From the IMG/VR virus record IMGVR_UViG_2921473944_000001, positions 15,954 to 79,953 of that record: a DNA stretch of 64,000 nt; one strand, given 5' to 3'. Numbering within the stretch: position 1 is the stretch's first letter; each line of letters opens with the position of its first letter. Both the position numbers and the translations under genes were made by a program. The notes under the pieces were generated by a model, which did not search any database, was not told the origin of the DNA, and saw nothing but the letters and a program-made list of their open reading frames with translations. Shown here piece by piece: positions 1-64,000 of this stretch. Origin of the DNA: a virus. Lineage: Duplodnaviria > Caudoviricetes.

Positions 1-124
1 ACGCCAGGGCTGCTACCCCAGCTTTTCCGTACTTATCGAGTACACTAACTTTGGCAGCTTCCTTTACTTTTTCGAAATATCGATTCAACTTCGAAAAATC
101 ACCCTTTTGTCTAAAACTTATCAT
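1..124 (-). CDS. Tail/neck component, HK97 gp10-like (partial, runs off window)
   Basis: Not in ORF track. Hand translation from ATG at 124: MISFRQKGDFSKLNRYFEKVKEAAKVSVLDKYGKAGVAALA, with GGTG RBS; lies downstream of the tail chaperones. Confidence 0.6.
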   Translation of the reverse strand, partial: MISFRQKGDFSKLNRYFEKVKEAAKVSVLDKYGKAGVAALA

Positions 125-147
125 TTTGATTCACACCTTTATAAAAA

Positions 148-185
148 CAAAAAGAGAAGGCTACGATTATCTCATAGTCCTCTCT
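148..185 (-). terminator. Intrinsic terminator after endolysin
   Basis: GAGAGGACTATG-loop-CGTAGCCTTCTC followed by TTTTTG on minus strand. Confidence 0.6.
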
Positions 186-187
186 CT

Positions 188-1231
188 TTAGATTATTTCA
201 ATCTGTACAGCATCAATTGCATGACCGTAGACCCCAGCATAGCCATTAGAACCTTCACCGTAGTCTGTTACCCATGCAAGCCAGCCGTCTTCTTTTGTAT
301 GAACACGATATTTAACGTGTCGTCCTTTTACGCCATCGATACAGAACTGAAGTCCATCAATCTCACTCTTGCATGTACCAGCAAAGGTATCACCGCTGTT
401 GTCTTTGTTGTAATCGGTACGCCATCCAAACCAATAACTGCCTTTCTTATGTGCACGATATTTCAGATATCCGACAGTCGCAGCATCGCCTTTAGTTTTT
501 GCTCTGAAACCAAGCATAGGATGACCAAGAGCCCCTGAGTATCCGTTAGCATTGTTTGTGTTATAGTTTGTTACTTCTGAAAGCCAGCCAATACCGCTAG
601 CGAACACCTGATGAACCACGTCGATCTTTGTTGTTGATTGTGCTGGTATTGTTGGAACTGGAGTGGGTTTAACAGATGGTGTAGAGCTTGAATGTTTTAC
701 GGTCGCACCAGTGATTCCGGCAACAATAGCTTCAGCACATTTATCAGCATCCCAATGTTCGTAGTCGTCTTTATCATCGACGAAACAACACTCAACGAGA
801 AGTGCTGGTGCTTTGGTGTTGTTAAGGATGTATAATCCGTGAGTATATTTTGATCCACGGTTTGTAATACTAAGCGCTGTGGCGATGTTATCGCAAATTC
901 GGTCTGAGATAGCTGCGGTTTTGTTATCGTAGTTCCATACTTCTACTCCGCCTGTCTTTTCATCACCTGAAGGGTCATTACGCCCGGAGTTAAGATGAAT
1001 AGAAATGTCGAGATCAACATTATGGATGTTACATTTATTCTTAATGTTGTTAAGATTCTGTCCCTGAGTTCTTCCAATATCATCTGTACAGTCATAAACA
1101 GTATTACCAGCGGCTCTAAGTAACTCGATAACTTTGTTTTTAACTTTACGGTCTTCATTTACCTCGTCAAGGAAACCTGATGCTCCTCTACACTGAAGTG
1201 AATGCCCGCCGTGTACGTTGTATATAGACAT
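188..1231 (-). CDS. Endolysin, N-acetylmuramoyl-L-alanine amidase (Amidase_3) with C-terminal repeat cell-wall-binding domain
   Basis: Zn-amidase motifs HGGH..E, SIHLN and LLVECCFVD; P/T-rich linker; two W/Y-rich repeats (YRAH..WFGW, YRVH..WLAW). Confidence 0.9.
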   Translation of the reverse strand: MSIYNVHGGHSLQCRGASGFLDEVNEDRKVKNKVIELLRAAGNTVYDCTDDIGRTQGQNLNNIKNKCNIHNVDLDISIHLNSGRNDPSGDEKTGGVEVWNYDNKTAAISDRICDNIATALSITNRGSKYTHGLYILNNTKAPALLVECCFVDDKDDYEHWDADKCAEAIVAGITGATVKHSSSTPSVKPTPVPTIPAQSTTKIDVVHQVFASGIGWLSEVTNYNTNNANGYSGALGHPMLGFRAKTKGDAATVGYLKYRAHKKGSYWFGWRTDYNKDNSGDTFAGTCKSEIDGLQFCIDGVKGRHVKYRVHTKEDGWLAWVTDYGEGSNGYAGVYGHAIDAVQIEII

Positions 1232-1249
1232 ATAGCATGTCTCCTTTCT

Positions 1250-1789
1250 TTATCCTTTTGAATTGAATCGTTTTCGATTAGCAGCATTTATGGCCTTGTG
1301 ATCGCGAATAATATCAGATGTACTTCGTTTATTACCTGGCGTTCTATAGCTTGTACAAACATGAATTAGCGTCAATAAACGGTTCAGATGCCATTTCTCA
1401 AATTCGACAGGTATGCCAAGTTCAATCATTTGGTAATAAATCTCTTCGTTCGTAATTTTTTTGTTTCTACTGCCTTTGTTCTTATCTGAAAAAGTAGTAG
1501 CGGTCATTGGTTTGTCTATGTACTCATTAACGACTCTGATATGTTCGTTTGTAATACATCGATATACATTGGGGTTAACGTTAGGCGTTATTGTCATACA
1601 TTTGATGTAATCAATGGTTTGTGCCTTTGTTTTATACCGTGTATTAATAAATGGTATTTCCCAATTTGATTCCCATTTTGAAATTGAGATAAGTGAATGC
1701 TCTAAAGTTAATGCCGTTCTATCGATGTTTATAAACTCGCCTGTTCTATCGTCGAACAGCTCTGTTTCTGGAATTATTAGCTTAAGCAT
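1250..1789 (-). CDS. Tail assembly protein (second chaperone-like gene)
   Basis: Follows the TAC gene; LEHSLISISKWES and EKWHLNRLLTLI motifs typical of this phage group. Confidence 0.55.
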   Translation of the reverse strand: MLKLIIPETELFDDRTGEFINIDRTALTLEHSLISISKWESNWEIPFINTRYKTKAQTIDYIKCMTITPNVNPNVYRCITNEHIRVVNEYIDKPMTATTFSDKNKGSRNKKITNEEIYYQMIELGIPVEFEKWHLNRLLTLIHVCTSYRTPGNKRSTSDIIRDHKAINAANRKRFNSKG

Positions 1790-1806
1790 TGACTCACCTA
1801 TTCGGT

Positions 1807-2202
1807 TTAGACAGCAGCAATCATTGTTTCTTTAGACTCATCGAAATTTTTTGGCATAATACCATTAACAAATGCCGATGCTGCTTCAGCATTCGTAGCT
1901 AATTCCATAAAAAGCTCTGAATATGCTTCGGTCTGTGAGAATGCTTCTCTATTCTCTTCTGTTTTGATGAAACGTCTACCATCCGGACTCTTTTCGCCAT
2001 AAGCTGCAAGAACAAGGTCTTTGAAAATTTTCACAAGTTTTGGTCCATCCTGTGTATTAACGATCTTCTGAATCATTTCAGCAAGTCCACCTGTTGTGCT
2101 AAGTTCCATCTCAGTAACTTCAGCCTTGGACAGGTTAAAATAAAAGTCTTCAGTTCTCTCGTTATCGTTGTAGTCTGTGTAAGTGATAGTTTTCTTTAAC
2201 AT
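1807..2202 (-). CDS. Tail assembly chaperone
   Basis: Acidic 131-aa protein immediately downstream of the major tail gene. Confidence 0.65.
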   Translation of the reverse strand: MLKKTITYTDYNDNERTEDFYFNLSKAEVTEMELSTTGGLAEMIQKIVNTQDGPKLVKIFKDLVLAAYGEKSPDGRRFIKTEENREAFSQTEAYSELFMELATNAEAASAFVNGIMPKNFDESKETMIAAV

Positions 2203-2222
2203 GTGTGTACTCCTTTCGTATA

Positions 2223-2255
2223 AACAAAGACCCCACCTGTGACAGTGGAGTCTCT
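2223..2255 (-). terminator. Intrinsic terminator after major tail gene
   Basis: AGACTCCACTGTCACAGGTGGGGTCTTTGTTT hairpin plus T tract. Confidence 0.65.
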
Positions 2256-2286
2256 CTTAGTTTTCCATTTTGATTTTTAGGGTTTA

Positions 2287-2949
2287 TTATGCTGCTGCGT
2301 CTTTCATAAGTGTGATTACTTCTGCTGGAAGTGGAAGTTTCGATTCAGCCTGTTCTGTTCCATACAGCATATCCTCAAGTTTCTTAAGTTTAGCTTTGTC
2401 GGCCTTTGTAGAATCAATAGTTACTGTAGCAGTTGGCTTAGCGTCAGCTACTTCCACTGGTGTTGTAGATACTGACCATGACATTGTGCCGGCTTCTGGG
2501 CTATCGTTTACTGTTGAATGGTTATTCTCGGACGGAGCTGCAAGACATCCGTATACGAGGTGTAACTTGTAGCCATGATCGTTTCCATCTACATCGTTAC
2601 CAAGCAGAGTTCGGTATGCAAGGCCGAACACTTTACGTTTCTGCTGTCCAATCACTACTCCTGGTGCGATTTCTTTAGATCCGTCACACTCCTCGAATTC
2701 GTCCGGGTATGTGAAAGCTTCGATTGTTGCTGCGAAATCCTCATTTGAAATCAGGTTAAGGTATTTACCGTTATTTGCATACAGAGCTGTTGGTTCTGCT
2801 CCTGATGGGCTCTCATTTACAGCTGAGATACCATTCCAGGCTACGCCAGTCCCATACTGTCCTGTGGATTCCATAGGGAAAAGTACTACTTTATCAACAC
2901 CAGTTTCATAGAGTCTTTCTCCAATCTGGTCCCATTTAAGTTTAGACAT
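2287..2949 (-). CDS. Major tail (tube) protein
   Basis: LYETGVDKVVLFP, AWNG, YANNGKY, KLHLVYGCLAAPSE motifs; position after tail terminator. Confidence 0.85.
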   Translation of the reverse strand: MSKLKWDQIGERLYETGVDKVVLFPMESTGQYGTGVAWNGISAVNESPSGAEPTALYANNGKYLNLISNEDFAATIEAFTYPDEFEECDGSKEIAPGVVIGQQKRKVFGLAYRTLLGNDVDGNDHGYKLHLVYGCLAAPSENNHSTVNDSPEAGTMSWSVSTTPVEVADAKPTATVTIDSTKADKAKLKKLEDMLYGTEQAESKLPLPAEVITLMKDAAA

Positions 2950-2968
2950 ATATGTTATCCTCCTATTA

Positions 2969-3274
2969 TTAGAAATATAAAGTGAATGTATCGTGATAGA
3001 GATTGTCTGCCTTGTATGTTCTATCTTGTGAACATAGTGGTAGGCGCAGTAATTTATCCACTACTGGGTGATCCGGTCTGTTATGTATAACAGTGATGTC
3101 ATAACGATTGGTTAATTGATAAACTTCATTAGAAGCATGCTTAACATTCGGTATATTCTTGCTATACACAATCGCCGGGTACTCCATCAATCTGTCTTCC
3201 GGTCGGTTGTAATATACCTCTTTAGAACCAAGTAGTTCTTCTAATTTACTCTGAAGTTCCAGCCGTGTTCCCAT
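2969..3274 (-). CDS. Tail terminator/completion protein
   Basis: YPAIVY motif and synteny; start refined to ATG 3274 behind a GGAGG RBS. Confidence 0.65.
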   Translation of the reverse strand: MGTRLELQSKLEELLGSKEVYYNRPEDRLMEYPAIVYSKNIPNVKHASNEVYQLTNRYDITVIHNRPDHPVVDKLLRLPLCSQDRTYKADNLYHDTFTLYF

Positions 3275-3587
3275 GGTATACACCTCCAACCGTAAGTATT
3301 AATCTTGGGTACTCTACTTTTACGTCTGTGACTTTCCATAAAGTGCCCATGAATTCCAGATATAGAACTGATGAATAGTGGTATAAAAGATAAGGGTCAG
3401 CGAGAATACTAATCTGATTTGAAAGATTAATATCATCACCAACCCTCTCTGTAGAAACATATCGTTTCCAATTTGTGGATAGTACGTCTCCTTGGTATAG
3501 ATGTTCTACGATAGCATCTTCGTAGTAACCAGGTTCAATCTCTACATCATGTTCTGCAAATCCAATTTTTCCGCACCATTTTGACAT
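3246..3587 (-). CDS. Head-tail joining (head closure) protein
   Basis: 113 aa, between capsid and tail terminator; WKVTDVKVEYPRLILTVGG. Confidence 0.65.
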   Translation of the reverse strand: MSKWCGKIGFAEHDVEIEPGYYEDAIVEHLYQGDVLSTNWKRYVSTERVGDDINLSNQISILADPYLLYHYSSVLYLEFMGTLWKVTDVKVEYPRLILTVGGVYHGNTAGTSE

Positions 3588-3616
3588 ACTATTTCCTCCA
3601 TTTTGATTTTATTAGA

Positions 3617-5536
3617 TTAAGCTGCGATATCTGTTGTAGCCTGCACGAACTCAATAGCTACTGCTCCGTATGGTTTGCACATAGCTCCTGAACAACGTGT
3701 CTCAATCAGGTACTTCTGTTTGTTGAAGTCGATATCGAAGTCATCAAACATGGTCACATCTCCGCCCCGATCTGTTCCGACGTTGTAGTCTGTAAGGTTC
3801 ACATACAGACCGGCAAGGAAATGTGTGTTAGCACCTTTAATTCTTGACAGTCCTTCCATAACCGGTACAGGAACGATCTTGTTTACGCGAAGTCTTGTAG
3901 CGAGTTTCTCTACTGTGTCATAGATAACTCGTCCGGTCTTGTCTTCGAGAAGCAGGCAGTCTGTAAGCATATCTTCAGACATGTACATAGTCGGATTTCC
4001 TGATCCTTTGTACGCTTTTCTTGACTTGATACATGCTTTGATGAACGCCTGGGCTTTCTCTTCAGCTGTTGTAGCCTTTGTAATAGCAATCTCAGATTTA
4101 ACTGTATAAACGTCATCATCTGTCCATACTGGTCTGATATTCTGCTCGTTGATCTTGTCTTCTGCAGATGTGCTGCGTCCGTCACCGAACAGGTATGCAC
4201 GTGCAAGCTCCTCGTCAAGCATCATACGCATCTCCTGCTTCAGCCATGGGATCATATCGAAATCTGTGATGTCCAGCATGTCATCTCTGTCAAGGGACTG
4301 TTTCTTGTAAACTGTTACTGGTGTAGTAACACGTTTCAGCATTTTGAATACTTCATCTTTCTTCTGTTTGCCTTTAATGTATCCCTTTGCTCTTGCTTCA
4401 TCTTCTGTGATGTCAGCGAAGATAGATTTAACACGGCTGAATGGTGTTTTGTGTACTGCTGCCATAACTCCAGCTACCCAGCCATTGTCTCTCTGGATAA
4501 ATCCTGGTGTTTTATCAATTGTCTGTGCATCCGGGAACAGAGTATCAATGTCTGTAATTCCGTGCTCAAGGAAGGCGTCTTTAAGGCTTCCGCGTCTTCT
4601 AGCCTCTCCAATAATTTCCTGGAATTCAGAGTGTGTGAGGATTTCCTGATCCTGTGTGTTTGTCTCCTTATCAAATACGTTATGTTTCATAAAATCTGTC
4701 TCTCCTTCTTCTGAGTGTTCTACGTCGTCAGTATCTACGCCGGCATCTTCCAGAGCCTGACCAATCATTGTGTATACCACTGTTTTCTGTTTGTCTGTTA
4801 ATGTGTTAAATACATCAGCTACTGTTTCGTCTGAATCAGTGCTATCATCTGACGCTGCATGTTTTACTTCTTTCTTGTCTTCGTCGTCAGTGTCGACACC
4901 GGCTTCTTCCAAAGCCTGTCCGATCATTGCATAAACTACGGTCTTCTGCTCTTCTGTTAATGTGTTAAATACATCAGCTACTGTTTTGTCGTCATCGTTT
5001 TTAGCAGCTGGCTTCTGTTCTTTATTATCAGTTCCCACTTCTGTTTCTCCTTTCTTTCCTTCATCTGAATGTGTAAGTTCGTCGTCGAAATCAATGTATT
5101 CTCCGCAACGGATAATTGCCTCTTCTTCAGATCCATCGCCATGAGCCATTACTGAATCAATAACAGCGCCTGGATTTGCTCCAGCGAGGACTAAACTAAC
5201 CTCACGAATAACTCCGTGAATAACGTCTCCGCCCATCTGTTTGAGTTTGTTAGCCCAAATAGACAGACGATCAATATCTTTATGCTGAACAAGGGTTTTA
5301 GCATTCTGTCCGGCTTCAGTGTTATTGAATGAAATATAGGCATATACTCCGTTGTCACGGTTCTCTAATACAGCATGTCCAAGTACTGCATTCGGATCGT
5401 TATGTTCATGATTCCAAACAACTGGAACAGTTTTTCCGTCACATTCTTCGAAGGCATTCTTACGAATAGTTCGTCCATCTGAGCAAAGCATGTTTGCTTT
5501 TGTCGCCCATCCAGAGCAGTCATAAGATTTAGCCAT
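3617..5536 (-). CDS. Prohead protease - scaffold - HK97-fold major capsid protein fusion
   Basis: N-terminal HK97-type protease motifs (VPVVWNH, LSIW, IREVSLV..GANP); acidic duplicated linker; capsid C-terminus (FDDFDIDFNKQKYLIETRCSGA). Start refined to ATG 5536 after GGAGG. Confidence 0.88.
   Translation of the reverse strand: MAKSYDCSGWATKANMLCSDGRTIRKNAFEECDGKTVPVVWNHEHNDPNAVLGHAVLENRDNGVYAYISFNNTEAGQNAKTLVQHKDIDRLSIWANKLKQMGGDVIHGVIREVSLVLAGANPGAVIDSVMAHGDGSEEEAIIRCGEYIDFDDELTHSDEGKKGETEVGTDNKEQKPAAKNDDDKTVADVFNTLTEEQKTVVYAMIGQALEEAGVDTDDEDKKEVKHAASDDSTDSDETVADVFNTLTDKQKTVVYTMIGQALEDAGVDTDDVEHSEEGETDFMKHNVFDKETNTQDQEILTHSEFQEIIGEARRRGSLKDAFLEHGITDIDTLFPDAQTIDKTPGFIQRDNGWVAGVMAAVHKTPFSRVKSIFADITEDEARAKGYIKGKQKKDEVFKMLKRVTTPVTVYKKQSLDRDDMLDITDFDMIPWLKQEMRMMLDEELARAYLFGDGRSTSAEDKINEQNIRPVWTDDDVYTVKSEIAITKATTAEEKAQAFIKACIKSRKAYKGSGNPTMYMSEDMLTDCLLLEDKTGRVIYDTVEKLATRLRVNKIVPVPVMEGLSRIKGANTHFLAGLYVNLTDYNVGTDRGGDVTMFDDFDIDFNKQKYLIETRCSGAMCKPYGAVAIEFVQATTDIAA
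4725..4990 (-). repeat. Tandem duplicated 35-aa scaffold segment in capsid fusion
   Basis: KTVADVFNTLTEEQKTVVYAMIGQALEEAGVDTDD and ETVADVFNTLTDKQKTVVYTMIGQALEDAGVDTDD, also similar at DNA level. Confidence 0.9.
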
Positions 5537-5664
5537 TTTGATTTTTACCTCCAAAGTCTATCTGTATAATTGGTTTAAAAGTTACAATGTATCTCTATCT
5601 CAAACTCAGATGACACTTTGTCAAAGTCTCGCAATATGGAATTGTCTCTTAATGTTTAAAATTG

Positions 5665-5692
5665 AAAAAGCTCATTAGAATTAATGAGATTA
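5665..5692 (-). terminator. Intrinsic terminator after portal
   Basis: CTCATTA-ATTC-TAATGAG followed by CTTTTT. Confidence 0.55.
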
Positions 5693-5701
5693 GATTTGTG
5701 T

Positions 5702-7012
5702 TTAATTATCCATACTTTGTAAGCTGGATATAGGCATGTTTCCTAATGCTATGTCGTCTTCAGGCACTTCTCTGTCAGTAGGGTACTCTTCCTGTTCTAC
5801 CATATTATCAGGTGTTATCATACTTTCATCTTGGATAGCAGATTCTGGCTGATTCAAGTTACTGTTAATAAGCTTGTCAGCTTTCGGATCGTCAGATGGT
5901 TTCATACCGATTAGCTGTCGTATCTCATTACTTGTAAGAATCTCATTACGAGTAAACTTATCTGCTATTTCAGCAATGTCGTTAACTGGCACTAGACGGA
6001 ACGGGTCTTTGAAGAACATAATAGTCTGTAGCTGAGTCCGTGCTGTTTTGGTCAAGAATTTACGTTTCATCTCGTCCACTATTGCTGATAAGATAGGCTC
6101 GATCGTACGGTTATTGTAGTTAAGCATTGTCTTTTCGTCAGCAGTACCATTCATTACTTCCTGTGTGATACCAAGCTGGCTGTATAAGAGATTGGTAAGA
6201 TATTCAATCTGTTTCATGAGGTTGTTCTCGACAGGTCGGTTTAACTGAACAATCTTCTCTGTACCGTCGATATAAGCAATACCATATGGTCCTTTCAATT
6301 GTTCTTCAATACTTTCCATTCTCTTCTTAGCTTCGTTACGTCTAGCCTCAGAACGAATCTGGTATGGTAACTGAATAACCATGTCAAGTTTTCCAGATCC
6401 GGTGGATTCATCAACAGCATCAAGTAACACCAATTTACGCATAAGTCGTTTCATGGTAGAATTCTGCTCGTTGATTACGGCATACAGCGGACTCTCTACA
6501 ATACCTACTGTTTTCTTGGGTAGAACAACTTCTTCTTGGTGACCAGTTTTTTCATTATAAAGTCGAACTTTAACATATTCTGGATACCATTCAAGAATCT
6601 TACCGGTTCTCAATGTTAAAATATCGTATGAGCTTGTCTGTGTTGGATTAAATGTAGTATCTACTGGAACCATGGCTACTGTACCTTCATCGAGCATACT
6701 CATAACTGTATCCTGCATGAACGCTCGTCCAGTCTGGTCAATATTTGCTTCAAGATTGAGACAGTTATTTATGCCTGAATCTATATCTTTTATAAATCTA
6801 CCATTTACATCAACTTTACAATGCTTGATATTTACTGACGATACATCTACCGCAATTCTATTAAATATAGAAGTAATTATTGATCGTTCATTACCTCTCG
6901 ATAGTTGTACACGATCAGGTCGATACGATGCGGAAGTACCTCTATTTAAATAAGTAGGTTCTCTGTTCCTGAATACGTCCCAGCTATGCCGGAGTGTATC
7001 AAATATTCCCAT
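5702..7012 (-). CDS. Portal protein (HK97-like)
   Basis: 436 aa between terL and protease-capsid; NEILTSNEIRQLIGMKP C-terminal portal motif. Confidence 0.88.
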   Translation of the reverse strand: MGIFDTLRHSWDVFRNREPTYLNRGTSASYRPDRVQLSRGNERSIITSIFNRIAVDVSSVNIKHCKVDVNGRFIKDIDSGINNCLNLEANIDQTGRAFMQDTVMSMLDEGTVAMVPVDTTFNPTQTSSYDILTLRTGKILEWYPEYVKVRLYNEKTGHQEEVVLPKKTVGIVESPLYAVINEQNSTMKRLMRKLVLLDAVDESTGSGKLDMVIQLPYQIRSEARRNEAKKRMESIEEQLKGPYGIAYIDGTEKIVQLNRPVENNLMKQIEYLTNLLYSQLGITQEVMNGTADEKTMLNYNNRTIEPILSAIVDEMKRKFLTKTARTQLQTIMFFKDPFRLVPVNDIAEIADKFTRNEILTSNEIRQLIGMKPSDDPKADKLINSNLNQPESAIQDESMITPDNMVEQEEYPTDREVPEDDIALGNMPISSLQSMDN

Positions 7013-7029
7013 TTTGATTTTTACCTCCT

Positions 7030-8763
7030 TTACTCAAAGGCATCTTTATTTTGTTTCCAAGCTATAAACGCATCCATGAGTGCTGCGACACAGTCAATCT
7101 TGTGTTCTCGTTTACGCTTGAATAGTTTACGGTTGCCATTGCTGTCTTCGAGAGTGATACAGTTACCCATAGCGAAAGTCATGATGCTTTCATCAAATAT
7201 AAGCATTCTCTCTTCAGACAGTTTCTTAAGTTCACCTAATGGAATTGACTCAGTTTTTGCACCCTGTGGCACTTTTTCGATTCCATATGGACCATGCTCT
7301 TGCTCGTATCTTGTTACGAATTCTTTAGCTCCATAAGGATCGTATCCAAAGCATCGAACATCATAATCGCAGTCTATGATATGCTGATCAAGATCCTCAT
7401 AAACTTGCATCATGTCAAGGACAGTTCCTTCCAAAATAACGAGACTGCCCTCTTTCATGAATTCCTCATATTTAGTTCGCATGGCTGCTGGTAGTTTCTT
7501 TAGAGTTAAAGAAGATATATAATTACGAGATTTAATTCCGAATGTACCATCTGGTAACGGAAATAAGAATGTAAAACTACAGAAGTCATCACCCTGCGAT
7601 AAATCGGCTCCTAATGCGCAAGGCATTTGCCAGAAGTCCCTTCGTCGGTGCGGTAAGGTCTCCTCATACGTAAAGTAATATGTATAGCCTTCCAATGGGA
7701 TTCCGAATCTCTTTGCTAGAATATCGTTTCTAACAGCTGGATTCTGTTCTGCTCTTTCGACATCCTGTTGGTATGTTTCATAAGTTACTGTCAGACCAAG
7801 GTTCGGATTTGCTTTAACCCACATCTCTGGTTTGGCAACTTCGTCGATAGAATCTAGCTTGTACCACCATATTGACACATGTGGATTACGATACTCGTTC
7901 TTAAGTATCTTTGCTAATTCCATTTTGACTGTATCGCCACTACCATTTCGGACTGTTCCTTCTGAACTAATAGCTACGATAAGGTAGTCGTCGTTCTTGG
8001 AAGCTCCCTGTTCAAGAGCGCCGATTACATCTTCTCGCACATCACCGGATAGCCATTCATCGACAGTGTTAATACGACTGTTTAGACCCTGAAGTTTATC
8101 AATACTCATTGGCCTGATTTCGAGTAACGAACCGGTTAGGAAGTTTTCAATACCTTTCTTGGTACTCGCAAGTTTCTGACGGTTTGCCCTCGATCCGGTA
8201 GTATTCTGCAGTGACCCCTCAGTCAAGAACTTAAAGAGTGGACCTCTTGATCTTGTGATAGCAGTTCGAATCGGTGATAATACCTCTTCAGACTGTTTCA
8301 TAGTAGGTGCTGTGGTAATCTGATGTGTGGTTGACGTATCCACATTTAAGAAGTAACTCTGAATACAAGCAGCATACATCGACTTCGCAGCACCTCTGGC
8401 TACGATTAGATACTGCTTATTAATGAGTCGTTTCTTAATTGTCTTCTGTACATACCGCCCAAGTTCTGGGTCATATACACTTCGTTCTTTGTAGTAGTAC
8501 CAACCAAAAATCTCTTCTGCCCAAAGTTTAAATGAATCAAGTAGATGTAAGTCTTCACCATCAGTGAGTGTCATTTCATTCTCACAATAATGAATAAAGC
8601 CCTCGACAGCTCTGTTGTCATACCAGAACGCGGGACTTTCTATTAGGTCATCTATTCGATGCATTTCCATCTCTACTTCTTCGCAGATTGGAATTTCGCC
8701 TCTCATTACGGCGTCTCGAAACTTTCCATAATATATAGGAGTCGCTGTATTACTTAACGCCAT
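7030..8763 (-). CDS. terL: Terminase large subunit
   Basis: Walker A VARGAAKS, Walker B TVDE, C-motif ISSEG, nuclease GADLSQGDD and KIDCVAALMDA. Confidence 0.93.
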   Translation of the reverse strand: MALSNTATPIYYGKFRDAVMRGEIPICEEVEMEMHRIDDLIESPAFWYDNRAVEGFIHYCENEMTLTDGEDLHLLDSFKLWAEEIFGWYYYKERSVYDPELGRYVQKTIKKRLINKQYLIVARGAAKSMYAACIQSYFLNVDTSTTHQITTAPTMKQSEEVLSPIRTAITRSRGPLFKFLTEGSLQNTTGSRANRQKLASTKKGIENFLTGSLLEIRPMSIDKLQGLNSRINTVDEWLSGDVREDVIGALEQGASKNDDYLIVAISSEGTVRNGSGDTVKMELAKILKNEYRNPHVSIWWYKLDSIDEVAKPEMWVKANPNLGLTVTYETYQQDVERAEQNPAVRNDILAKRFGIPLEGYTYYFTYEETLPHRRRDFWQMPCALGADLSQGDDFCSFTFLFPLPDGTFGIKSRNYISSLTLKKLPAAMRTKYEEFMKEGSLVILEGTVLDMMQVYEDLDQHIIDCDYDVRCFGYDPYGAKEFVTRYEQEHGPYGIEKVPQGAKTESIPLGELKKLSEERMLIFDESIMTFAMGNCITLEDSNGNRKLFKRKREHKIDCVAALMDAFIAWKQNKDAFE

Positions 8764-8781
8764 AATTTATTCACCTACTTT

Positions 8782-9309
8782 TCATCTGAACTGTTTTCTT
8801 AATTGTTCGATGTCATCAAGATTGGATTTAGCATAATCATCGAATTTTTCCATCGAGTATTTTGTGCATAGCAGCTTAGCTTTTTTATAATTTGAATTAC
8901 TACAAATATCGTGGATTAACGCTCTATTATAATGCTTGGACATAGTTTTTTCGAATAATTTTTCATATCCATCGACATATGATTTATCGTTCACGTAGTC
9001 ATGGTTAGTAGCTCTTTTACCTAATTTTTTGTCGTATTCTTTATTGTACTGCTAAGCCTTTCCGTTATTCATTTCATTAGCGGCTTCGTTGTATGCCTTA
9101 CGATATCGTTTTGAATCCCCTTTATTAATATCCTTACTAGCTTTGTTGAGATATTTTCTATATTCTTTAGATACTTTATTTTTACCAATGTCGGTTAAAG
9201 TTCCGTCTGAATTCTGATATTTCCTGACACCCCACTTCATACCTTTAACTCCGTAATGTAAGAGTTCTTCTTGGTTACTTCTTGAAAATATGTATATATT
9301 GTTTTGCAT
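8782..9309 (-). pseudogene. HxGVKGMKWG-motif protein interrupted by one in-frame TAG (9052-9054)
   Basis: ORFs 9052..9309 and 8782..8994 share a frame; reading through TAG gives ...NNGKA*QYNKEYDKKLGKRATNHDYVNDKSY..., 175 codons. Confidence 0.75.
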
Positions 9310-9364
9310 TATTTCTATTCGTCACCTTTCTTTTACTTGCATAACAAGTATTTATAGCAAATTA

Positions 9365-10120
9365 TTATATATAGCCCATGAATTTTTTTACTTTTTTCGC
9401 TGCATTTATAACGTCTCTGATATTCTGTGAACTAAACTGAACTAGACTACCGTTTAACGTGGTTTGATGATTGCTCAGATATCGGTTAGCGGCATATGCT
9501 CCACTAGTTACGGCCGCTGTTGTAGCTACTGATTTTGCAGTCATCGTCATACAACGTTTAAGTGCTGCCTTTTTCTTAGAACGTTTCGCTGACACTTCAG
9601 GAGCACGCCTTGCGTTGGCTCTTTCAATGTCGTGCTTGCTCATTAACCTGTTATACTGTTTCTGAAGTTGCTTGTTTGTCGGGTCTAAGTCCAACTGTTT
9701 CTTTACTTTCTTAGCGTCGCTAAGGTATTTACGTGAAAGGTCCGATCTGACTTCATTCTTAATCTGACCTTTTCGATATGTTGTGTTTCCTTTTAATGAT
9801 TTCTTATAAGCTTTCATATCTTGCTTGTATTGAGTTTTTAAAGTCTTATCTGACTTATTGTTCTCGTAAGCACGTTTAGATAGATTGGCTTTCTTACCAA
9901 GTTCCACAGCGTCAGCTTTTTTCTTAGCGTTTTTGCCCCAGTTCTTAAAACTAGCATCAACCTTTTCGTTTGATCTACGGGCGATTGCTGCTCTAACTCC
10001 AGTCGAACTATAAGTAGATTTACGCTTACCCCACTTCATACCTTTAACGCCATGGTGATAGAGTTCTTCTGGATTATTAGTTCTTGAAACTACAAATTTA
10101 GTGTTATTTTTTTGATACAT
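9365..10120 (-). CDS. HxGVKGMKWG-motif protein, highly basic (putative internal virion protein)
   Basis: ELYHHGVKGMKWG at N-terminus; very K/R/A-rich helical body. Confidence 0.7.
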   Translation of the reverse strand: MYQKNNTKFVVSRTNNPEELYHHGVKGMKWGKRKSTYSSTGVRAAIARRSNEKVDASFKNWGKNAKKKADAVELGKKANLSKRAYENNKSDKTLKTQYKQDMKAYKKSLKGNTTYRKGQIKNEVRSDLSRKYLSDAKKVKKQLDLDPTNKQLQKQYNRLMSKHDIERANARRAPEVSAKRSKKKAALKRCMTMTAKSVATTAAVTSGAYAANRYLSNHQTTLNGSLVQFSSQNIRDVINAAKKVKKFMGYI

Positions 10121-10137
10121 TATTTTCCTACTTTCTA

Positions 10138-10166
10138 TTGGTATTGAACATTTTTTGTGCTATAAT
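10138..10166 (+). promoter_or_regulatory. Host sigma-A type promoter for the EcsC moron
   Basis: TTGGTA (10138-10143), 17 nt spacer, TGc-TATAAT (10161-10166) extended -10. Confidence 0.7.
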
Positions 10167-10208
10167 ATTTTCAATAATTTTTTGAAAATTAAGTTAGAGG
10201 TGTGCATT

Positions 10209-10847
10209 ATGGCTAAGGAAATAATAACTGAAGAACAGATAACATCAGTATTGAACAAATGCTATGCGATGGCTCTTGGTGGGTTACCAAAAACTCAATC
10301 TTGTTACGAACTTGCTGAACATTACATAGAAAAATACAAAGATCCGAATAAGGCCGTGTCTGAATTTGTAAAGTGGCAAGTGGCTAAATGTTCCACGTCA
10401 GGTTTTCTAACCAGTCTCGGCGGAATCATAACTATGCCTGTAGCTATTCCAGCCAACTTAACTAGCGTAATTTATATCCAACTTCGAATGATTGCAACTA
10501 TCGCTATTATTGGCGGGTACAATCCTTCAGACGATGAGGTTCAGTCATTAGCATTCCTTTGTCTGACTGGGGCTTCAATGAGTAAAGTATGTCGTGAAGC
10601 CGGCATTAAATTTTCTACGAAGTTGACCACCAGTATGATTAAGAAAATTCCTGGCGAAGCACTTAAGAAAATTAATCAAAAAGTTGCACAACGTTTTATT
10701 ACGAAGTTTGGAACTACAGGAATTATAAACCTTGGAAAAATGGTGCCGGTCGTTGGCGGCGTTGTTGGAGCCGGGTTTGATTTCGTTGGAACAAACGTCA
10801 TCGCTAAGAAATCGCGACAGGTATTCTTGGATGGTGTAATAGAATAA
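10209..10847 (+). CDS. EcsC-family protein (moron, the only convincing plus-strand gene)
   Basis: GFLTSLGGIITMPVAIPANL, QLRMIATIAIIGGY, KMVPVVGGVVGAGFD resemble the EcsC family; start refined to ATG 10209 after GAGGTG. Confidence 0.7.
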   Translation: MAKEIITEEQITSVLNKCYAMALGGLPKTQSCYELAEHYIEKYKDPNKAVSEFVKWQVAKCSTSGFLTSLGGIITMPVAIPANLTSVIYIQLRMIATIAIIGGYNPSDDEVQSLAFLCLTGASMSKVCREAGIKFSTKLTTSMIKKIPGEALKKINQKVAQRFITKFGTTGIINLGKMVPVVGGVVGAGFDFVGTNVIAKKSRQVFLDGVIE

Positions 10848-11915
10848 TTAACTCAAATAATCAGCAGTTTTACGTCTTACATATGCGTTACACTCTGAAA
10901 CAGTTTTATTACCCATCTTACCCAATACTCCGATCGTACTTGCTATACTTTCTTTAGCAATGCGTTCGGAGTTGTATTTTCTATACATTTTATCTACAAA
11001 TTTAGGATTCGTTTGAGATACGGATTGCAGTTTAACCGAATCTGTATCAAACACGATCATTGGGCGTTTTGCATGATAGCTAGAATATTCTTTGTCGTTA
11101 TAATCGAGTAATGCATTGTACCCTTTCTTTTTCAGCTCCGAATAAAATCTATCTTGAGCAGCAATTTCCTGTGAATTATGATTAGTTAACGATAAATTCA
11201 AAGCTTTATACACCGCTATTTTCTGGCTTTTTGTCATAACGCTTGGGTCTTTTTTTAATGCGTTTTCAGCTTGTTTGAATAATATCTGTTGTGCTGGGCG
11301 TTTCATTTTTGATTTTGAATCTGCTATAGATGCCACAACGTTAGACTTGAAATCTTTTTCTTTCAATAAATTAGCTGTAATATGACCAGCGTTCTCATCA
11401 GATGGCACTTTAAGTTTTTTGGTTGATGAAATCTTTAACTGATAGACTTTCATGTTATCACTAATGGATCTTAGTTCTTTGGCATTTGCTAAATCGGATT
11501 CACTACCCGAAACATGTGCTTGTTTCTCAGCTTGCTTAGCTGCAGCGTTTGCTCTACTGGTTAGGTTCTTACCGAATAAGCCCATATACTTATCTGAATC
11601 TTGTTTTTTATATGTAGCATAGAAAGCGAAACTCTCGAATTCTTTGCTTGTTTGTATTCGTGAGAATGTAGTGCCTTTTTTCAGATAAGTGTCTGCATAT
11701 TGTTTGCCAGTTATCTGTGTACGTGCCATATTAGTAAGGTCTTTGACTTTCATTCTTGATAACGCAGCGGTTCTGGCAAATTGTCCAGTCGATTTGTTTG
11801 CATAGTACCGCTGAATTCCAGCCGGGGTTCGAGTCCCGTCAGCGAACTGGTATTTTCGTACTCCCCATTTCATACCCTTAACTCCGTGGTGGTATAACTC
11901 GCTCACGTTAATCAC
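10848..11915 (-). CDS. HxGVKGMKWG-motif protein with possible ADP-ribosyltransferase-like domain
   Basis: LYHHGVKGMKWGVRKYQ N-terminus; TFSRIQ / FYATY / KKGYNALLDYND..PMIVFD pattern. Confidence 0.55.
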   Translation of the reverse strand: MINVSELYHHGVKGMKWGVRKYQFADGTRTPAGIQRYYANKSTGQFARTAALSRMKVKDLTNMARTQITGKQYADTYLKKGTTFSRIQTSKEFESFAFYATYKKQDSDKYMGLFGKNLTSRANAAAKQAEKQAHVSGSESDLANAKELRSISDNMKVYQLKISSTKKLKVPSDENAGHITANLLKEKDFKSNVVASIADSKSKMKRPAQQILFKQAENALKKDPSVMTKSQKIAVYKALNLSLTNHNSQEIAAQDRFYSELKKKGYNALLDYNDKEYSSYHAKRPMIVFDTDSVKLQSVSQTNPKFVDKMYRKYNSERIAKESIASTIGVLGKMGNKTVSECNAYVRRKTADYLS

Positions 11916-12439
11916 CCCTTTAGTTCTTTAATAGCTAATGCAATACCCAATGCAGAGCTGGTGACTGCTAGTACGTTTCCGGCTGTTTCCAGAGTTCTAC
12001 TCGCGTATTCTCTACCTTTTGATTCTTTTTGTGGATTAAACATATCGTTGTACTGTCGTTCTAAGATTTCTCTATTGATCTGGCTACGCATTTCCTGATC
12101 AGTCATGTTTGATAAATCCATCTTTGGAACTTTACGATTTCGATTAGATGTATCGACGGTACGTTTTAAATCGTTAGATAGATTCCGGCTAGAATCTACC
12201 AGTCTTTTACTGCGCTCAGTATCTTCTTTTGCATATCGATTTGCATCAAACTCCAAGTCGCTTCGACCATTTTTCTTTGACTGTTTATAGTATTTGCCAC
12301 TAGACTCGTCATATTTGTTGAATTCTTTCTCTCTAGCGTCTCGAGCGTAACGTTTCTTTCCAATATCAGTCATGCTTCCGTCTTTATTCTGGAATCTACG
12401 TACTCCCCATTTCATACCCTTAACTCCGTGGTGGTATAA
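11857..12439. repeat. 41-bp perfect direct repeat (11857-11897 and 12399-12439) encoding LYHHGVKGMKWGVR
   Basis: cgtactccccatttcatacccttaactccgtggtggtataa occurs identically at both positions. Confidence 0.92.
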
Positions 12440-12481
12440 TTCTTCTGCATCAGAATCTCTTGATACTACATGGTCGTTCAT
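11912..12481 (-). CDS. HxGVKGMKWG-motif protein
   Basis: LYHHGVKGMKWGVRRFQNKDGS; C-terminal hydrophobic helix. Confidence 0.7.
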   Translation of the reverse strand: MNDHVVSRDSDAEELYHHGVKGMKWGVRRFQNKDGSMTDIGKKRYARDAREKEFNKYDESSGKYYKQSKKNGRSDLEFDANRYAKEDTERSKRLVDSSRNLSNDLKRTVDTSNRNRKVPKMDLSNMTDQEMRSQINREILERQYNDMFNPQKESKGREYASRTLETAGNVLAVTSSALGIALAIKELKG

Positions 12482-12505
12482 TTCTATTCACCTTCTTTCT
12501 TGAAA

Positions 12506-12853
12506 TCATTTTGATTGTGATTCTGCTTCAAAGTTCAATCGCCATTCGAGTTCTTTGACTGCTTCATTGATAGCGTTCATATGTGTTGAACTTGCTGGTG
12601 GATCAAACAGAAGACGAACTTTAAGACAGATGTAACTCTTTACAGATTCAAAGTTCTCAAATCCATCTGGTAAGTATTCACTCCAAGTTTCACTCCCAGT
12701 ACTTAAACGAAAGCCGCCAGATGGTCCTACTCCGAGCTGGGTAAGAATTGTGAATACTGTGTTGATGTGAATCGTTAGTATCTCATCAAATGCCGTATAC
12801 TCAGGCATAAGACCAATTCCAACTTTTACATCATCGAGAATTTTGTTCTCCAT
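12506..12853 (-). CDS. Head-tail connector/adaptor protein
   Basis: ILDDVKVGIG..AFD..L.IHIN..F..L.QLGVGP and KVRLLFDPP..ELEWRL; start refined to 12853. Confidence 0.65.
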   Translation of the reverse strand: MENKILDDVKVGIGLMPEYTAFDEILTIHINTVFTILTQLGVGPSGGFRLSTGSETWSEYLPDGFENFESVKSYICLKVRLLFDPPASSTHMNAINEAVKELEWRLNFEAESQSK

Positions 12854-12876
12854 AACTGCTCCTCCTTTCTGCCCAC

Positions 12877-13299
12877 TTATCGTTTCCATGGGCAAGTGTC
12901 GTTCTTAGTCCTTACTAGAGGTTCAGTCATGAGTAAACTCTCATCACCGTAATGTATTGCATTGTGCGTATTGTGAATTGTAGAGATGACATTCTCTGGA
13001 TCAAGTATCATAGAATTTCTCTGTTCAATGTCTTTCAGAGTAATTGGATTAATATGATGAATGATAATCTTTCCTGTAATTTCATAACCGTCACAGCCGA
13101 GGTCACAACCGTTATCACGAATAATAATGTCTCGTCTGAATCGTCGCCATTCACTTGAATGATATAGTGTCTGGTTTAAGTATCGATCATAACCAAATGT
13201 GTCTTCGCCGACTTGTCCAGTCAGTTTCAAATATCGATAGCGTTGAATGAATGTTGGTAATTGAATAAGTTCTGAGTAAGTTTTAATCTTCGTACTCAT
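12877..13299 (-). CDS. Packaging-associated HNH endonuclease (HK97 gp74-like)
   Basis: RDNGCDLGC..IHHINP..ENVIST.HNTHNAIH, adjacent to terS; start refined to 13299. Confidence 0.75.
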   Translation of the reverse strand: MSTKIKTYSELIQLPTFIQRYRYLKLTGQVGEDTFGYDRYLNQTLYHSSEWRRFRRDIIIRDNGCDLGCDGYEITGKIIIHHINPITLKDIEQRNSMILDPENVISTIHNTHNAIHYGDESLLMTEPLVRTKNDTCPWKR

Positions 13300-13630
13300 A
13301 GTCTTCAGCATCACCCTGTCCGCCGTAAACACGAAGCATTTTAATTGCATCTTCATACAGCTGTTTAATTTCTTCGCCAGATTGGTATGCTTTTGCCTTT
13401 GCTTCGAGAACTGTGTTTTCTTTCTTCAACTTCTCTTTTTCTAATTCTGCTTTGGTCGTTCCGAGTTTCAGGAAATGGGTTATTACCTGAGATGATGCAG
13501 TACCGTTTAAGAACTGCTCTTCTGCTGCGTCATATGCCATAGCTATCAACTGCTGCTCTCTAGCCTCCGGAGTTAATGCCGGTGGACTTTTCCTAGTAGG
13601 TTTTGTTGACTTTGTTGTAGCTTTCGCCAT
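13283..13630 (-). CDS. Putative terminase small subunit
   Basis: First gene after the cos/pac-like site; PPALTPEARE..GTASSQVITHFLKLG; helical. Confidence 0.55.
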   Translation of the reverse strand: MAKATTKSTKPTRKSPPALTPEAREQQLIAMAYDAAEEQFLNGTASSQVITHFLKLGTTKAELEKEKLKKENTVLEAKAKAYQSGEEIKQLYEDAIKMLRVYGGQGDAEDYEYED

Positions 13631-13863
13631 TGTTACTGTCACCTCTCTTTTAGTTGTATAGTGTTATACTGTTAGATTTATTGAGTTTTGGTATACTTTT
13701 ACAACATTTAATAGAGCCAATGAGTAGGTGATTAATCCTTATAAGAAAGGAAGTAACAAAAAAAGTATAAGGAAGTACATAATTGAGATAAGCGGCATAG
13801 TAGTAGGGTGGCAAAACCATTTCACGTTCGGCTCTTCTCTCATTGACTCTATTAAATGTTGTA

Positions 13864-13912
13864 ATAAAAACACCCCTTACCACAATCCAACGATGGAGTA
13901 GGTATGGGGTGT
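13864..13912 (-). terminator. Terminator-like hairpin
   Basis: CACCCCATACC..TCCATCGTTGGA..GGTAAGGGGTG followed by TTTTT. Confidence 0.5.
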
Positions 13913-13958
13913 CTATAGTTTCTTTAATTTCTTTAATTTTTATATTAGTATCGCTACT

Positions 13959-14068
13959 CTACTCTTCATAAATGATATCGAGACCATAAGCAACAGCAGC
14001 TTCGTGTTCGATCTTACATCCTCTTGCATTCTCCCAGCCATTGGCTGACTTAACATTGCTTTCTTCAT
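13959..14068 (-). pseudogene. Internally deleted DUF4406-like (nucleoside deoxyribosyltransferase-like) gene
   Basis: MKKAMLSQPMAG in one frame joins GWENARGCKIEHEAAVAYGLDIIYEE* in another at a GGCTGG microhomology (14034-14039). Confidence 0.65.
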
Positions 14069-14159
14069 ATACTTACCACCTTTTCGCATAATATTAGTTA
14101 CAATTTAGTAATGCCCATTAAAGGGCTGTAGTAAAGTTTCAAATATCAATCTCCAAATA

Positions 14160-14235
14160 TCCCGCCGGAGAAAATACAAAGACCGGCGCGATACAGGGAG
14201 GGGGTGTAATTTTGAAGATACCCCCTACCCCCTAA
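14160..14235. other. Candidate cos/pac (genome end) site
   Basis: GC-rich island with two inverted repeats (CGCCGG/CCGGCG; GGGGGT/ACCCCC) in AT-rich non-coding DNA upstream of terS-HNH. Confidence 0.5.
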
Positions 14236-14448
14236 AATGATATTCCATAGTATCTGTATAATTATATTTCACTATATTTTCACTATTTTTCATCATTTTT
14301 ACCGGCTTTTATCCATTTCATTAATGTAGCTGCATTTTATTTATTATTCGTTTCTGTTTCTTCACATCAACGCTTTACTTACAAAAGAAAGGCTTGAACA
14401 TTGCGATTATTATTGACAGTTGAATTGAGTCAGACTAAAACTTTTGAA

Positions 14449-14721
14449 TCAAACAGCAACTTTAACACTTCGCTTAACTTTCTTGAAGATACTCAAAGGA
14501 TTTACAGTAAGGATTTCGTCGATTGCTCTTTCCAGTTCAACTACTTTCTCTTTCTCAGTCATTCCATCAAAGTAATGAGAAACTCGATCTACATAACCAC
14601 AACAATTGTAACCTTTTTCCATGTCGTAATCATACCAATTATCGAAGTCATCAATTGGATCGAAAGGATTGTCAATGGTTGTCAAAGCAATGTAAGTTTC
14701 TGTAATAGTTTCTTGTGGCAT
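14449..14721 (-). CDS. Conserved acidic protein downstream of the RNAP gene
   Basis: LTTIDNPFDPIDDFDNWYDYDMEKGY; starts 1 nt after the RNAP stop. Confidence 0.65.
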   Translation of the reverse strand: MPQETITETYIALTTIDNPFDPIDDFDNWYDYDMEKGYNCCGYVDRVSHYFDGMTEKEKVVELERAIDEILTVNPLSIFKKVKRSVKVAV

Positions 14722-14722
14722 C

Positions 14723-17700
14723 TTAGATCACTTCCTTTCCTTTAAGATACTTACTGATTGTTGATGTAGAGAAGCCAGTCTTCTTTGCTATCTCTTCAAG
14801 TGTATAGTTTGATGCTGCTAATGCTTTGAATCTGGCAGCCTGTGCTTTACTTGGTGATGTTGTAGTTTTAGGCATAGCTCTCTGTCTTAACTTATCTATA
14901 TCCGTATTATTAAGAATCTGGTCAAGTTTACTAGCACTAATAGCACCAGCCTGTATAGCCTCCCACTCTTTGTCTGTAATCTCTATGTTACGCTGTGATC
15001 GCTTAGCAGAACCTACTTCATTACGATATTTGGATATGGATTTCTGTCTGAGCTTACGAAGATCTTCTTTACTCATATTAGGATCGTTCTTCTGCTTCTC
15101 TTGAATCTCAGTATTAGCCCTGCGCATAGCCTCTCGCTCCTTAGGCTGGTTCTTCTTAGCCTCCTTGAGCTTAGTATCCAGTGATGTTACTTCAGTCTGG
15201 TACTGTTTACGCATAGCCTGGTTGTATGCTATATCTTTAGTGTTAACTATTTCCATTCTGGCTTTGTTACCAAGTGCCTTCATATCATTAGCATACTCAG
15301 CATATACCAGTTCCATTTGATGCTTCTTAGGTGATACAAGAGACATTGCATCGTTTGTTTCAGCCATCTTTGTACTGACCTGATTACGCTGTTTAACATG
15401 GTACTGTATTTTACCCGTACTATCTGTAAAGGTTACTTCCCCAGTCTCTTTGTTAATATGCTGTACCGGGTAGTACTTCTTAGCAGCTACCTTATCCTTA
15501 GGATCATAAGAAATAATCTTACCGTCTTCCGTACGGATGTCCACCATACCAGTCTTCTTATTCTTTCCTTTGTCGGCATAGTACAATTTTTTAGGGTCCA
15601 TAGTCTTCCATACTTTAGCACCGTCTGGTAGGTCTGGATTATAATCTTTTGTACCCGGAGCATTAATCTTATAACCGCCCTGTCGTTTAGCTACTGAATA
15701 CTGTCCTTTAGCACTAGACAACAATGTTGAAGCTCCACCAATCTTGATACTTCCGTCTGGCTGTATGCTCTGCTGGAATTCAGCTTTAAGAGCAGAGATG
15801 TTATTCTCTTTCTCACTAGCTTTATAATCAAGATGATGTTTCTGTGCATCGATAACAACCATACTATGCCGTACGGCTCTAGCTATCTTTTCTTCACTGG
15901 CTCCGCCGAGTGTCATATCCGTAATAAGGTTAGAAATAACGCCCATCTGTTTCTGAGTATCTTTCATTATTGGATACTCATGACCATTGCGTGTATAATG
16001 TTCTACACCGTTAGAATCGACGGTTTTAGTTCCGCCATATTCAACTTTCGGATCAAATCCCTCAAGCCCTTTCAATGGACGTTTGTTTTTGATTTTTATT
16101 TTACCGCCTGCATCATTCGTAGGGATACACATTACTGTATCTCCGTCAAAATCTGCTCCAGATAACTGGTCTGCGATTTTATGATTGATACCTACAGCAT
16201 CGATGCTTTCTCCTGAAATAATCTTCTGTCCAAGCTTATTCTTGTTGTTTACAGTAAGAATAGGAATCTCAAAGATACCTCCATGCGGGTAACGAATTAA
16301 TGCTAGTTGTGTTCCTGTAGCATAGTTAGGTGCATAGATTTCGTTGTCTTTCAAACTATTAATAGGAATAATAACATGGTATCTCTGTCCCGGGAGAGCA
16401 GCTGCTTTCAAATGTACTGCTGCAGAATCACATCCGTCAGCAAACTTTTCAAGTAAGTGTTTCTTGATAGTAGGATTCTGAAGACTACAGATTTCATCGA
16501 ACTCAGCGAGCTTGTCAGCTTTAGCAAGTCCTAACTGTTTCTTTGCCAGTGGCACTGCTTGTTTTGAAAGGAACTGTGATGGTAAAGCATTTGCCCATTC
16601 AGTCCAGTCACCCTCATCAGCTCTTTTATTAATGAGTCCGAGTTTCGGTTTACCAGTCTTCTTATCGGTATACCAATACTGTCCGCCCTGGTCCGCATCT
16701 TTAATTAATGAACCAAACGGATTATCCGGATCATCTTTGATCTTTTTAAGTACATCGTTTTGTGGAGTTCCGCGTTTCTTATTAGTATTGAACACAACGT
16801 CTACTCCGTCAGGCATATTATCAGAATATACAGCCATACCTTTAAGGTAGTGAGTACCATCGACCATGATACGAACCTGTGAATATTTAGAATCGCCTAA
16901 TGATAAGTCCTGAACTCCTCTACGAAGTTCAATGATACCATCTTTCTCAATACCTTTAGTTCCATCACTGTCCGTATCCTCTGCATATCTGATCAGAAGT
17001 CTCTTAGAATCAAGACTTTCCGGATATGTAAATTTTCTGTGATATGTATCGCCACCATCATTAGACTGGTAATCTGTAATAGTCTTTACTTTACTGTAAT
17101 CGTAGATATCTGAGTTCTTTGTTCCAGGAAGACACAATACTTTTTGGTTTGTCTGTTGATTTGCATTTGTTGGCTGAGGAATACCACCACCATAAATAGG
17201 ACAATCTTCAGCTTTCTGTAAATAATCAAGGGCTGTATCAAGTCGTGTTCTTGTAATACCGAGATCCTGTTCTACACCAGCACCAACGTCAATCATGCCT
17301 TTCTCTTTAAGCTGATCTCTAAGAAAGTTAACTGTCTCCATAGTCTGATTCATGTTATCTTCTCTCGATGGTTCTAATAGCGATCTTACTGTCGATTCAG
17401 AAATACCCATTTTTCTACCAATTTCAGTAGCACCAAGACCATCAGCTTTTAAACTTTTAGCTGTCTGAACCTGATCCAGACGTACTTCATATTTTGCCCA
17501 GCTTACCTGTCTGCGGTATTCAGTTGATGTTAGCCCCATAGATTTATAGATAGCTTTCTCGCCCGTGAACTTCTCTCCTGTTTCTGGATCAGTCCATGTA
17601 AATCCATCTTTCTTCATTTCTTTTACACGACCGAGGAAGTCACTGCCGTGTTGGTAAGGTGATTCCCCTGATCCATATGGGTATCGTCCGCTTCTTCTTG

Positions 17701-17863
17701 GCATACCATAATGCATAGCATCATTTTCGCTTTCAGCAATACCAAAACATTCAGCAATCTCTTCCGCTACTTTATTGGTGTCCGAATGTCTTATTGGTTC
17801 AGAATTATCAATAGTATCGGCTAATCCATAGTACGACATTATTTCTTCTGCTATTGGGTTCAT
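14723..17863 (-). CDS. Single-subunit two-barrel (YonO-like) RNA polymerase with terminal HTH domains
   Basis: Catalytic GADFDGD; upstream IRYP; QVRI..YLKGMA second-barrel motif; HTHs GLGATEIGRKMGISESTVRSL and YTLEEIAKKTGFSTSTISKYL. Confidence 0.8.
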   Translation of the reverse strand: MNPIAEEIMSYYGLADTIDNSEPIRHSDTNKVAEEIAECFGIAESENDAMHYGMPRRSGRYPYGSGESPYQHGSDFLGRVKEMKKDGFTWTDPETGEKFTGEKAIYKSMGLTSTEYRRQVSWAKYEVRLDQVQTAKSLKADGLGATEIGRKMGISESTVRSLLEPSREDNMNQTMETVNFLRDQLKEKGMIDVGAGVEQDLGITRTRLDTALDYLQKAEDCPIYGGGIPQPTNANQQTNQKVLCLPGTKNSDIYDYSKVKTITDYQSNDGGDTYHRKFTYPESLDSKRLLIRYAEDTDSDGTKGIEKDGIIELRRGVQDLSLGDSKYSQVRIMVDGTHYLKGMAVYSDNMPDGVDVVFNTNKKRGTPQNDVLKKIKDDPDNPFGSLIKDADQGGQYWYTDKKTGKPKLGLINKRADEGDWTEWANALPSQFLSKQAVPLAKKQLGLAKADKLAEFDEICSLQNPTIKKHLLEKFADGCDSAAVHLKAAALPGQRYHVIIPINSLKDNEIYAPNYATGTQLALIRYPHGGIFEIPILTVNNKNKLGQKIISGESIDAVGINHKIADQLSGADFDGDTVMCIPTNDAGGKIKIKNKRPLKGLEGFDPKVEYGGTKTVDSNGVEHYTRNGHEYPIMKDTQKQMGVISNLITDMTLGGASEEKIARAVRHSMVVIDAQKHHLDYKASEKENNISALKAEFQQSIQPDGSIKIGGASTLLSSAKGQYSVAKRQGGYKINAPGTKDYNPDLPDGAKVWKTMDPKKLYYADKGKNKKTGMVDIRTEDGKIISYDPKDKVAAKKYYPVQHINKETGEVTFTDSTGKIQYHVKQRNQVSTKMAETNDAMSLVSPKKHQMELVYAEYANDMKALGNKARMEIVNTKDIAYNQAMRKQYQTEVTSLDTKLKEAKKNQPKEREAMRRANTEIQEKQKNDPNMSKEDLRKLRQKSISKYRNEVGSAKRSQRNIEITDKEWEAIQAGAISASKLDQILNNTDIDKLRQRAMPKTTTSPSKAQAARFKALAASNYTLEEIAKKTGFSTSTISKYLKGKEVI

Positions 17864-17865
17864 GA

Positions 17866-18495
17866 TTACATACCCTCCTCATGAATTCTTTCCATAGTTC
17901 TACAATGTTGAATAATACAATCCATCACTGGTAAAATGTCATCAGCTGTTGGTTCGTCATGAATAATTTCATCATTCTGATAGATACATAATTCAACATC
18001 AATATCTCCTGGTTTTACTTTATACTCCAAACAGAAAAGAGCAGCATATGCCAAAAGTTGTTCCATTTTTGCAGGTGCTGTGCCGGTTTTTAAATCGTGT
18101 ATTCTCAAGAAATTATTTCTAAAAGAAATAGCATCAGCTGTTCCATAACAATATGGTGAATAATATAAAATCTGTTCAGGAGTAAGTTTGAACCCTACAC
18201 CGTCATTTACATAGTTCCTAAAGTTACCATAGATACGTTCCATGTCGATTACATTTCTTGGGATACCGTCGCTCAGTAAATGAGATAATACTGTAAGGTC
18301 GTCATTTTTCTTAAGCTTTAGCCCATTTCTGATAAGTGTTTCAGCAAGCTCATGTAATGATGTCCCCATAGCCTGTGCGTAGCTACTTACATATTTCTGG
18401 TAAAGCTGCTCATCCGAATATCTAAGCCAGTGAGGTTGACTAGGTGATAACGTAGCGTGTTTACCGCGTAAGTCATAATGCTTTTCAAATATCAA
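17866..18495 (-). CDS. Cas4/PD-(D/E)XK exonuclease (DUF2800-like)
   Basis: HATLSPS, GTSLHELAE, PEQIL, YGTADAI, IHDLKTG; start refined to TTG 18495 behind GGAGG. Confidence 0.75.
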   Translation of the reverse strand: MIFEKHYDLRGKHATLSPSQPHWLRYSDEQLYQKYVSSYAQAMGTSLHELAETLIRNGLKLKKNDDLTVLSHLLSDGIPRNVIDMERIYGNFRNYVNDGVGFKLTPEQILYYSPYCYGTADAISFRNNFLRIHDLKTGTAPAKMEQLLAYAALFCLEYKVKPGDIDVELCIYQNDEIIHDEPTADDILPVMDCIIQHCRTMERIHEEGM

Positions 18496-18508
18496 TGTAG
18501 TGTCCTCC

Positions 18509-18799
18509 TTATGTATTGAAATGGTTTTGAAGTTCTGCCATAACTTCATCTTCATTTTCCGGAAATATAAATGCTGCGTAAGACATCTGATTCATCTTAT
18601 CTACGTAGTAATCTTGATTTGGCTGATGACTAGCTTTTGCACTTTTCTTAACTTCTAGTGCAGCCCAAGTATTCTCGTAAAATATGGTCAGATCCGGAAT
18701 GCCCTGCAGATATGTTGGATCATTTTTCAGTACAATGCATCCTGGAAATTCATCTTTAATTCTCCGGATAAGTTTAGACTGAAATTTAGATTCTAACAT
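18509..18799 (-). CDS. VRR-NUC domain nuclease (resolvase-like)
   Basis: ESKFQ, GIPDL, ALEVK, QPNQ motifs. Confidence 0.8.
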   Translation of the reverse strand: MLESKFQSKLIRRIKDEFPGCIVLKNDPTYLQGIPDLTIFYENTWAALEVKKSAKASHQPNQDYYVDKMNQMSYAAFIFPENEDEVMAELQNHFNT

Positions 18800-18820
18800 A
18801 CAACCACCCTTTCTTATTGA

Positions 18821-18892
18821 TGGACCTTATAGGAATCGAACCTATTACGTTTCGCTTATGAGGCGACTGTTCTACCAATGAACTAAAGGTCC
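18821..18892 (-). tRNA. tRNA with CAT anticodon, probably tRNA-Ile2 (lysidine type)
   Basis: GGACCTT acceptor/AAGGTCC-A; D arm GTTC/GAAC; loop CTCATAA; T arm ATAGG-TTCGATT-CCTAT; no encoded CCA. Confidence 0.88.
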
Positions 18893-19050
18893 ATAAATAT
18901 AGACAAAAAGAAGGCGCAATGTTTGTCCGATTTGTTGTTGATTGACTGCTTGTTTTTTGCAAATCGGGAGACATTGTACCTTCTCTTCATAACAGGATAA
19001 GTTTTAGTGACGGGCATCGAGTGTTGTAAAAATAGTAGTTTTTGGGCAAA

Positions 19051-19084
19051 AAAAGAAGAGCGCTTGTTTATTTCGCGCCCTTTC
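19051..19084 (-). terminator. Intrinsic terminator
   Basis: GGGCGC-loop-GCGCTC followed by TTCTTTTTTT. Confidence 0.65.
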
Positions 19085-19091
19085 AAAAATA

Positions 19092-19562
19092 TCATTTTAC
19101 GAATTCAAAGTGTAATCCCGCTTTTGTACTTAGCGATGCTTGATTAGCACATCTACTAATAGCACGTCTACCGACGCCTGTATCTCGTGAGCAGTCATTA
19201 ATTGATTTGTATTCTTTACCACTCTCGACACATTTTACTTTTCTATTTCGTCCGTTCTTTTCTGACAAAATATCTTTAGGTTTTCGCCACTCTAAATTAC
19301 TGGCTTCCGGATTAGTCTTGTCTCCATCCTTATGAGTAATGACCATACCATCTTCATAACCGTCAACAAACATTCGTCCAACAAGTGTACTTACATTTCT
19401 TGTATATTGCTTACCGTCTTCTGTAAGACTTACTCGTGTGTATCCTCGATCTGAAATATATGTAGACATTGCTCTTCCAGTTTTGTGGTTGCGAACATTC
19501 CCCTCATTACTGATGTCGTATCGTGGGAACTCATCACAATGTTTCCATTCTTCATACTCCAT
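19092..19562 (-). CDS. NUMOD4-HNH homing-endonuclease-like protein (possibly degenerate)
   Basis: EEWK..YDISNEGNVRN (NUMOD4); THKDGDKTN..SNLEW; terminal N..H residues not seen. Confidence 0.75.
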   Translation of the reverse strand: MEYEEWKHCDEFPRYDISNEGNVRNHKTGRAMSTYISDRGYTRVSLTEDGKQYTRNVSTLVGRMFVDGYEDGMVITHKDGDKTNPEASNLEWRKPKDILSEKNGRNRKVKCVESGKEYKSINDCSRDTGVGRRAISRCANQASLSTKAGLHFEFVK

Positions 19563-19587
19563 TGGACTATACCTCTCTTTCCAAATG

Positions 19588-20016
19588 TCAATAAACTAAC
19601 AACTCTGTAGGAGAACACTGCAGAGCCCTAGCTATTCGTTCTAAGTTATACGTGCTTGGTGTTGCTTTTGCTTGTGCATATCTATTAATCATTGCTGTAG
19701 ATATTCCACTTCGCCTAGCTAACACATCTTGTGACACAGCGGTACGATACATCTTTTCTCGTAAGTTTCTTGATAATCGAATACGATATTCTTCTTCCGA
19801 AATATCATCTTCCGCTTCCGGATTAAGGTCTCTATTACCTAACGGTCTTATGGTCGGTCCTATCATGTCGAAGACCCAGAATGTCCCATTATCCAATCTT
19901 ACTGTTATTTCCATCTGTCCACTTGGAAACCAGTGTATTGTTCGCGCTGCATATCGTGGGTATACATTAGCGTAATATTCAAACATAGTTTCCCAATAAT
20001 CAATTCCTTTCTTCAT
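19588..20016 (-). CDS. XRE-family HTH regulator
   Basis: SQDVLARRSGISTAMINRYAQAKATPS..LERIARALQCSPTEL. Confidence 0.8.
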   Translation of the reverse strand: MKKGIDYWETMFEYYANVYPRYAARTIHWFPSGQMEITVRLDNGTFWVFDMIGPTIRPLGNRDLNPEAEDDISEEEYRIRLSRNLREKMYRTAVSQDVLARRSGISTAMINRYAQAKATPSTYNLERIARALQCSPTELLVY

Positions 20017-20039
20017 TACGTCCTCCTTAATCTAAAGTA

Positions 20040-20435
20040 TCAATAATCCTTATACTGCCCGTTAATAGACCAGTAATTCCCCAAAAACAAAAAATTACGG
20101 AATTTATTTATATTAATTCCCAAATTAAACTATTGTATAATTTCTTAAACTATTGTTTAATTTGACTCTTATGGGAATATAAGGGTATATAAATTTTTAC
20201 AAAAAACACCACATTTTCGATTTTTTGTAAACATTAAATACGTTTTAAGTCCCAAAACACCCAATTTTTAACCTAAAATAGCGTTTTTACCACAAAAATC
20301 GACGAATTAATGTTTACAATAAATCGTTTTTCGAATTAATGTTTACAAAAAATACCCTATTAAATGTTTACAAAAAATCAAAATCGAATAAATGTTTACA
20401 ATAAATAGGGCAAAATGAATAAATGTTTACAAAAA
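20040..20435. repeat. AT-rich origin/centromere-like region with AATGTTTACAA repeats
   Basis: Direct copies at 20309, 20338, 20363, 20391, 20422; inverted copy at 20225-20235; palindrome CAAATTAAAC/GTTTAATTTG at about 20121-20164. Confidence 0.85.
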
Positions 20436-20642
20436 ATCAATCCCATTTTCCATCATTTTATACGTATAATCGACCCATTTTTTAAGCATATCAGCCTTTG
20501 AAATGTTACGACTTTCGCATATAAAATTAAGTTTATCGGTAGTCTCATCAGCAATTCGCATAGCTACAACATTATGCTTACCACCAGATTTAGATGGTCT
20601 ACCTCTCTTTCGCTTGTTCTCTTCCACTAGCATCACCTCCAC
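20427..20642 (-). CDS. Ribbon-helix-helix (CopG-like) DNA-binding protein with KRGRP motif
   Basis: KRGRPSK..VVAMRI..ET.DKL..I..SRNISKADML; stop overlaps the last repeat. Confidence 0.6.
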   Translation of the reverse strand: MEVMLVEENKRKRGRPSKSGGKHNVVAMRIADETTDKLNFICESRNISKADMLKKWVDYTYKMMENGIDFL

Positions 20643-20645
20643 GTC

Positions 20646-20939
20646 TTATATAAAATAAACCAACAACGTAAGATAATGTATCACTTGATCGGCAGTATAC
20701 GAAATCTTATTAAAACTTGCCTTTAATGGATCGACTATGCCGTGCATCAGTAGAATTACACCTAACTGCCAGGTCATACCAAATACGAAATAAAACGGTA
20801 CACAATATAATAAACAATGCACCAACATGTGATATCGATTCTCGCCTTTACTCTTAGCGATGAAATCACATTGCAACACATAGTCACCAATTAAATGGCA
20901 AGATATCAATAATAAAATTTTCTCAAACATTACAATCAC
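20646..20939 (-). CDS. DUF3307-like membrane protein
   Basis: HLIGDYVLQ..KSK..H.LVHCLLY..HGIVD..DQVIH. Confidence 0.7.
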   Translation of the reverse strand: MIVMFEKILLLISCHLIGDYVLQCDFIAKSKGENRYHMLVHCLLYCVPFYFVFGMTWQLGVILLMHGIVDPLKASFNKISYTADQVIHYLTLLVYFI

Positions 20940-20951
20940 CTCATAAAAACT

Positions 20952-22995
20952 TTAGCACCAAGCCCAGACTATGGCGGTAACAATCCCAACAACATGTAAT
21001 ATTATCCATATTGTAAAAATAATCTGATAGGTAACACTACCCTCAAAACAATCGTTAAAATTATCTATTATGTACGACCACAAACCACAATACACAATAA
21101 GTCCAACCACTATACTAAATATACGTAATCCGAGTTTTAAATTTTCCATAAATATAATCACCTCACTAATCTACATATACCTTGCACAGATGAAGACCGC
21201 AAAACAAGCCACCGCCATTCCAATCAGAAGTGGTTTTAAAATATCGATGAGTCTGCCGCCACTTAGATCCCCAGGCTCCATTTCCTCTATCTTCTCTGGC
21301 GCAACCTCTTGTTTATACCACTTACGAAGTTCACGTTTAGCACCATATTTAGTCCAACAATACCGAGTCTCTCTAAACCATACACCATCGCCCCTATGCT
21401 TCACTTGACCAAACCATAATCCCAAAGGTTTATCATACTTAACTCTAAGTTTCATTCTTATGTCTCCTTATAAACTACAAATCATCAAAAACGCAAATAA
21501 AGCAACGACAAGTAAATGCATTCCAATAAAGAAACGACACCATATACTCATAACACGATCAAAGCACCACTTATCATACTTAGTTTCGATCCACTTATCC
21601 CAGTTAACAATAATCATAATCACTGCAACTGCATAAAGAATAATCATACTCCAAACAAACATTACCATAAATTATCAATCCTCCTTAACACCAAGCCTAC
21701 ATTCAATAATCGCATAATAGGTACCATCATGTTCTTCACAATATCGTTTAAACACAGCTCTGTAGTCATCACCGACTTTTAGCTGTTCCTCATATACGAT
21801 GTTTCGATCGGTATCCATAATCACCAGGTATGACCATTGCTCTATACTAATCTCTTTCTTACCTGTATCTCCGATAACCCATTTAGTGACAGCCTCAACA
21901 TACTCATCTGCATACTTACGTTTAACCTCTTGACAAAGATCACAGCTGTGCTTTGACCGAATTTCTTGAACTGGACAGCCAGTACACCGTGTCGCCGAAT
22001 CACACATCTCTTGTGCAAACATAACTACTTCAGTTGCAGTAAGCTTAGTAATAGGCTCAAACATATCATCGGTCCAACTGCAGAGCTCATAGTCCGGATC
22101 ATCAATACGGTAGAAACTAGTATACACTTCAGATATCTTGACAATCTTCCCTAATAATGTATACATACGCCACGTAAAAATGCCATCGCCATATATATCG
22201 CCAACTGCTAAATCTTTTCTAACCCTTAATCTGTCCCCAACCTTATATCTCATACTATTGCCTCCTAATACGCTTCCACTACTTCAAGTTTCTTCAGATC
22301 CTCGATAGACCATACAGTAGAATATATAACTTTAACCATTGGAAACTGTACGTCAAAACCACTAATATACGTGTAATCGGAGCCAGCAACGCACCCTCTA
22401 CTAAACCACTCATCGTTAACTGCATAAACCTTCTTACATACAAATAGTTTACCATCCCTGTCTCTAACAATATATTTATAAGTGTTACCAATACAATCAA
22501 GAAACCTTCTATCGCTCTTAGAAATCACAGGTCTCTCAACATACTCAGAATCAGCCCATTCCTTTCTCGAATTATAGCAAGCACGGTGATTCATCTCGTT
22601 AAGTAAACATTTACCACAACGCAGCTCACGACATGACGCGGGACTTCCTGTGCGTTTATCTACACCAAAACTAACATCCTCACAAACAATGTCTACAATC
22701 TCTTTCACATACTTTTCTTTATTCTTCATAAAAATCAATCCTCCAATCTCTGACCGCATCTATCACAGTAAGTCTGAGGCGGCACACCATGATCTACCAC
22801 ATAACCGCAAAACGGACAATGTATAAGGTGATCAAAACCTACCCATTTCCCCATCTTTCTATTCTTAGCTTTAAGTTTCTGGTACTCTTCCCATTCTCTT
22901 ATGGTGATTTTACGACCTGTTGTGTTTTCCTGTTCTTTTAGACGTTTATATTCATCCATCTCATTTTCCGTAATTAAAAACATCTTCTGTGCCAT
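20952..22995 (-). other. Operon of six small hypothetical/membrane/Cys-rich proteins
   Basis: ORFs 20952..21161, 21171..21455, 21468..21668, 21675..22253, 22265..22759, 22735..22995, tightly packed with RBSs; several CxxC pairs. Confidence 0.65.
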
Positions 22996-23023
22996 GTTTA
23001 CTCTCCTTTCCCAATATCAATCA

Positions 23024-23067
23024 AAAAAAGAAAAGAGTCCAAATCAATCAAGACTCAGACCCCTCTC
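23024..23067 (-). terminator. Cassette-family terminator
   Basis: aaaagaaaagagtccaaatcaatcaagactcagacccctc on plus strand = stem-loop plus T tract on minus. Confidence 0.7.
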
Positions 23068-23085
23068 GGTGGTAAAAATCAATCT

Positions 23086-24709
23086 TTAGTTCTTTTCAGT
23101 TTTCTTCTTTTTCTCATGATAATCTTCGTATAACGATGCTACTAAACATACACCAGCTCCGATCCACATACCACGTATTACGCCTCTAATAGCCGTGTTA
23201 AAACCGACATTATACATTTCACATGCCTGATTATATAACGGTTTAATATAGTGTTCGTCATGTGCTACTAACTGGTTTAATACCTTAAAATCAGCATCAT
23301 CCATATACTTCAATTCATCTTTCTTTCCAAACATAGTCTTTTTCTCCTTTCAGAATCTAAAATATTATTACCATAACAGCCTATGAATATGTCGCGAGAA
23401 ACAAGAAGAGTCCTAGATTTTTCTAAGCCCCCTCTCAAATACTGTTAGATTTTAAATCCTTTTAAATATCCATTTTTTGGTTAATTCTTCCATCATACAG
23501 ATATCGCCTTCACCATAAAAGAAATCAGGCACACGATGCATAAGCTGCAATGCTTTCTTAGTTGCCACTAAATCTCTTTTTAATACTGATAATTTATCAT
23601 CAAGTAAATCAAGATCACCATTGATCCTTATAGTCGTCAATGCATCATCTAATTTCATGCTTAATGAAAATTTACGCAGTGCCTTATATCGAATCTCTGC
23701 AACTCTAGCACGCTCAGCCATTACTAATTCGCGTTCTATCTCTAATTCCTTAATATGCTGTTCTAAATCTGTTCTTGTCATAATGTTACCTCTCTTTCTA
23801 TTTTAGGGTTTTAATTTCTCATAACAGCCTAAGAAAGTATCGCGAATAAAATAAGAGAGCATGTCTAAAATATAGATCAAGCCCTCTTGCTTCGTTACTT
23901 CTTAAATTTTTCCTTGACACGTTCCTGAATAGTTCCGTCCCATACCCATAAATATAGACGATACCAAAACATCGCAAACGTTAGAATTATCTTAATCAGT
24001 ATAATAATTGGCATTAATATCCATCTAATAATTCTAGCCGTTTGGTCCAATTTTGCATGATCCTCTCTATTTATAGTTTGTTTTTCGAATCTTTCCATAA
24101 CTGTTTCCTTTCAAATCTTAAAATATGTATTCCATAACAGCCCATGAAATAGTCGCGAGAAACAATCATACAAGTTTTCTGCCGCAGTTCGGACAATATT
24201 TAATCGGAATATCAACACGAGCAATACTACCAATACCAGCAAGAGCATATAAGTCAGCCTGCAAAATAGGTTCTCTAGCAGTGTCTGTCTCAGTAATATA
24301 TAATCGCAACCCCAATGCATCGGGAGTATCACCAATACCAATGAAAGCACCACCGATATCATTAGTCATATCAGGCTTACCATCAATAGTTTCAACTTTA
24401 CAAAATTCACACATAATTAATACCTCCTTTAAAATATAGCGGTTCTAAAAATGAGACAAAAGAAGAGCCTAAGTCAATTAAGACCTAGGACTCCTACCGT
24501 GTTAACGATTATTTTTAATGCTTCTTTTTAGCAATATGACGGAATTTGAACTCAATCCCGATATTCATAACACTTGTCATGAATTTACAAGCATCAACGT
24601 GCTCCATGCCAAGAAGTTCTAACTTCTTAATACACTTCCCAGCCTCGAGCTGTAATTCTTGAAAACTCATTTCTCTTGCTTTTACGTCAGTAATTTCTTT
24701 CACTTCCAT
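23086..24709 (-). other. Array of single-gene cassettes (23086..23334, 23452..23781, 23895..24098, 24166..24414, 24515..24709)
   Basis: Promoter motifs at 23370, 23818, 24131, 24746; terminators at 23024, 23399, 23847, 24457, 24774. Confidence 0.75.
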
Positions 24710-24822
24710 TGTCAATTCCTCCTTATTGAAACGTTTGTTAATCTTTCTATAACAGCCCATGTAACATTCGCGAATAAAAAGAAGAGCCGTCGTATATTTC
24801 AACTAAGACTCCTCCATTCCCT

Positions 24823-25227
24823 TTACAGATAAGGTTTAATTTCTCTCAGATGATTTTGGATTTTTCCTATTTCGTCGAGCTCACTACATAAATCGGCATA
24901 TCGTTTATCAAGATAGTCTAAATATTCATCCAATTCTTGCTGATCACGAACCAAGTTTCTCTTACCTATAAGCATACGATAATCTGGATTTACGTTATTC
25001 AATGATGCTGCTGGTATCGCATAACAGAAATTATTTCCGTATAGTGTGCCAGGAATATCATTAAAATCCCATTCCTTCTTCGTCTCGTTTATAACCAGAT
25101 AAGCCCTGATCTGTCCGGTGCTAATCCATGCTCTAATTGTCGATTCTCCGACTCCTAATAAATATGCAGCTTCTTCGATTGTGTAATAGTCTCTCATCAT
25201 ATTTTTACCTCTCTTTCTGAATATCAA
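24823..25227 (-). CDS. Excisionase-like/HTH_17 DNA-binding protein
   Basis: YYTIEEAAYLLGVGESTIRAWISTGQIRA. Confidence 0.75.
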   Translation of the reverse strand: MIFRKRGKNMMRDYYTIEEAAYLLGVGESTIRAWISTGQIRAYLVINETKKEWDFNDIPGTLYGNNFCYAIPAASLNNVNPDYRMLIGKRNLVRDQQELDEYLDYLDKRYADLCSELDEIGKIQNHLREIKPYL

Positions 25228-25685
25228 TTTTTCTTTTCTGCATAAGAGAGCCTGTTTCTATCGCGAGGGATAAAAGGATCAGCATCGAAAAATAATAATG
25301 ACATTGTATGATCACAATAAGCATAGTGACGTACCTCAAACGTAATATACAGGTCATCTTTTAATAAAAAGTTTTGCTCAACACATGGTACACACCCGCA
25401 CGTTCTAATGTGATGACAATGCAATCTAATTCTCTTATCATAGACTGGTATAACTCTTACACAATATGTGTCATCGTAACATCTATAAGCCGGATAATTA
25501 AGTTTCTTAAACACTTCATGCTGTTCCTTATCAATTTTAGCCATATAATGATAAAATACTCTATCACCAACAATTCGCTCAGATAGACGATGCTTTGTGA
25601 TATACGCTTTCATTGTAATTTCTTCACTATTTATAAATTTCATAGTATTCATTCCCATACCATACACTCCTTTTAACTTAAACAT
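25224..25685 (-). CDS. Hypothetical protein
   Basis: 153-aa ORF, coupled to the next gene. Confidence 0.55.
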   Translation of the reverse strand: MFKLKGVYGMGMNTMKFINSEEITMKAYITKHRLSERIVGDRVFYHYMAKIDKEQHEVFKKLNYPAYRCYDDTYCVRVIPVYDKRIRLHCHHIRTCGCVPCVEQNFLLKDDLYITFEVRHYAYCDHTMSLLFFDADPFIPRDRNRLSYAEKKN

Positions 25686-25748
25686 ACAATAAAAAAGAGC
25701 CTAAGCCATTTCTGACCTAGACCCTTCTGAATCTGAAAATATCGATGT

Positions 25749-25820
25749 TTACTTGTTCTTACCACCACGAGTTTCTCTTACTGTCTTTTCACCGTCATAA
25801 TATACGATTGTGATTTTCAT
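25749..25820 (-). CDS. 23-aa peptide MKITIVYYDGEKTVRETRGGKNK
   Basis: GGAGGTG RBS, sigma-A-like promoter upstream, terminator at 25690-25728. Confidence 0.55.
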   Translation of the reverse strand: MKITIVYYDGEKTVRETRGGKNK

Positions 25821-25848
25821 ACGTCTCACCTCCATTTAAGTGAAACCA

Positions 25849-25876
25849 ATTCTATCACAAATATAAATTAAATCAA
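25849..25876 (-). promoter_or_regulatory. Host sigma-A-like promoter
   Basis: TTGATT, 16 nt, TGa-TAGAAT. Confidence 0.5.
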
Positions 25877-25935
25877 GTATTGACTTATAAGAACTAGAAA
25901 AACAAAAGGGGCAAGTATATCACCCCTCTGAGAAA

Positions 25936-26229
25936 TTACTGATGAATATAAATCTCATAAACATCAAGATTATCATCATTGTAAATATCAACTTCGAATT
26001 TCATACCCATACATTCAAATGGATAGTCTTCATATAGTTCCGCGTCATTAGGTAGTAATAACGTTGTAGATCCTCCATCAGGAAAACCTATAGTTATACC
26101 CCAATTAAGCGGACTTTTAATAAAGTACACTTGAAGCATGAACAGTTCACCTGTATTGTCGACCTCTAATCCAATATTTACGAAATCACTTTTACGACTC
26201 ACCTGAATTCCTCTTATATTTTTGTTCAT
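25936..26229 (-). CDS. Hypothetical acidic protein (own cassette)
   Basis: Promoter motif 26251, GGAGG RBS, terminator at about 25898-25928. Confidence 0.65.
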   Translation of the reverse strand: MNKNIRGIQVSRKSDFVNIGLEVDNTGELFMLQVYFIKSPLNWGITIGFPDGGSTTLLLPNDAELYEDYPFECMGMKFEVDIYNDDNLDVYEIYIHQ

Positions 26230-26491
26230 ATTGAACCCTCCTTTGTTTTTTTCATAACATAGTAGGATTCTATCGCGATTTCTAGTAACCTCTGTACTTT
26301 AATTATTCAGCCAGTCCTCGAGCATCTTTATAGCAGCATTTTCATACATCTTACAAGTCTCGTTTACTAACTGTTTATTAAACATATCTTTGGTTTTACA
26401 CTGACCATCTGGATAATCTTCAGGATTGGCTACTTCTATCTCACATCTCTCGAAAAATGGACAGGTAAGGCATTCATGAAGTCTTCTAAGT

Positions 26492-26878
26492 TCATTCCTG
26501 CTCAGGTTCATGTAAATCACCCCTCTGTTCACCCGGATTCAAATATTCAATATTATCTCCAAAATCAGTAACAGTAATTCCCCAGATCTTAGTCGGAGCG
26601 AAAAACTGCTGCAATAGAATCTGAGCCTCATCAACGAGAAGACCTTTACGCATAATGTCAGTATTCATAAAAGGTTTATTCTGCTTCATACGGAAGATCT
26701 CTTCAACTGAAAACGGTTCCGGAATATCATATCCCATGTCATTTGCCTGCTTACGAATATAATCAGCCATGCATCGGCTAGGAGCTACGATATAAGCTCC
26801 AGTCTCTGCCGACTTCTTAATCAATGTTGCAGTTTTACCTGAACCTCTAGCCCCTACATAAATATCCATCCTATTCAT
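26492..26878 (-). CDS. Small stand-alone P-loop NTPase
   Basis: Walker A GARGSGKT, Walker B LLVDE, only 128 aa. Confidence 0.7.
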   Translation of the reverse strand: MNRMDIYVGARGSGKTATLIKKSAETGAYIVAPSRCMADYIRKQANDMGYDIPEPFSVEEIFRMKQNKPFMNTDIMRKGLLVDEAQILLQQFFAPTKIWGITVTDFGDNIEYLNPGEQRGDLHEPEQE

Positions 26879-26883
26879 AATAA

Positions 26884-27482
26884 TTACTCCTTTTCTTTAT
26901 CTCTTAATGTACAAACCAATTCATATATCATCTCTTTAGCTGTAAGGTCTGTACGAGCTTTCATAACGCCCTTGAAATAATACTCTACGAAAATATCAAT
27001 AGCTCTTTCTCGATTATCCTCACGAAGCCAAACCATACCATTAAATACATCGCCCTCATCGCCACTACACAGATACTTATGTCCATTATGATATGATTTG
27101 AAATATGCACGCCCACGAGTACAGTTTGATATAAGACCATATACGTCATCAATGTATTCAAGCGTACCTTTCGTAGACTCTAATTTACCTCCAAATATCC
27201 AGTATAACCATACTTCATCCATATCTAACTCTCCTGTGTAGCCCTTAATACATGTCCTACATTATCGACATAACACTCGTGCCAAATTGTGATAGGTTTT
27301 TCATCACCATCTGTAAGGTCAATCCAAGCTGCCAACACTGTATGATTAAATCGCATAGTTTCTACAGCTAACAACGCCGAGTCCAACGATAAACAACAGT
27401 CGTATGAACTTTCTCGATAAGCAAATCTATTAAAATTATCCTGAATAATATAGTTAGTCCAATATCTTTTCATTCTTACCAC
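26884..27482 (-). other. Two hypothetical proteins (26884..27222, 27225..27482)
   Basis: Packed ORFs with RBSs; the first is paralogous to 29727..30065. Confidence 0.6.
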
Positions 27483-27543
27483 CCTTTCTAAAAGAAAAAA
27501 GAGAAGCTAATTAAAGCCTCTCTTAATATTGTTCATCAATCTG

Positions 27544-28653
27544 TTATAAACTACCACTTGCGTTTGACAACCATGGGTCAGCACTCGGCAGCTTTGCCGT
27601 ATATTTTTTCACAAACTCATCTGGTGCAATACGAACCGGACTCTCAACAGTATCAACATTAGCTGCATATGTTTCCGACTCGACATCCATCATATCAAAT
27701 AACCAATCTGTAATAATATCCATAGCCCATGAAATATCAAATGTGCTACCAGCAGCTTTTGGATGACCACCGCCTCCGTAATTATGAGCAATTTCAGTAC
27801 CAAGATTAATATTGTCTCGAATTGTACGATAGCTAACCCTGCCACGTGAAATATCAATCATAGCAATGTAGGCAAACTCAGGATGTATCTCACACAGACG
27901 ATTACCGAGCTCACTAAAATACCGTTCAGCAAATATAACACCATATGTATTACCCCACTGGTCTGTTTTAACTGTAATCTGTCTCTCCTTTTGCTCTACA
28001 TAAATATCAATGTCTTTCTGTTTCTGTTCAAGTAAGAGTGTATCAGTTTCTGAGAACCACTCGTCTTGATGTAATGGCGAAGTACCAAACATGATACGCT
28101 TCATAGCCAGCTCAATGAATTTATCTCTACCATAAATATGAAAGAGATCGTTCATCTGCTTACTAACAAGTCCGTCTTCTCCTAATTCTTTCCAACGCCA
28201 AGTATCATAGTCTCGAACTATAGACACGAAACGAGATATTTTATTTTGAGTTGTCTGATCGTACGTAAGACTTAAACTATTACTCACATATAAATAGAAC
28301 AATTCAGTACCACTAGTCTTTACAGCATCTAAATATTCATATACAGTACACCAAAAGTAGTTATCCAATCTAAGAGCAGTTCCATGATGGTCAAATAAAC
28401 GTACTGTTCTCTCAACCTTATCTAAACAGTCAATCATACTAGCTACCTGATCGGAGACCGAAATATCAGTAATGAAAATCGAATCGTAACTCCTGTACAG
28501 ATCTTCGTTTTCCATGAATGCTTCTACTTTATCATCCACATCGTCATAGTTACAATACTCAACATCAACATTCTCTTTACCAAATGCCAAATACGCTAAA
28601 ACAGCACATCCGATACCGTCAAGATCGATATGTGTGAATATTTTAATTTTCAT
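27544..28653 (-). CDS. DHH/DHHA1 phosphoesterase (NrnB-like oligoribonuclease)
   Basis: THIDLDG, ITD, FDHH, SGT, GGGGHPKAAG motifs. Confidence 0.88.
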   Translation of the reverse strand: MKIKIFTHIDLDGIGCAVLAYLAFGKENVDVEYCNYDDVDDKVEAFMENEDLYRSYDSIFITDISVSDQVASMIDCLDKVERTVRLFDHHGTALRLDNYFWCTVYEYLDAVKTSGTELFYLYVSNSLSLTYDQTTQNKISRFVSIVRDYDTWRWKELGEDGLVSKQMNDLFHIYGRDKFIELAMKRIMFGTSPLHQDEWFSETDTLLLEQKQKDIDIYVEQKERQITVKTDQWGNTYGVIFAERYFSELGNRLCEIHPEFAYIAMIDISRGRVSYRTIRDNINLGTEIAHNYGGGGHPKAAGSTFDISWAMDIITDWLFDMMDVESETYAANVDTVESPVRIAPDEFVKKYTAKLPSADPWLSNASGSL

Positions 28654-28668
28654 AGATTTAAATCTCCT

Positions 28669-31600
28669 TTATTTGTAATATAAGTCACGCTCTTCCAAAG
28701 TGTTAAAGTGTGGAGGATTATCGTAACTAGTACTGCCACCCTCGTTTTTCGTCTTTTTAGGTCTACCTACTTTTTTCTTAGCTGGTTTTGAATCAGCATA
28801 TGACTCCCGAATATCAGAAACCTCTCTTTGTAATGCCTTGACCGTATTGTTAAAATTCTCCCGAATATCTTCATAAGACATCTCCATCCATTCTTTTCTC
28901 TGAGCACACTCTTCAGGACTTCCGCATCTCGCATACTGTCTATACTCAAATAGTAAATTCTCCAATGCCTTCTTTCTTTTTACATCAGACAGACTACTAC
29001 AAAGTTCTTCTACAATTTCTAATTCTTTTATTGTTAACATAATATTAATTCTCCTTTTATCTTACTTTTTTGATATATATAGATGAATATCTGAGTCGTT
29101 TCCAACAGTTTTGAACTTATATACTCTGGATTGTAAAATATCGTCTGATAATGCTTCCATAGCAACAATAGCTCTTGCTGAGAAACGACCACATGGCTCA
29201 TAGACATGAATTGTGATATTCTGCCTCTCATCGAGAATTTTCAAAACGTCAATAAGTTTAAAACGACCATTCTCCATCACCTTTTCGTTTTTCTCAATAT
29301 ATTCCTCTACATTTGCAAACACAGCTAATGGGTCTAAATCAGTTTTAGAATAATACCATAAAACATTATAATAAGGGATTCCTTCCTCAGCCGCACATTT
29401 AATCTTCCTGATAGCCGTGCCATCGTCATCAAATAGTTTTAAATAACTAGTACCAGGCTCGTAAAAATCACCGTCAAAATATGCCTCTCTATGATATAGA
29501 ATAGCTTTGTATTCCTTAACTGTAGTTTTGCCACTTCTAACATAAGCCCATACACTTCCCATACATTTCATAATATTAATACCTCCTTACATTTCATAAT
29601 ATATACACCAACATGTAACATATCGTAAGAATCAAAATCATCCAGTACTCCCAGTTGAGAATACCATACCCCATATGATTTAATATAAGACCTTCACCTA
29701 ACATAATCAGTGCGCTAATAATAAGTCTAAGAAACTGTCCCATTACTAATACTCTCCTCTATCAACTGCATTTTCAAAAGGTTCGTAAAAGTAGTCTTTC
29801 TTCTCTGCAGTGCTTCTTCCAACTTATTAATCTTCTCATTCTCATCTTCCATGAAAATATCAATAGCTTTAACCTTGTCTGCTTTTGGGAACCACACATT
29901 ATGGTTATACAGAACACCTGGCTTCGGATCGCAAGTCAGTACACGAAGAATCTTTCCATCGTCATTAATAATTCTAAATATAGCCTTATATTTACCCCGT
30001 ACCTGTAAATCCCCTTCATACTCATAGAGCTTTCCTCTGTAAAAATTGTATAAATATACTTTCATAAATATCGATCCTCCTCTATATTCTTACACCGCTT
30101 CCTGGTACGTTTTGTGAAATACATATGATGTTTCATTCGACAATCTTTCTTATCCGCGCCATTATGTAAATACGAGTTTCTTGCTTTTCTCTTTTTATTT
30201 TCACTTGCCATTAATCATATTCCTCAAGTTCCTCTGCTTTGAATTTAGACACCGCATCATATATAAGTTTCTTAATAGCTTCATGATTGTCAATAGAAAA
30301 CCTATCTGGTAATGAAACAGTCCCGTGATATATCTTTTCATCGAAATTGCTATAAGATTTAACATTTGTTCTAACCAGGCGACTACTATATATAATTTCA
30401 CGTGACGTTACACCGATACTATCACGCATACTGAATCTAACACCACGATTTATTTTAACATGCGCTAATTCTTTACCATTACAAATAGGATATTCTTCAA
30501 TACGCATTTCTTCCAAGTCAGCCCCTTGATGCAAACAAACATAACGTTCAGCGTCTTCCCGATTTATACATATCGTTTCAATATGATAGTCTGAATACTC
30601 ACCAGCAGTCACTACATATATTTTATCTAACTTATTCATACTGTACACTCACTTTCACACCAGACATGTCTTTAATAGCTTCATCGATTATCAATTTAGC
30701 TGCTTCCTTCTGACAATCGTTTGATAGAAAATCGAGATTGACATTGATATACTCTTTTCTGCAAGTTAAAATTATGCTGATTATTTTGTACATCTCATTT
30801 TTCTGATTTACACTAAACGTATCGCATATCATCGGTATAGTCATAATACTCTCCTTTTCTCACGCTTCCTCTAATTCGCCAAATATTTTTTCATAAGCAT
30901 TAATGTCATATTTAAGTAACATACATTTAGCTGTTTCTTCGTCAATAACAAGAGCATCACCTAGTTTAAATACAATAAGCCAGCGTCCCTTTATTGATTT
31001 ATATAATTTTACATTCACTGAGCGTTCGAATGTACTTAAAGCATACATACACTTAGTAGATATACAATCCATTTTATCAGTATCGTATTTCAGACCATTA
31101 TACACATAAACCATAATAAAATTACTCCTCTACAATATCTTCTATAGTGATAATACGTGACTGCAGAATATCACTCAAACTTTCATCATGCTCAACTTTA
31201 TGTTTAGCTACCATGTAATTGCAATAAAATGACGGAGAATGCATAATCCCAAGCAACACAAGAAACTTATACAGCTTACTATTAACACACTTCTTATTCC
31301 AATGTTTCCATACTTTTAATCTTAATAACATTGTCTTACCCTTTTCTTTCTACGATCTCCTTATATGCAGTAACATCCCAGTTATTACCATCTCCTGACC
31401 AATCTAACAACCATCGAATTTCGTCGATAGTCAATTTCAGAACATATTGTTTGATAAATATATGCATAGGTAAATCATTCTGAAAATACCGATAGCGACA
31501 TCTATATAAAACATCATCTCTAAGATTCGCCATATTTAATTCTGATGTACTAGGTCTACCACGTTTGCTTTCCATAAACTCATTTCTCCTCTCTAGTAGA

Positions 31601-32004
31601 TACAATCACACTAAGTTTACAGTCATAATTACTCCCACGGACCTCCTTAACTTCAAGACTCCGAAAATCTAAAGCAAGATATTTGAGAGCATATAGTGGT
31701 CTAATAGTACCAATAGGATTAAGACGATCGTTGAGATATAAATCTACCTCTATATCTGGTCCTGCTACTATCAAAACATCATTAAGCGTCATAATTATTT
31801 CTCCTCTCCGTTTATTACCACGACAATAGCGTTAGACGCTTCCGAAGCTTTGATATTAAGTACCTTAGCCTCAATCGTGTATATATTAAAACATTTAAGT
31901 GCATATAAAGGTTTTATAGCACAAATGTAATGTGAATCATCATTCTCGTACAACTCTATAGTGACCTCAGGATCTGTCACCGTTAAAACATTATCAAGCG
32001 TCAT
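28669..32004 (-). other. Operon of about 12 small hypothetical proteins incl. tandem paralogs 31580..31792 and 31795..32004
   Basis: Contiguous minus-strand ORFs; includes unlisted short ORFs of about 50 aa at 29590-29743 (membrane) and 30064-30210 (basic). Confidence 0.6.
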
Positions 32005-32079
32005 AATTATTTCTCCTCCTTATACTTTCATTACAAAAATAAAAGAGCCTAAGTCAATCAAGACCTAAGCCCCATCGGT

Positions 32080-32460
32080 TTAGATTTCGTCCAAGATAAT
32101 TCCCTGTGGTTTGAAGTCTAACAAATATACAAAACTCTCGCCCTGACGATATATCGTATAAATATCACCTACAGTCATTCCTTCTTTATAAATCCAACCC
32201 ACTAACTGTCCATTCTTTGTTCTCGAAAAACCCAGCATATCGTAAGCTTCGTTCAAGAATAAATATCCTCTAGTCGCCAACAAATCATACATATATTTTC
32301 GTTGGTTATTTAAAGTAAACCTATTCATGACGTTGTCTTTCGTCCATAACTGGTTATTCTCGTCAAAAAATCTACTATAGTTGTCCTCCTCAAGCTGAAT
32401 GACTACACTATCAGTACCAACGTTATCGCCAGACATAAGCTCTCTCAATTCATTTTTCAT
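32080..32460 (-). CDS. Stand-alone C-terminal domain of the DUF6353-like family (own cassette)
   Basis: RGYLFLNEAYDMLG..GQLVGW matches QGYLFLNDVYEMLG..GQTIGW of 58683..59606; promoter 32495, terminator 32035. Confidence 0.7.
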   Translation of the reverse strand: MKNELRELMSGDNVGTDSVVIQLEEDNYSRFFDENNQLWTKDNVMNRFTLNNQRKYMYDLLATRGYLFLNEAYDMLGFSRTKNGQLVGWIYKEGMTVGDIYTIYRQGESFVYLLDFKPQGIILDEI

Positions 32461-32512
32461 AATTCATTACTCCTTTCGTGACTACAAATCTTTTACCATA
32501 ACAGAATATGAT

Positions 32513-32710
32513 TTATTCGCGTCTACCGCGTACGGTTCTTTTATACTCTTTGCTCATTAGATCAACAAAAATATCAGAGCGAGTACGCCCTGTCTTAGCA
32601 CTCAACTCTGATAACATAGCTGCCTCTTCATCATTTAACCGAATCCGAATACCTTTTCGCTTAGCGTTCACTTTTGGCGGTCTACCTCGCTTTTTAATCA
32701 AAACTATCAA
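32513..32710 (-). CDS. Ribbon-helix-helix DNA-binding protein with RGRP motif
   Basis: KKRGRPPK..IRIRLNDEE..ML..L...GRTRSDIF. Confidence 0.7.
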   Translation of the reverse strand: MIVLIKKRGRPPKVNAKRKGIRIRLNDEEAAMLSELSAKTGRTRSDIFVDLMSKEYKRTVRGRRE

Positions 32711-33419
32711 CTCTCCTTATCTTCTTCTATTCTACGTCCAGCCCCATAGCAATCCTGTAAGTATCTTCTATATACAGCTGCCATATCATCACGAGCTCGT
32801 CTCATAGCTTCAGCCATTTGCTTATCATAATAGGTATTCTTCATTGTCATTTTGTTATGATAGAAATCTATAACAACAGCATCATCCATAAGTGGGTAAC
32901 TCTCTCCTATAAATATTTCCATATCGCCATAACCAGCATTCGATATCTGAGCAAGTAAATTACGCAATGAATCAACCGTAAATTGTTTTCCCATAAAGAT
33001 CAGTCCTCCTCTTCTCTGCATACTGGACTATCAATATCCCTTTTCTTGTAGACGTCACCTGTGGAGTTAACCCCATAGTTAGTTTCTTCATGACAACGCT
33101 TTAAGAACTCTGCTTTTTCATCAGTATTAAGGTCGTAGATTCGATTAAGAAAGTCATCTGTAGGCATATCGATACGCTTGTGTATAAACATATAATTTTG
33201 AAGCCTATCCTCACGAATAAGCGGCTCGTTGGATATATGTAAGAAATCAAAAAGTTCATGTACGCAATCGTTGCACAGATCGAAACATCTACCTGTAATG
33301 TTCCTATATGCACTATCTAGTTTAATATAGTCGACGGTCTCACCTTCATAGCGCAACGATGTGTTTTTATTCCTAATATAATATTTACCACATCTATCGC
33401 ATTTCTTAGCATCACTCAT
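32707..33419 (-). other. Two hypothetical proteins (32707..33021, 33000..33419)
   Basis: Overlapping ORFs; the second has CDRC..CNDC. Confidence 0.6.
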
Positions 33420-33465
33420 AATTCTTTACCTCCTAAAATTAATACAAAAGAAAAGAGACCCTAAA

Positions 33466-33687
33466 TTAGAGTCTCACCTCGCGCATCTGCTTAGCGATTT
33501 TTAATTTGCGTCGCCTTTCTTTTTCGATTTTTACCTGAATCTGATATACTTTATATGATACAAACATAATGACAAATTCCATGACCATAATATCTTTCGG
33601 TACATCAATGCCAAATAAGCATAATATAAGTCCTAATATCATAAGCACCATCATTGCCATTGTTGTTATATCCATTAATTTTTTCAT
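33466..33687 (-). CDS. Small membrane protein (own cassette)
   Basis: Two hydrophobic segments; start refined to 33687 behind promoter 33709. Confidence 0.6.
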   Translation of the reverse strand: MKKLMDITTMAMMVLMILGLILCLFGIDVPKDIMVMEFVIMFVSYKVYQIQVKIEKERRRKLKIAKQMREVRL

Positions 33688-33805
33688 AATCAATACCTCC
33701 TTAATCTTTCTATAACAGCCCAAGAAAGATTCGCGAATTAATGTGCCTATTTTCAGCTTTCGCATTTACTGTATACACAATAAATATAAAAAGAAGAGCC
33801 TAACA

Positions 33806-34012
33806 TTAAGTCAAGCTCATCATTTTCTCAAGCTGAGGAGCGATTTGTTTATATAACCCTTCGCTCATCAAATATTCGTTACACTCGGTACCAAATACAT
33901 CACTCCGCCTACACATTACACTAGTCGGATTAACACCAACACTCTGTAAAATATTTATAAAGCCCTGCTCTGTTTTTGTACCAGGTTTCACTATAAATTT
34001 TCTGATCCCCAT
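33806..34012 (-). CDS. Hypothetical protein (own cassette)
   Basis: Promoter 34037, RBS AAGGAGG, terminator 33787. Confidence 0.6.
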   Translation of the reverse strand: MGIRKFIVKPGTKTEQGFINILQSVGVNPTSVMCRRSDVFGTECNEYLMSEGLYKQIAPQLEKMMSLT

Positions 34013-34487
34013 AAATATCAATCCTCCTTTTACTTTTCTATAAGAGGACCAGAATATATCGCGAATCATTTATCCGGTTTCCACTCCATTGGTTTATGCG
34101 AAATTTCACCCAATGGTTCACGGATACACCCAAGACATGGTCTCTTATCAGCAGGCATCCAATAATACTTACACGTCTTGCAGTACAATCCGAAATATAA
34201 TTCTTTTACATCATTCTCCACCAGAACTCATCTCCTGTTCCGTATAATTGCGATGAAGTAATGCAATCTTAAAAGCAACATAATCTCGAGAATTCTCATC
34301 TGGTAAATATCCAGCTAATAATCCTTTTACCTCTGCTTCGAATTTTGTATCCAATTCTTCTTTTGTTTCTGACATGCTCATTTTGTCTCTCCTTTTTTCT
34401 AGGTCTTAACACATGCTCGTAGTTATATGTGTCTCGACCATACCAATTTTCTTCATACATCATATATCACGTCTCGCTCATGTAATA

Positions 34488-34525
34488 ATAAAAAATCCCA
34501 CAAGCCTATAACAGACTCATGGGAA
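34488..34525 (-). terminator. Terminator closing the toxin-immunity-like module
   Basis: CCCATGAGTCT-GTTAT-AGGCTTGTGGG followed by ATTTTTT. Confidence 0.65.
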
Positions 34526-34534
34526 CACCACTAA

Positions 34535-34765
34535 TTAAATACTGTAAACACTTATTATCTCAGTTGCTTTAAATTCAATCGGATTGATGAACTTTTTACC
34601 ATCGTCAAGTCTGAGAAGATCGGTAAGAATAATCGCTTCGATTTCTTCCGGTACATTATCCTCAGCATCGATATATTCGTCTACAATACCTTCGTATGTA
34701 ATATCATCAATGTCAACGATTCTTACCTTTGAACCTACTAGCTTTTTTAAATTAATCATATGCAC
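34535..34765 (-). CDS. Small acidic beta-rich protein (orphan immunity-like)
   Basis: GSKVRIVDIDDITYEGIVDEY; follows the immunity-like gene. Confidence 0.55.
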   Translation of the reverse strand: MHMINLKKLVGSKVRIVDIDDITYEGIVDEYIDAEDNVPEEIEAIILTDLLRLDDGKKFINPIEFKATEIISVYSI

Positions 34766-34767
34766 GT

Positions 34768-34935
34768 CTACCTCAACACTTTTGAAATATCACCATCTCG
34801 TATTGTTATAGTATCCCAATCAGGTCCTGGTAGTTCAACATCAATTAAATATGCTACCCCAGGTTCTAATATTTCAACTACAACACCGTGACGTCCGTCT
34901 TTTAGAATTACTTTATCATATAATTTTACAATCAT
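34768..34935 (-). CDS. 55-aa DUF4926-like putative immunity protein
   Basis: Not in ORF track. MIVKLYDKVILKDGRHGVVVEILEPGVAYLIDVELPGPDWDTITIRDGDISKVLR; ATGA overlap with the upstream stop; GAGGTG RBS. Confidence 0.65.
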   Translation of the reverse strand: MIVKLYDKVILKDGRHGVVVEILEPGVAYLIDVELPGPDWDTITIRDGDISKVLR

Positions 34936-35909
34936 TTCGACACCTCTTTCTTTGTTACATAAGCACTCGTTAATTTTACACTAGCTCCGTTCTTTTCTTG
35001 AATCCAAGCAGTGCATACGTTTGCCGTTTTTCCATTTGGACCGTTTAAATTCATCACCTGCTGATACCGCATTCCATACCCGTCATCACCTTTTTCTTCC
35101 AATTTACGTGAATCGAAATTATCAGAAATATTAGCCATGAGATCTTTATAATTATCTAATGTATATCCTAAAGCCACCTCGAACGCGTGTGCTTTGTCTG
35201 GTGCTTTATTTGGATTCAAAGCATATTGTGTAAACTTTTCTTCTGCCATATTGACCCTTTTAATTTTAGTGATCCTATCCGACGAACTATTTGTGTTTAA
35301 AATCACCTCATTATGATCAATAGGATAAGGTGGTCCGTTCTTTACACCCCACTTCATTCCTTTTACACCACTATGCTCGATATCTTTGTCGTTGTCAAGT
35401 TCATTTAACACTTTTCTAATATTCTCCAAAATAAACTCAACAGACTTTCTGGTCTTTCTGCTCAATTTCATATATGGACCATTTTTATCATACCAGTCAA
35501 ATATCTCATACAAATTTTCAGATCGCCAACTGAATGACCACCAATCACAAATCATTTCGAGAATATAGTTTTCTGGCATATCTATGATCGTCTCAGCTTC
35601 GTCCGGATCGTCATGATTCAGAATCCAATACTGCCAGTGATGAGGGTTACGATGAATATGAAGCAGCCAAGCATATTCATAATCCTGAATAACCTGATAT
35701 GATCTATTCTTACCATAGAAATATTCATCATACGGCTCGTACTCATCTTCATTATTTTTACTACGATCATGATCAAAACAAATCTGCTGCGTTAATCTCA
35801 ACTCCTGATCGACTGGCACAAGAGAAGGTATTCTATCATGAATGAACTTAAACGCTTTCTTCACGCCATCTCTATGATCCTGCAAATATAAATCATACTC
35901 TCTGCTCAT
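34932..35909 (-). CDS. Fusion: DUF5662-like HD hydrolase + HSGVKGMKWG motif + DUF6883-like putative RNase toxin domain
   Basis: H..HDRSK..HIHRNPHH..EMICDW (HD fold); EHSGVKGMKWGVKNGPPYP; KFTQYALNP..KAHAF..ALGY..YGMRY..TAW..KLTSAYV. Confidence 0.7.
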   Translation of the reverse strand: MSREYDLYLQDHRDGVKKAFKFIHDRIPSLVPVDQELRLTQQICFDHDRSKNNEDEYEPYDEYFYGKNRSYQVIQDYEYAWLLHIHRNPHHWQYWILNHDDPDEAETIIDMPENYILEMICDWWSFSWRSENLYEIFDWYDKNGPYMKLSRKTRKSVEFILENIRKVLNELDNDKDIEHSGVKGMKWGVKNGPPYPIDHNEVILNTNSSSDRITKIKRVNMAEEKFTQYALNPNKAPDKAHAFEVALGYTLDNYKDLMANISDNFDSRKLEEKGDDGYGMRYQQVMNLNGPNGKTANVCTAWIQEKNGASVKLTSAYVTKKEVSK

Positions 35910-36264
35910 TTAACATCTTCTCCCTTTTCTCTTTAGCTTCTGCGTGCTTTAAGTTATCATCTTCTCTCTTCAATTTCACTTCAACAGCACGTAACACATC
36001 ACTTTCGCTAATATGAAAAATGGACTTAAGGAATTCGAGACAAATATATGCATCCGCTATCTCTTCCAAAAGTCCAATCTTATCGTCATAGCCACGAATA
36101 TGTTTGCTTACTTCCTGCTGCAGTTCTGCAAATTCTTCCATCGCAATAGTACATTTAGTTTTCCAATTACAACTCTTTAGACTTCTTCCAATAATATTCT
36201 TACGCTGCTTCTTGGAATAATGAGGAGCGTCTTTCAGCCCATTTACAAATCTTTCCCTATTCAT
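35893..36264 (-). CDS. MazG-like nucleotide pyrophosphohydrolase
   Basis: EEFAELQQEVSK..LLEEIADAYI. Confidence 0.75.
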   Translation of the reverse strand: MNRERFVNGLKDAPHYSKKQRKNIIGRSLKSCNWKTKCTIAMEEFAELQQEVSKHIRGYDDKIGLLEEIADAYICLEFLKSIFHISESDVLRAVEVKLKREDDNLKHAEAKEKREKMLNEQRV

Positions 36265-37009
36265 TTCTTATCTCCTGTCTTTTTATTATTTCTTTATATT
36301 CTTCTACCCATTCGTCCGGTATTGGCTCATCAACCAATGCGTAACGACGCATAGCTTCGAAAAGACTATCTTTTCTGTAATTATCACACATGAATTCCCA
36401 TAAAACTCTAGGTATCACCCCTAATGGTGGTTTTGTTACACTCATCTCATATCTCCTTTAAACTTGCTCCAAATATAACACCATGGTAGTTTTTTCCAAG
36501 CTACCACATCATACCGCTCACAGTAAATATCAGTGAATACACGGTAATCCTCGATCGGTGCTTTACCAGACTCATACACTTTGTACCCGTCAAACACAGT
36601 CTGTCTTGTATCATTAATCCATCTCCGATCCCATTTACGAAAATATAAGTACAGGACTTTCGGCTCGTTCACTCCATACCCGTCCTGTACAGTACAAAGA
36701 TACCAACCGTCTTTTCTTGGTTTGAAGAAACAGTATGGTCTCCAAAAGTTAAATATCAATGTTCTTACCTCCAATCAGTATATTAATCGTATTTAATACA
36801 GATTCTTCGTTCCATATAGCTACTACACGGTTACATAATAGCTCATCAGACAGCGAACCTATAAGATAACCTTGCGCGATACACATGATTTCATCGCCAT
36901 CCTCATTTATCAGTCTGACATCATTTGCATTAATAAGTGGTAAGATATCACGCAGTAGTATATCTGTGACGATCTTAAGCCCTGTTTTTGTACATTCAAT
37001 ATAACTCAT
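36257..37009 (-). other. Three hypothetical proteins (36257..36445, 36442..36774, 36749..37009)
   Basis: Overlapping minus-strand ORFs. Confidence 0.55.
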
Positions 37010-37021
37010 CGTTCCCCTCTT

Positions 37022-37345
37022 CTAATCGAATTCGTAGTCTTCTGATTCATTTTGGTAAATCATGATCTTGATTGGCTTGCCATTGCTACCGTCACTCTCA
37101 ATGTGAATGATACCATTGAATTGCAAATAGTTATTGCCATCCGGATCGACCATTGTAAGACTCCCATCTTCTCTTTTATCTGACACTGAAATATTAATCG
37201 GCTCCAATGATTCTGCTTTCTTTTCACTTCCACTGCAGCCTGCCAATCCAAGCGTAGCTGTAAATATAAATAATCCTGCTATAAACTTAGTCTTCATTCT
37301 CCTACTCCCTTTAAACATTTGATATAATATCAGTACGGTCTTCAA
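37022..37345 (-). CDS. Putative lipoprotein
   Basis: Signal peptide and lipobox LAGC. Confidence 0.65.
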   Translation of the reverse strand: MKTVLILYQMFKGSRRMKTKFIAGLFIFTATLGLAGCSGSEKKAESLEPINISVSDKREDGSLTMVDPDGNNYLQFNGIIHIESDGSNGKPIKIMIYQNESEDYEFD

Positions 37346-37447
37346 AAGTTAAATATCAATCCTATAACCTACTTTTTAAAATAAAAGAGAAAAGACCCAG
37401 CTAAATTTAGCCGAGCCCTTACTCTAATTAGCGACTATAATCAAATA

Positions 37448-37636
37448 TCAATCACCCGTATAGTTCCACAAGTTTCCATAAAATTCTCGTGCTCCCTTAT
37501 ATTAGTCGTCGGTAATCAATCCATCATCCCTCGCTTTACCGAAAGCTTCTGCAAACGACATCTGCACAGGATAAGGATTATACATACCTTCGAATTTGTT
37601 ATAAAGCTCGTTCCATTCCATTCTTGTCTTTGTCAT
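37448..37636 (-). pseudogene. Small cassette gene with internal TAA (37502-37504)
   Basis: MTKTRMEWNELYNKFEGMYNPYPVQMSFAEAFGKARDDGLITDD*YKGAREFYGNLWNYTGD*; RBS and promoter upstream, terminator downstream. Confidence 0.6.
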
Positions 37637-37988
37637 ACTTTTAATCTCCTTTCTTACTATTAGTCATAAAGGAACAGTTTTTATCGCGTAAAAAGAAAAA
37701 GACCCAGATGTCACTCTGAGTCCATCCTCTTAATTATTTATAATATCCAATAAGTTTCAACAAGTTTCAAACATATCTATTACCTGCCTATGTGTTAAGT
37801 ACCCATAATAAGCACATATTTTATAAACGAAATCAGATCGTCTATTAAATTCTGTCATATCATAATGATACTTTATCGCATTTAAACTATATAAATAGCT
37901 TTTAACTTCTTGCATTGCTATCATATAAATCACCCCTTTCTATAATAGGAGCTGTAATGTTCGCGTAGAAAGAGGAAAGACCCAGACG

Positions 37989-38285
37989 TTACTCTGAGTC
38001 TTTTAGTATTTCGATGATGTTTTCTAGGTCCACAATTTCTTGCTTCATCCGTTCTAACTGCACTTCTAGCGAATGTAATTTAGTGTTCAAGTCTAAGTTA
38101 TCGCCACACGATTTCTTATATTTGGGATGTTCGTTCATGAATATATTCAAATTATACTCCTGAATAATATACCCATCTTTTTTAGAATTCTTGTCTGCTT
38201 TAAGCGCCCCATTTCTACACCATCTTCGTACTTGCTCTTCCGTTACATTTAGAAAACACGCAATATCTTTTACTTTGTAAACCAT
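37989..38285 (-). CDS. HTH_17/MerR-like DNA-binding protein with coiled coil (own cassette)
   Basis: YKVKDIACFLNVTEEQVRRWCRNGALKA. Confidence 0.75.
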   Translation of the reverse strand: MVYKVKDIACFLNVTEEQVRRWCRNGALKADKNSKKDGYIIQEYNLNIFMNEHPKYKKSCGDNLDLNTKLHSLEVQLERMKQEIVDLENIIEILKDSE

Positions 38286-38347
38286 AAAATATCACTCCTT
38301 TCATTAAAGGAACAGTTTTTATCGCGTAGAAAGAAAAGGTCTAGTTA

Positions 38348-38557
38348 TTAGACCAGTTCTTCCAATTGTTTAATTGCCCTCTCATACCGTCTGGTGAACT
38401 CACCAAATGTGAGAGTATCAGCCTCCGTATTAATAAGCTCATAATACTCGAGAGCGTCCTCTGCGAACGAGATAATATCTAATACCCGATCATCACAGTG
38501 TTCAGCCAACTCTCTGTACTCACGACTTATTTTCTCTACGTCTTCAATACTTAACAT
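38348..38557 (-). CDS. Hypothetical protein (own cassette)
   Basis: Promoter 38574, RBS GGAAGGTG, hairpin at 38328-38360. Confidence 0.6.
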   Translation of the reverse strand: MLSIEDVEKISREYRELAEHCDDRVLDIISFAEDALEYYELINTEADTLTFGEFTRRYERAIKQLEELV

Positions 38558-38785
38558 AATAGTTCACCTTCCTTTCATAATAGGAGTTGTAATGTTCGCG
38601 TCTACTTCAGTTCATTAGTTTTCTTAATGCATTTAGCCGCATTCTTACAAATATGATAGTGCTCACAACTTACTCGAATATCCTTAACCTCGTTGGACAA
38701 AAATACATTGCATTCAGCGATGACCGGTTTAATCTTAGTACAGTGATCACAAACCCCTTCCAGAAAGCATCCGTCGAGTTTAATA

Positions 38786-39538
38786 TTAGTCATTTGGTTT
38801 CTCCTCTCCTATAATCAATTCAGAATATGGCAGTGACTCAATCCACTTACAGAACTCGCACCATTCATCCAACTTATGATTCTTCCTGCTGTAATACATA
38901 TTAGCCAGAACCTCATAGTTTAACATAACATTACGAGTCTGGTTATAGCTGCTCGGAAGAAGCTGAATCATCTGCCACCAGCATTCTTTTTTAGTCGGAA
39001 TGTAAGTGTCGTTCCAACCACTGTTAGCAAAGTATAAATTTCGTTCCCCGTCTGATTTACAGTTGAAAGCATCTCTCCAGAAATTTAATTCGCGAATACT
39101 TTCATTGAATAATTTCATTGTGCTTTTTGTTAAATGATCACAACTAAAATCATCTACTGTAAACTCTTTCGCCTGAATCTTATGCATAGTACTGCAAGAG
39201 TTCGCAACAGTACCAACCTTATACGTATCAAATTCTTTCCACCAATATAACGGCGCCGTAATTCTCACATACACCGGCATCATCCTCATGAACTTTCTAT
39301 GATCTGTACCCGCTTTTGCTAACCGCTGCATGAGCGAGTGGTCGTTTTCGCCTAATACATATCTTTGAGTATTACCACACCATTCAGGGCTAAATGCACA
39401 ATGACCTGAACACAAACCGGAATCGCAACCATAACCACTGTTGCTCTTCTCCCAGCTATTCATCGGATTACGCATTCCTTCAATAATAAATTCCATCTGC
39501 TCCGGACTTGCCAGAACTACATTTTCTAATTTAATCAT
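38786..39538 (-). CDS. ThyX-like (flavin-dependent thymidylate synthase-related) protein
   Basis: HRKFMR..I.APLYWWKEFDTYKVG..SCSTMH..QLLPSSY..R..H...EW; canonical RHRxxS motif absent. Confidence 0.5.
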   Translation of the reverse strand: MIKLENVVLASPEQMEFIIEGMRNPMNSWEKSNSGYGCDSGLCSGHCAFSPEWCGNTQRYVLGENDHSLMQRLAKAGTDHRKFMRMMPVYVRITAPLYWWKEFDTYKVGTVANSCSTMHKIQAKEFTVDDFSCDHLTKSTMKLFNESIRELNFWRDAFNCKSDGERNLYFANSGWNDTYIPTKKECWWQMIQLLPSSYNQTRNVMLNYEVLANMYYSRKNHKLDEWCEFCKWIESLPYSELIIGEEKPND

Positions 39539-40667
39539 TCACAATATCCTCCAAGTTCAATGTTTACGATTTCATCAGCATCGATTTCCAAAATTTCCAC
39601 TTCAATATCAGACATATCATCAACAATAGTCATCCACCCTCTTGCAATTTCTTTTTTGTAGAGTTCCTTGATTATTAAATCTTTAGCTGCTTCTGCTGTA
39701 TCTTTTTTCGTATAAATACCAAAAATATTTTCGATATGACCATAACCATCATAATAAGTGTTTCCGTGAACCACATATAACATCATTAATCTTCATCCTC
39801 CATTTTCTTTTTCAGTTCATTACGTGCATATGTACATGCCGAATCATTTTCGCAGCAAATAATAGTATCGTGTTCTGGAAAAGTCGTATAACCTTTATCA
39901 GAAATATAGGGTTTAAAATAACGACAATTTTGACAATATGGTTCAACAATCACCCTAATCATCTATCTCATTGCCTCCAATACAATTTCTTTCTTACATT
40001 GAGGACAATTTATGTACGTACTGCCTTTCGCGATACCAGGAAATCCACCTGTATGAACTGTTGTCTTAGCTCTAATATCCTCTTCCTCAAAAGAAAATAA
40101 GCAGCCACAATAATCACAACGCTTCTCCTGTCTCGTCCCTGGTTTAATAATTTTAATCATCTCTTTTATTCCCTTTCTTTAAACGCTTCCGCTATTCTCT
40201 CAAGATTCTTAAATAAGTTCTCGAAGGAATCACGTTTCGTATCAAAGCAATATAGCTCCGATTTGTCTTTTGTTTGATCGTCTGTAAAACTAAAATATAA
40301 ATCACAACCCAGTGGCGCTCTTGTCATACATAACCTAAGACCATGCGCGATGGCAACCGATTCAAATTGACTTAAGAAATCATAAACATCCATTTTGCAT
40401 TCCTCCTTTATTTTTTTCTAATAATTGGTGAGATGTCTCCCACCAATTAATAACGGGTGCCATAACGGCTGCTTCAAAATCAGCTTTAAAGTAATCTATC
40501 TCATCGTCGCTTATGGCATGTGTAAAAATTGGACCATACCCTAAACCATAATTAACGTCGTAAATTCGTATTCTCCACATACCACAAGGCATACAAAGAT
40601 GCTCTAATGTAAAAATCAAATTGCTATGTTTTTCAAAAAACTCTTTAATCATTTTCTACTCCTTTCT

Positions 40668-42936
40668 AAAAATAAAAGAGAGCCTTAGCCGAATATAGCC
40701 AAGACCCTCTGTCCTGTTAAAAACCAATTTCTTTATATCCTTGAATAAATGCTACTGCCATTTCACGATTACGCCACATCTCCTTTCTAATCAGCTCATT
40801 ATAGCGAAGAGTCTCGTTAGCGTCATTTAACATTTTTTCATCTCCTGTTAATTTAGCCGCTACCTTAGCCCCCTCTAAAAAACGGTTGATCTCTTTTAGT
40901 TTTTTGTAAGCTTTAATACGTTCAAACATAAGTATCATCTCCTCCTTTTGGTTTTCTCATTAGAGGCTTTGTTTTAATCGCGAATTATTGTTCAAGAAGA
41001 ATACTATCCAGTAAACGTTTCATAGCATTGGTGACATACGCATCTTTATCTACCATATTATCAAGCTCTTCATAAGGAAATACGTGTCTTAAGCATCTAC
41101 CACTACTGTGATCAAATATACGGACACCAGTAGACTTTAAATCATCATAACGATCAAAACTAATAGAAACACCATACTTTCTGCACAGTTCTATAATCTC
41201 TAACATAAACATCATTCCCCCAAATCGATATACTCTAATGAATCGACATACTCTTGACTCCAGAACCAATTAGTAAATGGACTCTTACTCCAGTATTTTG
41301 CCGAATATACAATTTTATTCCAGTTATAAGCCTTCTCTATAACTTTTGATCTCGTATTATCTTCATATTCACTATTAACACATTCTATCTGTTTAATAAT
41401 AGACTCGCGTTGCATATGTGCTTTGTAAATAGATACATCGACTCCAGTATGTCCTATAATAATAACTACAACTACAATGAATGTTGCAAGTCCGCCTAAT
41501 AACATACAGACAAGGCCACCAACGTCAAGATCGTAATACTTACAGCTATCCTCAAACTTATAATGCAAAATAGCACCAGCAATCGTTACAAATATACATA
41601 ACAAAGTTATAACCATTTATTCTGTCTCCTTTACAATTCCTAAAAATCTTACAGTCTCATCTCTAAGACACACCCAGTATCTCTTTCCTTTATATACAAC
41701 TTCATCACCGTCATAGTTATAATCCTTGTCCGGCTCGGAAGCATATGCTAATATCATTACTTTCGTAGTATTATTCATCTTTCCAATTCTCCTTATCAAT
41801 AAACGGCTCGATTCTTTTGTAAACGTCACGCGGTACAAGATTCTTATACCCCCAGTCAAATAGGTTAAATAACGTCTTATAATATGATTCGATACATTCA
41901 TAACCGATACGCTTGTTACACTGATCTTCCAGCATAGCTGCATAGTCATGTTTGGCTATTGCATTCAATATAATTATATGATTTTATAGGTGTTATTGTT
42001 TTTTAAATATAAAATAACCGGTGCTATTAATATAAATATGTTAATAAATATCATCTCTATCCCCCTTATGCTGACAGAAGGTCTTTAATACCCTCAAGTA
42101 ATTCCTCTTTGTCATCTTTGGCTTTCTTATCCTTCTCAACCGCTACATCTAACGCTTCTTTTGCTTTAAGAACTTTATCTTTGTTTGTAAACAACGTGTC
42201 AATAGCTTCGTACTTAGCTACAGCGTCATCACGTTTCTTGTCAGCCGCCTCAATTTTCTTAAGGCACTCCTCGCGGATACGATTAATCTCTTCCTTACAC
42301 TCAAGACGAACACGAACTACTTCTGCCTCCGCGTTACTCTTAACTCTCTCGGCATCACGACATACATCGTCATTTGCTTTAGCCACACGATCTGCATGAA
42401 ATTTAGCGAATGTCTCCTGATCCATTTCTTTAAGTCTCTGAGAATATGCAGTCTTAGCTTCTGCATCAGCCTTAGCCAATTCCTCACGCATTTTAATATC
42501 TTTAATACGTTCTTCTTCAGCAATGCGATTAAGCTTAGTCTGATGAATCTTCTTCTCTTCCTTACGCTCAATATGTCCAGCTGCCCAGTAACATCCCGCC
42601 CCTCCAGTAAATACTGCACTGCCTACTACCATCATCCATTTTCCGATTTCTTTAATTTTAGCTGTGTTCATCATAATCTGTTATCTCCTTTTCACCCCAT
42701 TATTTTTGAGAATAGTTTCAAGATCGTGAATAATTTCCTGCTGATGATTCACAATTCCAATAAGCTCGTTTACTTTAATAACAAGCATTTTGTCGGTATG
42801 CCCATATTCATCAGCTACATACCATTCTTTGTTTAAGCGTTTTACTTTTCGTTTATTAGCCATGGCTCCTCCTTTCTACGCTTGAGAAATAAAAGAGAGT
42901 CTTAGCCAAATATAGCCAAGACCCTCTGTCCTGTTA
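40668..42936. repeat. About 50-bp direct repeat pair of terminator junctions (about 40670 and 42887)
   Basis: aaataaaagagag(c/t)cttagcc(g/a)aatatagccaagaccctctgtcctgtta, 2 mismatches. Confidence 0.85.
41771..42054 (-). pseudogene. Membrane-anchored protein gene with apparent 1-nt deletion
   Basis: ATG 42054 with AAGGGGG RBS gives MIFINIFILIAPVILYLKNNNTYK; one extra A in the A4 run (41982-41985) joins it to NHIIILNAIAKHDY... Confidence 0.5.
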
Positions 42937-43210
42937 CTTATGAAACTTTACTCCTCTTCTTTGGAGTTTTCTGGTTCACCCCATTCATATCGACCACTTT
43001 TCTTTTTTGGCTCGTCATCATCTGAGAGTTTATCGACTGTATGATCTAAAACCACGCCAACTGCCGCACACACAAACATGTCGACAGCCTTAGCTACTGC
43101 TTTACCCATACACAACCCAAAACCTACAGCAAACGCCGCTTTTCTTAATCCTTTTGTGTTCAATACTACATCGTATTTCTCCATAATTGTTCTCCTTTCA
43201 AAATAAATTT

Positions 43211-44040
43211 CTAAGTATCCATAACAGCCCTTGTATTTTTCGCGTAGAAATAATAATCAACGTACTCTTTAGCAATATCAAGATACTCGCTAGGATAACA
43301 TCCAAGATTACCAGTAAATACCCCAGCGTCGATTTTCCAGTTTGATCTATATAGACCAAGTTGCTCCCATTTAGATAAATATGAATGACTCTCAGACTCT
43401 GGGATTGAATCCTGTACCAGGTCGATAACTTCTCGTACAGTCCATAAATCACATAATACGAACTTTATACACATTCTGAAAAATGTCTTTTCTTTATCGG
43501 TCATAATACTCACCTCACTTTATAACAATTTTGTGCTTTCCTGATGAATTTCTTAATACCTTTAATCCGGCTGATTTAATATCTCCGATCTGCTCATTGT
43601 AGCTAATAATCTGACGCGTACAACCATGTATATAATTAGCGTACATTTTATCGAGATATTCTTCATACTCAGCTTTTCGCGAATAAATCTCCATCTTCAA
43701 GCTATCTTTAAACGCATTGGTAGATTTATATGCATCCATATAATCAGTTAACATATCAATAAAATTATTCATAATATATATCTCCTTATTTTCTAACTAT
43801 TCTTAGTTTGCAATAGTCCTGATCGTTATCGGTGTAAACAACTTTATACCTATCATATAGTCCTCTATATATCAGATATTTATATATAGCATCAAGCAGA
43901 CCATTTTCATTACTTTCATACGATCCACCTATATCAGCACCATGTCGTACGGCTTGCTCTAAAATATCATTAATCAAATCTATCTCTGTATCGAATGAAT
44001 TTAATGGTGTAGGTACTAACTTTTCATACTCTTCTGACAT
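43211..44040 (-). other. Three hypothetical proteins (43211..43513, 43515..43772, 43786..44040)
   Basis: Packed ORFs downstream of the helicase. Confidence 0.55.
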
Positions 44041-44055
44041 AATCCATATTTCCTT

Positions 44056-45291
44056 TCATTTCTTATCTATGAATTTACGCTCATTGAAATTTTTCTTCTG
44101 TGACAAAGCTCGAGATATAGCTAAGTCGATATTAGAACGAGACTTCAAATGATAGTAATATAAATCGATGTATGGTGTATTAAGTCTGTCTATACGTCCA
44201 CATGCCTGCAGTAACGTTTTATAGCTGTAAGTCTGAGAGAAAAATACAATGCAATCAGTCTTAATGCAGTTAAAACCTTCAGCACCCGAACTGTAATTGA
44301 CTATATACACCCATCGTTCTGTCTCCGGTATTGCTTCATGAGCATGTCCTGAATATTCAGCAACAGCTACGTCTTCTCCGTAATAAAGATTCTTTAAAAT
44401 ATCGCGTTCATAATCATACGAGTAAAATATAATCATTCTTGGATGTTCTTCAAACAGCTCCAGCAATTTTACTTGACGAGACACATCAGAATTAACAATC
44501 TTACGGAGAATATAACATAGCACAGAGGCTTGGGATATTGGCTCTTTCTTGAATGGATCAAAACGTGTCTTCATGACTTCTTTGTAAAACGGTTTATCAT
44601 ATTCGACCCAAACATCTTCATGATGCGGTATCGTGTGTCTTCTAAAATCCATATTTATAAGAATTCTATCTCTCAGACGAATAAGCCTTGTTTCATTTCT
44701 ATACCCTGTCACACTTGGATAGCTAGTATAACGTGAATATATAAGATGATTATCTCTGAATTCTGTACGATTACGAAAGAAACCGTTAGCCACAAATACA
44801 GTTTCGTAGTCTTGCCAAGTATCACCTGGGCTTGCTGATAATATGATCCACTCATTATACTTAGCAATCTTAAGAAAAGCCTTACACCAAGCCCCTTTTC
44901 CAGTAACCTTATCCTCGTCAAATATAAAGAACGCATCCTTAATATCTTGATATTTTTTAACACATTGCCAACTATCTATCACTACCAAATTACCATACAT
45001 TCCAGTCACATGTGTCTTCTTATCGGGATATAACAGAAATGGTGTAAGCTCTTCTTCCCACTCCATATCGTGTTTTTTCTTAGCGGTTGTTATAATATAC
45101 AAGTCCGGTGGATTCTTAGACATAGGCTTATAGGTATGATATCCTAAATACCCGCCATATGTACTGAAGTAGTAATATAATGACGTTCTACTCTTACCGC
45201 TACCAGTACCACCGTTAAGAATACAACCAGTAAACATTCGGTCTATAGCTTGCTGCTGGTGTGGATATAAGAAATCAGTCTTCCTTGTCAT
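44056..45291 (-). CDS. SF2 (SNF2/DEAD-like) helicase
   Basis: GGTGSGKS, FDED, LSASPG, GAEGFN, QACGRIDR; start refined to 45291. Confidence 0.9.
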   Translation of the reverse strand: MTRKTDFLYPHQQQAIDRMFTGCILNGGTGSGKSRTSLYYYFSTYGGYLGYHTYKPMSKNPPDLYIITTAKKKHDMEWEEELTPFLLYPDKKTHVTGMYGNLVVIDSWQCVKKYQDIKDAFFIFDEDKVTGKGAWCKAFLKIAKYNEWIILSASPGDTWQDYETVFVANGFFRNRTEFRDNHLIYSRYTSYPSVTGYRNETRLIRLRDRILINMDFRRHTIPHHEDVWVEYDKPFYKEVMKTRFDPFKKEPISQASVLCYILRKIVNSDVSRQVKLLELFEEHPRMIIFYSYDYERDILKNLYYGEDVAVAEYSGHAHEAIPETERWVYIVNYSSGAEGFNCIKTDCIVFFSQTYSYKTLLQACGRIDRLNTPYIDLYYYHLKSRSNIDLAISRALSQKKNFNERKFIDKK

Positions 45292-45664
45292 TAAGAATCT
45301 CACCTCTAAAATAATCAGTAGCGTATGGTTTATGCTGGAATGCACTTCTGGCTACGGGTAATACTCTCGAATTAACCATATTGGCTCTTTTTCTATCGGA
45401 TATCGTTTCGCATATCGCCTTTTTGCTACCTTGTGTTGTGTCAAAATTCAGTCTACTCATCTCCATATCCTCCCAGTGTTCTTTGATTTGATTGTGATTC
45501 TCCCTTCGATATGGAAACCTGACAACTCACAAATAGTGAATATAGTATCTAGTAGTTTCTGAAATTTAGCACTCTCATCTTCTGCTGCTTTAATAGCTTT
45601 ATATGCTGTAGGATCAGAATAACCCTCTGCGTTTTTTCTTAAGTTATCGCTCATCTTGCTTCTC

Positions 45665-46297
45665 CTAATCAAGTAATTCTGTATCTATAATCTGGAAATT
45701 TGCTCTGTGAATATAAAGAGGTTTTCCATCTATCATAAGTTTTGTCATTTTAGGTAAATCATCTGGGATCTCCCAGTATACTTCATCACCAGAATATGCT
45801 GTAATAGGTTGACCGAGCTGCGATTTAATTACCACAACACGACTTTTACCAAACATGTTTTTATATTTATTAACGACACCAGTAATACTAGTCCAATCGG
45901 TAATACTGCCTGCATAACTGTAAATATCATTCTGACTGAATACTGTATCAGGCCGTAATCCGTTTCCTTCAAATATACATGTATCACCACAGCTCTGGAT
46001 CTGCTCACCATCGATATTAATCGTAATAACTGATGATAATTCGTATCCAGTAATGACTTCACCATCGCTGCTGTATGATGTTGTTTCTACTGGATTACCA
46101 ACAATATTTATTCGATCTCCGGTAGCCGTCATAACAATGCTTCCATAATTATCGTACGTACGAATCGTATAGCTATTACCGATCAGATCGCCTTTAATAT
46201 CGTTTAGTTTCGAATCGAGAATAGCGCATCCCGAAATACTGAATACCATTAACATCATTAGAATTACTGCTGTCAGTTTTTTAATATTTTTCTTCAT
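45665..46297 (-). CDS. Lipoprotein, DUF5052-like
   Basis: Lipobox ISGC; TYDNYG, QSCGDTCIF, IKSQLG.PI.AYSG. Confidence 0.65.
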   Translation of the reverse strand: MKKNIKKLTAVILMMLMVFSISGCAILDSKLNDIKGDLIGNSYTIRTYDNYGSIVMTATGDRINIVGNPVETTSYSSDGEVITGYELSSVITINIDGEQIQSCGDTCIFEGNGLRPDTVFSQNDIYSYAGSITDWTSITGVVNKYKNMFGKSRVVVIKSQLGQPITAYSGDEVYWEIPDDLPKMTKLMIDGKPLYIHRANFQIIDTELLD

Positions 46298-46354
46298 TAG
46301 TTTTCCTCCAAATATAAAAGAGGCTCTCTTAACAGAGGGTCTCTTGCTTTTATC

Positions 46355-47011
46355 TCATGGCTTGTTATCAGCGTTTACCACAATATAGCCGTCTTTGCTA
46401 CACCACATAACTTTGTCTGATAGAATATCTTCTGAACTAACTACACCACTGTCATAATTCACCTCATGTACCATAAATTTAAGTTCTTCAACAATATCAT
46501 AGTCACAGTCAGGAATTATCATGAGTTCATGTATAGATGAAGGTATCACAAAGTAGTTGTATCCAAGAGAATCGCCAATCGTCTTGCGTACGTTATGATT
46601 CGCTATACAGCCAGCGCCATATATGTGTTTTATATTTGTAATAGCAAATAGTCGCATAACCTGTGGATCAATAGATAAACGTTTACCATATAGATTAGAT
46701 GTCATCGCTGTTGATTTTTCTAAAAATGAACGAATGTCTGTAATATCAAAGAGTAATAGTGCTTCTTTATTCATTGCTGCCAACGCATCACGATACAGCT
46801 GGTTTACAGTAATCCCCCAGTAATTCATAATACCATTGTTGACATTGAACGAATACAGGCCCTCACCATCTGAGCCAATATTTACTGCGAAATATCCAGC
46901 CCAGTCACCTACATATATCACTGGTAAAGCTTTAATGCGTTCTGGTTTAAGTTCAGGATCACACAAACGAATTTCCAATCTATCTTTGCAATCTTCGTAT
47001 CCAATCAACAT
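46355..47011 (-). CDS. DUF5688-like protein
   Basis: YGAG..FVIPSSIHELMIIP..VHEVN..ILSD; start refined to 47011. Confidence 0.65.
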   Translation of the reverse strand: MLIGYEDCKDRLEIRLCDPELKPERIKALPVIYVGDWAGYFAVNIGSDGEGLYSFNVNNGIMNYWGITVNQLYRDALAAMNKEALLLFDITDIRSFLEKSTAMTSNLYGKRLSIDPQVMRLFAITNIKHIYGAGCIANHNVRKTIGDSLGYNYFVIPSSIHELMIIPDCDYDIVEELKFMVHEVNYDSGVVSSEDILSDKVMWCSKDGYIVVNADNKP

Positions 47012-47025
47012 AATGACTCCTCCTT

Positions 47026-49269
47026 TTATTCTTCCTGTTCTTCTATTCTTACACGACCTCTCTCCCATAAATCTTCTCGCAATTTATCCATATCCAATTC
47101 ACCTGATTCCCATTTTTTATAATAATCAATTACGTGTTCCGTGAACTTTGGAATCTTATCTGAATATGTTTTCTGCCAGTAATGATCCATGAGTACTTCC
47201 ATAGGTAATGTAAGCATCAGAACCATAGATGTACGTACTGCATCTTCTGTTGCTTCTTTTTTAACACGCTTAAGCTCTGTAGCAATCTTTTCGTTTACCA
47301 TAGCTTCGAGCTGCTCTTCCGTTAAATTGTAAGTAGCTGTCTTGTTTTTCTCTCGCTCAGCTCTACGCCTCTCCGCTCTCGTCATTTGAATCCCCACCCT
47401 TTACATTGTTACATCTTTCAATACAAATACAAATTCTACTAATAATACTTGATACTGACATGTAAATAAGAAGCGTGTACAGCATAAGTTCGATAAAAGA
47501 AATAAAATTCATCGTCTCTTCTCCTCCACAAATTCTCTTAATAATTTCTTAGCCGCTTCAACACCCTGGTTATAACGCACATTCATCGCGTTATTGCCTG
47601 GTAGTTTAAGCTTGTTTAACTCTACAAGGACTTGTAAATATTCTTGTTTTTTCATACTACTTACCGCCTTTCTTTTTGTCCGGAGTGTAATTGATCGGCT
47701 TGTGTGAATATTCATTTACTGCCTGACCAAGACACTCGTTACAAGGTTCTTCATCCTGCGCACACTCAGCCGATTTACATGTTGGACAATACTGCTCGAA
47801 ATATACGATCTTGTCAATAAAGTCCATATCACTCACCTCCTTCATCAATATGCACATCGGCGTTCTTTGCAGCATCACCTAATGAAATACACAGTAGTGT
47901 TATGATAATTCCGCAAAGGAATCCAATACCTGCTCCTACTAAAACCATCGTTATCACCTCCTAAAATATAAAAGAAAAAGCCCAAGCGTTATGCCTGAGC
48001 CTTCTTAAAATAATCACATGTTATCTCTGATACTAAATACGCCCTATATCTACGTAAAAACTCATACAGCACATAATCAGTTGTAAGTCCACTGAGTATG
48101 CGATTTGCAAAGTCGTCAACCCACATAGTAAATCCTAAATCATCACGCGTTGTGATGTCGATTCGCAATGTGTTGTCTTTAACCCCACAATACACATGAC
48201 CATAGACCCTGTCCTTGATTTTGTTATACAATTTCTTCGTAAATACTATTTCATATTCGTTCATCCTAATATAATCCTCCTTCATTATTTTCATAAAAGA
48301 AGATGTTATTTGCGCGAACATTTAAATCGATATATAGGTATGAGCCACTTACCATTGACCTTCGTTGCTCCTGGATATAGTCCTTTTCTACAATTCATGC
48401 GTATCGTAGCTACTGGTACCCCTAATTTTTGAGATAGCTCTACCGAAGAAACCATACCGGACGGAACGTTCCCCGACACTTTCTTTTTCTGCTTTACAGA
48501 TGCATTCGTAATCTTTTTCACGAGTTCCGAAGCATAATAATTTGCCATTTCCATGGGATTGGTTGTATCGATAATGTCGTATCCGGAAAATATATCGCCA
48601 ACCAGTTTAGTATGATTTGTTTTGTCTGACTTACGCTCACGCTCTGCTTTCTGCTGAAATTTCTGTGCTTCAGTCATAGGCCGATAGCATGACATATCAA
48701 TCCTACATGGATCAAGTGGTTCTGGATAATTACAGCCACGTGGGTTATTCCAGCCATATCTACAATGATCGCACTTTTCAAATCTAGGCATTTTTTTCAG
48801 CACCTCCGTTGTCTTCCCAACTATAATCATTAAAAGGATGGTCTAAAAATATAATGTTTTCTGGATGCACCATATGAATATGCCCATTCTCTAATTCTAC
48901 TATTGCTTCACCTTCGCCACTCCATCTATGGAATAACGCGTTCTTATAATTATCGGATTTCTTTATTTTCGCCTTGCAAGGTCTTAATTTATTCTCTACA
49001 CTTACTACCCAACTCATTAGTAACCTCCTTTACAGATATGTAAATATAACGTATATCGCTGTTATAACAAACATAATGAACGCTAGTATGTTTATAATGG
49101 TGATAATGTATAAAAATATATTTTCACCCTTTGTAAATTTTTTGCAAGCGAATCTTAATTTATCCATCGTGTCAAGACTCGCCGTATATAGATGACCAAG
49201 CGTTTCAAGTACAAATGCGATAACAACCAGTGTCAATGTGATCTTAATAAGCATCTCTATAACCCCCAC
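47026..49269 (-). other. Small hypothetical proteins incl. Zn-finger-like 47657..47830 and HTH-tailed 48306..48830
   Basis: Packed minus-strand ORFs; YCPTC..PCNEC is paralogous to an unlisted ORF at about 34068-34222. Confidence 0.55.
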
Positions 49270-49574
49270 TCACCAATCGGTTCACCAACTGTTCCAGCAG
49301 ACTCATCACTATCTGTCGGTTTGAAATATGCCCCCTCTAACTGAGGATACATGAACTCAAACATAAGATAATTTGCCGCATCTACTAAATATTCTGTGTT
49401 TTTTGTTTTCTTATACTTCTTGATACACAACTCATGTGTAGCTAATGCATCAACAAGTTTGTCTTCAAAATTTGTTCGAGCCGGTCCATATTTATGAAAG
49501 CTAACCTCGACTCTATTTTTTCTAAGAGCATCGAATCTATCTGAATACTCTTTTTTCATGTTTGGTATTGCCAT
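49257..49574 (-). CDS. Helical MazG/dNTP-pyrophosphatase-like phage protein
   Basis: FHKYG..EYLVDAANYLMFE. Confidence 0.45.
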   Translation of the reverse strand: MAIPNMKKEYSDRFDALRKNRVEVSFHKYGPARTNFEDKLVDALATHELCIKKYKKTKNTEYLVDAANYLMFEFMYPQLEGAYFKPTDSDESAGTVGEPIGEWGL

Positions 49575-49579
49575 TTTTG

Positions 49580-49960
49580 TTACTCCTTAACTTTTAAATA
49601 TAAAAATTCGTCACCAGACTCGTATATACCGAGCCCGCATAACTCTGCTTTGTCGACATGAGTAATGACACTATCTGACATTTTGTGTGTCTTAACACCC
49701 TTATATCGCCCACCACAATAAATTTTTCCACGATCTTGAATAATCTGTTTAAATAGTTCGTTCGTTACATTTACTGTAGCCAACATAACGCTTCCTTCTT
49801 TATGTAATGTCGCGACTCCCAATACTAATTCAGGATTTTCAAATTTATAATCCCAAGCCACTGGTATTTTTTCAGGAACGTTTAATTCAGTGGATTCGTG
49901 TATTACAAAATTATTATGACTAACACGATCATATACAAGTACTGGTCCTTCCAATGTCAT
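49580..49960 (-). CDS. Degenerate prohead-protease-like protein
   Basis: KIPVAWDY..NPELVLGVATL aligns with KTVPVVWNH..DPNAVLGHAVL of the capsid protease. Confidence 0.5.
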   Translation of the reverse strand: MTLEGPVLVYDRVSHNNFVIHESTELNVPEKIPVAWDYKFENPELVLGVATLHKEGSVMLATVNVTNELFKQIIQDRGKIYCGGRYKGVKTHKMSDSVITHVDKAELCGLGIYESGDEFLYLKVKE

Positions 49961-50084
49961 GTTGTTTACCTCCTCCCAGTAAATACTGTATTCACATTCT
50001 CAGCTATCGTAAATAATGTGTGTACAATAAATATAAAAAGAAAAGACCAGATTAAGATTACTCCTAACCAGGTCTTTCTCAAAA

Positions 50085-50207
50085 CTATTTGTGGTTTTCA
50101 ATTCGTACCTTACAGATATCGCCAACCATAGTCCCTAACGTTACAATACCGGCTGCAATAACCCAACCAGGCACCTTAATTGTTTTGTCTCCTCTTTTGA
50201 ATTCCAT
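50085..50207 (-). CDS. 40-aa membrane peptide (own cassette)
   Basis: MEFKRGDKTIKVPGWVIAAGIVTLGTMVGDICKVRIENHK; promoter 50237, AAGGAG RBS, terminator 50036. Confidence 0.6.
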   Translation of the reverse strand: MEFKRGDKTIKVPGWVIAAGIVTLGTMVGDICKVRIENHK

Positions 50208-50248
50208 AATGTTACTCCTTTCTAACTTTAAATAGTTTCATAACAGCA

Positions 50249-50734
50249 CTAGTTTTCTTCGCGAATATAACTGTTTGTACATACACTATAGCAATTATCT
50301 TCAGCTACAATGACGTGATCTAACATACGAATTCCGACTAATACCCCTGTTTCTTCCATTCTTTTTGTCGTAGTGATATCATTGCTACTAGGTTCACTAT
50401 CTCCACTAGGGTGGTTATGAAGTAATATAATGTTAACAGCATTAGCCAGTAGCGCCTTCTGATAAACCTCTCTAGGCGATACCACCGATACATCAACACT
50501 TCCATGAGAGATTTCAATTACAGCAGTCAGCCTACAACGGGTATCTAAACATAACATATAAATATATTCCTCGCTCTCTTCATGGAGTTTTAGGTAACCC
50601 TTAGCGAAGCTTACCACATCAGAAGCGTAACGAAATTTGTTTTTCATCTCTGGATAGTTTGTACTTGATTCTTTAATTAGTACTGCCTTATTATCCTTTA
50701 ATTTAGTTTTGTACTTATTGACTCTCACGTTCAC
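50249..50734 (-). CDS. RadC-like JAB domain protein
   Basis: EE..Y.LCLD..PREVYQKAL..ILLHNHPSGDSEPSSND..LDHVIV. Confidence 0.9.
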   Translation of the reverse strand: MNVRVNKYKTKLKDNKAVLIKESSTNYPEMKNKFRYASDVVSFAKGYLKLHEESEEYIYMLCLDTRCRLTAVIEISHGSVDVSVVSPREVYQKALLANAVNIILLHNHPSGDSEPSSNDITTTKRMEETGVLVGIRMLDHVIVAEDNCYSVCTNSYIREEN

Positions 50735-50765
50735 ACCACCCTTTCGTGTATCATTAACCTTTCAA

Positions 50766-50990
50766 TTAAATGTCATTCTTTTCGCTTGTTTTCACTGCTT
50801 TCTGCTGAGGTCTCGATGACTTAATCTCAGCTCTTTTCCCTGTGTTAGCCCACTCACATGTTAACTTGCCACTAAGTCTTCCAGCGTATGTACATCTGTA
50901 TTTCAGACCGGTACGTTCATCTACATAAATATCACCTACAGCTCCCTCAATGTGTCCTCCCGGTGCACCATGTCCTTTAATTTCTGCCAT
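50766..50990 (-). CDS. Hypothetical protein with tail-fibre-like G.GAP..G.VGDIYVD..TG motif
   Basis: Motif by eye. Confidence 0.5.
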   Translation of the reverse strand: MAEIKGHGAPGGHIEGAVGDIYVDERTGLKYRCTYAGRLSGKLTCEWANTGKRAEIKSSRPQQKAVKTSEKNDI

Positions 50991-51106
50991 TATATTAATC
51001 TCCTTTAAACATAATTATTTTTTGATAGCCTCATCCCGTATAACTCTATTGCTACCTCTCATGTCAGTCCCCCACTAATATAACTAGACTGATTCCCCGT
51101 GCAGGA

Positions 51107-51379
51107 TTAATGAATGTAATCCCAGTCTTCTGCTAAAATATCGTTAATACTTGGTACCCACATAGCATGGCTACCATTTACCATCTTGATCTGAAGATAA
51201 GGTTCACATTTGAATAAGTCACCCTCCTTTAGCCCCCATGCTTTTGCTGTCTGCATATTGCACGGAATGCCGTCCGGATATCCTTTCTGATATACAACAA
51301 ACATGTTTTTACCATTCCATCCATGTCTGAATATTTTTTCACCTGATTTTACTTTTTCTAATGCCTGTCCAAAATTCAT
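51107..51379 (-). CDS. DUF2829 (Gp49-like) protein
   Basis: MNFGQALE..R.GWNGK.MFV..PYLQI..WVPS..DILAEDW. Confidence 0.85.
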   Translation of the reverse strand: MNFGQALEKVKSGEKIFRHGWNGKNMFVVYQKGYPDGIPCNMQTAKAWGLKEGDLFKCEPYLQIKMVNGSHAMWVPSINDILAEDWDYIH

Positions 51380-51383
51380 CTTC

Positions 51384-51923
51384 TTACTCCTCCGGATATT
51401 CTTCTTCAGCGTATTCTGCTGCAAATCTATCAATATTCTGAACTACTTTCATTGACTGCAAGTAGGCTGCTCTAAACGGAGTTCCATTAATTTCATCGTC
51501 ATATGGTCTAATGTCCATACTTACAGATGCAATGTCAATATCGTCGAGTAACGCTACAGTCTCTTCTGTGAGTTTTCTGTGTGAGTTGCCTGACTCAATA
51601 TACACCTGTGGTCCACGCTCATTAAATCTTACCTTAACTGGCAAATAAATAAATGGCAAGTCGTCCTTTTCCCTTGGCGCTTTAATCTTAACGTTCCAAC
51701 CTGCCCCAAGGCGATTGACATCATTTATAAGAATATCAGCCATCTCTTCTAGATCTACTTCTCTACGTCCAGTTCCATCGTCCACGATTCCCCCAGTTAC
51801 AAGAAGTGCAAAATTGCGCTCTCCCTCTTTGTTGAACTTACCACCTTCACCTTTGAAGTTCTTAAAAATAATTCTAGCATCGTTGATCTGTAATACGTTT
51901 TTTGGTGCAAATACTAATTCCAT
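51384..51923 (-). CDS. Phage single-stranded DNA-binding protein
   Basis: IIFKNF.G..N..G.RNF..YLQS; acidic aromatic tail EEEYPEE; near the polymerase. Confidence 0.7.
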   Translation of the reverse strand: MELVFAPKNVLQINDARIIFKNFKGEGGKFNKEGERNFALLVTGGIVDDGTGRREVDLEEMADILINDVNRLGAGWNVKIKAPREKDDLPFIYLPVKVRFNERGPQVYIESGNSHRKLTEETVALLDDIDIASVSMDIRPYDDEINGTPFRAAYLQSMKVVQNIDRFAAEYAEEEYPEE

Positions 51924-52099
51924 AATTTTAAATCTCCTGTTTATTTTTATTTGTTTTGGATTTTTTGTTTATAAGTTTCGCAAATATAAATCAATGACGT
52001 CCATAAGCATCACTCCTTTCACTGAGATTAGGTAAAAAGAAAAGAGCCTAAGTCGTTCGACCTAAACCCTTTCTCTCATAGATATAAGGTTGTTTACTT

Positions 52100-52300
52100 T
52101 TAATTGCGTTTAAACCATCTAAAACCTGGGTTCACACAGCGAACGCCCATCTGCACTCCTCCTATAGATGTGAGCAGTATCCCCAACAATAATTTTTTAT
52201 TGTCATCAGATAACTTTCCGCGATAAATCCCAACAGAGTCGTGTATCATGACCATTCCTGTCCCTCCGATTATAGCGTCTAAAATTTGCATTTTCGTCAT
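52100..52300 (-). CDS. Small membrane protein (own cassette)
   Basis: Promoter 52322, terminator 52034. Confidence 0.55.
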   Translation of the reverse strand: MTKMQILDAIIGGTGMVMIHDSVGIYRGKLSDDNKKLLLGILLTSIGGVQMGVRCVNPGFRWFKRN

Positions 52301-52350
52301 ATCTTTATCCTCCTTAATCTTTCTATAACAGTCCAAGAAAGATTCGCGAA

Positions 52351-52662
52351 CTAACATTTATGCGCTACAAAGCAAGCAATACGATGAATTCTCTCCTGCT
52401 CTGATTTTGGTAAATCATGAAATAAAGTAAATCCAGTAGCTCCGTTATAATCATCACGAAACTGAGCATAATATTGACTACTTTTCCATAATTCTGGATA
52501 ATCGTGCTTATACTGTACAAGCTCTTTAGATTTCTTATCATAAAGCCTGTCACTGATAACATTACTATCCAGTTCGTAGTAAATATAGGAATGTACTAAT
52601 ATAAATCTTTGAAGGAAGTCTATATATTCCTGTGTTGTTAAATTGTCGGGTTTCATAAACAT
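52351..52662 (-). CDS. Stand-alone NAD-ligase subdomain Ia-like protein
   Basis: HSYIYYELD..ISD..YD...EL pattern; no adenylation KxDG. Confidence 0.6.
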   Translation of the reverse strand: MFMKPDNLTTQEYIDFLQRFILVHSYIYYELDSNVISDRLYDKKSKELVQYKHDYPELWKSSQYYAQFRDDYNGATGFTLFHDLPKSEQERIHRIACFVAHKC

Positions 52663-52673
52663 ACCTCTATCAA

Positions 52674-55600
52674 TTAATAAAACGGTAATTCATCTACATC
52701 TTCGTCAAATGGCACTTCTTCTGGAGACCCTTCTGGAATATTCATAAACGCTGGCTCTTTTTTCTTCGGAACATATGGGTCATCAGACACGAACCACTCG
52801 AAGTCAACGTACTTATTAATGGTATCAACAGCATCGTCTACTAACTTAGTAAAATATGATACGTCGATAGATTCTTCGTTAACACCTCTGATAGTTTCGG
52901 ATTCAAGCCAGCGGTACCCAGTTGTTCCAGATGCAGCCGCTCGTTTACCCTCATCGACACGATACATTTCACCGCCGCCGTGTCCTGGTTTAATTGGACA
53001 GAAATGACCGACACGTCCTATAAACTGATAACTATGACCTTCTTCAATCTTTTTGTTCAATTCCGAAGCCATAGATTCGTACATTACATCGGATATTTTA
53101 CCCCGTTTGTATTTTGACTTTAGCTTATCAAGATCATGCTCGTATCCTTTCACATCTGGTAACGATTCGTTCATATCCAAATATAATGCACCCTTTGACG
53201 CTGAGAATGTATCACACAAATCATCGAATACGATCGGCTCATGGCTGAATAATGTCTTAAATACATATGGCACTGCAAATTGGTCTCCAGTAGCCGTCCA
53301 CTCTCCGTCTGTTGTTTTAGCAATATAAACGGCTTTATTAACTAAACAGAACTTCTCAAACTCCGCCTCAGTCTCAAATGAATATCCGTACTCTTTACCG
53401 AAATCAAGAACAAACTGCTGGATTTCAGGTGTAGCATCTGGTATCTTTATTGAGTCTGTTTTAATATGAGCAACTGTGAATCCACGTTTCTGTACCTCGC
53501 GCTTAAGCAATGTCATAAATAACGCACCACGCTTAGCCACAATATTATCGACATTACGATCATCTCTGAAGGCACACTTATATGATGCTTTAGTCTGTCC
53601 ATAGACCGAATTAACTACTGTCTTCAAAGCATTAGCAAGCATCTTCGTTGTAAGTTCGCCATCAATAACCTTCTGAATATAAGGTTTGAGTTTACCGTCG
53701 AATAATCTATCAATAACGTTCCATGCCTCATGTTTAATAGATACACGTCCGTCAACAATATCTTTAAAGGCTTTCGTGTACTCAGGTCCAAATAGAACCT
53801 CCGCAATAATACTTGATGGATGCTGTCCGGTTACATCACCATCCCATACAGCACCATAGAATCCGGGTTCTGAATATACGCGTCCGCCCTCACCGATTTC
53901 TTCTCCTAAATATGTAGACTTTCCATTCTTATACTCGTATCCAGGGAAGAACGGCAATATACTCCATCCATCTGGTAATACTTCGTATGGAACATAATCA
54001 CGATACTGTGGCATACCATCTGCATCGAATACACGAAAACGATAATCATGACCGAACTTCTCAAGATACTCTTCGTACTGATCACTACCAACCGGAAGTG
54101 CAAGATTACGATAATTGAATTGAGTCTGAGGATTACGATCATTACCAAATATAATTCTCTGAGACAAACTGTTGGTCGAATCGTTAACTGTCATACCAGT
54201 AATATCAGCGAGGATTTCTCTAGCAATCCAATCGCCCTTTAAATAACAGAACGACGCTTCCGCTGCAACGACATCGTTTCCACAATAATCAGCTACTAAC
54301 CCCCATTTTTCTTTTGGTACAGGCTCATCCCACGGCAGCCCCAACTCCTGATGATGTGTTCCAGCTTTGATTACTGCGATTTCATCATCTGAGAATCCCT
54401 TTTTTCTAAGTTTAGTCTCAGACTGTTGGCTCATTTCGATTTCCAATTTCTTAAGACTCTTCTTATTACCAGCTGATGCGAAATCATAAATATCAGTGAA
54501 CGATAGATTATAAGCTTCACCAAATTTAGCTTTTCGACTGATCTGCTTGTCTTTATTAACAAGTCTTTGTGATAAGTCATATAACTGGGAGACCGTATAG
54601 CCCATAAGACATGCATAAATCATATGATTATCGTATTGTCTATTGTTGAACCCAACAAGTTTGAACTTAATAAGTTCTTCAATATCTGATGGTGTAGGAT
54701 TAATCAATCTTACGACCGGCTTACCTAATCCCTGAAACTTATAGCACACAAGAAATAGATTCGGAAATACCTCAATGTCGTAAAATACCAAATCTTCGTT
54801 GTTACTATCATTAGATACTTCACTAGCATTCTCGGATTTAAAATGCATAGCCGCTACTAACTTAAGACATGTATCTGGCTGATTACTGCTATCTAACGCC
54901 AAAGCGTAAATAGCGTTCTTCATATCAGATACGTCGTATCCCATACCGCTCTCGTATGCTTCCTCTAGTGTCTTATAAATCATGTCAATACTTGGTTTCG
55001 TATTGCACATAATCTCTTTATTAATATGTCGTTTAAGAATAGCCCTCAGATGCTGCTCATTCTTAATACAGTCAAAGTTTCGCACTTTTTTTACTCCTTT
55101 CAATGGCAACCCACTACTAATAGTTGCTACTGGAAGGTCATTACATTTCGATAGTCTCCTTCTTAATGAACTATTACCAGTGAACACCTTTACTTCAACA
55201 TCATCTGTATAGATTCTGCTGAGTTTGGTTACATCATCTCCTGCGTAAATATAATGAAGATGAATACCATTACCACCCTTACTTATTTCAGCATACGTTG
55301 GAGGCCATTTTGATGCTTCTTGTAGATTCCTTTCAAAGCATTTATTGCCATTCTCATCTTTAATATCGAAATCAATTACAATATGATTCTCCGGAACACG
55401 TACATAATGGACTTTAGATGTGTCAAGATCTGATAACTTAGTAGTTACATTCTCCCATTTCTGTAATGGTTTCTCAGAGTCTTCTGTAGTTGCATACTGA
55501 GCTGTACAATCTGAACACATAGAATCAAAAAGAGAAGCATGCTCTTTGAAATCAATCAAATAAACCTGCTCCTCTTCTTTTTCCTTAGGTTTCCTACCCA

Positions 55601-56909
55601 TATCAGCATCAAATATGCTCGTTCGGAATCCACTATAATAATTAATCAACTTTGTACCATCTTCCTGATCGATATGATCTTCGTAATCCCAGAAATAGTT
55701 CTTTAATTCTTCTTTAAATATACGCTTAGAAAATGGCGTGAATACCTTAGCCTCCTCTACATACTGCTTATACATTTCCCATGCTGCTTTTAATGTAGTT
55801 CCATCCTGCTTCTTAAACACGCTATATGAGTCGCACACAAAGTTATAGAAATCGTTAGACGCTGACAACATATTCTTAGGAATATAATCGTCGTAATATT
55901 CCGTATCGTCTTTGTAGACCTGTAAACAATGATATGCGATTGCTCCAAGTTCAAACGGTATCTGCTTAATAAGTCTACGATACTCCCTAACGCCAAGTTT
56001 TCGTCCAGATGGGGTTACATCAATCAAACGTCTTAACAAACCTGATTTACCGTCTGTGATTTTGACTGGTCTATTCGTACCAACAAATAAGAAACATTTA
56101 AAATGTGTCTCATAAATACCTTTAAACTTTTCGTTAATAGGCATCGTTTCGTGAGATACAAGTGAGTTCAGTCTAGTATTATCTTCGATACGTGATAAAT
56201 CACCATCATGCTGAATTGCAACCAACGGTGATGATTTAAAAGGTTCCAAAGCAAATGAATTATTAGCCTGCCCTAAAGCCTTAGCGTCAAACGAACAGTA
56301 ATACCCATCGAATAATTGTTGTATCACATTTAATATAGTAGATTTACCGGTTCCGGCAGCACCGTATAGAACCATGAACTTCTGAATATAACGGGAGTCA
56401 CCGGATACGATTGCTCCGATGACCCATTCTATTTTATGACGCTCTTCTTCATCGTAAAGCGTACCAATAACTTTATTCCAAGCGTCAATACTGCCCTCAA
56501 CTAACGGATAGTCAAGCTTCTTACTTGCATAAGATTCTCTTGTCAGTTCACTATTCGCAAATATGAGCTCTTCGTCAAGTTCATGATAGTTATCACGCAT
56601 CTGCTTTTGACAGTACTTATGGAACTTATCGATCATTCCACTGTCAGCATCCCACATGTGCTTAATAACTGGTTTACCTAAAATATGATCATTGTGGTCT
56701 TCAACCCATCGTTCCATTTCCTGATCGACAAGTCTTGTTACATCATCTTCGTCTGTAGACCACAATTTTTGTTCATCGTCCCATATAGCATAGAAATCTC
56801 TACCTCTAATCATGAGATCTTTGGATTTCTTCATAATGAATTTAGGGAAGACTTCGGTGCACATTTCTTTTTCCTTCACTTTAGTAGCAATAGTCATAAA
56901 GTCTAGCAT
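52674..56909 (-). CDS. Replicative fusion: SF3/D5-like helicase + AEP primase + 3'-5' exonuclease/family B DNA polymerase
   Basis: GAAGTGKST; VIDFDI..SKGGNGIHLHY; YDIE, GFNNRQYD, YCGND; DVTGQHPS, KTVVNSVYG, KTDS. Confidence 0.88.
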   Translation of the reverse strand: MLDFMTIATKVKEKEMCTEVFPKFIMKKSKDLMIRGRDFYAIWDDEQKLWSTDEDDVTRLVDQEMERWVEDHNDHILGKPVIKHMWDADSGMIDKFHKYCQKQMRDNYHELDEELIFANSELTRESYASKKLDYPLVEGSIDAWNKVIGTLYDEEERHKIEWVIGAIVSGDSRYIQKFMVLYGAAGTGKSTILNVIQQLFDGYYCSFDAKALGQANNSFALEPFKSSPLVAIQHDGDLSRIEDNTRLNSLVSHETMPINEKFKGIYETHFKCFLFVGTNRPVKITDGKSGLLRRLIDVTPSGRKLGVREYRRLIKQIPFELGAIAYHCLQVYKDDTEYYDDYIPKNMLSASNDFYNFVCDSYSVFKKQDGTTLKAAWEMYKQYVEEAKVFTPFSKRIFKEELKNYFWDYEDHIDQEDGTKLINYYSGFRTSIFDADMGRKPKEKEEEQVYLIDFKEHASLFDSMCSDCTAQYATTEDSEKPLQKWENVTTKLSDLDTSKVHYVRVPENHIVIDFDIKDENGNKCFERNLQEASKWPPTYAEISKGGNGIHLHYIYAGDDVTKLSRIYTDDVEVKVFTGNSSLRRRLSKCNDLPVATISSGLPLKGVKKVRNFDCIKNEQHLRAILKRHINKEIMCNTKPSIDMIYKTLEEAYESGMGYDVSDMKNAIYALALDSSNQPDTCLKLVAAMHFKSENASEVSNDSNNEDLVFYDIEVFPNLFLVCYKFQGLGKPVVRLINPTPSDIEELIKFKLVGFNNRQYDNHMIYACLMGYTVSQLYDLSQRLVNKDKQISRKAKFGEAYNLSFTDIYDFASAGNKKSLKKLEIEMSQQSETKLRKKGFSDDEIAVIKAGTHHQELGLPWDEPVPKEKWGLVADYCGNDVVAAEASFCYLKGDWIAREILADITGMTVNDSTNSLSQRIIFGNDRNPQTQFNYRNLALPVGSDQYEEYLEKFGHDYRFRVFDADGMPQYRDYVPYEVLPDGWSILPFFPGYEYKNGKSTYLGEEIGEGGRVYSEPGFYGAVWDGDVTGQHPSSIIAEVLFGPEYTKAFKDIVDGRVSIKHEAWNVIDRLFDGKLKPYIQKVIDGELTTKMLANALKTVVNSVYGQTKASYKCAFRDDRNVDNIVAKRGALFMTLLKREVQKRGFTVAHIKTDSIKIPDATPEIQQFVLDFGKEYGYSFETEAEFEKFCLVNKAVYIAKTTDGEWTATGDQFAVPYVFKTLFSHEPIVFDDLCDTFSASKGALYLDMNESLPDVKGYEHDLDKLKSKYKRGKISDVMYESMASELNKKIEEGHSYQFIGRVGHFCPIKPGHGGGEMYRVDEGKRAAASGTTGYRWLESETIRGVNEESIDVSYFTKLVDDAVDTINKYVDFEWFVSDDPYVPKKKEPAFMNIPEGSPEEVPFDEDVDELPFY

Positions 56910-56963
56910 TTTAAGCCCTCCCTTCTTGATTTATAGTTTCATCTAGCATTATTAAATTTTCCT

Positions 56964-57494
56964 TTACATTATACGATTCAGATACCATAGCATCTGAGTC
57001 CACGTACTTACATCTCGTAAATCCTCCTCTGCATGTGGAACAACAAATAATCCACCATGACCGTCGTGTGTATAACGTCTATCTAAGAAACGTTCTACAA
57101 TACGCTCTGCTTCTTCTTCGTCGAAATTATTATCAGTCATCCCACCGAGTCCTAAGTTTGTTATCATACGCCAGAACCATTGAACAGTACGATCACCTAC
57201 AGCTGGGTCTGACATAATATCCTCACAACGATATGCTAAACCTAATATCATTTCGAGAACACTACACGGACCATCAAGTTCGTCGCCTATATCAACATGA
57301 TTCTCATAAGCGAAAGTCCATCGCAAACCTTCTTCGCCGTCTTCAGTACGGTTTTCATCATCAGGTAGTTTCCAACGATACTCAACAGAATGTAGAAAAT
57401 GCAATAACTTACGATATGAATTTTCCTCCGCAAATCTGTTATAACAAACCATGCTGTACATCCAATCGAAATATTCTTCTCTTAAATTACTCAT
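56964..57494 (-). CDS. Conserved hypothetical protein upstream of the polymerase
   Basis: EEYFDW..DENR.EDG..LR..CSVLEM..GGLF. Confidence 0.65.
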   Translation of the reverse strand: MSNLREEYFDWMYSMVCYNRFAEENSYRKLLHFLHSVEYRWKLPDDENRTEDGEEGLRWTFAYENHVDIGDELDGPCSVLEMILGLAYRCEDIMSDPAVGDRTVQWFWRMITNLGLGGMTDNNFDEEEAERIVERFLDRRYTHDGHGGLFVVPHAEEDLRDVSTWTQMLWYLNRIM

Positions 57495-58068
57495 CCTGCT
57501 CCTCTAAATAATCGGAGAAACCGCGATACTCTTTAAGAATTTCATAATCGATCTTCTGTACGTCATTTCTTACATATACAGCATCTGGATCATTCTCGTC
57601 GTCTCCGAAGTGTGCCATGAAGTCATCTCCGATGCAATCCTCTACGTTGCCGATAATCTTCTTGTTGTCATTAGTTACCGTTCCGTCTGTCCAATACCAC
57701 AATGTGACAGTGATGTTATCTGTAGCACCAAATTCGTGCCCAGGAATAATATGGATATTCTCATTTTCATCTTCATCTTCATCTGTGTCTTCTCCAGTAT
57801 TGTCAGTCACTGCTGTTTTCTTTACATGCTCTTCTGACTCTGTAGCATAATCATTTTTCTTGATTACTTCATTAACAGCTTTAAGATCTTCATCCAGTTT
57901 AGAAGCTTCATCCATTTCTTTTTTTTTAGCGTAGACTTCCTTCACCGACTCAATCTCCTGCTTAGAGACCTCCTCATAGTGTTTCTTTACAATAAATATA
58001 GATGTTACTGCACCTACACCCGCACCGATCACAAAAGTTAATATGCTATTAATCATCGATTTGTTCAT
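57487..58068 (-). CDS. Membrane-anchored acidic protein
   Basis: N-terminal FVIGAGVGAV TM segment; AVYVRND..IDYEI. Confidence 0.65.
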   Translation of the reverse strand: MNKSMINSILTFVIGAGVGAVTSIFIVKKHYEEVSKQEIESVKEVYAKKKEMDEASKLDEDLKAVNEVIKKNDYATESEEHVKKTAVTDNTGEDTDEDEDENENIHIIPGHEFGATDNITVTLWYWTDGTVTNDNKKIIGNVEDCIGDDFMAHFGDDENDPDAVYVRNDVQKIDYEILKEYRGFSDYLEEQDE

Positions 58069-58345
58069 TATTCATTCTCCTCTTCTATTTCATCGACTCT
58101 GATAGTCATTACAGTTATCGCCAACCCACCGAAAAATACGGACATAGAAATAAGTATTCCACCAGCGATATGACGATTCTTTTTATTCTTTAATATACGA
58201 CCTAAAACCGCAAAGTTTTTCTCCAATCTTTCCATACATACGCCACCCTTTCCGTATGAGTCTAAGATTCAAGTACAACAATACCCCCTACAAAACATAC
58301 TCCTGCTAAAGTAACAAATAACACTGATAATCCTCGTATCATATG

Positions 58346-58570
58346 TCACTCCTCCTTTTCTGGCATAGCATTCTTGAAAATATAAGTTATTTCACCAAGT
58401 GTAATGCCTTTGATCTGTCCTAATCGAAACCAAGTGTCCACTGTAGCAATACCAACTCCAAGTCTTTCTGCAGTTTGATCCATTGTTTCAAATAAGGTAT
58501 ATAATTCTGTTATCGACTTATCCTCAAAATTATTTTCAAGAATAAGTATAATAAGCTCTCGTCCGGTCAT
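58346..58570 (-). CDS. HTH_17 DNA-binding protein
   Basis: TMDQTAERLGVGIATVDTWFRLGQI. Confidence 0.7.
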   Translation of the reverse strand: MTGRELIILILENNFEDKSITELYTLFETMDQTAERLGVGIATVDTWFRLGQIKGITLGEITYIFKNAMPEKEE

Positions 58571-58682
58571 GTCTGTAACTCCTTTCTAAAAAACCTCAGC
58601 CGATGCTGTCAACACCGAACTGAGGGAAATCAAACATGTCACGATATGCATTTCCTGAATAATATGTATCCAAACCTACCAT

Positions 58683-59606
58683 TCACATAGCGTTAAGAAC
58701 GTTACCATCTACATTGAAATCAAGTAAAATACTTCTTTCAATACCGTTTACAAATCTACGGTTAGCTTCATTGTGAATATTGTAAATACCGAAATCGATT
58801 TTACTTACAACATCCTTATCGTAAACCCAGCCAATGGTCTGACCGTATGATGTTTTGTCAATGCCAAGCATCTCGTATACGTCATTTAAGAAGAGGTAGC
58901 CCTGTTCCTCAAGACGATCGTTAGCGAATCTCTGCTGCTGTTTTAAGAACATAAGATTGAATTCCGGATTTTTTGTCCATCCACGACAAGTCTCGTCAAA
59001 GAACTTAGCGTAATCACTATAGCTATCAACATCGCATACATCCACGTTCTTTTTAACTTTCTTTTCTTTACCTGTCTTTTCGTCAACAACGGTTTCTTCT
59101 ACTTCCTGCTTATGGATGTTGTATCTAAGCTCACGGTCAAGCTCGTGACCGAAACGTTCAACAACTCTTCCACGATAATCATTGAAATTCTTATTCACTA
59201 CTTCATAAGCTGCAGCAATTGCTACGTTACGTTTCTTGAGAATATTGTGTCCAGCAAGAATAGCTGTGATTGATAATGTTCCAAGTGCTATGGCTGGAGC
59301 ATACAGTTTAAGAAGAGCAAGTCCTTTCTGTGTATACATGATAGTCAAATTTTTCTGATAATCTTTCTCTGTATACTTCTCGGAATATCCGTTTTCTTCA
59401 ACATACTTTTTCGTCTTTGCAATATGTTCTGTGTTCTCTGCTAACACCTCATCAATTTTAGTTGTAGCTTTACATGCCATAACTGTAGTAGCAATTGTTC
59501 CGCCAACTCCTGCAACTACAAGAATCTCTGGAGCATGTTTTTTCATTTTGAAGGCAAGACCGTTAAGAGATCTGCTCAAATTTGCTGGTAATTTAATGTT
59601 TTTCAT
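58683..59606 (-). CDS. DUF6353-like membrane-anchored protein
   Basis: KHAPEILVVAGVGG..ACKAT..YAPA..YLFLNDVYEMLG..GW..IDFG. Confidence 0.75.
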   Translation of the reverse strand: MKNIKLPANLSRSLNGLAFKMKKHAPEILVVAGVGGTIATTVMACKATTKIDEVLAENTEHIAKTKKYVEENGYSEKYTEKDYQKNLTIMYTQKGLALLKLYAPAIALGTLSITAILAGHNILKKRNVAIAAAYEVVNKNFNDYRGRVVERFGHELDRELRYNIHKQEVEETVVDEKTGKEKKVKKNVDVCDVDSYSDYAKFFDETCRGWTKNPEFNLMFLKQQQRFANDRLEEQGYLFLNDVYEMLGIDKTSYGQTIGWVYDKDVVSKIDFGIYNIHNEANRRFVNGIERSILLDFNVDGNVLNAM

Positions 59607-59622
59607 ATTTTTGCATCCTTTC

Positions 59623-59922
59623 TCAAATAAATTCTTTTACTTTATGTCCAGCTGCTTTTACGAACTGCACGACTGGAACTTCTAATTCTTCTAAATCAGA
59701 TAACATTATGTATCCCCATTCCCATTCGAAAATATTGCAGTATCCATATAGCAGCCAATCTCCGTTTTCCTGCTCTTCACCCTCAGTAATAATCCATGTT
59801 CCAGGACCTTCTAAGTTAAAGAACATAGCTACGATTTCTGCGTTTATACCTTTCCCATCTTGTGAATCTAATGGGAACTTCTTAAAACGGTTTCGCAGCT
59901 CGTAAGTCATAAGTTTACTCAT
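59623..59922 (-). CDS. DUF2958-like protein
   Basis: FFN..G.GTW.ITE..LYGYC..EWEWGY..LSDLE. Confidence 0.7.
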   Translation of the reverse strand: MSKLMTYELRNRFKKFPLDSQDGKGINAEIVAMFFNLEGPGTWIITEGEEQENGDWLLYGYCNIFEWEWGYIMLSDLEELEVPVVQFVKAAGHKVKEFI

Positions 59923-59942
59923 AATGCTACCTCCATTTTGAA

Positions 59943-61142
59943 TTAATCAATTGGCATAGCTTTCGGTAACCGGATATAGAAACCGTCTCTACCTCTGATT
60001 ACCTCTGCTGTTCTTAGATTAAACCAACCGTATTTACGAGCTGTAAACGGTGCTTGTAATCCTGCCAGGTCATACATGTCTGCTACTGTTACAAGACCAA
60101 ATCCACGATCCCCATCCACAAGGTCTCGCATCTGATCAAGTACAAGTTCTGCATCACCACGAGAATCGAACGAAATATCGTCGTAATCAAATCGTCCAGC
60201 CATGTTTGCAGTCTTACGCGGTCTGTCGTTTCGATCATCATAATAACTACGATACGGAGTTCTTCCATCGCTGCGACGCTTACCACCTTTTTCACCAAAT
60301 AAGATCATGTCAACGACATCTACTACTGCTTTCTTAAACGTAGGAATAAGCACATCCATAAGCACATAATTACCAACATTAGAAGCGTCATCTGAAACGA
60401 TAAGCCCAGCAAATTTACGAACCTCATTCGGTTTGGTTTTGGCTGTACCAGTAATGATTTTATCTACCTTTTTCACTTCTTGTTTGCTTTCTGATGCGTT
60501 TGTTTTCATTTTATATTCCGCCATTTATCTTCTCCTTAACTAATCATTTTGATTTCTCCCGGTAATGTCACCCTAGATCCCGGAAGTCTATTGTTCTGTT
60601 TCTTAAATTGATATGAGAGGTTACTCTTAGCTTTCTTAGCTGTTGGAGCTATAGTTTCTCCACGCCATTTTGAAGCCACCACTGTATCAAACAATAATAC
60701 TGGCCCTTCGTAAAAATACTTGTGCATCGATTCACCTCCCTTCAAAAGAAAAAAGAGAAGCCTGAGTATTTCTACCCAGGTCTCCTCCTGTGAACTTAAT
60801 TATTTAGTTTTCTGATTCTTTATCAATGACTTCCACGTCCTCTTCTGGAACGTCAATGACCTCAGATTCTTCCTCCGGAACATCGATGAAACCGATATGA
60901 AAACGTCTTTTCTTTTTCTTCGGCTTCTCTTCTTTGGCCACCTGCTCATCTTTGTGTTTCTTAATCTTGTTGGATACTGCTTTATACGCAGTTACACCAC
61001 CTAAAACTAAAACCCCACTGATAATGACTCCAAGTCCGAGACCGGATCTCTTTTCATCGTTTTCTACCGTCTCATCGAAAGTTTCCATTGGTTCAAGTTC
61101 TGTCACTTCCATGTCCATCTCTTCGTTTCTTGTTTCTTCCAT
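59943..61142 (-). other. Three hypothetical proteins (59943..60524, 60536..60745, 60804..61142)
   Basis: Packed ORFs; the last has a TM segment and its own promoter (61179) and terminator (60744). Confidence 0.6.
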
Positions 61143-61207
61143 TTTAATATCCTCCTTATACTAACTTGTTATCAAGTTCTCATAACACCCCATGTATTTT
61201 TCGCGAA

Positions 61208-61987
61208 TTAACAAAGATTATCAAATCCGTATGTTGGTCTAGCCATAAAATCAACAACTATATACGCTTTGCCATCGATAACCGTGGCTTCACTTAAGTC
61301 GATTTCAATGTCATCTTTGTCAATACGCCATCCGATATCATCACTTACTCCTGTATGCGGAACACCTATCTCGTCATAGAACTGTGACAAGGATATATAC
61401 ATTTCACTCATCATAGCTTTATTAAGTCTATTAACAGCCGCATCCAGATCATTCTTACTGGACTTAAATGGCTGATTACTCATTGCATCGATAAACCAAG
61501 TGTCAGCATCGCCATTCACAATAATCTGGGTTTTCTTCTCATCAGATGTGATATCTTTAACTTTATCTTCTGCAATCTTCTGCTTAATTTCTTTTACTTT
61601 TTTCTCTGAAACAACTTCTTTTGTCTTGTCTTTCAATTCAGAATAAGCTGTCTCAGAAATCTTGTACGCGGAATATAATGCTGCATGTCTACGTGAATGT
61701 ACAGAATTAGCCCCAATCAAACATGCTGCAGACGCCCCAGTAAGAAGTGCTACAGGAAGATACTGTTTCCAAGTAACTTTAACAACCTCTACAGGTTTAA
61801 GCTCTTCAACTTTCTGTTCTTTTTTTTCTTCTTCGATTAACTGTAGTGCTTTTGGCGTGACTTTAATCCCAACAACTACTGCTGTACACATACCCGCAAT
61901 ACCAAGCCCCGTAAGAATTTCAGGACTACGTTTTTCTACTTTTTTCCATACCATTTTGAAACTACGTTTAATGCTTTCTTTACTCAT
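61208..61987 (-). CDS. DUF6353-like protein
   Basis: RSPEILTGLGIAG..TPKA..YLP..YISLSQFYDEIG..IGW. Confidence 0.75.
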   Translation of the reverse strand: MSKESIKRSFKMVWKKVEKRSPEILTGLGIAGMCTAVVVGIKVTPKALQLIEEEKKEQKVEELKPVEVVKVTWKQYLPVALLTGASAACLIGANSVHSRRHAALYSAYKISETAYSELKDKTKEVVSEKKVKEIKQKIAEDKVKDITSDEKKTQIIVNGDADTWFIDAMSNQPFKSSKNDLDAAVNRLNKAMMSEMYISLSQFYDEIGVPHTGVSDDIGWRIDKDDIEIDLSEATVIDGKAYIVVDFMARPTYGFDNLC

Positions 61988-62060
61988 TTTAAATATCTCC
62001 TTTTAATATTTTGCAAAAGAAAAGAGCCTAAGTCATTTTGACCCAAGCTCCCTGCTAATA

Positions 62061-62216
62061 TTATTCTGAAGATTTTTGTCTCTCTTCAAGAATATCTGCT
62101 GCTCTTTGTGCAACTTCCTCATTCTGATCTTTGGCTAACAGAATGCTTACTACAAAGCTCCCTGCTCCACAAACCGCCGAAACTACCGTCAGCAGTGCTT
62201 TCTTGTTAATTTTCAT
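62061..62216 (-). CDS. 51-aa membrane peptide (own cassette)
   Basis: Promoter 62241, GGAGG RBS, terminator 62015; paralog of 63857..64000. Confidence 0.65.
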   Translation of the reverse strand: MKINKKALLTVVSAVCGAGSFVVSILLAKDQNEEVAQRAADILEERQKSSE

Positions 62217-62314
62217 TTTTGTCTCCTCCTTAAATAATATTTCATAACAGTCTTCGTTCCTTTCGCGAATCTGTCGTATAAAAATAGCACATAGTTCTGT
62301 CACCTACGTACTAA

Positions 62315-62418
62315 AATAAAAAGAGAATACTGTGTAGCTAGCCATTAAACTGCCAGTCCTATTTCATGACTAATGGATAGGTTCTATACACCCAGAGCCA
62401 TTAGTCATTTAATAGTTC
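62315..62418 (-). ncRNA. Candidate structured small RNA
   Basis: Promoter at 62424-62452, no RBS or usable ORF, 11-bp perfect stem ATGACTAATGG/CCATTAGTCAT, ends in a T tract. Confidence 0.45.
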
Positions 62419-62498
62419 ATTCTCTCATAATAGCCCTTGTAATTTTCGCGAAAGAACAAGAGCCTAAGTCATTTTGACCTACGCCCTCGCCTACAGAT

Positions 62499-62702
62499 TT
62501 ACTGTTTTTCGAGTTTTTTAATTTTTCTTCCGGCTGCAAAAAGGCTTATAAGCATTAACGGATATACGATTACCGCACCGTCGATAGCTCCACTCAAAAA
62601 AGCTGCTGATGTTGCTTTGACTCTTTTAAGTCTACTTTCATCATCACAGTTATCATAATAATAATCTGTTAACGCTTCTTGCATCATAGTTGCTAAATCC
62701 AT
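62499..62702 (-). CDS. Small membrane protein (own cassette)
   Basis: Promoter 62735, GGAGG RBS, terminator 62452-62490. Confidence 0.6.
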   Translation of the reverse strand: MDLATMMQEALTDYYYDNCDDESRLKRVKATSAAFLSGAIDGAVIVYPLMLISLFAAGRKIKKLEKQ

Positions 62703-62762
62703 ATCAATTCCTCCTTAATTAACATTTAATCTGTTTCATAAAGGGGCGTGTAATTTTCGCGT

Positions 62763-63545
62763 CTATTGGTATTCGTCATTAAGTGCTTCTTCAGTTGGCA
62801 TAAATGCAGTCTCAATAATATAACATTCAAGTCCGTCATCCATCGTTACTTTTCTATGATTAAAGTCAATCCAAAAAGTTTCATCATAGTACATATTCCA
62901 ACCTACTTTCTCACCATTAGGTGTCAGATCTAGTCCGAGATACTCGTAGAACTCATTAAGACATACGCAACCACCTTCAGTAACAAAAATACGATTCAAA
63001 TGATACTCTGCCTGCAATACCTGTTCTAACGGAGCGTTAAAATATCGTCTACCGTATGCATCATAAAATAGTTTAGGTTCGCTATAATCGTCTTCTAAAT
63101 ATTGAGAATAGCATCCAAAACCGCTCTGAACACAAGGATATACTTCATGCGCATCTTCAACAGCAAGTGCTTCGACTACTTTCTCATGCGCTTCTATGCC
63201 ATACAACTCAATAACTTTCTGACGATACTGCCGGTAGCTCTGTTCAATAAAAGCATATCCGCTTGCTAATGATGCCTGCTGTTTCTGTGATAATATATTA
63301 GCTCCAAATATACATGCGATTGTAGCCGCTCCGCATACTACTGACGGCAAATATGCTGGCGCTGTAGTCTTTATAACTTCCCATTTTGAAAGTTTCGCAC
63401 ATTTCTCTTTTTCAGCTTCGTCCATTAGTTTTAAAGCTTTTGGTGTTTCCTGTACTGCCATTACTGAAGTTGCGATAACACCAGCTCCACCTAAACAGGT
63501 AAGAATAATAGAAGCTGTATTCTTGCTAAATTTTGATTTTTTCAT
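62763..63545 (-). CDS. DUF6353-like protein
   Basis: TILTCLGGAGVIAT-type TM, TPKA, YLP, VCLNEFYEYLG..VGW..IDF. Confidence 0.75.
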   Translation of the reverse strand: MKKSKFSKNTASIILTCLGGAGVIATSVMAVQETPKALKLMDEAEKEKCAKLSKWEVIKTTAPAYLPSVVCGAATIACIFGANILSQKQQASLASGYAFIEQSYRQYRQKVIELYGIEAHEKVVEALAVEDAHEVYPCVQSGFGCYSQYLEDDYSEPKLFYDAYGRRYFNAPLEQVLQAEYHLNRIFVTEGGCVCLNEFYEYLGLDLTPNGEKVGWNMYYDETFWIDFNHRKVTMDDGLECYIIETAFMPTEEALNDEYQ

Positions 63546-63563
63546 ACCATTGTTCTCCTTTCT

Positions 63564-63782
63564 TTACTCAATTAACTTATCTATTTTGTATAAAACTGCC
63601 TCGCTAATATCACCTTCAAGACTGATGTTGAAAGTAATACGTTTATCAACAGTTTCGATACCTAGTTCCTTAATACGTATGTTTGGTTTGTGTCCAGTTG
63701 ATTTATATATAGCGTTAGAAATCAACTTACTGACAATACCCCGCATCACCCTGCTGTGTAACTTGATTCTCATCTCATCCAT
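63564..63782 (-). CDS. Hypothetical protein
   Basis: 72-aa ORF with GAGG RBS. Confidence 0.6.
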   Translation of the reverse strand: MDEMRIKLHSRVMRGIVSKLISNAIYKSTGHKPNIRIKELGIETVDKRITFNISLEGDISEAVLYKIDKLIE

Positions 63783-63856
63783 GTCCTACCTCTACTAAAA
63801 AAGAGTCCAAGTCGATTAAGACCTGAACTCTTTCGCCTTAATGTTAACAGTTACTA

Positions 63857-64000
63857 CTAATGTCTTCTTCTAACTATTTCGGCTGCTCGTTTGGCTATAG
63901 CTTCATTTTGCGCTTTGTTAAGTAGTAGGTTTACTACAAAACTTGCTGTTCCAAACACAGCTGAAAGTCCATTGAGCGCTATAGTTTTGTCGATTTTCAT
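63857..64000 (-). CDS. 47-aa membrane peptide, paralog of 62061..62216
   Basis: MKIDKTIALNGLSAVFGTASFVVNLLLNKAQNEAIAKRAAEIVRRRH; terminator 63797-63835. Confidence 0.6.
   Translation of the reverse strand: MKIDKTIALNGLSAVFGTASFVVNLLLNKAQNEAIAKRAAEIVRRRH

Follow-up and report, generated by a model that had tools for sequence, protein, structure and literature searches.

Phages encode several single-chain RNA polymerases with two barrels. YonO of SPbeta, a protein of 839 amino acids, is a proven, processive DNA-dependent enzyme; it transcribes 37 late genes from a single start site, and its presence in virions is not reported (Forrest et al., 2017; PMC5467207). [quoted passage not shown] Of these, gp96 and gp66 travel in the virion and serve the first genes, gp96 as a fusion to the tape-measure protein and gp66 within a giant protein. 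Two-barrel enzymes are also found outside phages, for instance in the eukaryotic RNA-silencing polymerases QDE-1 and RDR2 (PDB 2J7N, 7Y7Q, 7W82), which lack helix-turn-helix (HTH) ends. The phage family considered in the following has itself been described before (Ruprich-Robert and Thuriaux, 2010; PMC2919709), and Koert et al. (2021; bioRxiv 10.1101/842583) reported it together with the DxDGD motif and the two HTHs, and gave an HHpred match, with its alignment, to the Pfam family RdRP (PF05183). In many GenBank phage records, its members are named 'RNA-dependent RNA polymerase'. We found no biochemistry or enzyme assay for any member of this family (phrog_4291) in the literature searched.

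Here, we describe a representative encoded in a 64,000-nucleotide stretch of a Caudoviricetes genome, referred to as the window (Table 1). Its gene lies on the minus strand, reads from position 17863 to 14723, starts with ATG and encodes 1046 amino acids, so that the single chain with its GADFDGD, IRYP and Q/R/KGM motifs, as recognized in the initial annotation, is found again at defined positions. A plus-strand reading of the same interval was rejected, as it contains stops throughout. The protein matches the phrog_4291 profile over its full length (E=0, 1133 bits). Homologues are present in 250 phage records, with a tblastn query coverage of at least 80% in 249 of them, and relatives at E<1e-30 fall into 877 clusters at 50% identity; a nucleotide search of the phage collection gave no match. 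Proteins from Lactococcus, Gordonia, Streptomyces and Arthrobacter phages are 36-42% identical over 95% of the length. With the family of phage 1706 gp75 and the actinophages, the polymerase shares the DxDGD motif, the two HTH ends, the N-terminal HYG...SGRYPWGSG motif and the gene order; nothing essential differs, and the protein studied here merely has a longer acidic leader (~45 aa). The gene is a new member, from a gut-Firmicutes phage, of an already known, uncharacterised family. Its novelty had been overrated, given the description by Koert et al. and the existing GenBank annotation.

Table 1. Features of the polymerase locus and of the remaining window (window coordinates).
Feature	Residues	Position	Strand	Basis or remark
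Single-chain two-barrel RNA polymerase gene (P0001)	1-1046	14723..17863	minus	ORF, phrog_4291, AlphaFold, Foldseek, VIA
Variable acidic leader, ending in A-M-H51	1-50	17714..17863	minus	homologue matches start at ~residue 44-57
Conserved disordered motif HYG-x4-SGRYPxGSGxxPYQH ('tag-like')	51-72	17648..17713	minus	low pLDDT
N-terminal HTH, sigma-70 region 4-like	138-163	17375..17452	minus	Pfam HTH_23, Sigma70_r4, Sigma70_r4_2
Catalytic two-barrel core	~279-875	15239..17029	minus	extent of the VIA-align match to QDE-1 2j7n and maize RDR2
QVR-x9-KGM (QVRIMVDGTHYLKGM), basic residues R331 and K341 of first (beta-like) barrel	329-343	16835..16879	minus	invariant
IRYP, R-x-P motif (R524, P526) of second (beta'-like) barrel	523-526	16286..16297	minus	invariant
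GADFDGD, Mg-binding aspartate loop (D571, D573, D575)	569-575	16139..16159	minus	invariant
C-terminal HTH	1014-1044	14732..14824	minus	Pfam HTH_38, HTH_3, HTH_31; model helices
Translationally coupled 90-aa partner gene (phrog_4303)		14449..14721	minus	starts 1 nt after polymerase stop
Cas4/PD-(D/E)XK exonuclease (17866-18555) and small endonuclease (18509-18799)		17866..18799	minus	phrog_3953, DUF2800; phrog_93
Weak motif variant, keeps C-N5-CTGTTATGA, without CGCGA		18987..19013	minus	1150 nt upstream of polymerase start
21 copies of candidate cognate promoter TCGCGA-N6-C-N5-CTnTTATG		23372..62761	minus	all in gene orientation
Four DUF7211-tagged 'cargo' genes adjoining terminase gene		9052..12481	minus	Pfam PF23847, E 2e-12 to 3e-9

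In an alignment of 113 homologues with 43-59% identity to the polymerase, Q329, R331, K341, G342, R524, P526, D571, D573 and D575 are invariant. Because these catalytic residues are invariant and the family profile matches at E=0, the motifs and the HTHs are not chance occurrences. The first motif had been read as Q.R..KGM; it is present, but its true spacing is Q-x-R-x9-KGM. The IRYP motif has its counterpart in R446/P448 of Rpb1, which belong to the invariant R-x-P that precedes the aspartate loop in two-barrel polymerases (Ruprich-Robert and Thuriaux, 2010). Judging from the pattern given in the same study and from their position in the aligned core, R331 and K341 would correspond to K979 and K987 of Rpb2; the first of these basic residues is Arg here, not Lys as in Rpb2. 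Candidates for the fourth conserved acidic residue of the superfamily, the counterpart of Rpb2 D837, are D355, which is invariant in the 113 homologues, and D308, which is conserved in at least 90% of them. Among all proteins of the phage, GADFDGD is the sole motif of the DxDGD type, and we found neither a second polymerase gene nor a further motif of this type in the genome.

PDB searches with the polymerase sequence and with the 113-sequence profile match the HTH ends alone, the core being undetectable by sequence. In its AlphaFold model (pLDDT 88.5, pTM 0.84), however, the core is matched to solved enzymes: Foldseek ranks QDE-1 at the top (E 1.5e-9), followed by RDR2, P74-26 gp62, P23-45 gp64 and gp96, and then Rpb1. 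In VIA-align, maize RDR2 reaches a Z-score of 15.0, QDE-1 (2j7n) 14.9 over 358 residues at an rmsd of 4.1, P74-26 gp62 12.3 and P23-45 gp64 11.5. Across their three structures, QDE-1 and RDR2 provide the best core matches (Z 14-15, ~360 residues, rmsd 4.1-4.7), at 10-15% identity and from a non-phage context. The comparison with QDE-1 suggested in the initial annotation has therefore returned double-psi beta-barrel (DPBB) polymerases, and the proposed identity is borne out by both the predicted fold and the invariance of the Mg-binding aspartates, the R-x-P and the basic motifs. Together, they support the assignment of the protein to the two-barrel superfamily on the basis of the model, and a polymerase activity is predicted. 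In the folded protein, R331 and K341 of the first barrel would face R524, P526 and the three Mg-binding aspartates of the second.

The relationship to YonO, to whose class the protein had been assigned, is more restricted. Both are phage single-chain two-barrel polymerases of similar size, and their R-x-P-H and DxDGD motifs align (IRYP with 'LRSPH', GADFDGD with 'FDNDGD'), but these two catalytic motifs are all that hhalign aligns between the 113-sequence profile and YonO (P 0.24), and significant sequence similarity does not extend beyond them. The Thermus enzymes gp62, gp64 and gp96 and phi14:2 gp66 belong to different families: the polymerase studied here is free-standing, with HTHs resembling sigma region 4 and a short peptide at its N-terminus.

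The HTHs previously noted near each end of the chain are both matched by Pfam. The N-terminal one, with helices at residues 145-152 and 156-162 of the model, matches HTH_23 (E 8.8e-7) and Sigma70_r4 (E 1.4e-6), and a six-frame search matches it to TIGR02937 (E 0.005). The C-terminal HTH region covers positions 81-155 of the TIGR02937 sigma70-ECF model, and another conserved unit, made of three helices (residues ~955-1000), comes before it. In the whole phage, these two HTHs are the only matches resembling sigma region 4 or ECF sigma factors; sigma region 2 was found nowhere in the phage, nor was a recognisable sigma factor.

The window also contains a recurrent 25-nt element, TCGCGA-N6-C-N5-CTnTTATG, whose 21 sense copies compare with 1.9 expected and with none on the plus strand. 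Most copies are located directly upstream of a ribosome-binding site, before early genes, while the virion-gene half and the polymerase block contain none. Inspected by eye, the sites match neither the sigma-A hexamers nor their spacing, and a scan for sigma-70-type promoters and terminators between window positions 13300 and 21200 did not rise above shuffled background. In 80 related contigs, the element occurs 109 times in sense and 5 times in antisense orientation, and in 42 of 73 such contigs the start of the polymerase gene has a full-consensus site 813-1313 nt upstream. The corresponding site in the phage studied here is degenerate: this variant falls inside the same zone, with a weight-matrix score of 16.6, compared to at least 22.9 for the 20 sites from which the matrix was built. 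Lactococcus phage 1706, with its 36%-identical enzyme, has one copy of the motif against 0.5 expected; the motif is therefore not common to phages at that distance. Among related phages, its link with the polymerase is one of co-occurrence in their sequences. Another sequence, AATCAAAATG, is present in seven exact copies on the sense strand, six of them in the virion-gene region.

The sigma-region-4-like HTHs fused at both ends of the polymerase most likely recognise the 25-nt element, which is found before early and middle genes in this phage and, in relatives, before the operon of the polymerase. The case that they read promoters is circumstantial: they are the sole sigma-4-like matches, the phage lacks a sigma region 2, and the motif is phage-specific. 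If they do recognise the element, a host sigma factor would be unneeded.

At its N-terminus, the polymerase begins with an acidic leader of pLDDT below 50, which ends in an acidic-hydrophobic-x-His pattern resembling the tags and the capsid-protease linker; this protease-capsid linker has six such motifs. In the conserved motif that follows, G53, S58, G59, R60, G64 and G66 are invariant in the 113 sequences and H51 is nearly so. The initial annotation regarded this region as a tag variant; with respect to the tag domain DUF7211 (PF23847), a half-likeness stands while a Pfam assignment does not. Residues 1-89 give no DUF7211 match at E<=10, but hhalign weakly aligns the phage's own tag profile with residues 44-55 of the whole polymerase profile (P 0.013), and weak DUF7211 matches (E ~0.005) are seen at the polymerase N-terminus of the actinophages ReqiPoco6 and Tanis. 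Phage 1706 adds to this picture. Its orf7, in the position equivalent to the tagged cargo genes, has two DUF7211-type motifs and is labelled 'structural protein'. The same label is given in GenBank EU081845 to the polymerase homologue orf75, where it is the depositors' annotation and extends to orf62 and orf71, small proteins outside the virion-gene module; a note in the ReqiPoco6 record repeats it. In the Arthrobacter phage literature searched, we found no virion proteomics and no discussion of the polymerase.

A model for such a tag is provided by the internal proteins of T4, unrelated proteins that are loaded into the head as cargo by a short N-terminal capsid-targeting peptide, which the prohead protease cuts. 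There is no sequence relation between the two, and the putative cut site here is acidic-hydrophobic-x-His. By analogy, the invariant disordered peptide behind this site probably sends the polymerase into the procapsid, where the head protease would trim it, and the enzyme would be delivered with the DNA to begin transcription. The EU081845 label and the half-likeness to DUF7211 are circumstantial evidence for a virion-packaged polymerase, and its delivery by the virion is plausible; for the full sequence of peptide-directed entry, trimming and delivery, we consider the chances about equal either way.

The polymerase belongs to a block of endonuclease, Cas4 exonuclease, polymerase and small partner genes, which phages of two phyla have in common and which lies at the end of their genomes. 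Its upstream gene order is kept in Tanis, ReqiPoco6 and 1706, and many related contigs end 300-450 nt beyond the polymerase gene. The coupling of the 90-aa gene to the polymerase is confirmed by its start, and counterparts with 36-39% identity occupy the same position in Lactococcus phage P162 and Gordonia phage Tanis (E 1e-17). Its AlphaFold model is confident (pLDDT 92.7), but none of the solved folds matches it above Z 3.7, and searches for Pfam and NCBIfam families, usable ESM Atlas matches and PDB sequences found nothing. We regard it as a probable conserved accessory.

We consider it probable that the protein is a single-chain two-barrel DNA-dependent RNA polymerase whose HTHs read the phage's 25-nt promoters and whose N-terminal peptide serves virion delivery; its use of a DNA template and its recognition of promoters are what we infer from the evidence above. 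This early role differs from that of YonO, and it is conceivable, although unlikely, that the polymerase is instead a YonO-like, non-virion enzyme made during infection, which would transcribe the late genes, those of the virion, in a single long operon, with the CGCGA motif being read by another factor. The precedent of YonO with its many late genes and single start favours this, as does the location of the polymerase gene, which immediately precedes the packaging and virion module when read across the genome end; moreover, this module is without CGCGA sites and therefore requires a different start signal. Yet such an enzyme would leave the 21 non-sigma-A sites without a recognisable sigma factor or alternative candidate reader, and the invariant disordered peptide without a role; relatives have the motif ahead of the very operon that encodes the polymerase, and the 1706 homologue is labelled a structural protein.

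Other activities appear much less probable. The neighbourhood might point to replication or recombination, with primers or R-loops made at an origin: the gene sits in a nuclease/helicase module adjoining an iteron-like region, and its conserved neighbours are an endonuclease, the Cas4 exonuclease, an HNH endonuclease and a helicase. We consider this very improbable. The phage encodes its own 1411-aa primase-polymerase (phrog_4210), so that the two-barrel enzyme is not needed as a primase, and a role at an origin leaves 21 dispersed sense-strand sites upstream of ribosome-binding sites unexplained. That the protein is RNA-dependent, with phage or host RNA as its template and, for instance, double-stranded or antisense RNA as its product, is very improbable too. 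The idea draws on the RNA-silencing enzymes QDE-1 and RDR2 as the best structural matches and on the published HHpred match to PF05183, a family that hmmscan of Pfam does not match to the polymerase at E<=1. However, QDE-1 accepts DNA templates too (PMC9508822), YonO is DNA-dependent, and the polymerase has two to three DNA-binding HTH modules, in a phage whose genome is dsDNA and carries a promoter-like motif of its own. Finally, many annotators write just 'helix-turn-helix DNA binding domain protein', but that the protein is an HTH regulator whose polymerase core is inactive is hardly credible in view of catalytic-site residues that are all invariant across 113 sequences at such divergence.

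The identity of the gene was already annotated and is not news; what is added here is the conserved block, the promoter-like motif, the absence of a recognisable sigma factor, the N-terminal half-likeness to DUF7211 and the 'structural protein' label in EU081845. Returning to the promoter-reading, virion-delivered polymerase, we tentatively propose, with somewhat less than even confidence, that virion-delivered phage RNA polymerases have a third lineage in this family, and a very widespread one. Its members would be free-standing 100-kDa enzymes with built-in sigma-4-like readers, loaded into siphophage heads by a DUF7211-related peptide, trimmed by the head protease at acidic-hydrophobic-x-His and then injected; from promoters of 25 nt, they would transcribe early genes as well as the operon that encodes them, in both Firmicutes and Actinobacteria phages. 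The family extends over at least 877 clusters and includes cultured phages of Lactococcus, Streptomyces, Gordonia, Arthrobacter and Faecalibacterium, so that bench systems are available. If the proposal is true, these phages would possess a compact polymerase of the cellular-polymerase fold that locates its promoters itself, and could offer a new tool for orthogonal transcription. The enzyme would illustrate promoter reading by a minimal two-barrel core via fused sigma-like modules, which bears on the evolution of RNA polymerases, and it would explain how early genes are expressed in such phages independently of the host polymerase.

The interval that the initial annotation assigned to the polymerase does hold a single open reading frame (ORF), for a protein of 1046 aa, but its coding strand is the minus strand, and the plus strand is interrupted by stop codons. 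A profile search assigns the protein to phrog_4291 ('RNA-dependent RNA polymerase') with E=0, and 249 of the 250 matching phage records encode a full-length homolog (tblastn). These come from phages of Arthrobacter, Gordonia, Streptomyces, Lactococcus and Faecalibacterium and from uncultured gut phages, and go by two names, 'RNA-dependent RNA polymerase' or 'HTH DNA-binding protein'; an exhaustive search returned 877 homolog clusters (50% identity) at E<1e-30. The phage 1706 protein has been recognized as one of five YonO-like families in the work that set out which eight residues never vary in two-barrel polymerases (Ruprich-Robert and Thuriaux, 2010). Exactly the same family, with helix-turn-helix (HTH) modules at both ends and a DxDGD loop, has been described in actinophages and in Lactococcus and Faecalibacterium phages, with an HHpred match to Pfam RdRP and a suggested polymerase activity (Koert et al., bioRxiv 842583). 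The initial identification is correct, but it had already been annotated and published as a prediction, and the polymerase is therefore a new member of a known, uncharacterized family, for which we found no biochemical work in the literature searched. Characterized analogs are YonO, which is DNA-dependent and serves late genes (PMC5467207), and the P23-45 (PMC10770324) and crAss enzymes.

The motifs noted initially are all present: GADFDGD at residues 569-575, IRYP at 523-526 and, for Q.R..KGM, QVRIMVDGTHYLKGM at 329-343. An HTH likewise lies near each end, the only kind of module that Pfam recognizes in the protein, and a sub-threshold ECF-sigma region-4-like match covers residues 949-1041 (NCBIfam). 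Across 113 aligned homologs, 43-59% identical to the polymerase, Q329, R331, K341, G342, D355, R524, P526, D571, D573 and D575 are invariant; conservation is strong, too, in a pair of helices at residues 640-676. The AlphaFold2 model built from this alignment (pLDDT 88.5, pTM 0.84; residues 1-73 disordered) has QDE-1 as its top Foldseek match (E 1.5e-9), followed by plant RDR2, P74-26 gp62, P23-45 gp64-type (PDB 8f72), P23-45 gp96 and Pol II Rpb1. With VIA-align, it scores Z 15.0 against maize RDR2, 14.9 against QDE-1 (358 residues, rmsd 4.1, model residues 281-875) and 12.3 against P74-26 gp62, and its BFVD matches are phage "RNA dependent RNA polymerase" models and P23-45 gp64. Given these matches, the model has the two-barrel fold anticipated initially, and we regard this predicted fold, its invariant catalytic residues and the HTH modules at both ends as established. 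The relationship to YonO holds in sequence for the catalytic motifs only (hhalign P 0.24), where YonO RSPH aligns with RYPH and DNDGD with DFDGD.

Features of the window, with HTH modules given in polymerase residues
Feature	Position	Strand	Remarks
Polymerase	14723-17863	minus	read from 17863 to 14723
90-aa partner	14449-14721	minus
N-terminal HTH	residues 138-163		Pfam HTH_23, Sigma70_r4
C-terminal HTH	residues 1014-1044		Pfam HTH_38, HTH_3
Protease-capsid fusion	3617-5554	minus	645 aa; head protease/major capsid
Early-region protein	34932-35909	minus	325 aa; DUF5662 + DUF6883
Primase-polymerase fusion	52674-56909	minus	1411 aa; phrog_4210, E=0
Promoter-like motif, all copies	23372-62761	sense
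Half-degenerate motif copy	18987-19013	minus	1150 nt upstream of polymerase start
Motif copies inside called ORFs	24773, 33736, 34064, 52349	minus
AATCAAAATG copies, virion-gene region	122-12516	minus

The window covers bases 15954-79953 of a 79,953-bp virus record. Of 132 greedily chosen ORFs, 124 lie on the minus strand and the other eight, mostly short, on the plus strand. The polymerase is preceded by a small endonuclease and a Cas4-type exonuclease, and followed, in order, by the 90-aa gene, a gap, a candidate small terminase, an HNH endonuclease, a virion protein, four genes with the DUF7211 tag, the large terminase, the portal and the protease-capsid fusion. The 90-aa ORF is indeed coupled to the polymerase, starting 1 nt past its stop codon; it is 36-39% identical across two phyla, and its confident model (pLDDT 92.7) matched no solved fold. 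The order endonuclease, Cas4 exonuclease, polymerase, small partner and genome end is repeated in four other phages: Gordonia phage Tanis, Rhodococcus phage ReqiPoco6, where a cos end is annotated, and Lactococcus phages 1706 and P162. Many independent related contigs (L012, L014, L017, L018, L023, L024, L027 and others) stop 300-450 nt 3' of the polymerase gene, consistent with a fixed physical genome end (cos) directly after polymerase and partner. GC skew shifts sharply near 20 kb, from about -0.1 in the part with virion genes and polymerase (1-20000) to between -0.25 and -0.38 in the early region (20001-64000), despite near-uniform gene strand on both sides; in composition the polymerase block is like the virion module.

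The motif CGCGA-N13-17-TWATR, with the extended consensus TCGCGA-N6-C-N5-CTnTTATG, has 21 copies in the window where 1.9 are expected, all of them on the sense strand and most directly 5' of a ribosome-binding site. No copy was found in the virion-gene half, in the polymerase block or on the opposite strand of the whole genome. From the sites here and in related contigs, we read both hexamers and spacing as unlike those of sigma-A; no sigma region 2 was found in the phage, and six-frame searches for ECF-sigma-like matches hit nothing but the two HTHs of the polymerase itself. We counted the motif in 80 related viral contigs, whose polymerases are 47-98% identical: it has 109 sense and 5 antisense copies, and 42 of the 73 contigs with enough upstream sequence carry one, reading CGCGAAAAAWACATnCCCTKTTATGARGAGAG, that precedes the polymerase start by 813-1313 nt. 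Judging by the lengths of the endonuclease and exonuclease genes, we take this copy to lie just before the endonuclease/Cas4/polymerase operon. The only candidate in this zone of our phage is the half-degenerate copy, which keeps C-N5-CTGTTATGA with CCGTCA replacing TCGCGA and might serve the operon as a promoter that is weaker or under different control. The motif does not extend to phage 1706. These observations tie the motif to phages of this group and to the operon with the polymerase, and make the polymerase a candidate reader only. Naive longest-ORF calling runs through several copies and adds false N-terminal stretches, such as RESFLGCYRKIKE, to four small ORFs that are unrelated to one another, whose true starts are probably past the AAGGAGG behind each motif. 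A further sequence, AATCAAAATG, has seven exact sense-strand copies, six of them in the virion-gene region, and 24 matches with at most one mismatch against 12.7 expected.

The disordered N-terminus carries a peptide that is near-invariant in the family, acidic-x-L-x-H-Y-G-[VT]-[KP]-..-S-G-R-Y-P-W-G-S-G-x-x-P-Y-Q-H; in most members it is no more than about 20 residues from the start. The initial annotation called this end tag-like, and the DUF7211 (PF23847) tags of this phage read E-E-L-Y-H-H-G-V-K-G-M-K-W-G. A comparison of the two is mixed: Pfam finds no DUF7211 in the polymerase, but when the tag profile is aligned locally to the profile of the entire polymerase, the best match is to residues 44-55 (P 0.013). 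In six-frame searches of ReqiPoco6 and Tanis, the next-best DUF7211 matches lie at the polymerase N-terminus (E about 0.005), and all five polymerase-encoding phages examined have 2-8 matches each. The depositors of phage 1706 (EU081845) label orf75, the polymerase homolog with the same N-terminal motif, "structural protein", which the ReqiPoco6 record repeats; orf7, with two DUF7211 motifs directly before the large terminase, bears the same label, as do orf62 and orf71, small proteins whose genes lie outside the virion-gene module. In the protease-capsid fusion, the linker (about residues 150-335) contains six acidic-hydrophobic-x-His motifs, such as DDELTH, DDVEH, QEILTH and DAFLEH. The six copies agree with a putative head-protease site of this form, and are candidate maturation cleavage sites similar to the start of the DUF7211 tag. 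The linker also has a duplicated ADVFNTLT..QKTVVY.MIGQALE segment. The 325-aa early-region protein has an internal DUF7211 motif (EHSGVKGMKWGVKNGPPYP) near residue 180, between its domains and not N-terminal.

The operon is conserved, the sense-strand motif is phage-specific and a recognizable sigma factor is absent. We propose that the polymerase would use a DNA template, that its HTHs may read the TCGCGA-type motif, and that it may be packaged and trimmed via its N-terminal peptide, delivered with the DNA, and start early transcription as well as that of its own operon. Alternatively, it might be a late-gene enzyme like YonO, or a true RNA-dependent enzyme, as one of the names given to its homologs implies. 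A role in replication or at R-loops is weakened by the primase-polymerase fusion, whose presence gives the phage its own replicative enzyme, and the idea of a dead core is contradicted by the invariance of the catalytic residues. Our system-level hypothesis, which joins polymerase, tag and promoter, is absent from the literature searched, and cultured phages exist in which it could be examined.

Follow-up and report, generated by a model that had tools for sequence, protein, structure and literature searches.

Genes and features of the locus

Annotation of the window, the whole 64,000-nucleotide stretch of DNA from a gut-bacterium phage that was analysed, showed a gene for a three-part fusion protein followed by two small genes and a terminator-like hairpin, all on the minus strand. 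The features of the locus were as follows:

35893..36264 (minus strand), gene for a MazG-like NTP pyrophosphohydrolase that overlaps the start of the toxin gene (phrog_2245, E 7e-23)
34932..35909 (minus strand), toxin-fusion ORF of 325 aa, in the order DUF5662, DUF7211 tag, DUF6883
35385..35909 (minus strand), DUF5662 N-domain, residues 1-175, the conserved carrier, HD-phosphohydrolase-like (Pfam PF18907 and predicted structure)
35322..35378 (minus strand), DUF7211 tag, residues 178-196, opening with Ile-Glu-His; its 3' end is the swap junction (Pfam PF23847)
35286..35321 (minus strand), variable disordered linker, residues 197-208, first stretch of the exchanged cassette (pLDDT <50; diverges between tip types)
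34935..35285 (minus strand), DUF6883 tip, residues 209-325, predicted BECR-fold RNase-like domain, with the stop codon at 34932-34934 (Pfam PF21814 and model)
34768..34935 (minus strand), 55-aa acidic gene, predicted cognate immunity gene of the DUF6883 tip (ATGA coupling; phrog_34731, E 4e-9)
34535..34765 (minus strand), 74/76-aa acidic gene starting at ATG 34759 or GTG 34765, predicted orphan immunity gene for Ntox50 tips (phrog_1865, E 3e-8)
34496..34524 (minus strand), terminator-like hairpin and T-run closing the operon (hairpin in the sequence)
34761..35315 (minus strand), exchanged cassette of 555 bp, comprising linker, DUF6883 tip and 55-aa gene (blastn against L001)

The Pfam scan of the 325-aa protein matched DUF5662 at residues 3-162 (E 4e-33, 114.6 bits, cut-off 27) and DUF6883 at residues 214-320, corresponding to profile positions 3-110 of 110 (E 7e-17, 62.1 bits, cut-off 27). 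DUF7211 was matched at residues 177-190 just below its cut-off of 27 (E 6e-6, 25.9 bits), while the same copy scored 29.4 bits, above the cut-off of 27, in the genome-level search, and its core motif was identical to that of the four other copies in the genome, which scored 36-47 bits. The original prediction had described an HD-type protein of 325 aa with a tag and a basic C-domain of about 110 residues, a 55-aa ORF overlapping the toxin stop as ATGA, and a second small acidic ORF with a terminator, and all of these were present. The tip was mildly basic (pI 8.9), the ending TAW...KLTSAYV of the protein corresponded to residues 300-318, and the product of the second small ORF was acidic (pI 4.2) and 74 aa long when counted from the ATG at 34759.

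The early-region location given in the same prediction was also borne out. The toxin gene is among the non-structural genes of the phage, in the replication/early region and at a distance of about 23 kb from the head genes. It falls inside the zone of a promoter-like motif with 20 copies, none of which is in the structural region. Its neighbouring genes are nucleotide-metabolism genes, and the overlap with the MazG-like gene upstream was conserved, a gene of 122-123 aa overlapping the toxin-gene start likewise in L001-L005.

Exchange of tips at the tag and pairing with downstream genes

The query fusion matched 1315 cluster representatives (178-569 aa), and relatives of the N-domain were encoded in 541 IMG/VR stretches, the identifiable ones being mostly phages of gut or rumen Clostridia. 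A set of 85 loci related to the fusion gene was compared and an N-domain tree was built on them. Four tip families interchanged across the 85 loci, namely DUF6883, Ntox50 and the unnamed tip3 and tip4, and at least 22 tip changes were required by the tree. Distant members carried Gln_amidase/Tox-PL1, AAA_18 with DUF6582, or unnamed tips. For the identity of tip3, the atlas search gave a weak lead to Ntox24 alone (score 0.87, family on 15% of members).

Close relatives with N-domains 86-99% identical bore Ntox50 or DUF6883 behind the same tag, those with Ntox50 in place of DUF6883 being 86-88% identical across the N-terminal 69%, while L057 and L059 had identical N-domains and different tips. 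Identity in the alignments ended right after the tag, and the tag itself was conserved across all tip types. DNA homology placed the left breakpoints 3-48 nt past the PPYP codons in all nine independent pairs (9/9). Between the window and L001, blastn showed 91% identity down to 35316, none from 35315 to 34761, and homology again from 34760; the L001 equivalent of the 555-bp cassette is 358 bp long, includes an Ntox50 tip and has no homology to it.

The fusion could be read as a gene-calling accident or a recent read-through, with DUF5662 and the tag-toxin normally separate and without joint function. Most DUF5662 proteins do stand alone (160-205 aa), free-standing leader-tag-DUF6883 genes exist, and in L010 the two parts are encoded by separate ORFs. 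However, the best 120 of the 1315 matching representatives were mostly full-length fusions, and the fusion was kept in frame throughout, to an N-domain divergence of about 45% identity and with at least six tip types. Truncated forms stopped inside or just past the tag and thus look like decay products of a fusion, and an accidental origin is considered very improbable. The tip was lost in L011 and L080 and split into a separate ORF in L010, so it is dispensable.

The tip and its own small downstream gene co-varied in 82 of 82 loci (36/36 for Ntox50, 29/29 for DUF6883, and 14/14 and 3/3 for the remaining tip classes). The 55-aa family was the first gene after the DUF6883 tip in 29 of 29 loci, with a 4-nt overlap each time. 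It was also found behind MuF-DUF6883 genes (40-42% identity, E 1e-8 to 3e-9) and behind free-standing tag-DUF6883 genes (56-62% identity), and the pairing was seen behind three different carriers in all. The statement in the original prediction that DUF6883 is paired with small proteins in MuF loci was correct, this family being found downstream of it there, but the assignment of the small protein to DUF4926 (PF16277) failed for the 55-aa product, which scored 15.7 bits (E 0.0096) against a cut-off of 29.1. DUF4926 was weakly matched by 9 of 14 members of the family (best E 0.003), and the protein may be a distant DUF4926 relative. The 55-aa gene is predicted to be the cognate immunity gene of the DUF6883 tip, and its product would bind and block the tip inside the producing cell.

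Both small ORFs had been taken for coupled immunity-like genes, and the comparison supported the 55-aa ORF as the partner of this toxin and not the second. As a second antidote to DUF6883, the 74/76-aa ORF was rejected, since its family lies directly behind 36 of 36 Ntox50 tips and most DUF6883 loci lack it. Three seeming exceptions to the Ntox50 rule (L056, L083 and L084) were discarded after tblastn located the partner directly after the toxin stop. The 76-aa gene of the window was 93% identical to the gene directly behind the Ntox50 tip in the sister phages L001-L003; judged from these sequences, it is the Ntox50 partner, kept in the window as a putative orphan antidote. Recombination at the tag would have put the DUF6883 tip and its antidote in place of an Ntox50 tip, while the Ntox50 antidote stayed.

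Orphan arrays were also found in L052, L053, L055, L004, L022 and L085, with up to two orphans and with four tandem copies in L022. The orphan genes were intact with dN/dS values of 0.12-0.32, which are pairwise values from which the orphan branch cannot be isolated; the 74/76-aa gene of the window gave 0.32 against its cognate copy. This comparison showed the predicted orphan antidotes to be under purifying selection. No immunity family for Ntox50 is listed by Zhang et al. 2012 (PMC3482391), and candidate antidote families are supplied here for both DUF6883 and Ntox50.

The tabulation of post-tag domains and downstream genes that had been suggested for DUF5662 homologues thus showed that tips vary and that partners follow the tips. 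The conserved N-domain and tag, the end of homology 3-48 nt past the tag and the unbroken co-variation of tips and partners support the tag as the junction where toxin tips and immunity genes are swapped onto a conserved phage enzyme.

Predicted folds and relation to known toxins

AlphaFold modelled the DUF5662 domain as all-helical with a pLDDT of 97.8. The best structural matches were the HD-GYP/PgpH/V-cGAP3 cyclic-nucleotide phosphodiesterases, aligned across 130-148 residues, and in the wide structural search the seven top matches were all HD phosphodiesterases, but with Z scores of only 6.8-8.7. Foldseek gave no match for the domain at E <= 0.001, and the profile search of its alignment against PDB sequences gave none, so that only the wide structural search pointed to HD enzymes. 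Residues H47, D48, H84, N88, H90, H91 and D122 were invariant in 67 homologues and H12 was nearly so; the His and Asp residues among them are candidates for the H...HD...H...D metal-binding set of the HD phosphohydrolase superfamily. The model points to an HD-phosphodiesterase-like domain.

The DUF6883 tip was modelled with a pLDDT of about 92 as N-terminal helices and a four-stranded sheet. Its best structural match was CdiA-CT Kp342 (6cp9_G), with a Foldseek E of 3.9e-4 and probability of 1.0 and a VIA Z of 11.2 (rmsd 2.1 A, 99/109 residues), followed by the EC3006 toxin (Z 8.4-8.6) and by RelE, BrnT, HigB and YoeB (Z 4.5-7), while the profile search of the tip alignment against PDB sequences gave no match. 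Structural comparison showed a toxin fold, and the model indicates a BECR-fold RNase-like domain. Invariant tip residues were K225, Y229, K239, R281, T300, W302 and T314. The catalytic residues of Kp342 include K157 and Y160 (PMC9086364), with which K225 and Y229 align by alignment offset, not by residue-level superposition; Lys239 seems to take the position of Kp342 His170, by offset alone. The CdiA-CT toxins of Kp342 (with its immunity protein CdiI) and EC3006 (6CP9, 6CP8, 6VEK) are tRNA-Ile acceptor-stem nucleases with a Lys-Tyr-Thr triad (PMC9086364), which in the Kp342/EC3006/ColD group is accompanied by basic residues, and the tip similarly has Lys...Tyr near the domain start and a conserved Thr/Ser near the end. 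RNase activity of the tip is judged quite likely, and the tip would most likely cut tRNA as these toxins do. In CdiA, too, tips are swapped at a short conserved motif, and orphan modules occur. In contrast, sequence identity to the CdiA-CT toxins was only 14-19%, the immunity proteins are unrelated to CdiI in size, and CdiA is delivered by a type V secretion filament of Proteobacteria, whereas the present gene belongs to a phage of Clostridia.

The C-domain might instead be an RNA-processing partner of the HD enzyme, acting in tRNA or nucleotide turnover, with no toxin involved and the small genes unrelated. The neighbouring nucleotide-metabolism genes fit this, and cooperation between HD enzymes and RNases is known from RNA repair and turnover. 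However, in close relatives the C-domain gives way to unrelated domains, among them Ntox50 and a papain-fold glutamine deamidase, which is at odds with a fixed partnership of two enzymes; the small genes follow the tip in every one of the 82 loci and over three carriers, and the nearest structures are contact-dependent inhibition and RelE-type toxins. Such a role is regarded as highly unlikely.

The locus was further compared with polymorphic toxin systems in the sense of Zhang et al. 2012 (PMC3482391). Exchangeable unrelated tips were found on a conserved N-region (N-domains up to 100% identical), a co-varying gene lay immediately downstream of the tip in 82/82 loci, orphan immunity genes followed in the window (the 76-aa gene) and in the arrays, and the tips DUF6883, Ntox50 and Tox-PL1 were common to other toxin families. 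DUF6883 is present on MuF and Phage_min_cap2 proteins, and Ntox50 and Tox-PL1, both established as domains of polymorphic toxins, are found on MuF too (PMC3482391). Features of a type II toxin-antitoxin pair were not seen, as the antidote gene lies downstream, matches no DNA-binding family and belongs to an operon with several other genes. Taken together, the locus is very probably a phage-borne toxin-immunity cassette.

The MuF toxins of temperate phages (Jamet et al. 2017, PMC5576092; PMC3482391) likewise combine a conserved N-part, exchangeable C-terminal toxins and small immunity genes, and they use the same tips (DUF6883, Ntox50, Tox-PL1), with the same 55-aa family behind DUF6883. Unlike in those toxins, the carrier here is an HD-like enzyme domain with a DUF7211 tag instead of a MuF domain, and the fusion gene lies in the replication region, whereas MuF genes lie between the portal and capsid genes; the link to the head is known for MuF from SPP1 gp7-type proteins and here is suggested only by the tag. 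Phage_Mu_F (PF04233) was not found in the fusion protein or anywhere in the 79,953-bp record, which supports the earlier suggestion of a non-MuF phage polymorphic toxin. S8-PTS and similar systems (Li, Tan and Zhang 2022, PMC9424270) also have a conserved N-module, varied BECR RNase tips and an immunity gene that matches the tip, whose release has been attributed tentatively to a dedicated peptidase (PMC9424270); those toxins carry signal peptides and are secreted by bacteria, whereas the fusion protein lacks a signal peptide and the prohead protease of the phage is the candidate for the peptidase.

In the collection of cultured phages, only four proteins matched the toxin gene, all of them weakly and none with the tip. 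The literature search found no paper mentioning DUF5662, DUF7211 or the tag motif, and this large family of phage polymorphic toxins was found described in no searchable paper.

The tag and a possible route of delivery

Five copies of the tag were found in the genome of the window, four of them at the N-termini of proteins adjoining the terminase. These four genes, part of the tag system outside the toxin locus, lie directly upstream of the large terminase gene (7030..8763). The features concerned were:

9052..12481 (minus strand), four tag-headed genes with products of 189, 355, 251 and 85 aa (motif scan; Pfam DUF7211 at 36-47 bits, above the cut-off)
3617..5554 (minus strand), prohead protease (Peptidase_S78), acidic spacer and capsid protein in one ORF (phrog_3270, Pfam S78)

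The spacer between protease and capsid protein contained six hydrophobic-x-His sites that resemble the opening of the tag. Further tagged ORFs occurred in six of six genomes with a tagged DUF5662 and in none of three with an untagged one. A comparable arrangement was present in Lactococcus phage 1706, whose ORF7 (EU081845.1, ABV91214.1) bears a DUF7211 tag at its N-terminus and a second one inside the protein, at residue 185, and lies directly upstream of the large terminase, like the four tagged genes here; protease and capsid protein are fused in this phage as they are here, and hydrophobic-x-His sites are present. Unlike the fusion of the window, ORF7 has no DUF5662, recognised toxin tip or immunity gene. 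It is annotated as 'structural protein', a label of the GenBank depositors for a protein without a toxin domain in a distant phage.

In the proposed mechanism, one gene would give a protein of three joined parts, namely an HD-type DUF5662 domain, a disordered tag of about 20 residues and the DUF6883 tip. The tag would load the fusion into the procapsid, a role that it probably has in the four terminase-side proteins too, and the S78 prohead protease may cleave where the tag opens with Ile-x-His. Together with the phage DNA, the toxin would then reach the next cell and harm cells without the matching antidote, while stored orphan antidotes would protect lysogens from related phages. Searches of the whole record for an integrase and a serine recombinase found nothing, despite the 'provirus' label in IMG/VR, so the lysogen-protection step is unsupported for the phage of the window. 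Loading of the fusion protein into the capsid by the tag is the preferred route, held tentatively at slightly under even chances. The capsid-targeting sequences of phage T4 offer a parallel: the internal proteins IPI-III and Alt, which are loaded into the head and injected, carry them, and they are removed by the prohead protease gp21. As in T4, a short peptide is shared by unrelated proteins (five here), and where T4 has a protease site attached to the signal, the hydrophobic-x-His pattern here recurs in the protease-capsid spacer. In contrast, the T4 signal is strictly N-terminal and has no sequence relation to the tag, of which one copy here is internal, behind a folded domain, and for which loading and cleavage are putative.

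Alternatively, the same cassette may act solely within the infected or lysogenic cell, in addiction, abortive infection or timed host shut-off, the toxin becoming active once its small antidote decays or is titrated, and the tag serving only as a flexible joint and recombination site. This is consistent with the location of the gene in the early/replication region, behind the MazG-like gene and in the zone of the promoter-like motif, and those free-standing tag-toxin genes that were looked up likewise sit in early regions; these positions are no argument for packaging. The tag is, in addition, disordered in the model (pLDDT <50) and equals the recombination breakpoint, and MuF or another known carrier is absent. 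However, the antidote is encoded downstream, is tightly coupled and has no DNA-binding domain, unlike classic type II antitoxins, and intact orphan antidotes to toxins that are not encoded are hard to explain unless the toxin comes from outside. The same tips are carried on MuF head proteins, and the tag is conserved at the protein level on unrelated terminase-side proteins and only in tag-system genomes, which argues for a function beyond that of a joint. A purely intracellular role is considered unlikely, though well short of negligible. The account as a whole, with cassette, tRNA-cutting tip, antidotes and procapsid loading, is held to be somewhat favoured.

More broadly, DUF7211 may be a general cargo-loading and processing signal in a large lineage of Clostridia phages with HK97-type protease-fused capsids, with the DUF5662-tag-toxin genes as a second, MuF-independent delivery route; the chances of this are put somewhat below even. 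If true, any tagged protein would enter the head and be injected with the DNA, whether its tag is N-terminal or behind a folded domain. Besides exchangeable toxins of the RNase and deamidase types, the cargo would include an HD phosphodiesterase-like enzyme and perhaps the RNA polymerase of the phage, and conflict among related phages would have left its record in the stored orphan antidotes.

The classes of polymorphic toxins are defined by the conserved carrier of the tip, and phages were to our knowledge known so far for one such carrier, MuF. The HD-like enzyme with its short tag would be another phage carrier, one that is abundant and for which the comparative evidence of tip exchange and antidote pairing is unusually clean. 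As the toxin system is linked to a tag that is common to proteins of the head module, the question whether toxins and enzymes are injected with the DNA becomes directly testable.

Gene layout and the putative toxin locus

The window covered bases 15954-79953 of the 79,953-bp IMG/VR virus record, which is labelled as a provirus and rated 100% complete by CheckV. Nearly all phage genes in the window were on the minus strand, a helicase and an endolysin among the products encoded, and the toxin gene was located in the non-structural part of the genome. The features are listed below.

3617..5554 (-): Peptidase_S78 protease, acidic spacer and capsid protein in one ORF
5702..7012: portal
7030..8763: large terminase
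9052..12481: four tagged basic proteins (189, 355, 251 and 85 aa), directly upstream of the terminase
14723..17863 (-): single-chain RNA polymerase, matching a PHROG labelled 'RNA-dependent RNA polymerase'
34524..34496: hairpin and T-run, end of the unit
34535..34765: acidic ORF of 74/76 aa, beginning two bases after the 55-aa ORF
34768..34935: 55-aa ORF, overlapping the toxin-gene stop by ATGA
34932..35909 (-): 325-aa toxin ORF in three parts, DUF5662 (residues 3-162, E 4e-33), DUF7211 tag (residues 177-190) and DUF6883 (residues 214-320, E 7e-17)
overlapping the start of the toxin gene: MazG-like gene
52674..56909: DNA polymerase

The original description of a 325-aa fusion with an overlapping 55-aa ORF, an acidic ORF and a terminator was accurate, as its domains and coordinates were confirmed. 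A promoter-like motif (CGCGA, 15 bases, TWATR) occurred in 20 copies, compared with 0.43 in shuffles, all on the minus strand and in the non-structural region only (23372..62761), and may be the promoter for the phage's own RNA polymerase.

Exchange of tips and predicted antidotes at the tag

When 5.8 billion proteins were searched, 1315 cluster representatives (178-569 aa) matched the toxin protein, and among the best 120 of these the post-tag families were DUF6883 (79), Ntox50 (28) and an unnamed tip (5). Ntox50 was found on proteins 86-88% identical to the query across its first 69%, and in the protein alignment this identity spanned the tag and ended directly past its Pro-Pro-Tyr-Pro terminus. 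With the N-domain and tag as query, 2452 matches were obtained from 1.8 billion representatives, the majority being stand-alone proteins of 160-205 aa with no tag, so that the fusion is taken to derive from an enzyme that is otherwise autonomous. Tagged DUF5662 members reached 816 aa, and their other post-tag domains were a papain-fold glutamine deamidase (Tox-PL1), AAA_18 with DUF6582, and unnamed ones. A weak DUF6582 match was frequent in long DUF5662-tag proteins, before or after the tag (homologues P0134-P0136, P0139, P0145, P0148, P0151, P0154 and P0168).

The window and its syntenic sister phage L001 shared 91% DNA identity from 36777 down to 35316, beyond which 555 bp in the window were unrelated to 358 bp in L001, and homology returned at 34760, where the 74/76-aa gene begins. 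The left breakpoint fell 3-48 nt past the PPYP codons in all nine pairs with near-identical N-domains and different tips (9/9), which bears out the proposal that the tag is the junction where tips are swapped. The N-domain maximum-likelihood tree of 85 loci required at least 22 tip-type changes, where as few as 4 would suffice for a single origin of each type, and loci L057 and L059 had identical N-domains with different tips. Tabulation of homologues with their post-tag domains and downstream genes, for which 80 IMG/VR loci, five metagenome loci and the window were compared by clustering tips and the four following ORFs, agreed with the original prediction in that tips varied after the tag and the next genes co-varied.

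Table. Tip types and the family of the next gene
Ntox50: D1, 68-80 aa, 36/36 loci (including three where the partner was located by tblastn)
DUF6883: D2, 54-55 aa, 29/29 loci, with a 4-nt overlap every time
tip3 (unnamed type): D4, 76-78 aa, 14/14 loci
tip4 (unnamed type): D20, 55 aa, 3/3 loci

The 55-aa gene of the window belongs to D2. Its 76-aa gene belongs to D1, the partner of Ntox50, with 93% identity to the gene directly after the Ntox50 tip in L001-L003, and is therefore an orphan, the putative antidote to a tip lost from this phage. Arrays of tip3, D4 and D2 (L004, L005, L012 and others) and of DUF6883, D2, D1 and D4 (L052, L053, L055) were present, while in L022 (IMG/VR 3300029134_000052) the Ntox50 gene was followed by four tandem diverged D1 paralogues, an immunity array. 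All orphan antidote genes were intact, with pairwise dN/dS of 0.12-0.32 against their closest usable cognate copies, a pairwise value that does not isolate the orphan branch and a range that omits three comparisons, two saturated ones in L022 and one whose dS was undefined. In L010 (3501-4640; N-domain 94% identical) a stop 11 codons past the tag interrupted the toxin gene in the linker, but its tip, with 95% identity to that of the window, was kept as a separate ORF from an internal Met, and the 55-aa D2 gene was still next; tag, tip and antidote were all absent from L011 and L080.

The tag and tip query revealed three further DUF6883 contexts, namely Phage_Mu_F, Phage_min_cap2 and free-standing proteins of 145-189 aa (short leader, same tag flavour, tip). 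In L086 and L087 an overlapping gene of 54-57 aa, 56-62% identical to the D2 of the window, came after each free-standing gene; the gene after MuF-DUF6883 in L093-L095, located in classic terminase-portal-MuF modules, had 51-55 aa and 40-42% identity to D2 (E 1e-8 to 3e-9). This recurrence of D2 relatives after DUF6883 on other carriers is the strongest comparative evidence for D2 as the DUF6883 antidote, and the predicted pairing of tip and antidote is, on sequence evidence, independent of the carrier. The pairing of DUF6883 with a small protein, MuF carriers included, thus stood as first proposed, while the 55-aa protein bore only a weak likeness to DUF4926 (15.7 bits, under the cut-off of 29.1). 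Comparison of these loci showed what reads as a polymorphic toxin-immunity cassette, with tip-plus-antidote units swapped by recombination at the tag and old antidotes left behind.

An Asn-Leu-Gln-Phe-Phe-Ala-like motif, corresponding to the site at which the Prp protease cuts when trimming ribosomal protein L27, preceded the DUF6883 tip in many relatives on DUF5662 and MuF carriers (P0025, P0032-P0036, P0040-P0045, P0299) and was absent from the window protein. The MuF-DUF6883 locus L095 (1427-1747) had a Peptidase_Prp gene three genes downstream.

Predicted structures of tip and N-domain

In the model from a 79-sequence alignment, the tag and linker (residues 171-208) were disordered and the tip had a pLDDT of about 92. 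Structure prediction of the toxin, as originally proposed, gave a tip whose best Foldseek match was the CdiA-CT toxin of Klebsiella pneumoniae 342 (6cp9_G, E 3.9e-4, probability 1.0), with Z 11.2 and rmsd 2.1 A over 99/109 residues in a second aligner. The next structural matches were the E. coli 3006 toxin (Z 8.4-8.6) and RelE, BrnT and HigB (Z 5-7). The Kp342 and EC3006 contact-dependent inhibition toxins cleave the tRNA-Ile acceptor stem using a catalytic Lys-Tyr-Thr triad with His and Arg, which in Kp342 are K157, Y160, H170, R252 and T255 (PMC9086364). Across 79 tip homologues, K225, Y229, K239, T300 and W302 were invariant and R281, T314, S315, Y317 and T319 nearly so; by structural-alignment offsets, K225 and Y229 would correspond to Kp342 K157 and Y160. 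We infer RNase activity for the tip, probably directed at tRNA.

The N-domain model was all-helical (pLDDT 97.8), and Foldseek returned no match for it at E <= 0.001. The top seven matches in a wide structural search were HD cyclic-nucleotide phosphodiesterases (HD-GYP, PgpH, V-cGAP3; Z 6.8-8.7 over 130-148 residues), and an HD metal site is compatible with the invariant H47-D48, H84, H90, H91 and D122, giving moderate support for an HD-like N-domain. That N-domain and tip form a non-toxic enzymatic partnership, or were fused by accident, appears unlikely.

The tag in the head module and a possible route of delivery

The tag motif was present in five copies in the genome, one in the toxin gene and four at the N-termini of proteins near the terminase. 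One flavour continues Asn-Gly-Pro-Pro-Tyr-Pro and accompanies enzyme or toxin tips; the second continues Arg-Arg-Tyr-Gln-Asn-x-Asp-Gly and accompanies basic, low-complexity bodies. One to five more tagged ORFs were found in 6/6 complete or near-complete genomes with a tagged DUF5662 and in 0/3 phage genomes with an untagged one; the tag belongs to a genome-wide system. Two free-standing proteins, a GNAT acetyltransferase of 223 aa and an Ntox50 protein of 159 aa, are likewise headed by the toxin-type flavour (P0339, P0341). A hydrophobic helix ends two of the four tagged proteins beside the terminase, and an EcsC-family gene (10155..10847, +; Pfam E 2e-14) lies between two tagged genes, its neighbours being on the opposite strand.

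In Lactococcus phage 1706, ORF7 adjoins the terminase, is labelled 'structural protein' by its depositors and has two tags, one internal at residue 185, while the capsid gene (ORF10) is a protease-capsid fusion of the same kind and layout as that of the window. The spacer of the window fusion (about 180 aa, acidic, with a tandem duplication) contained six hydrophobic-x-His sites, and one, Asp-Val-Glu-His|Ser, closely resembled the Asp-Ile-Glu-His|Ser opening the tag of the toxin gene. The tag, virion and protease evidence is suggestive only, pointing to possible loading and cleavage of tagged proteins. The RNA polymerase N-terminus (17647..17863, -) had an acidic segment followed by a sequence that half matches the tag (Met-His-Tyr-Gly ... 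Gly-Arg-Tyr-Pro-Tyr-Gly), a hint that this enzyme may be handled like the tagged proteins.

In the proposed mechanism, the 55-aa protein would block the RNase tip inside the producing cell. Since toxin and antidote would be co-produced, the toxin would have to act in places where the antidote is missing, and the fact that the orphan antidotes are intact speaks for toxins that come from outside. Given the tag shared with the head module and the parallel with MuF, the capsid is the likeliest vehicle, and delivery by this route is put forward tentatively. The main rival, an intracellular module such as one for addiction or timed shut-off, finds support in the early-region position of the toxin gene, is at odds with the argument from orphan antidotes, and is considered less likely.

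Polymorphic toxin systems as a kind are already known, the nearest family being the MuF toxins (PMC5576092, PMC3482391), and full-text literature searches found no mention of DUF5662, DUF7211 or the tag motif in any paper. What is new is the DUF5662 and DUF7211 carrier, the location of the toxin gene, and the families put forward as candidate antidotes to DUF6883 and Ntox50.
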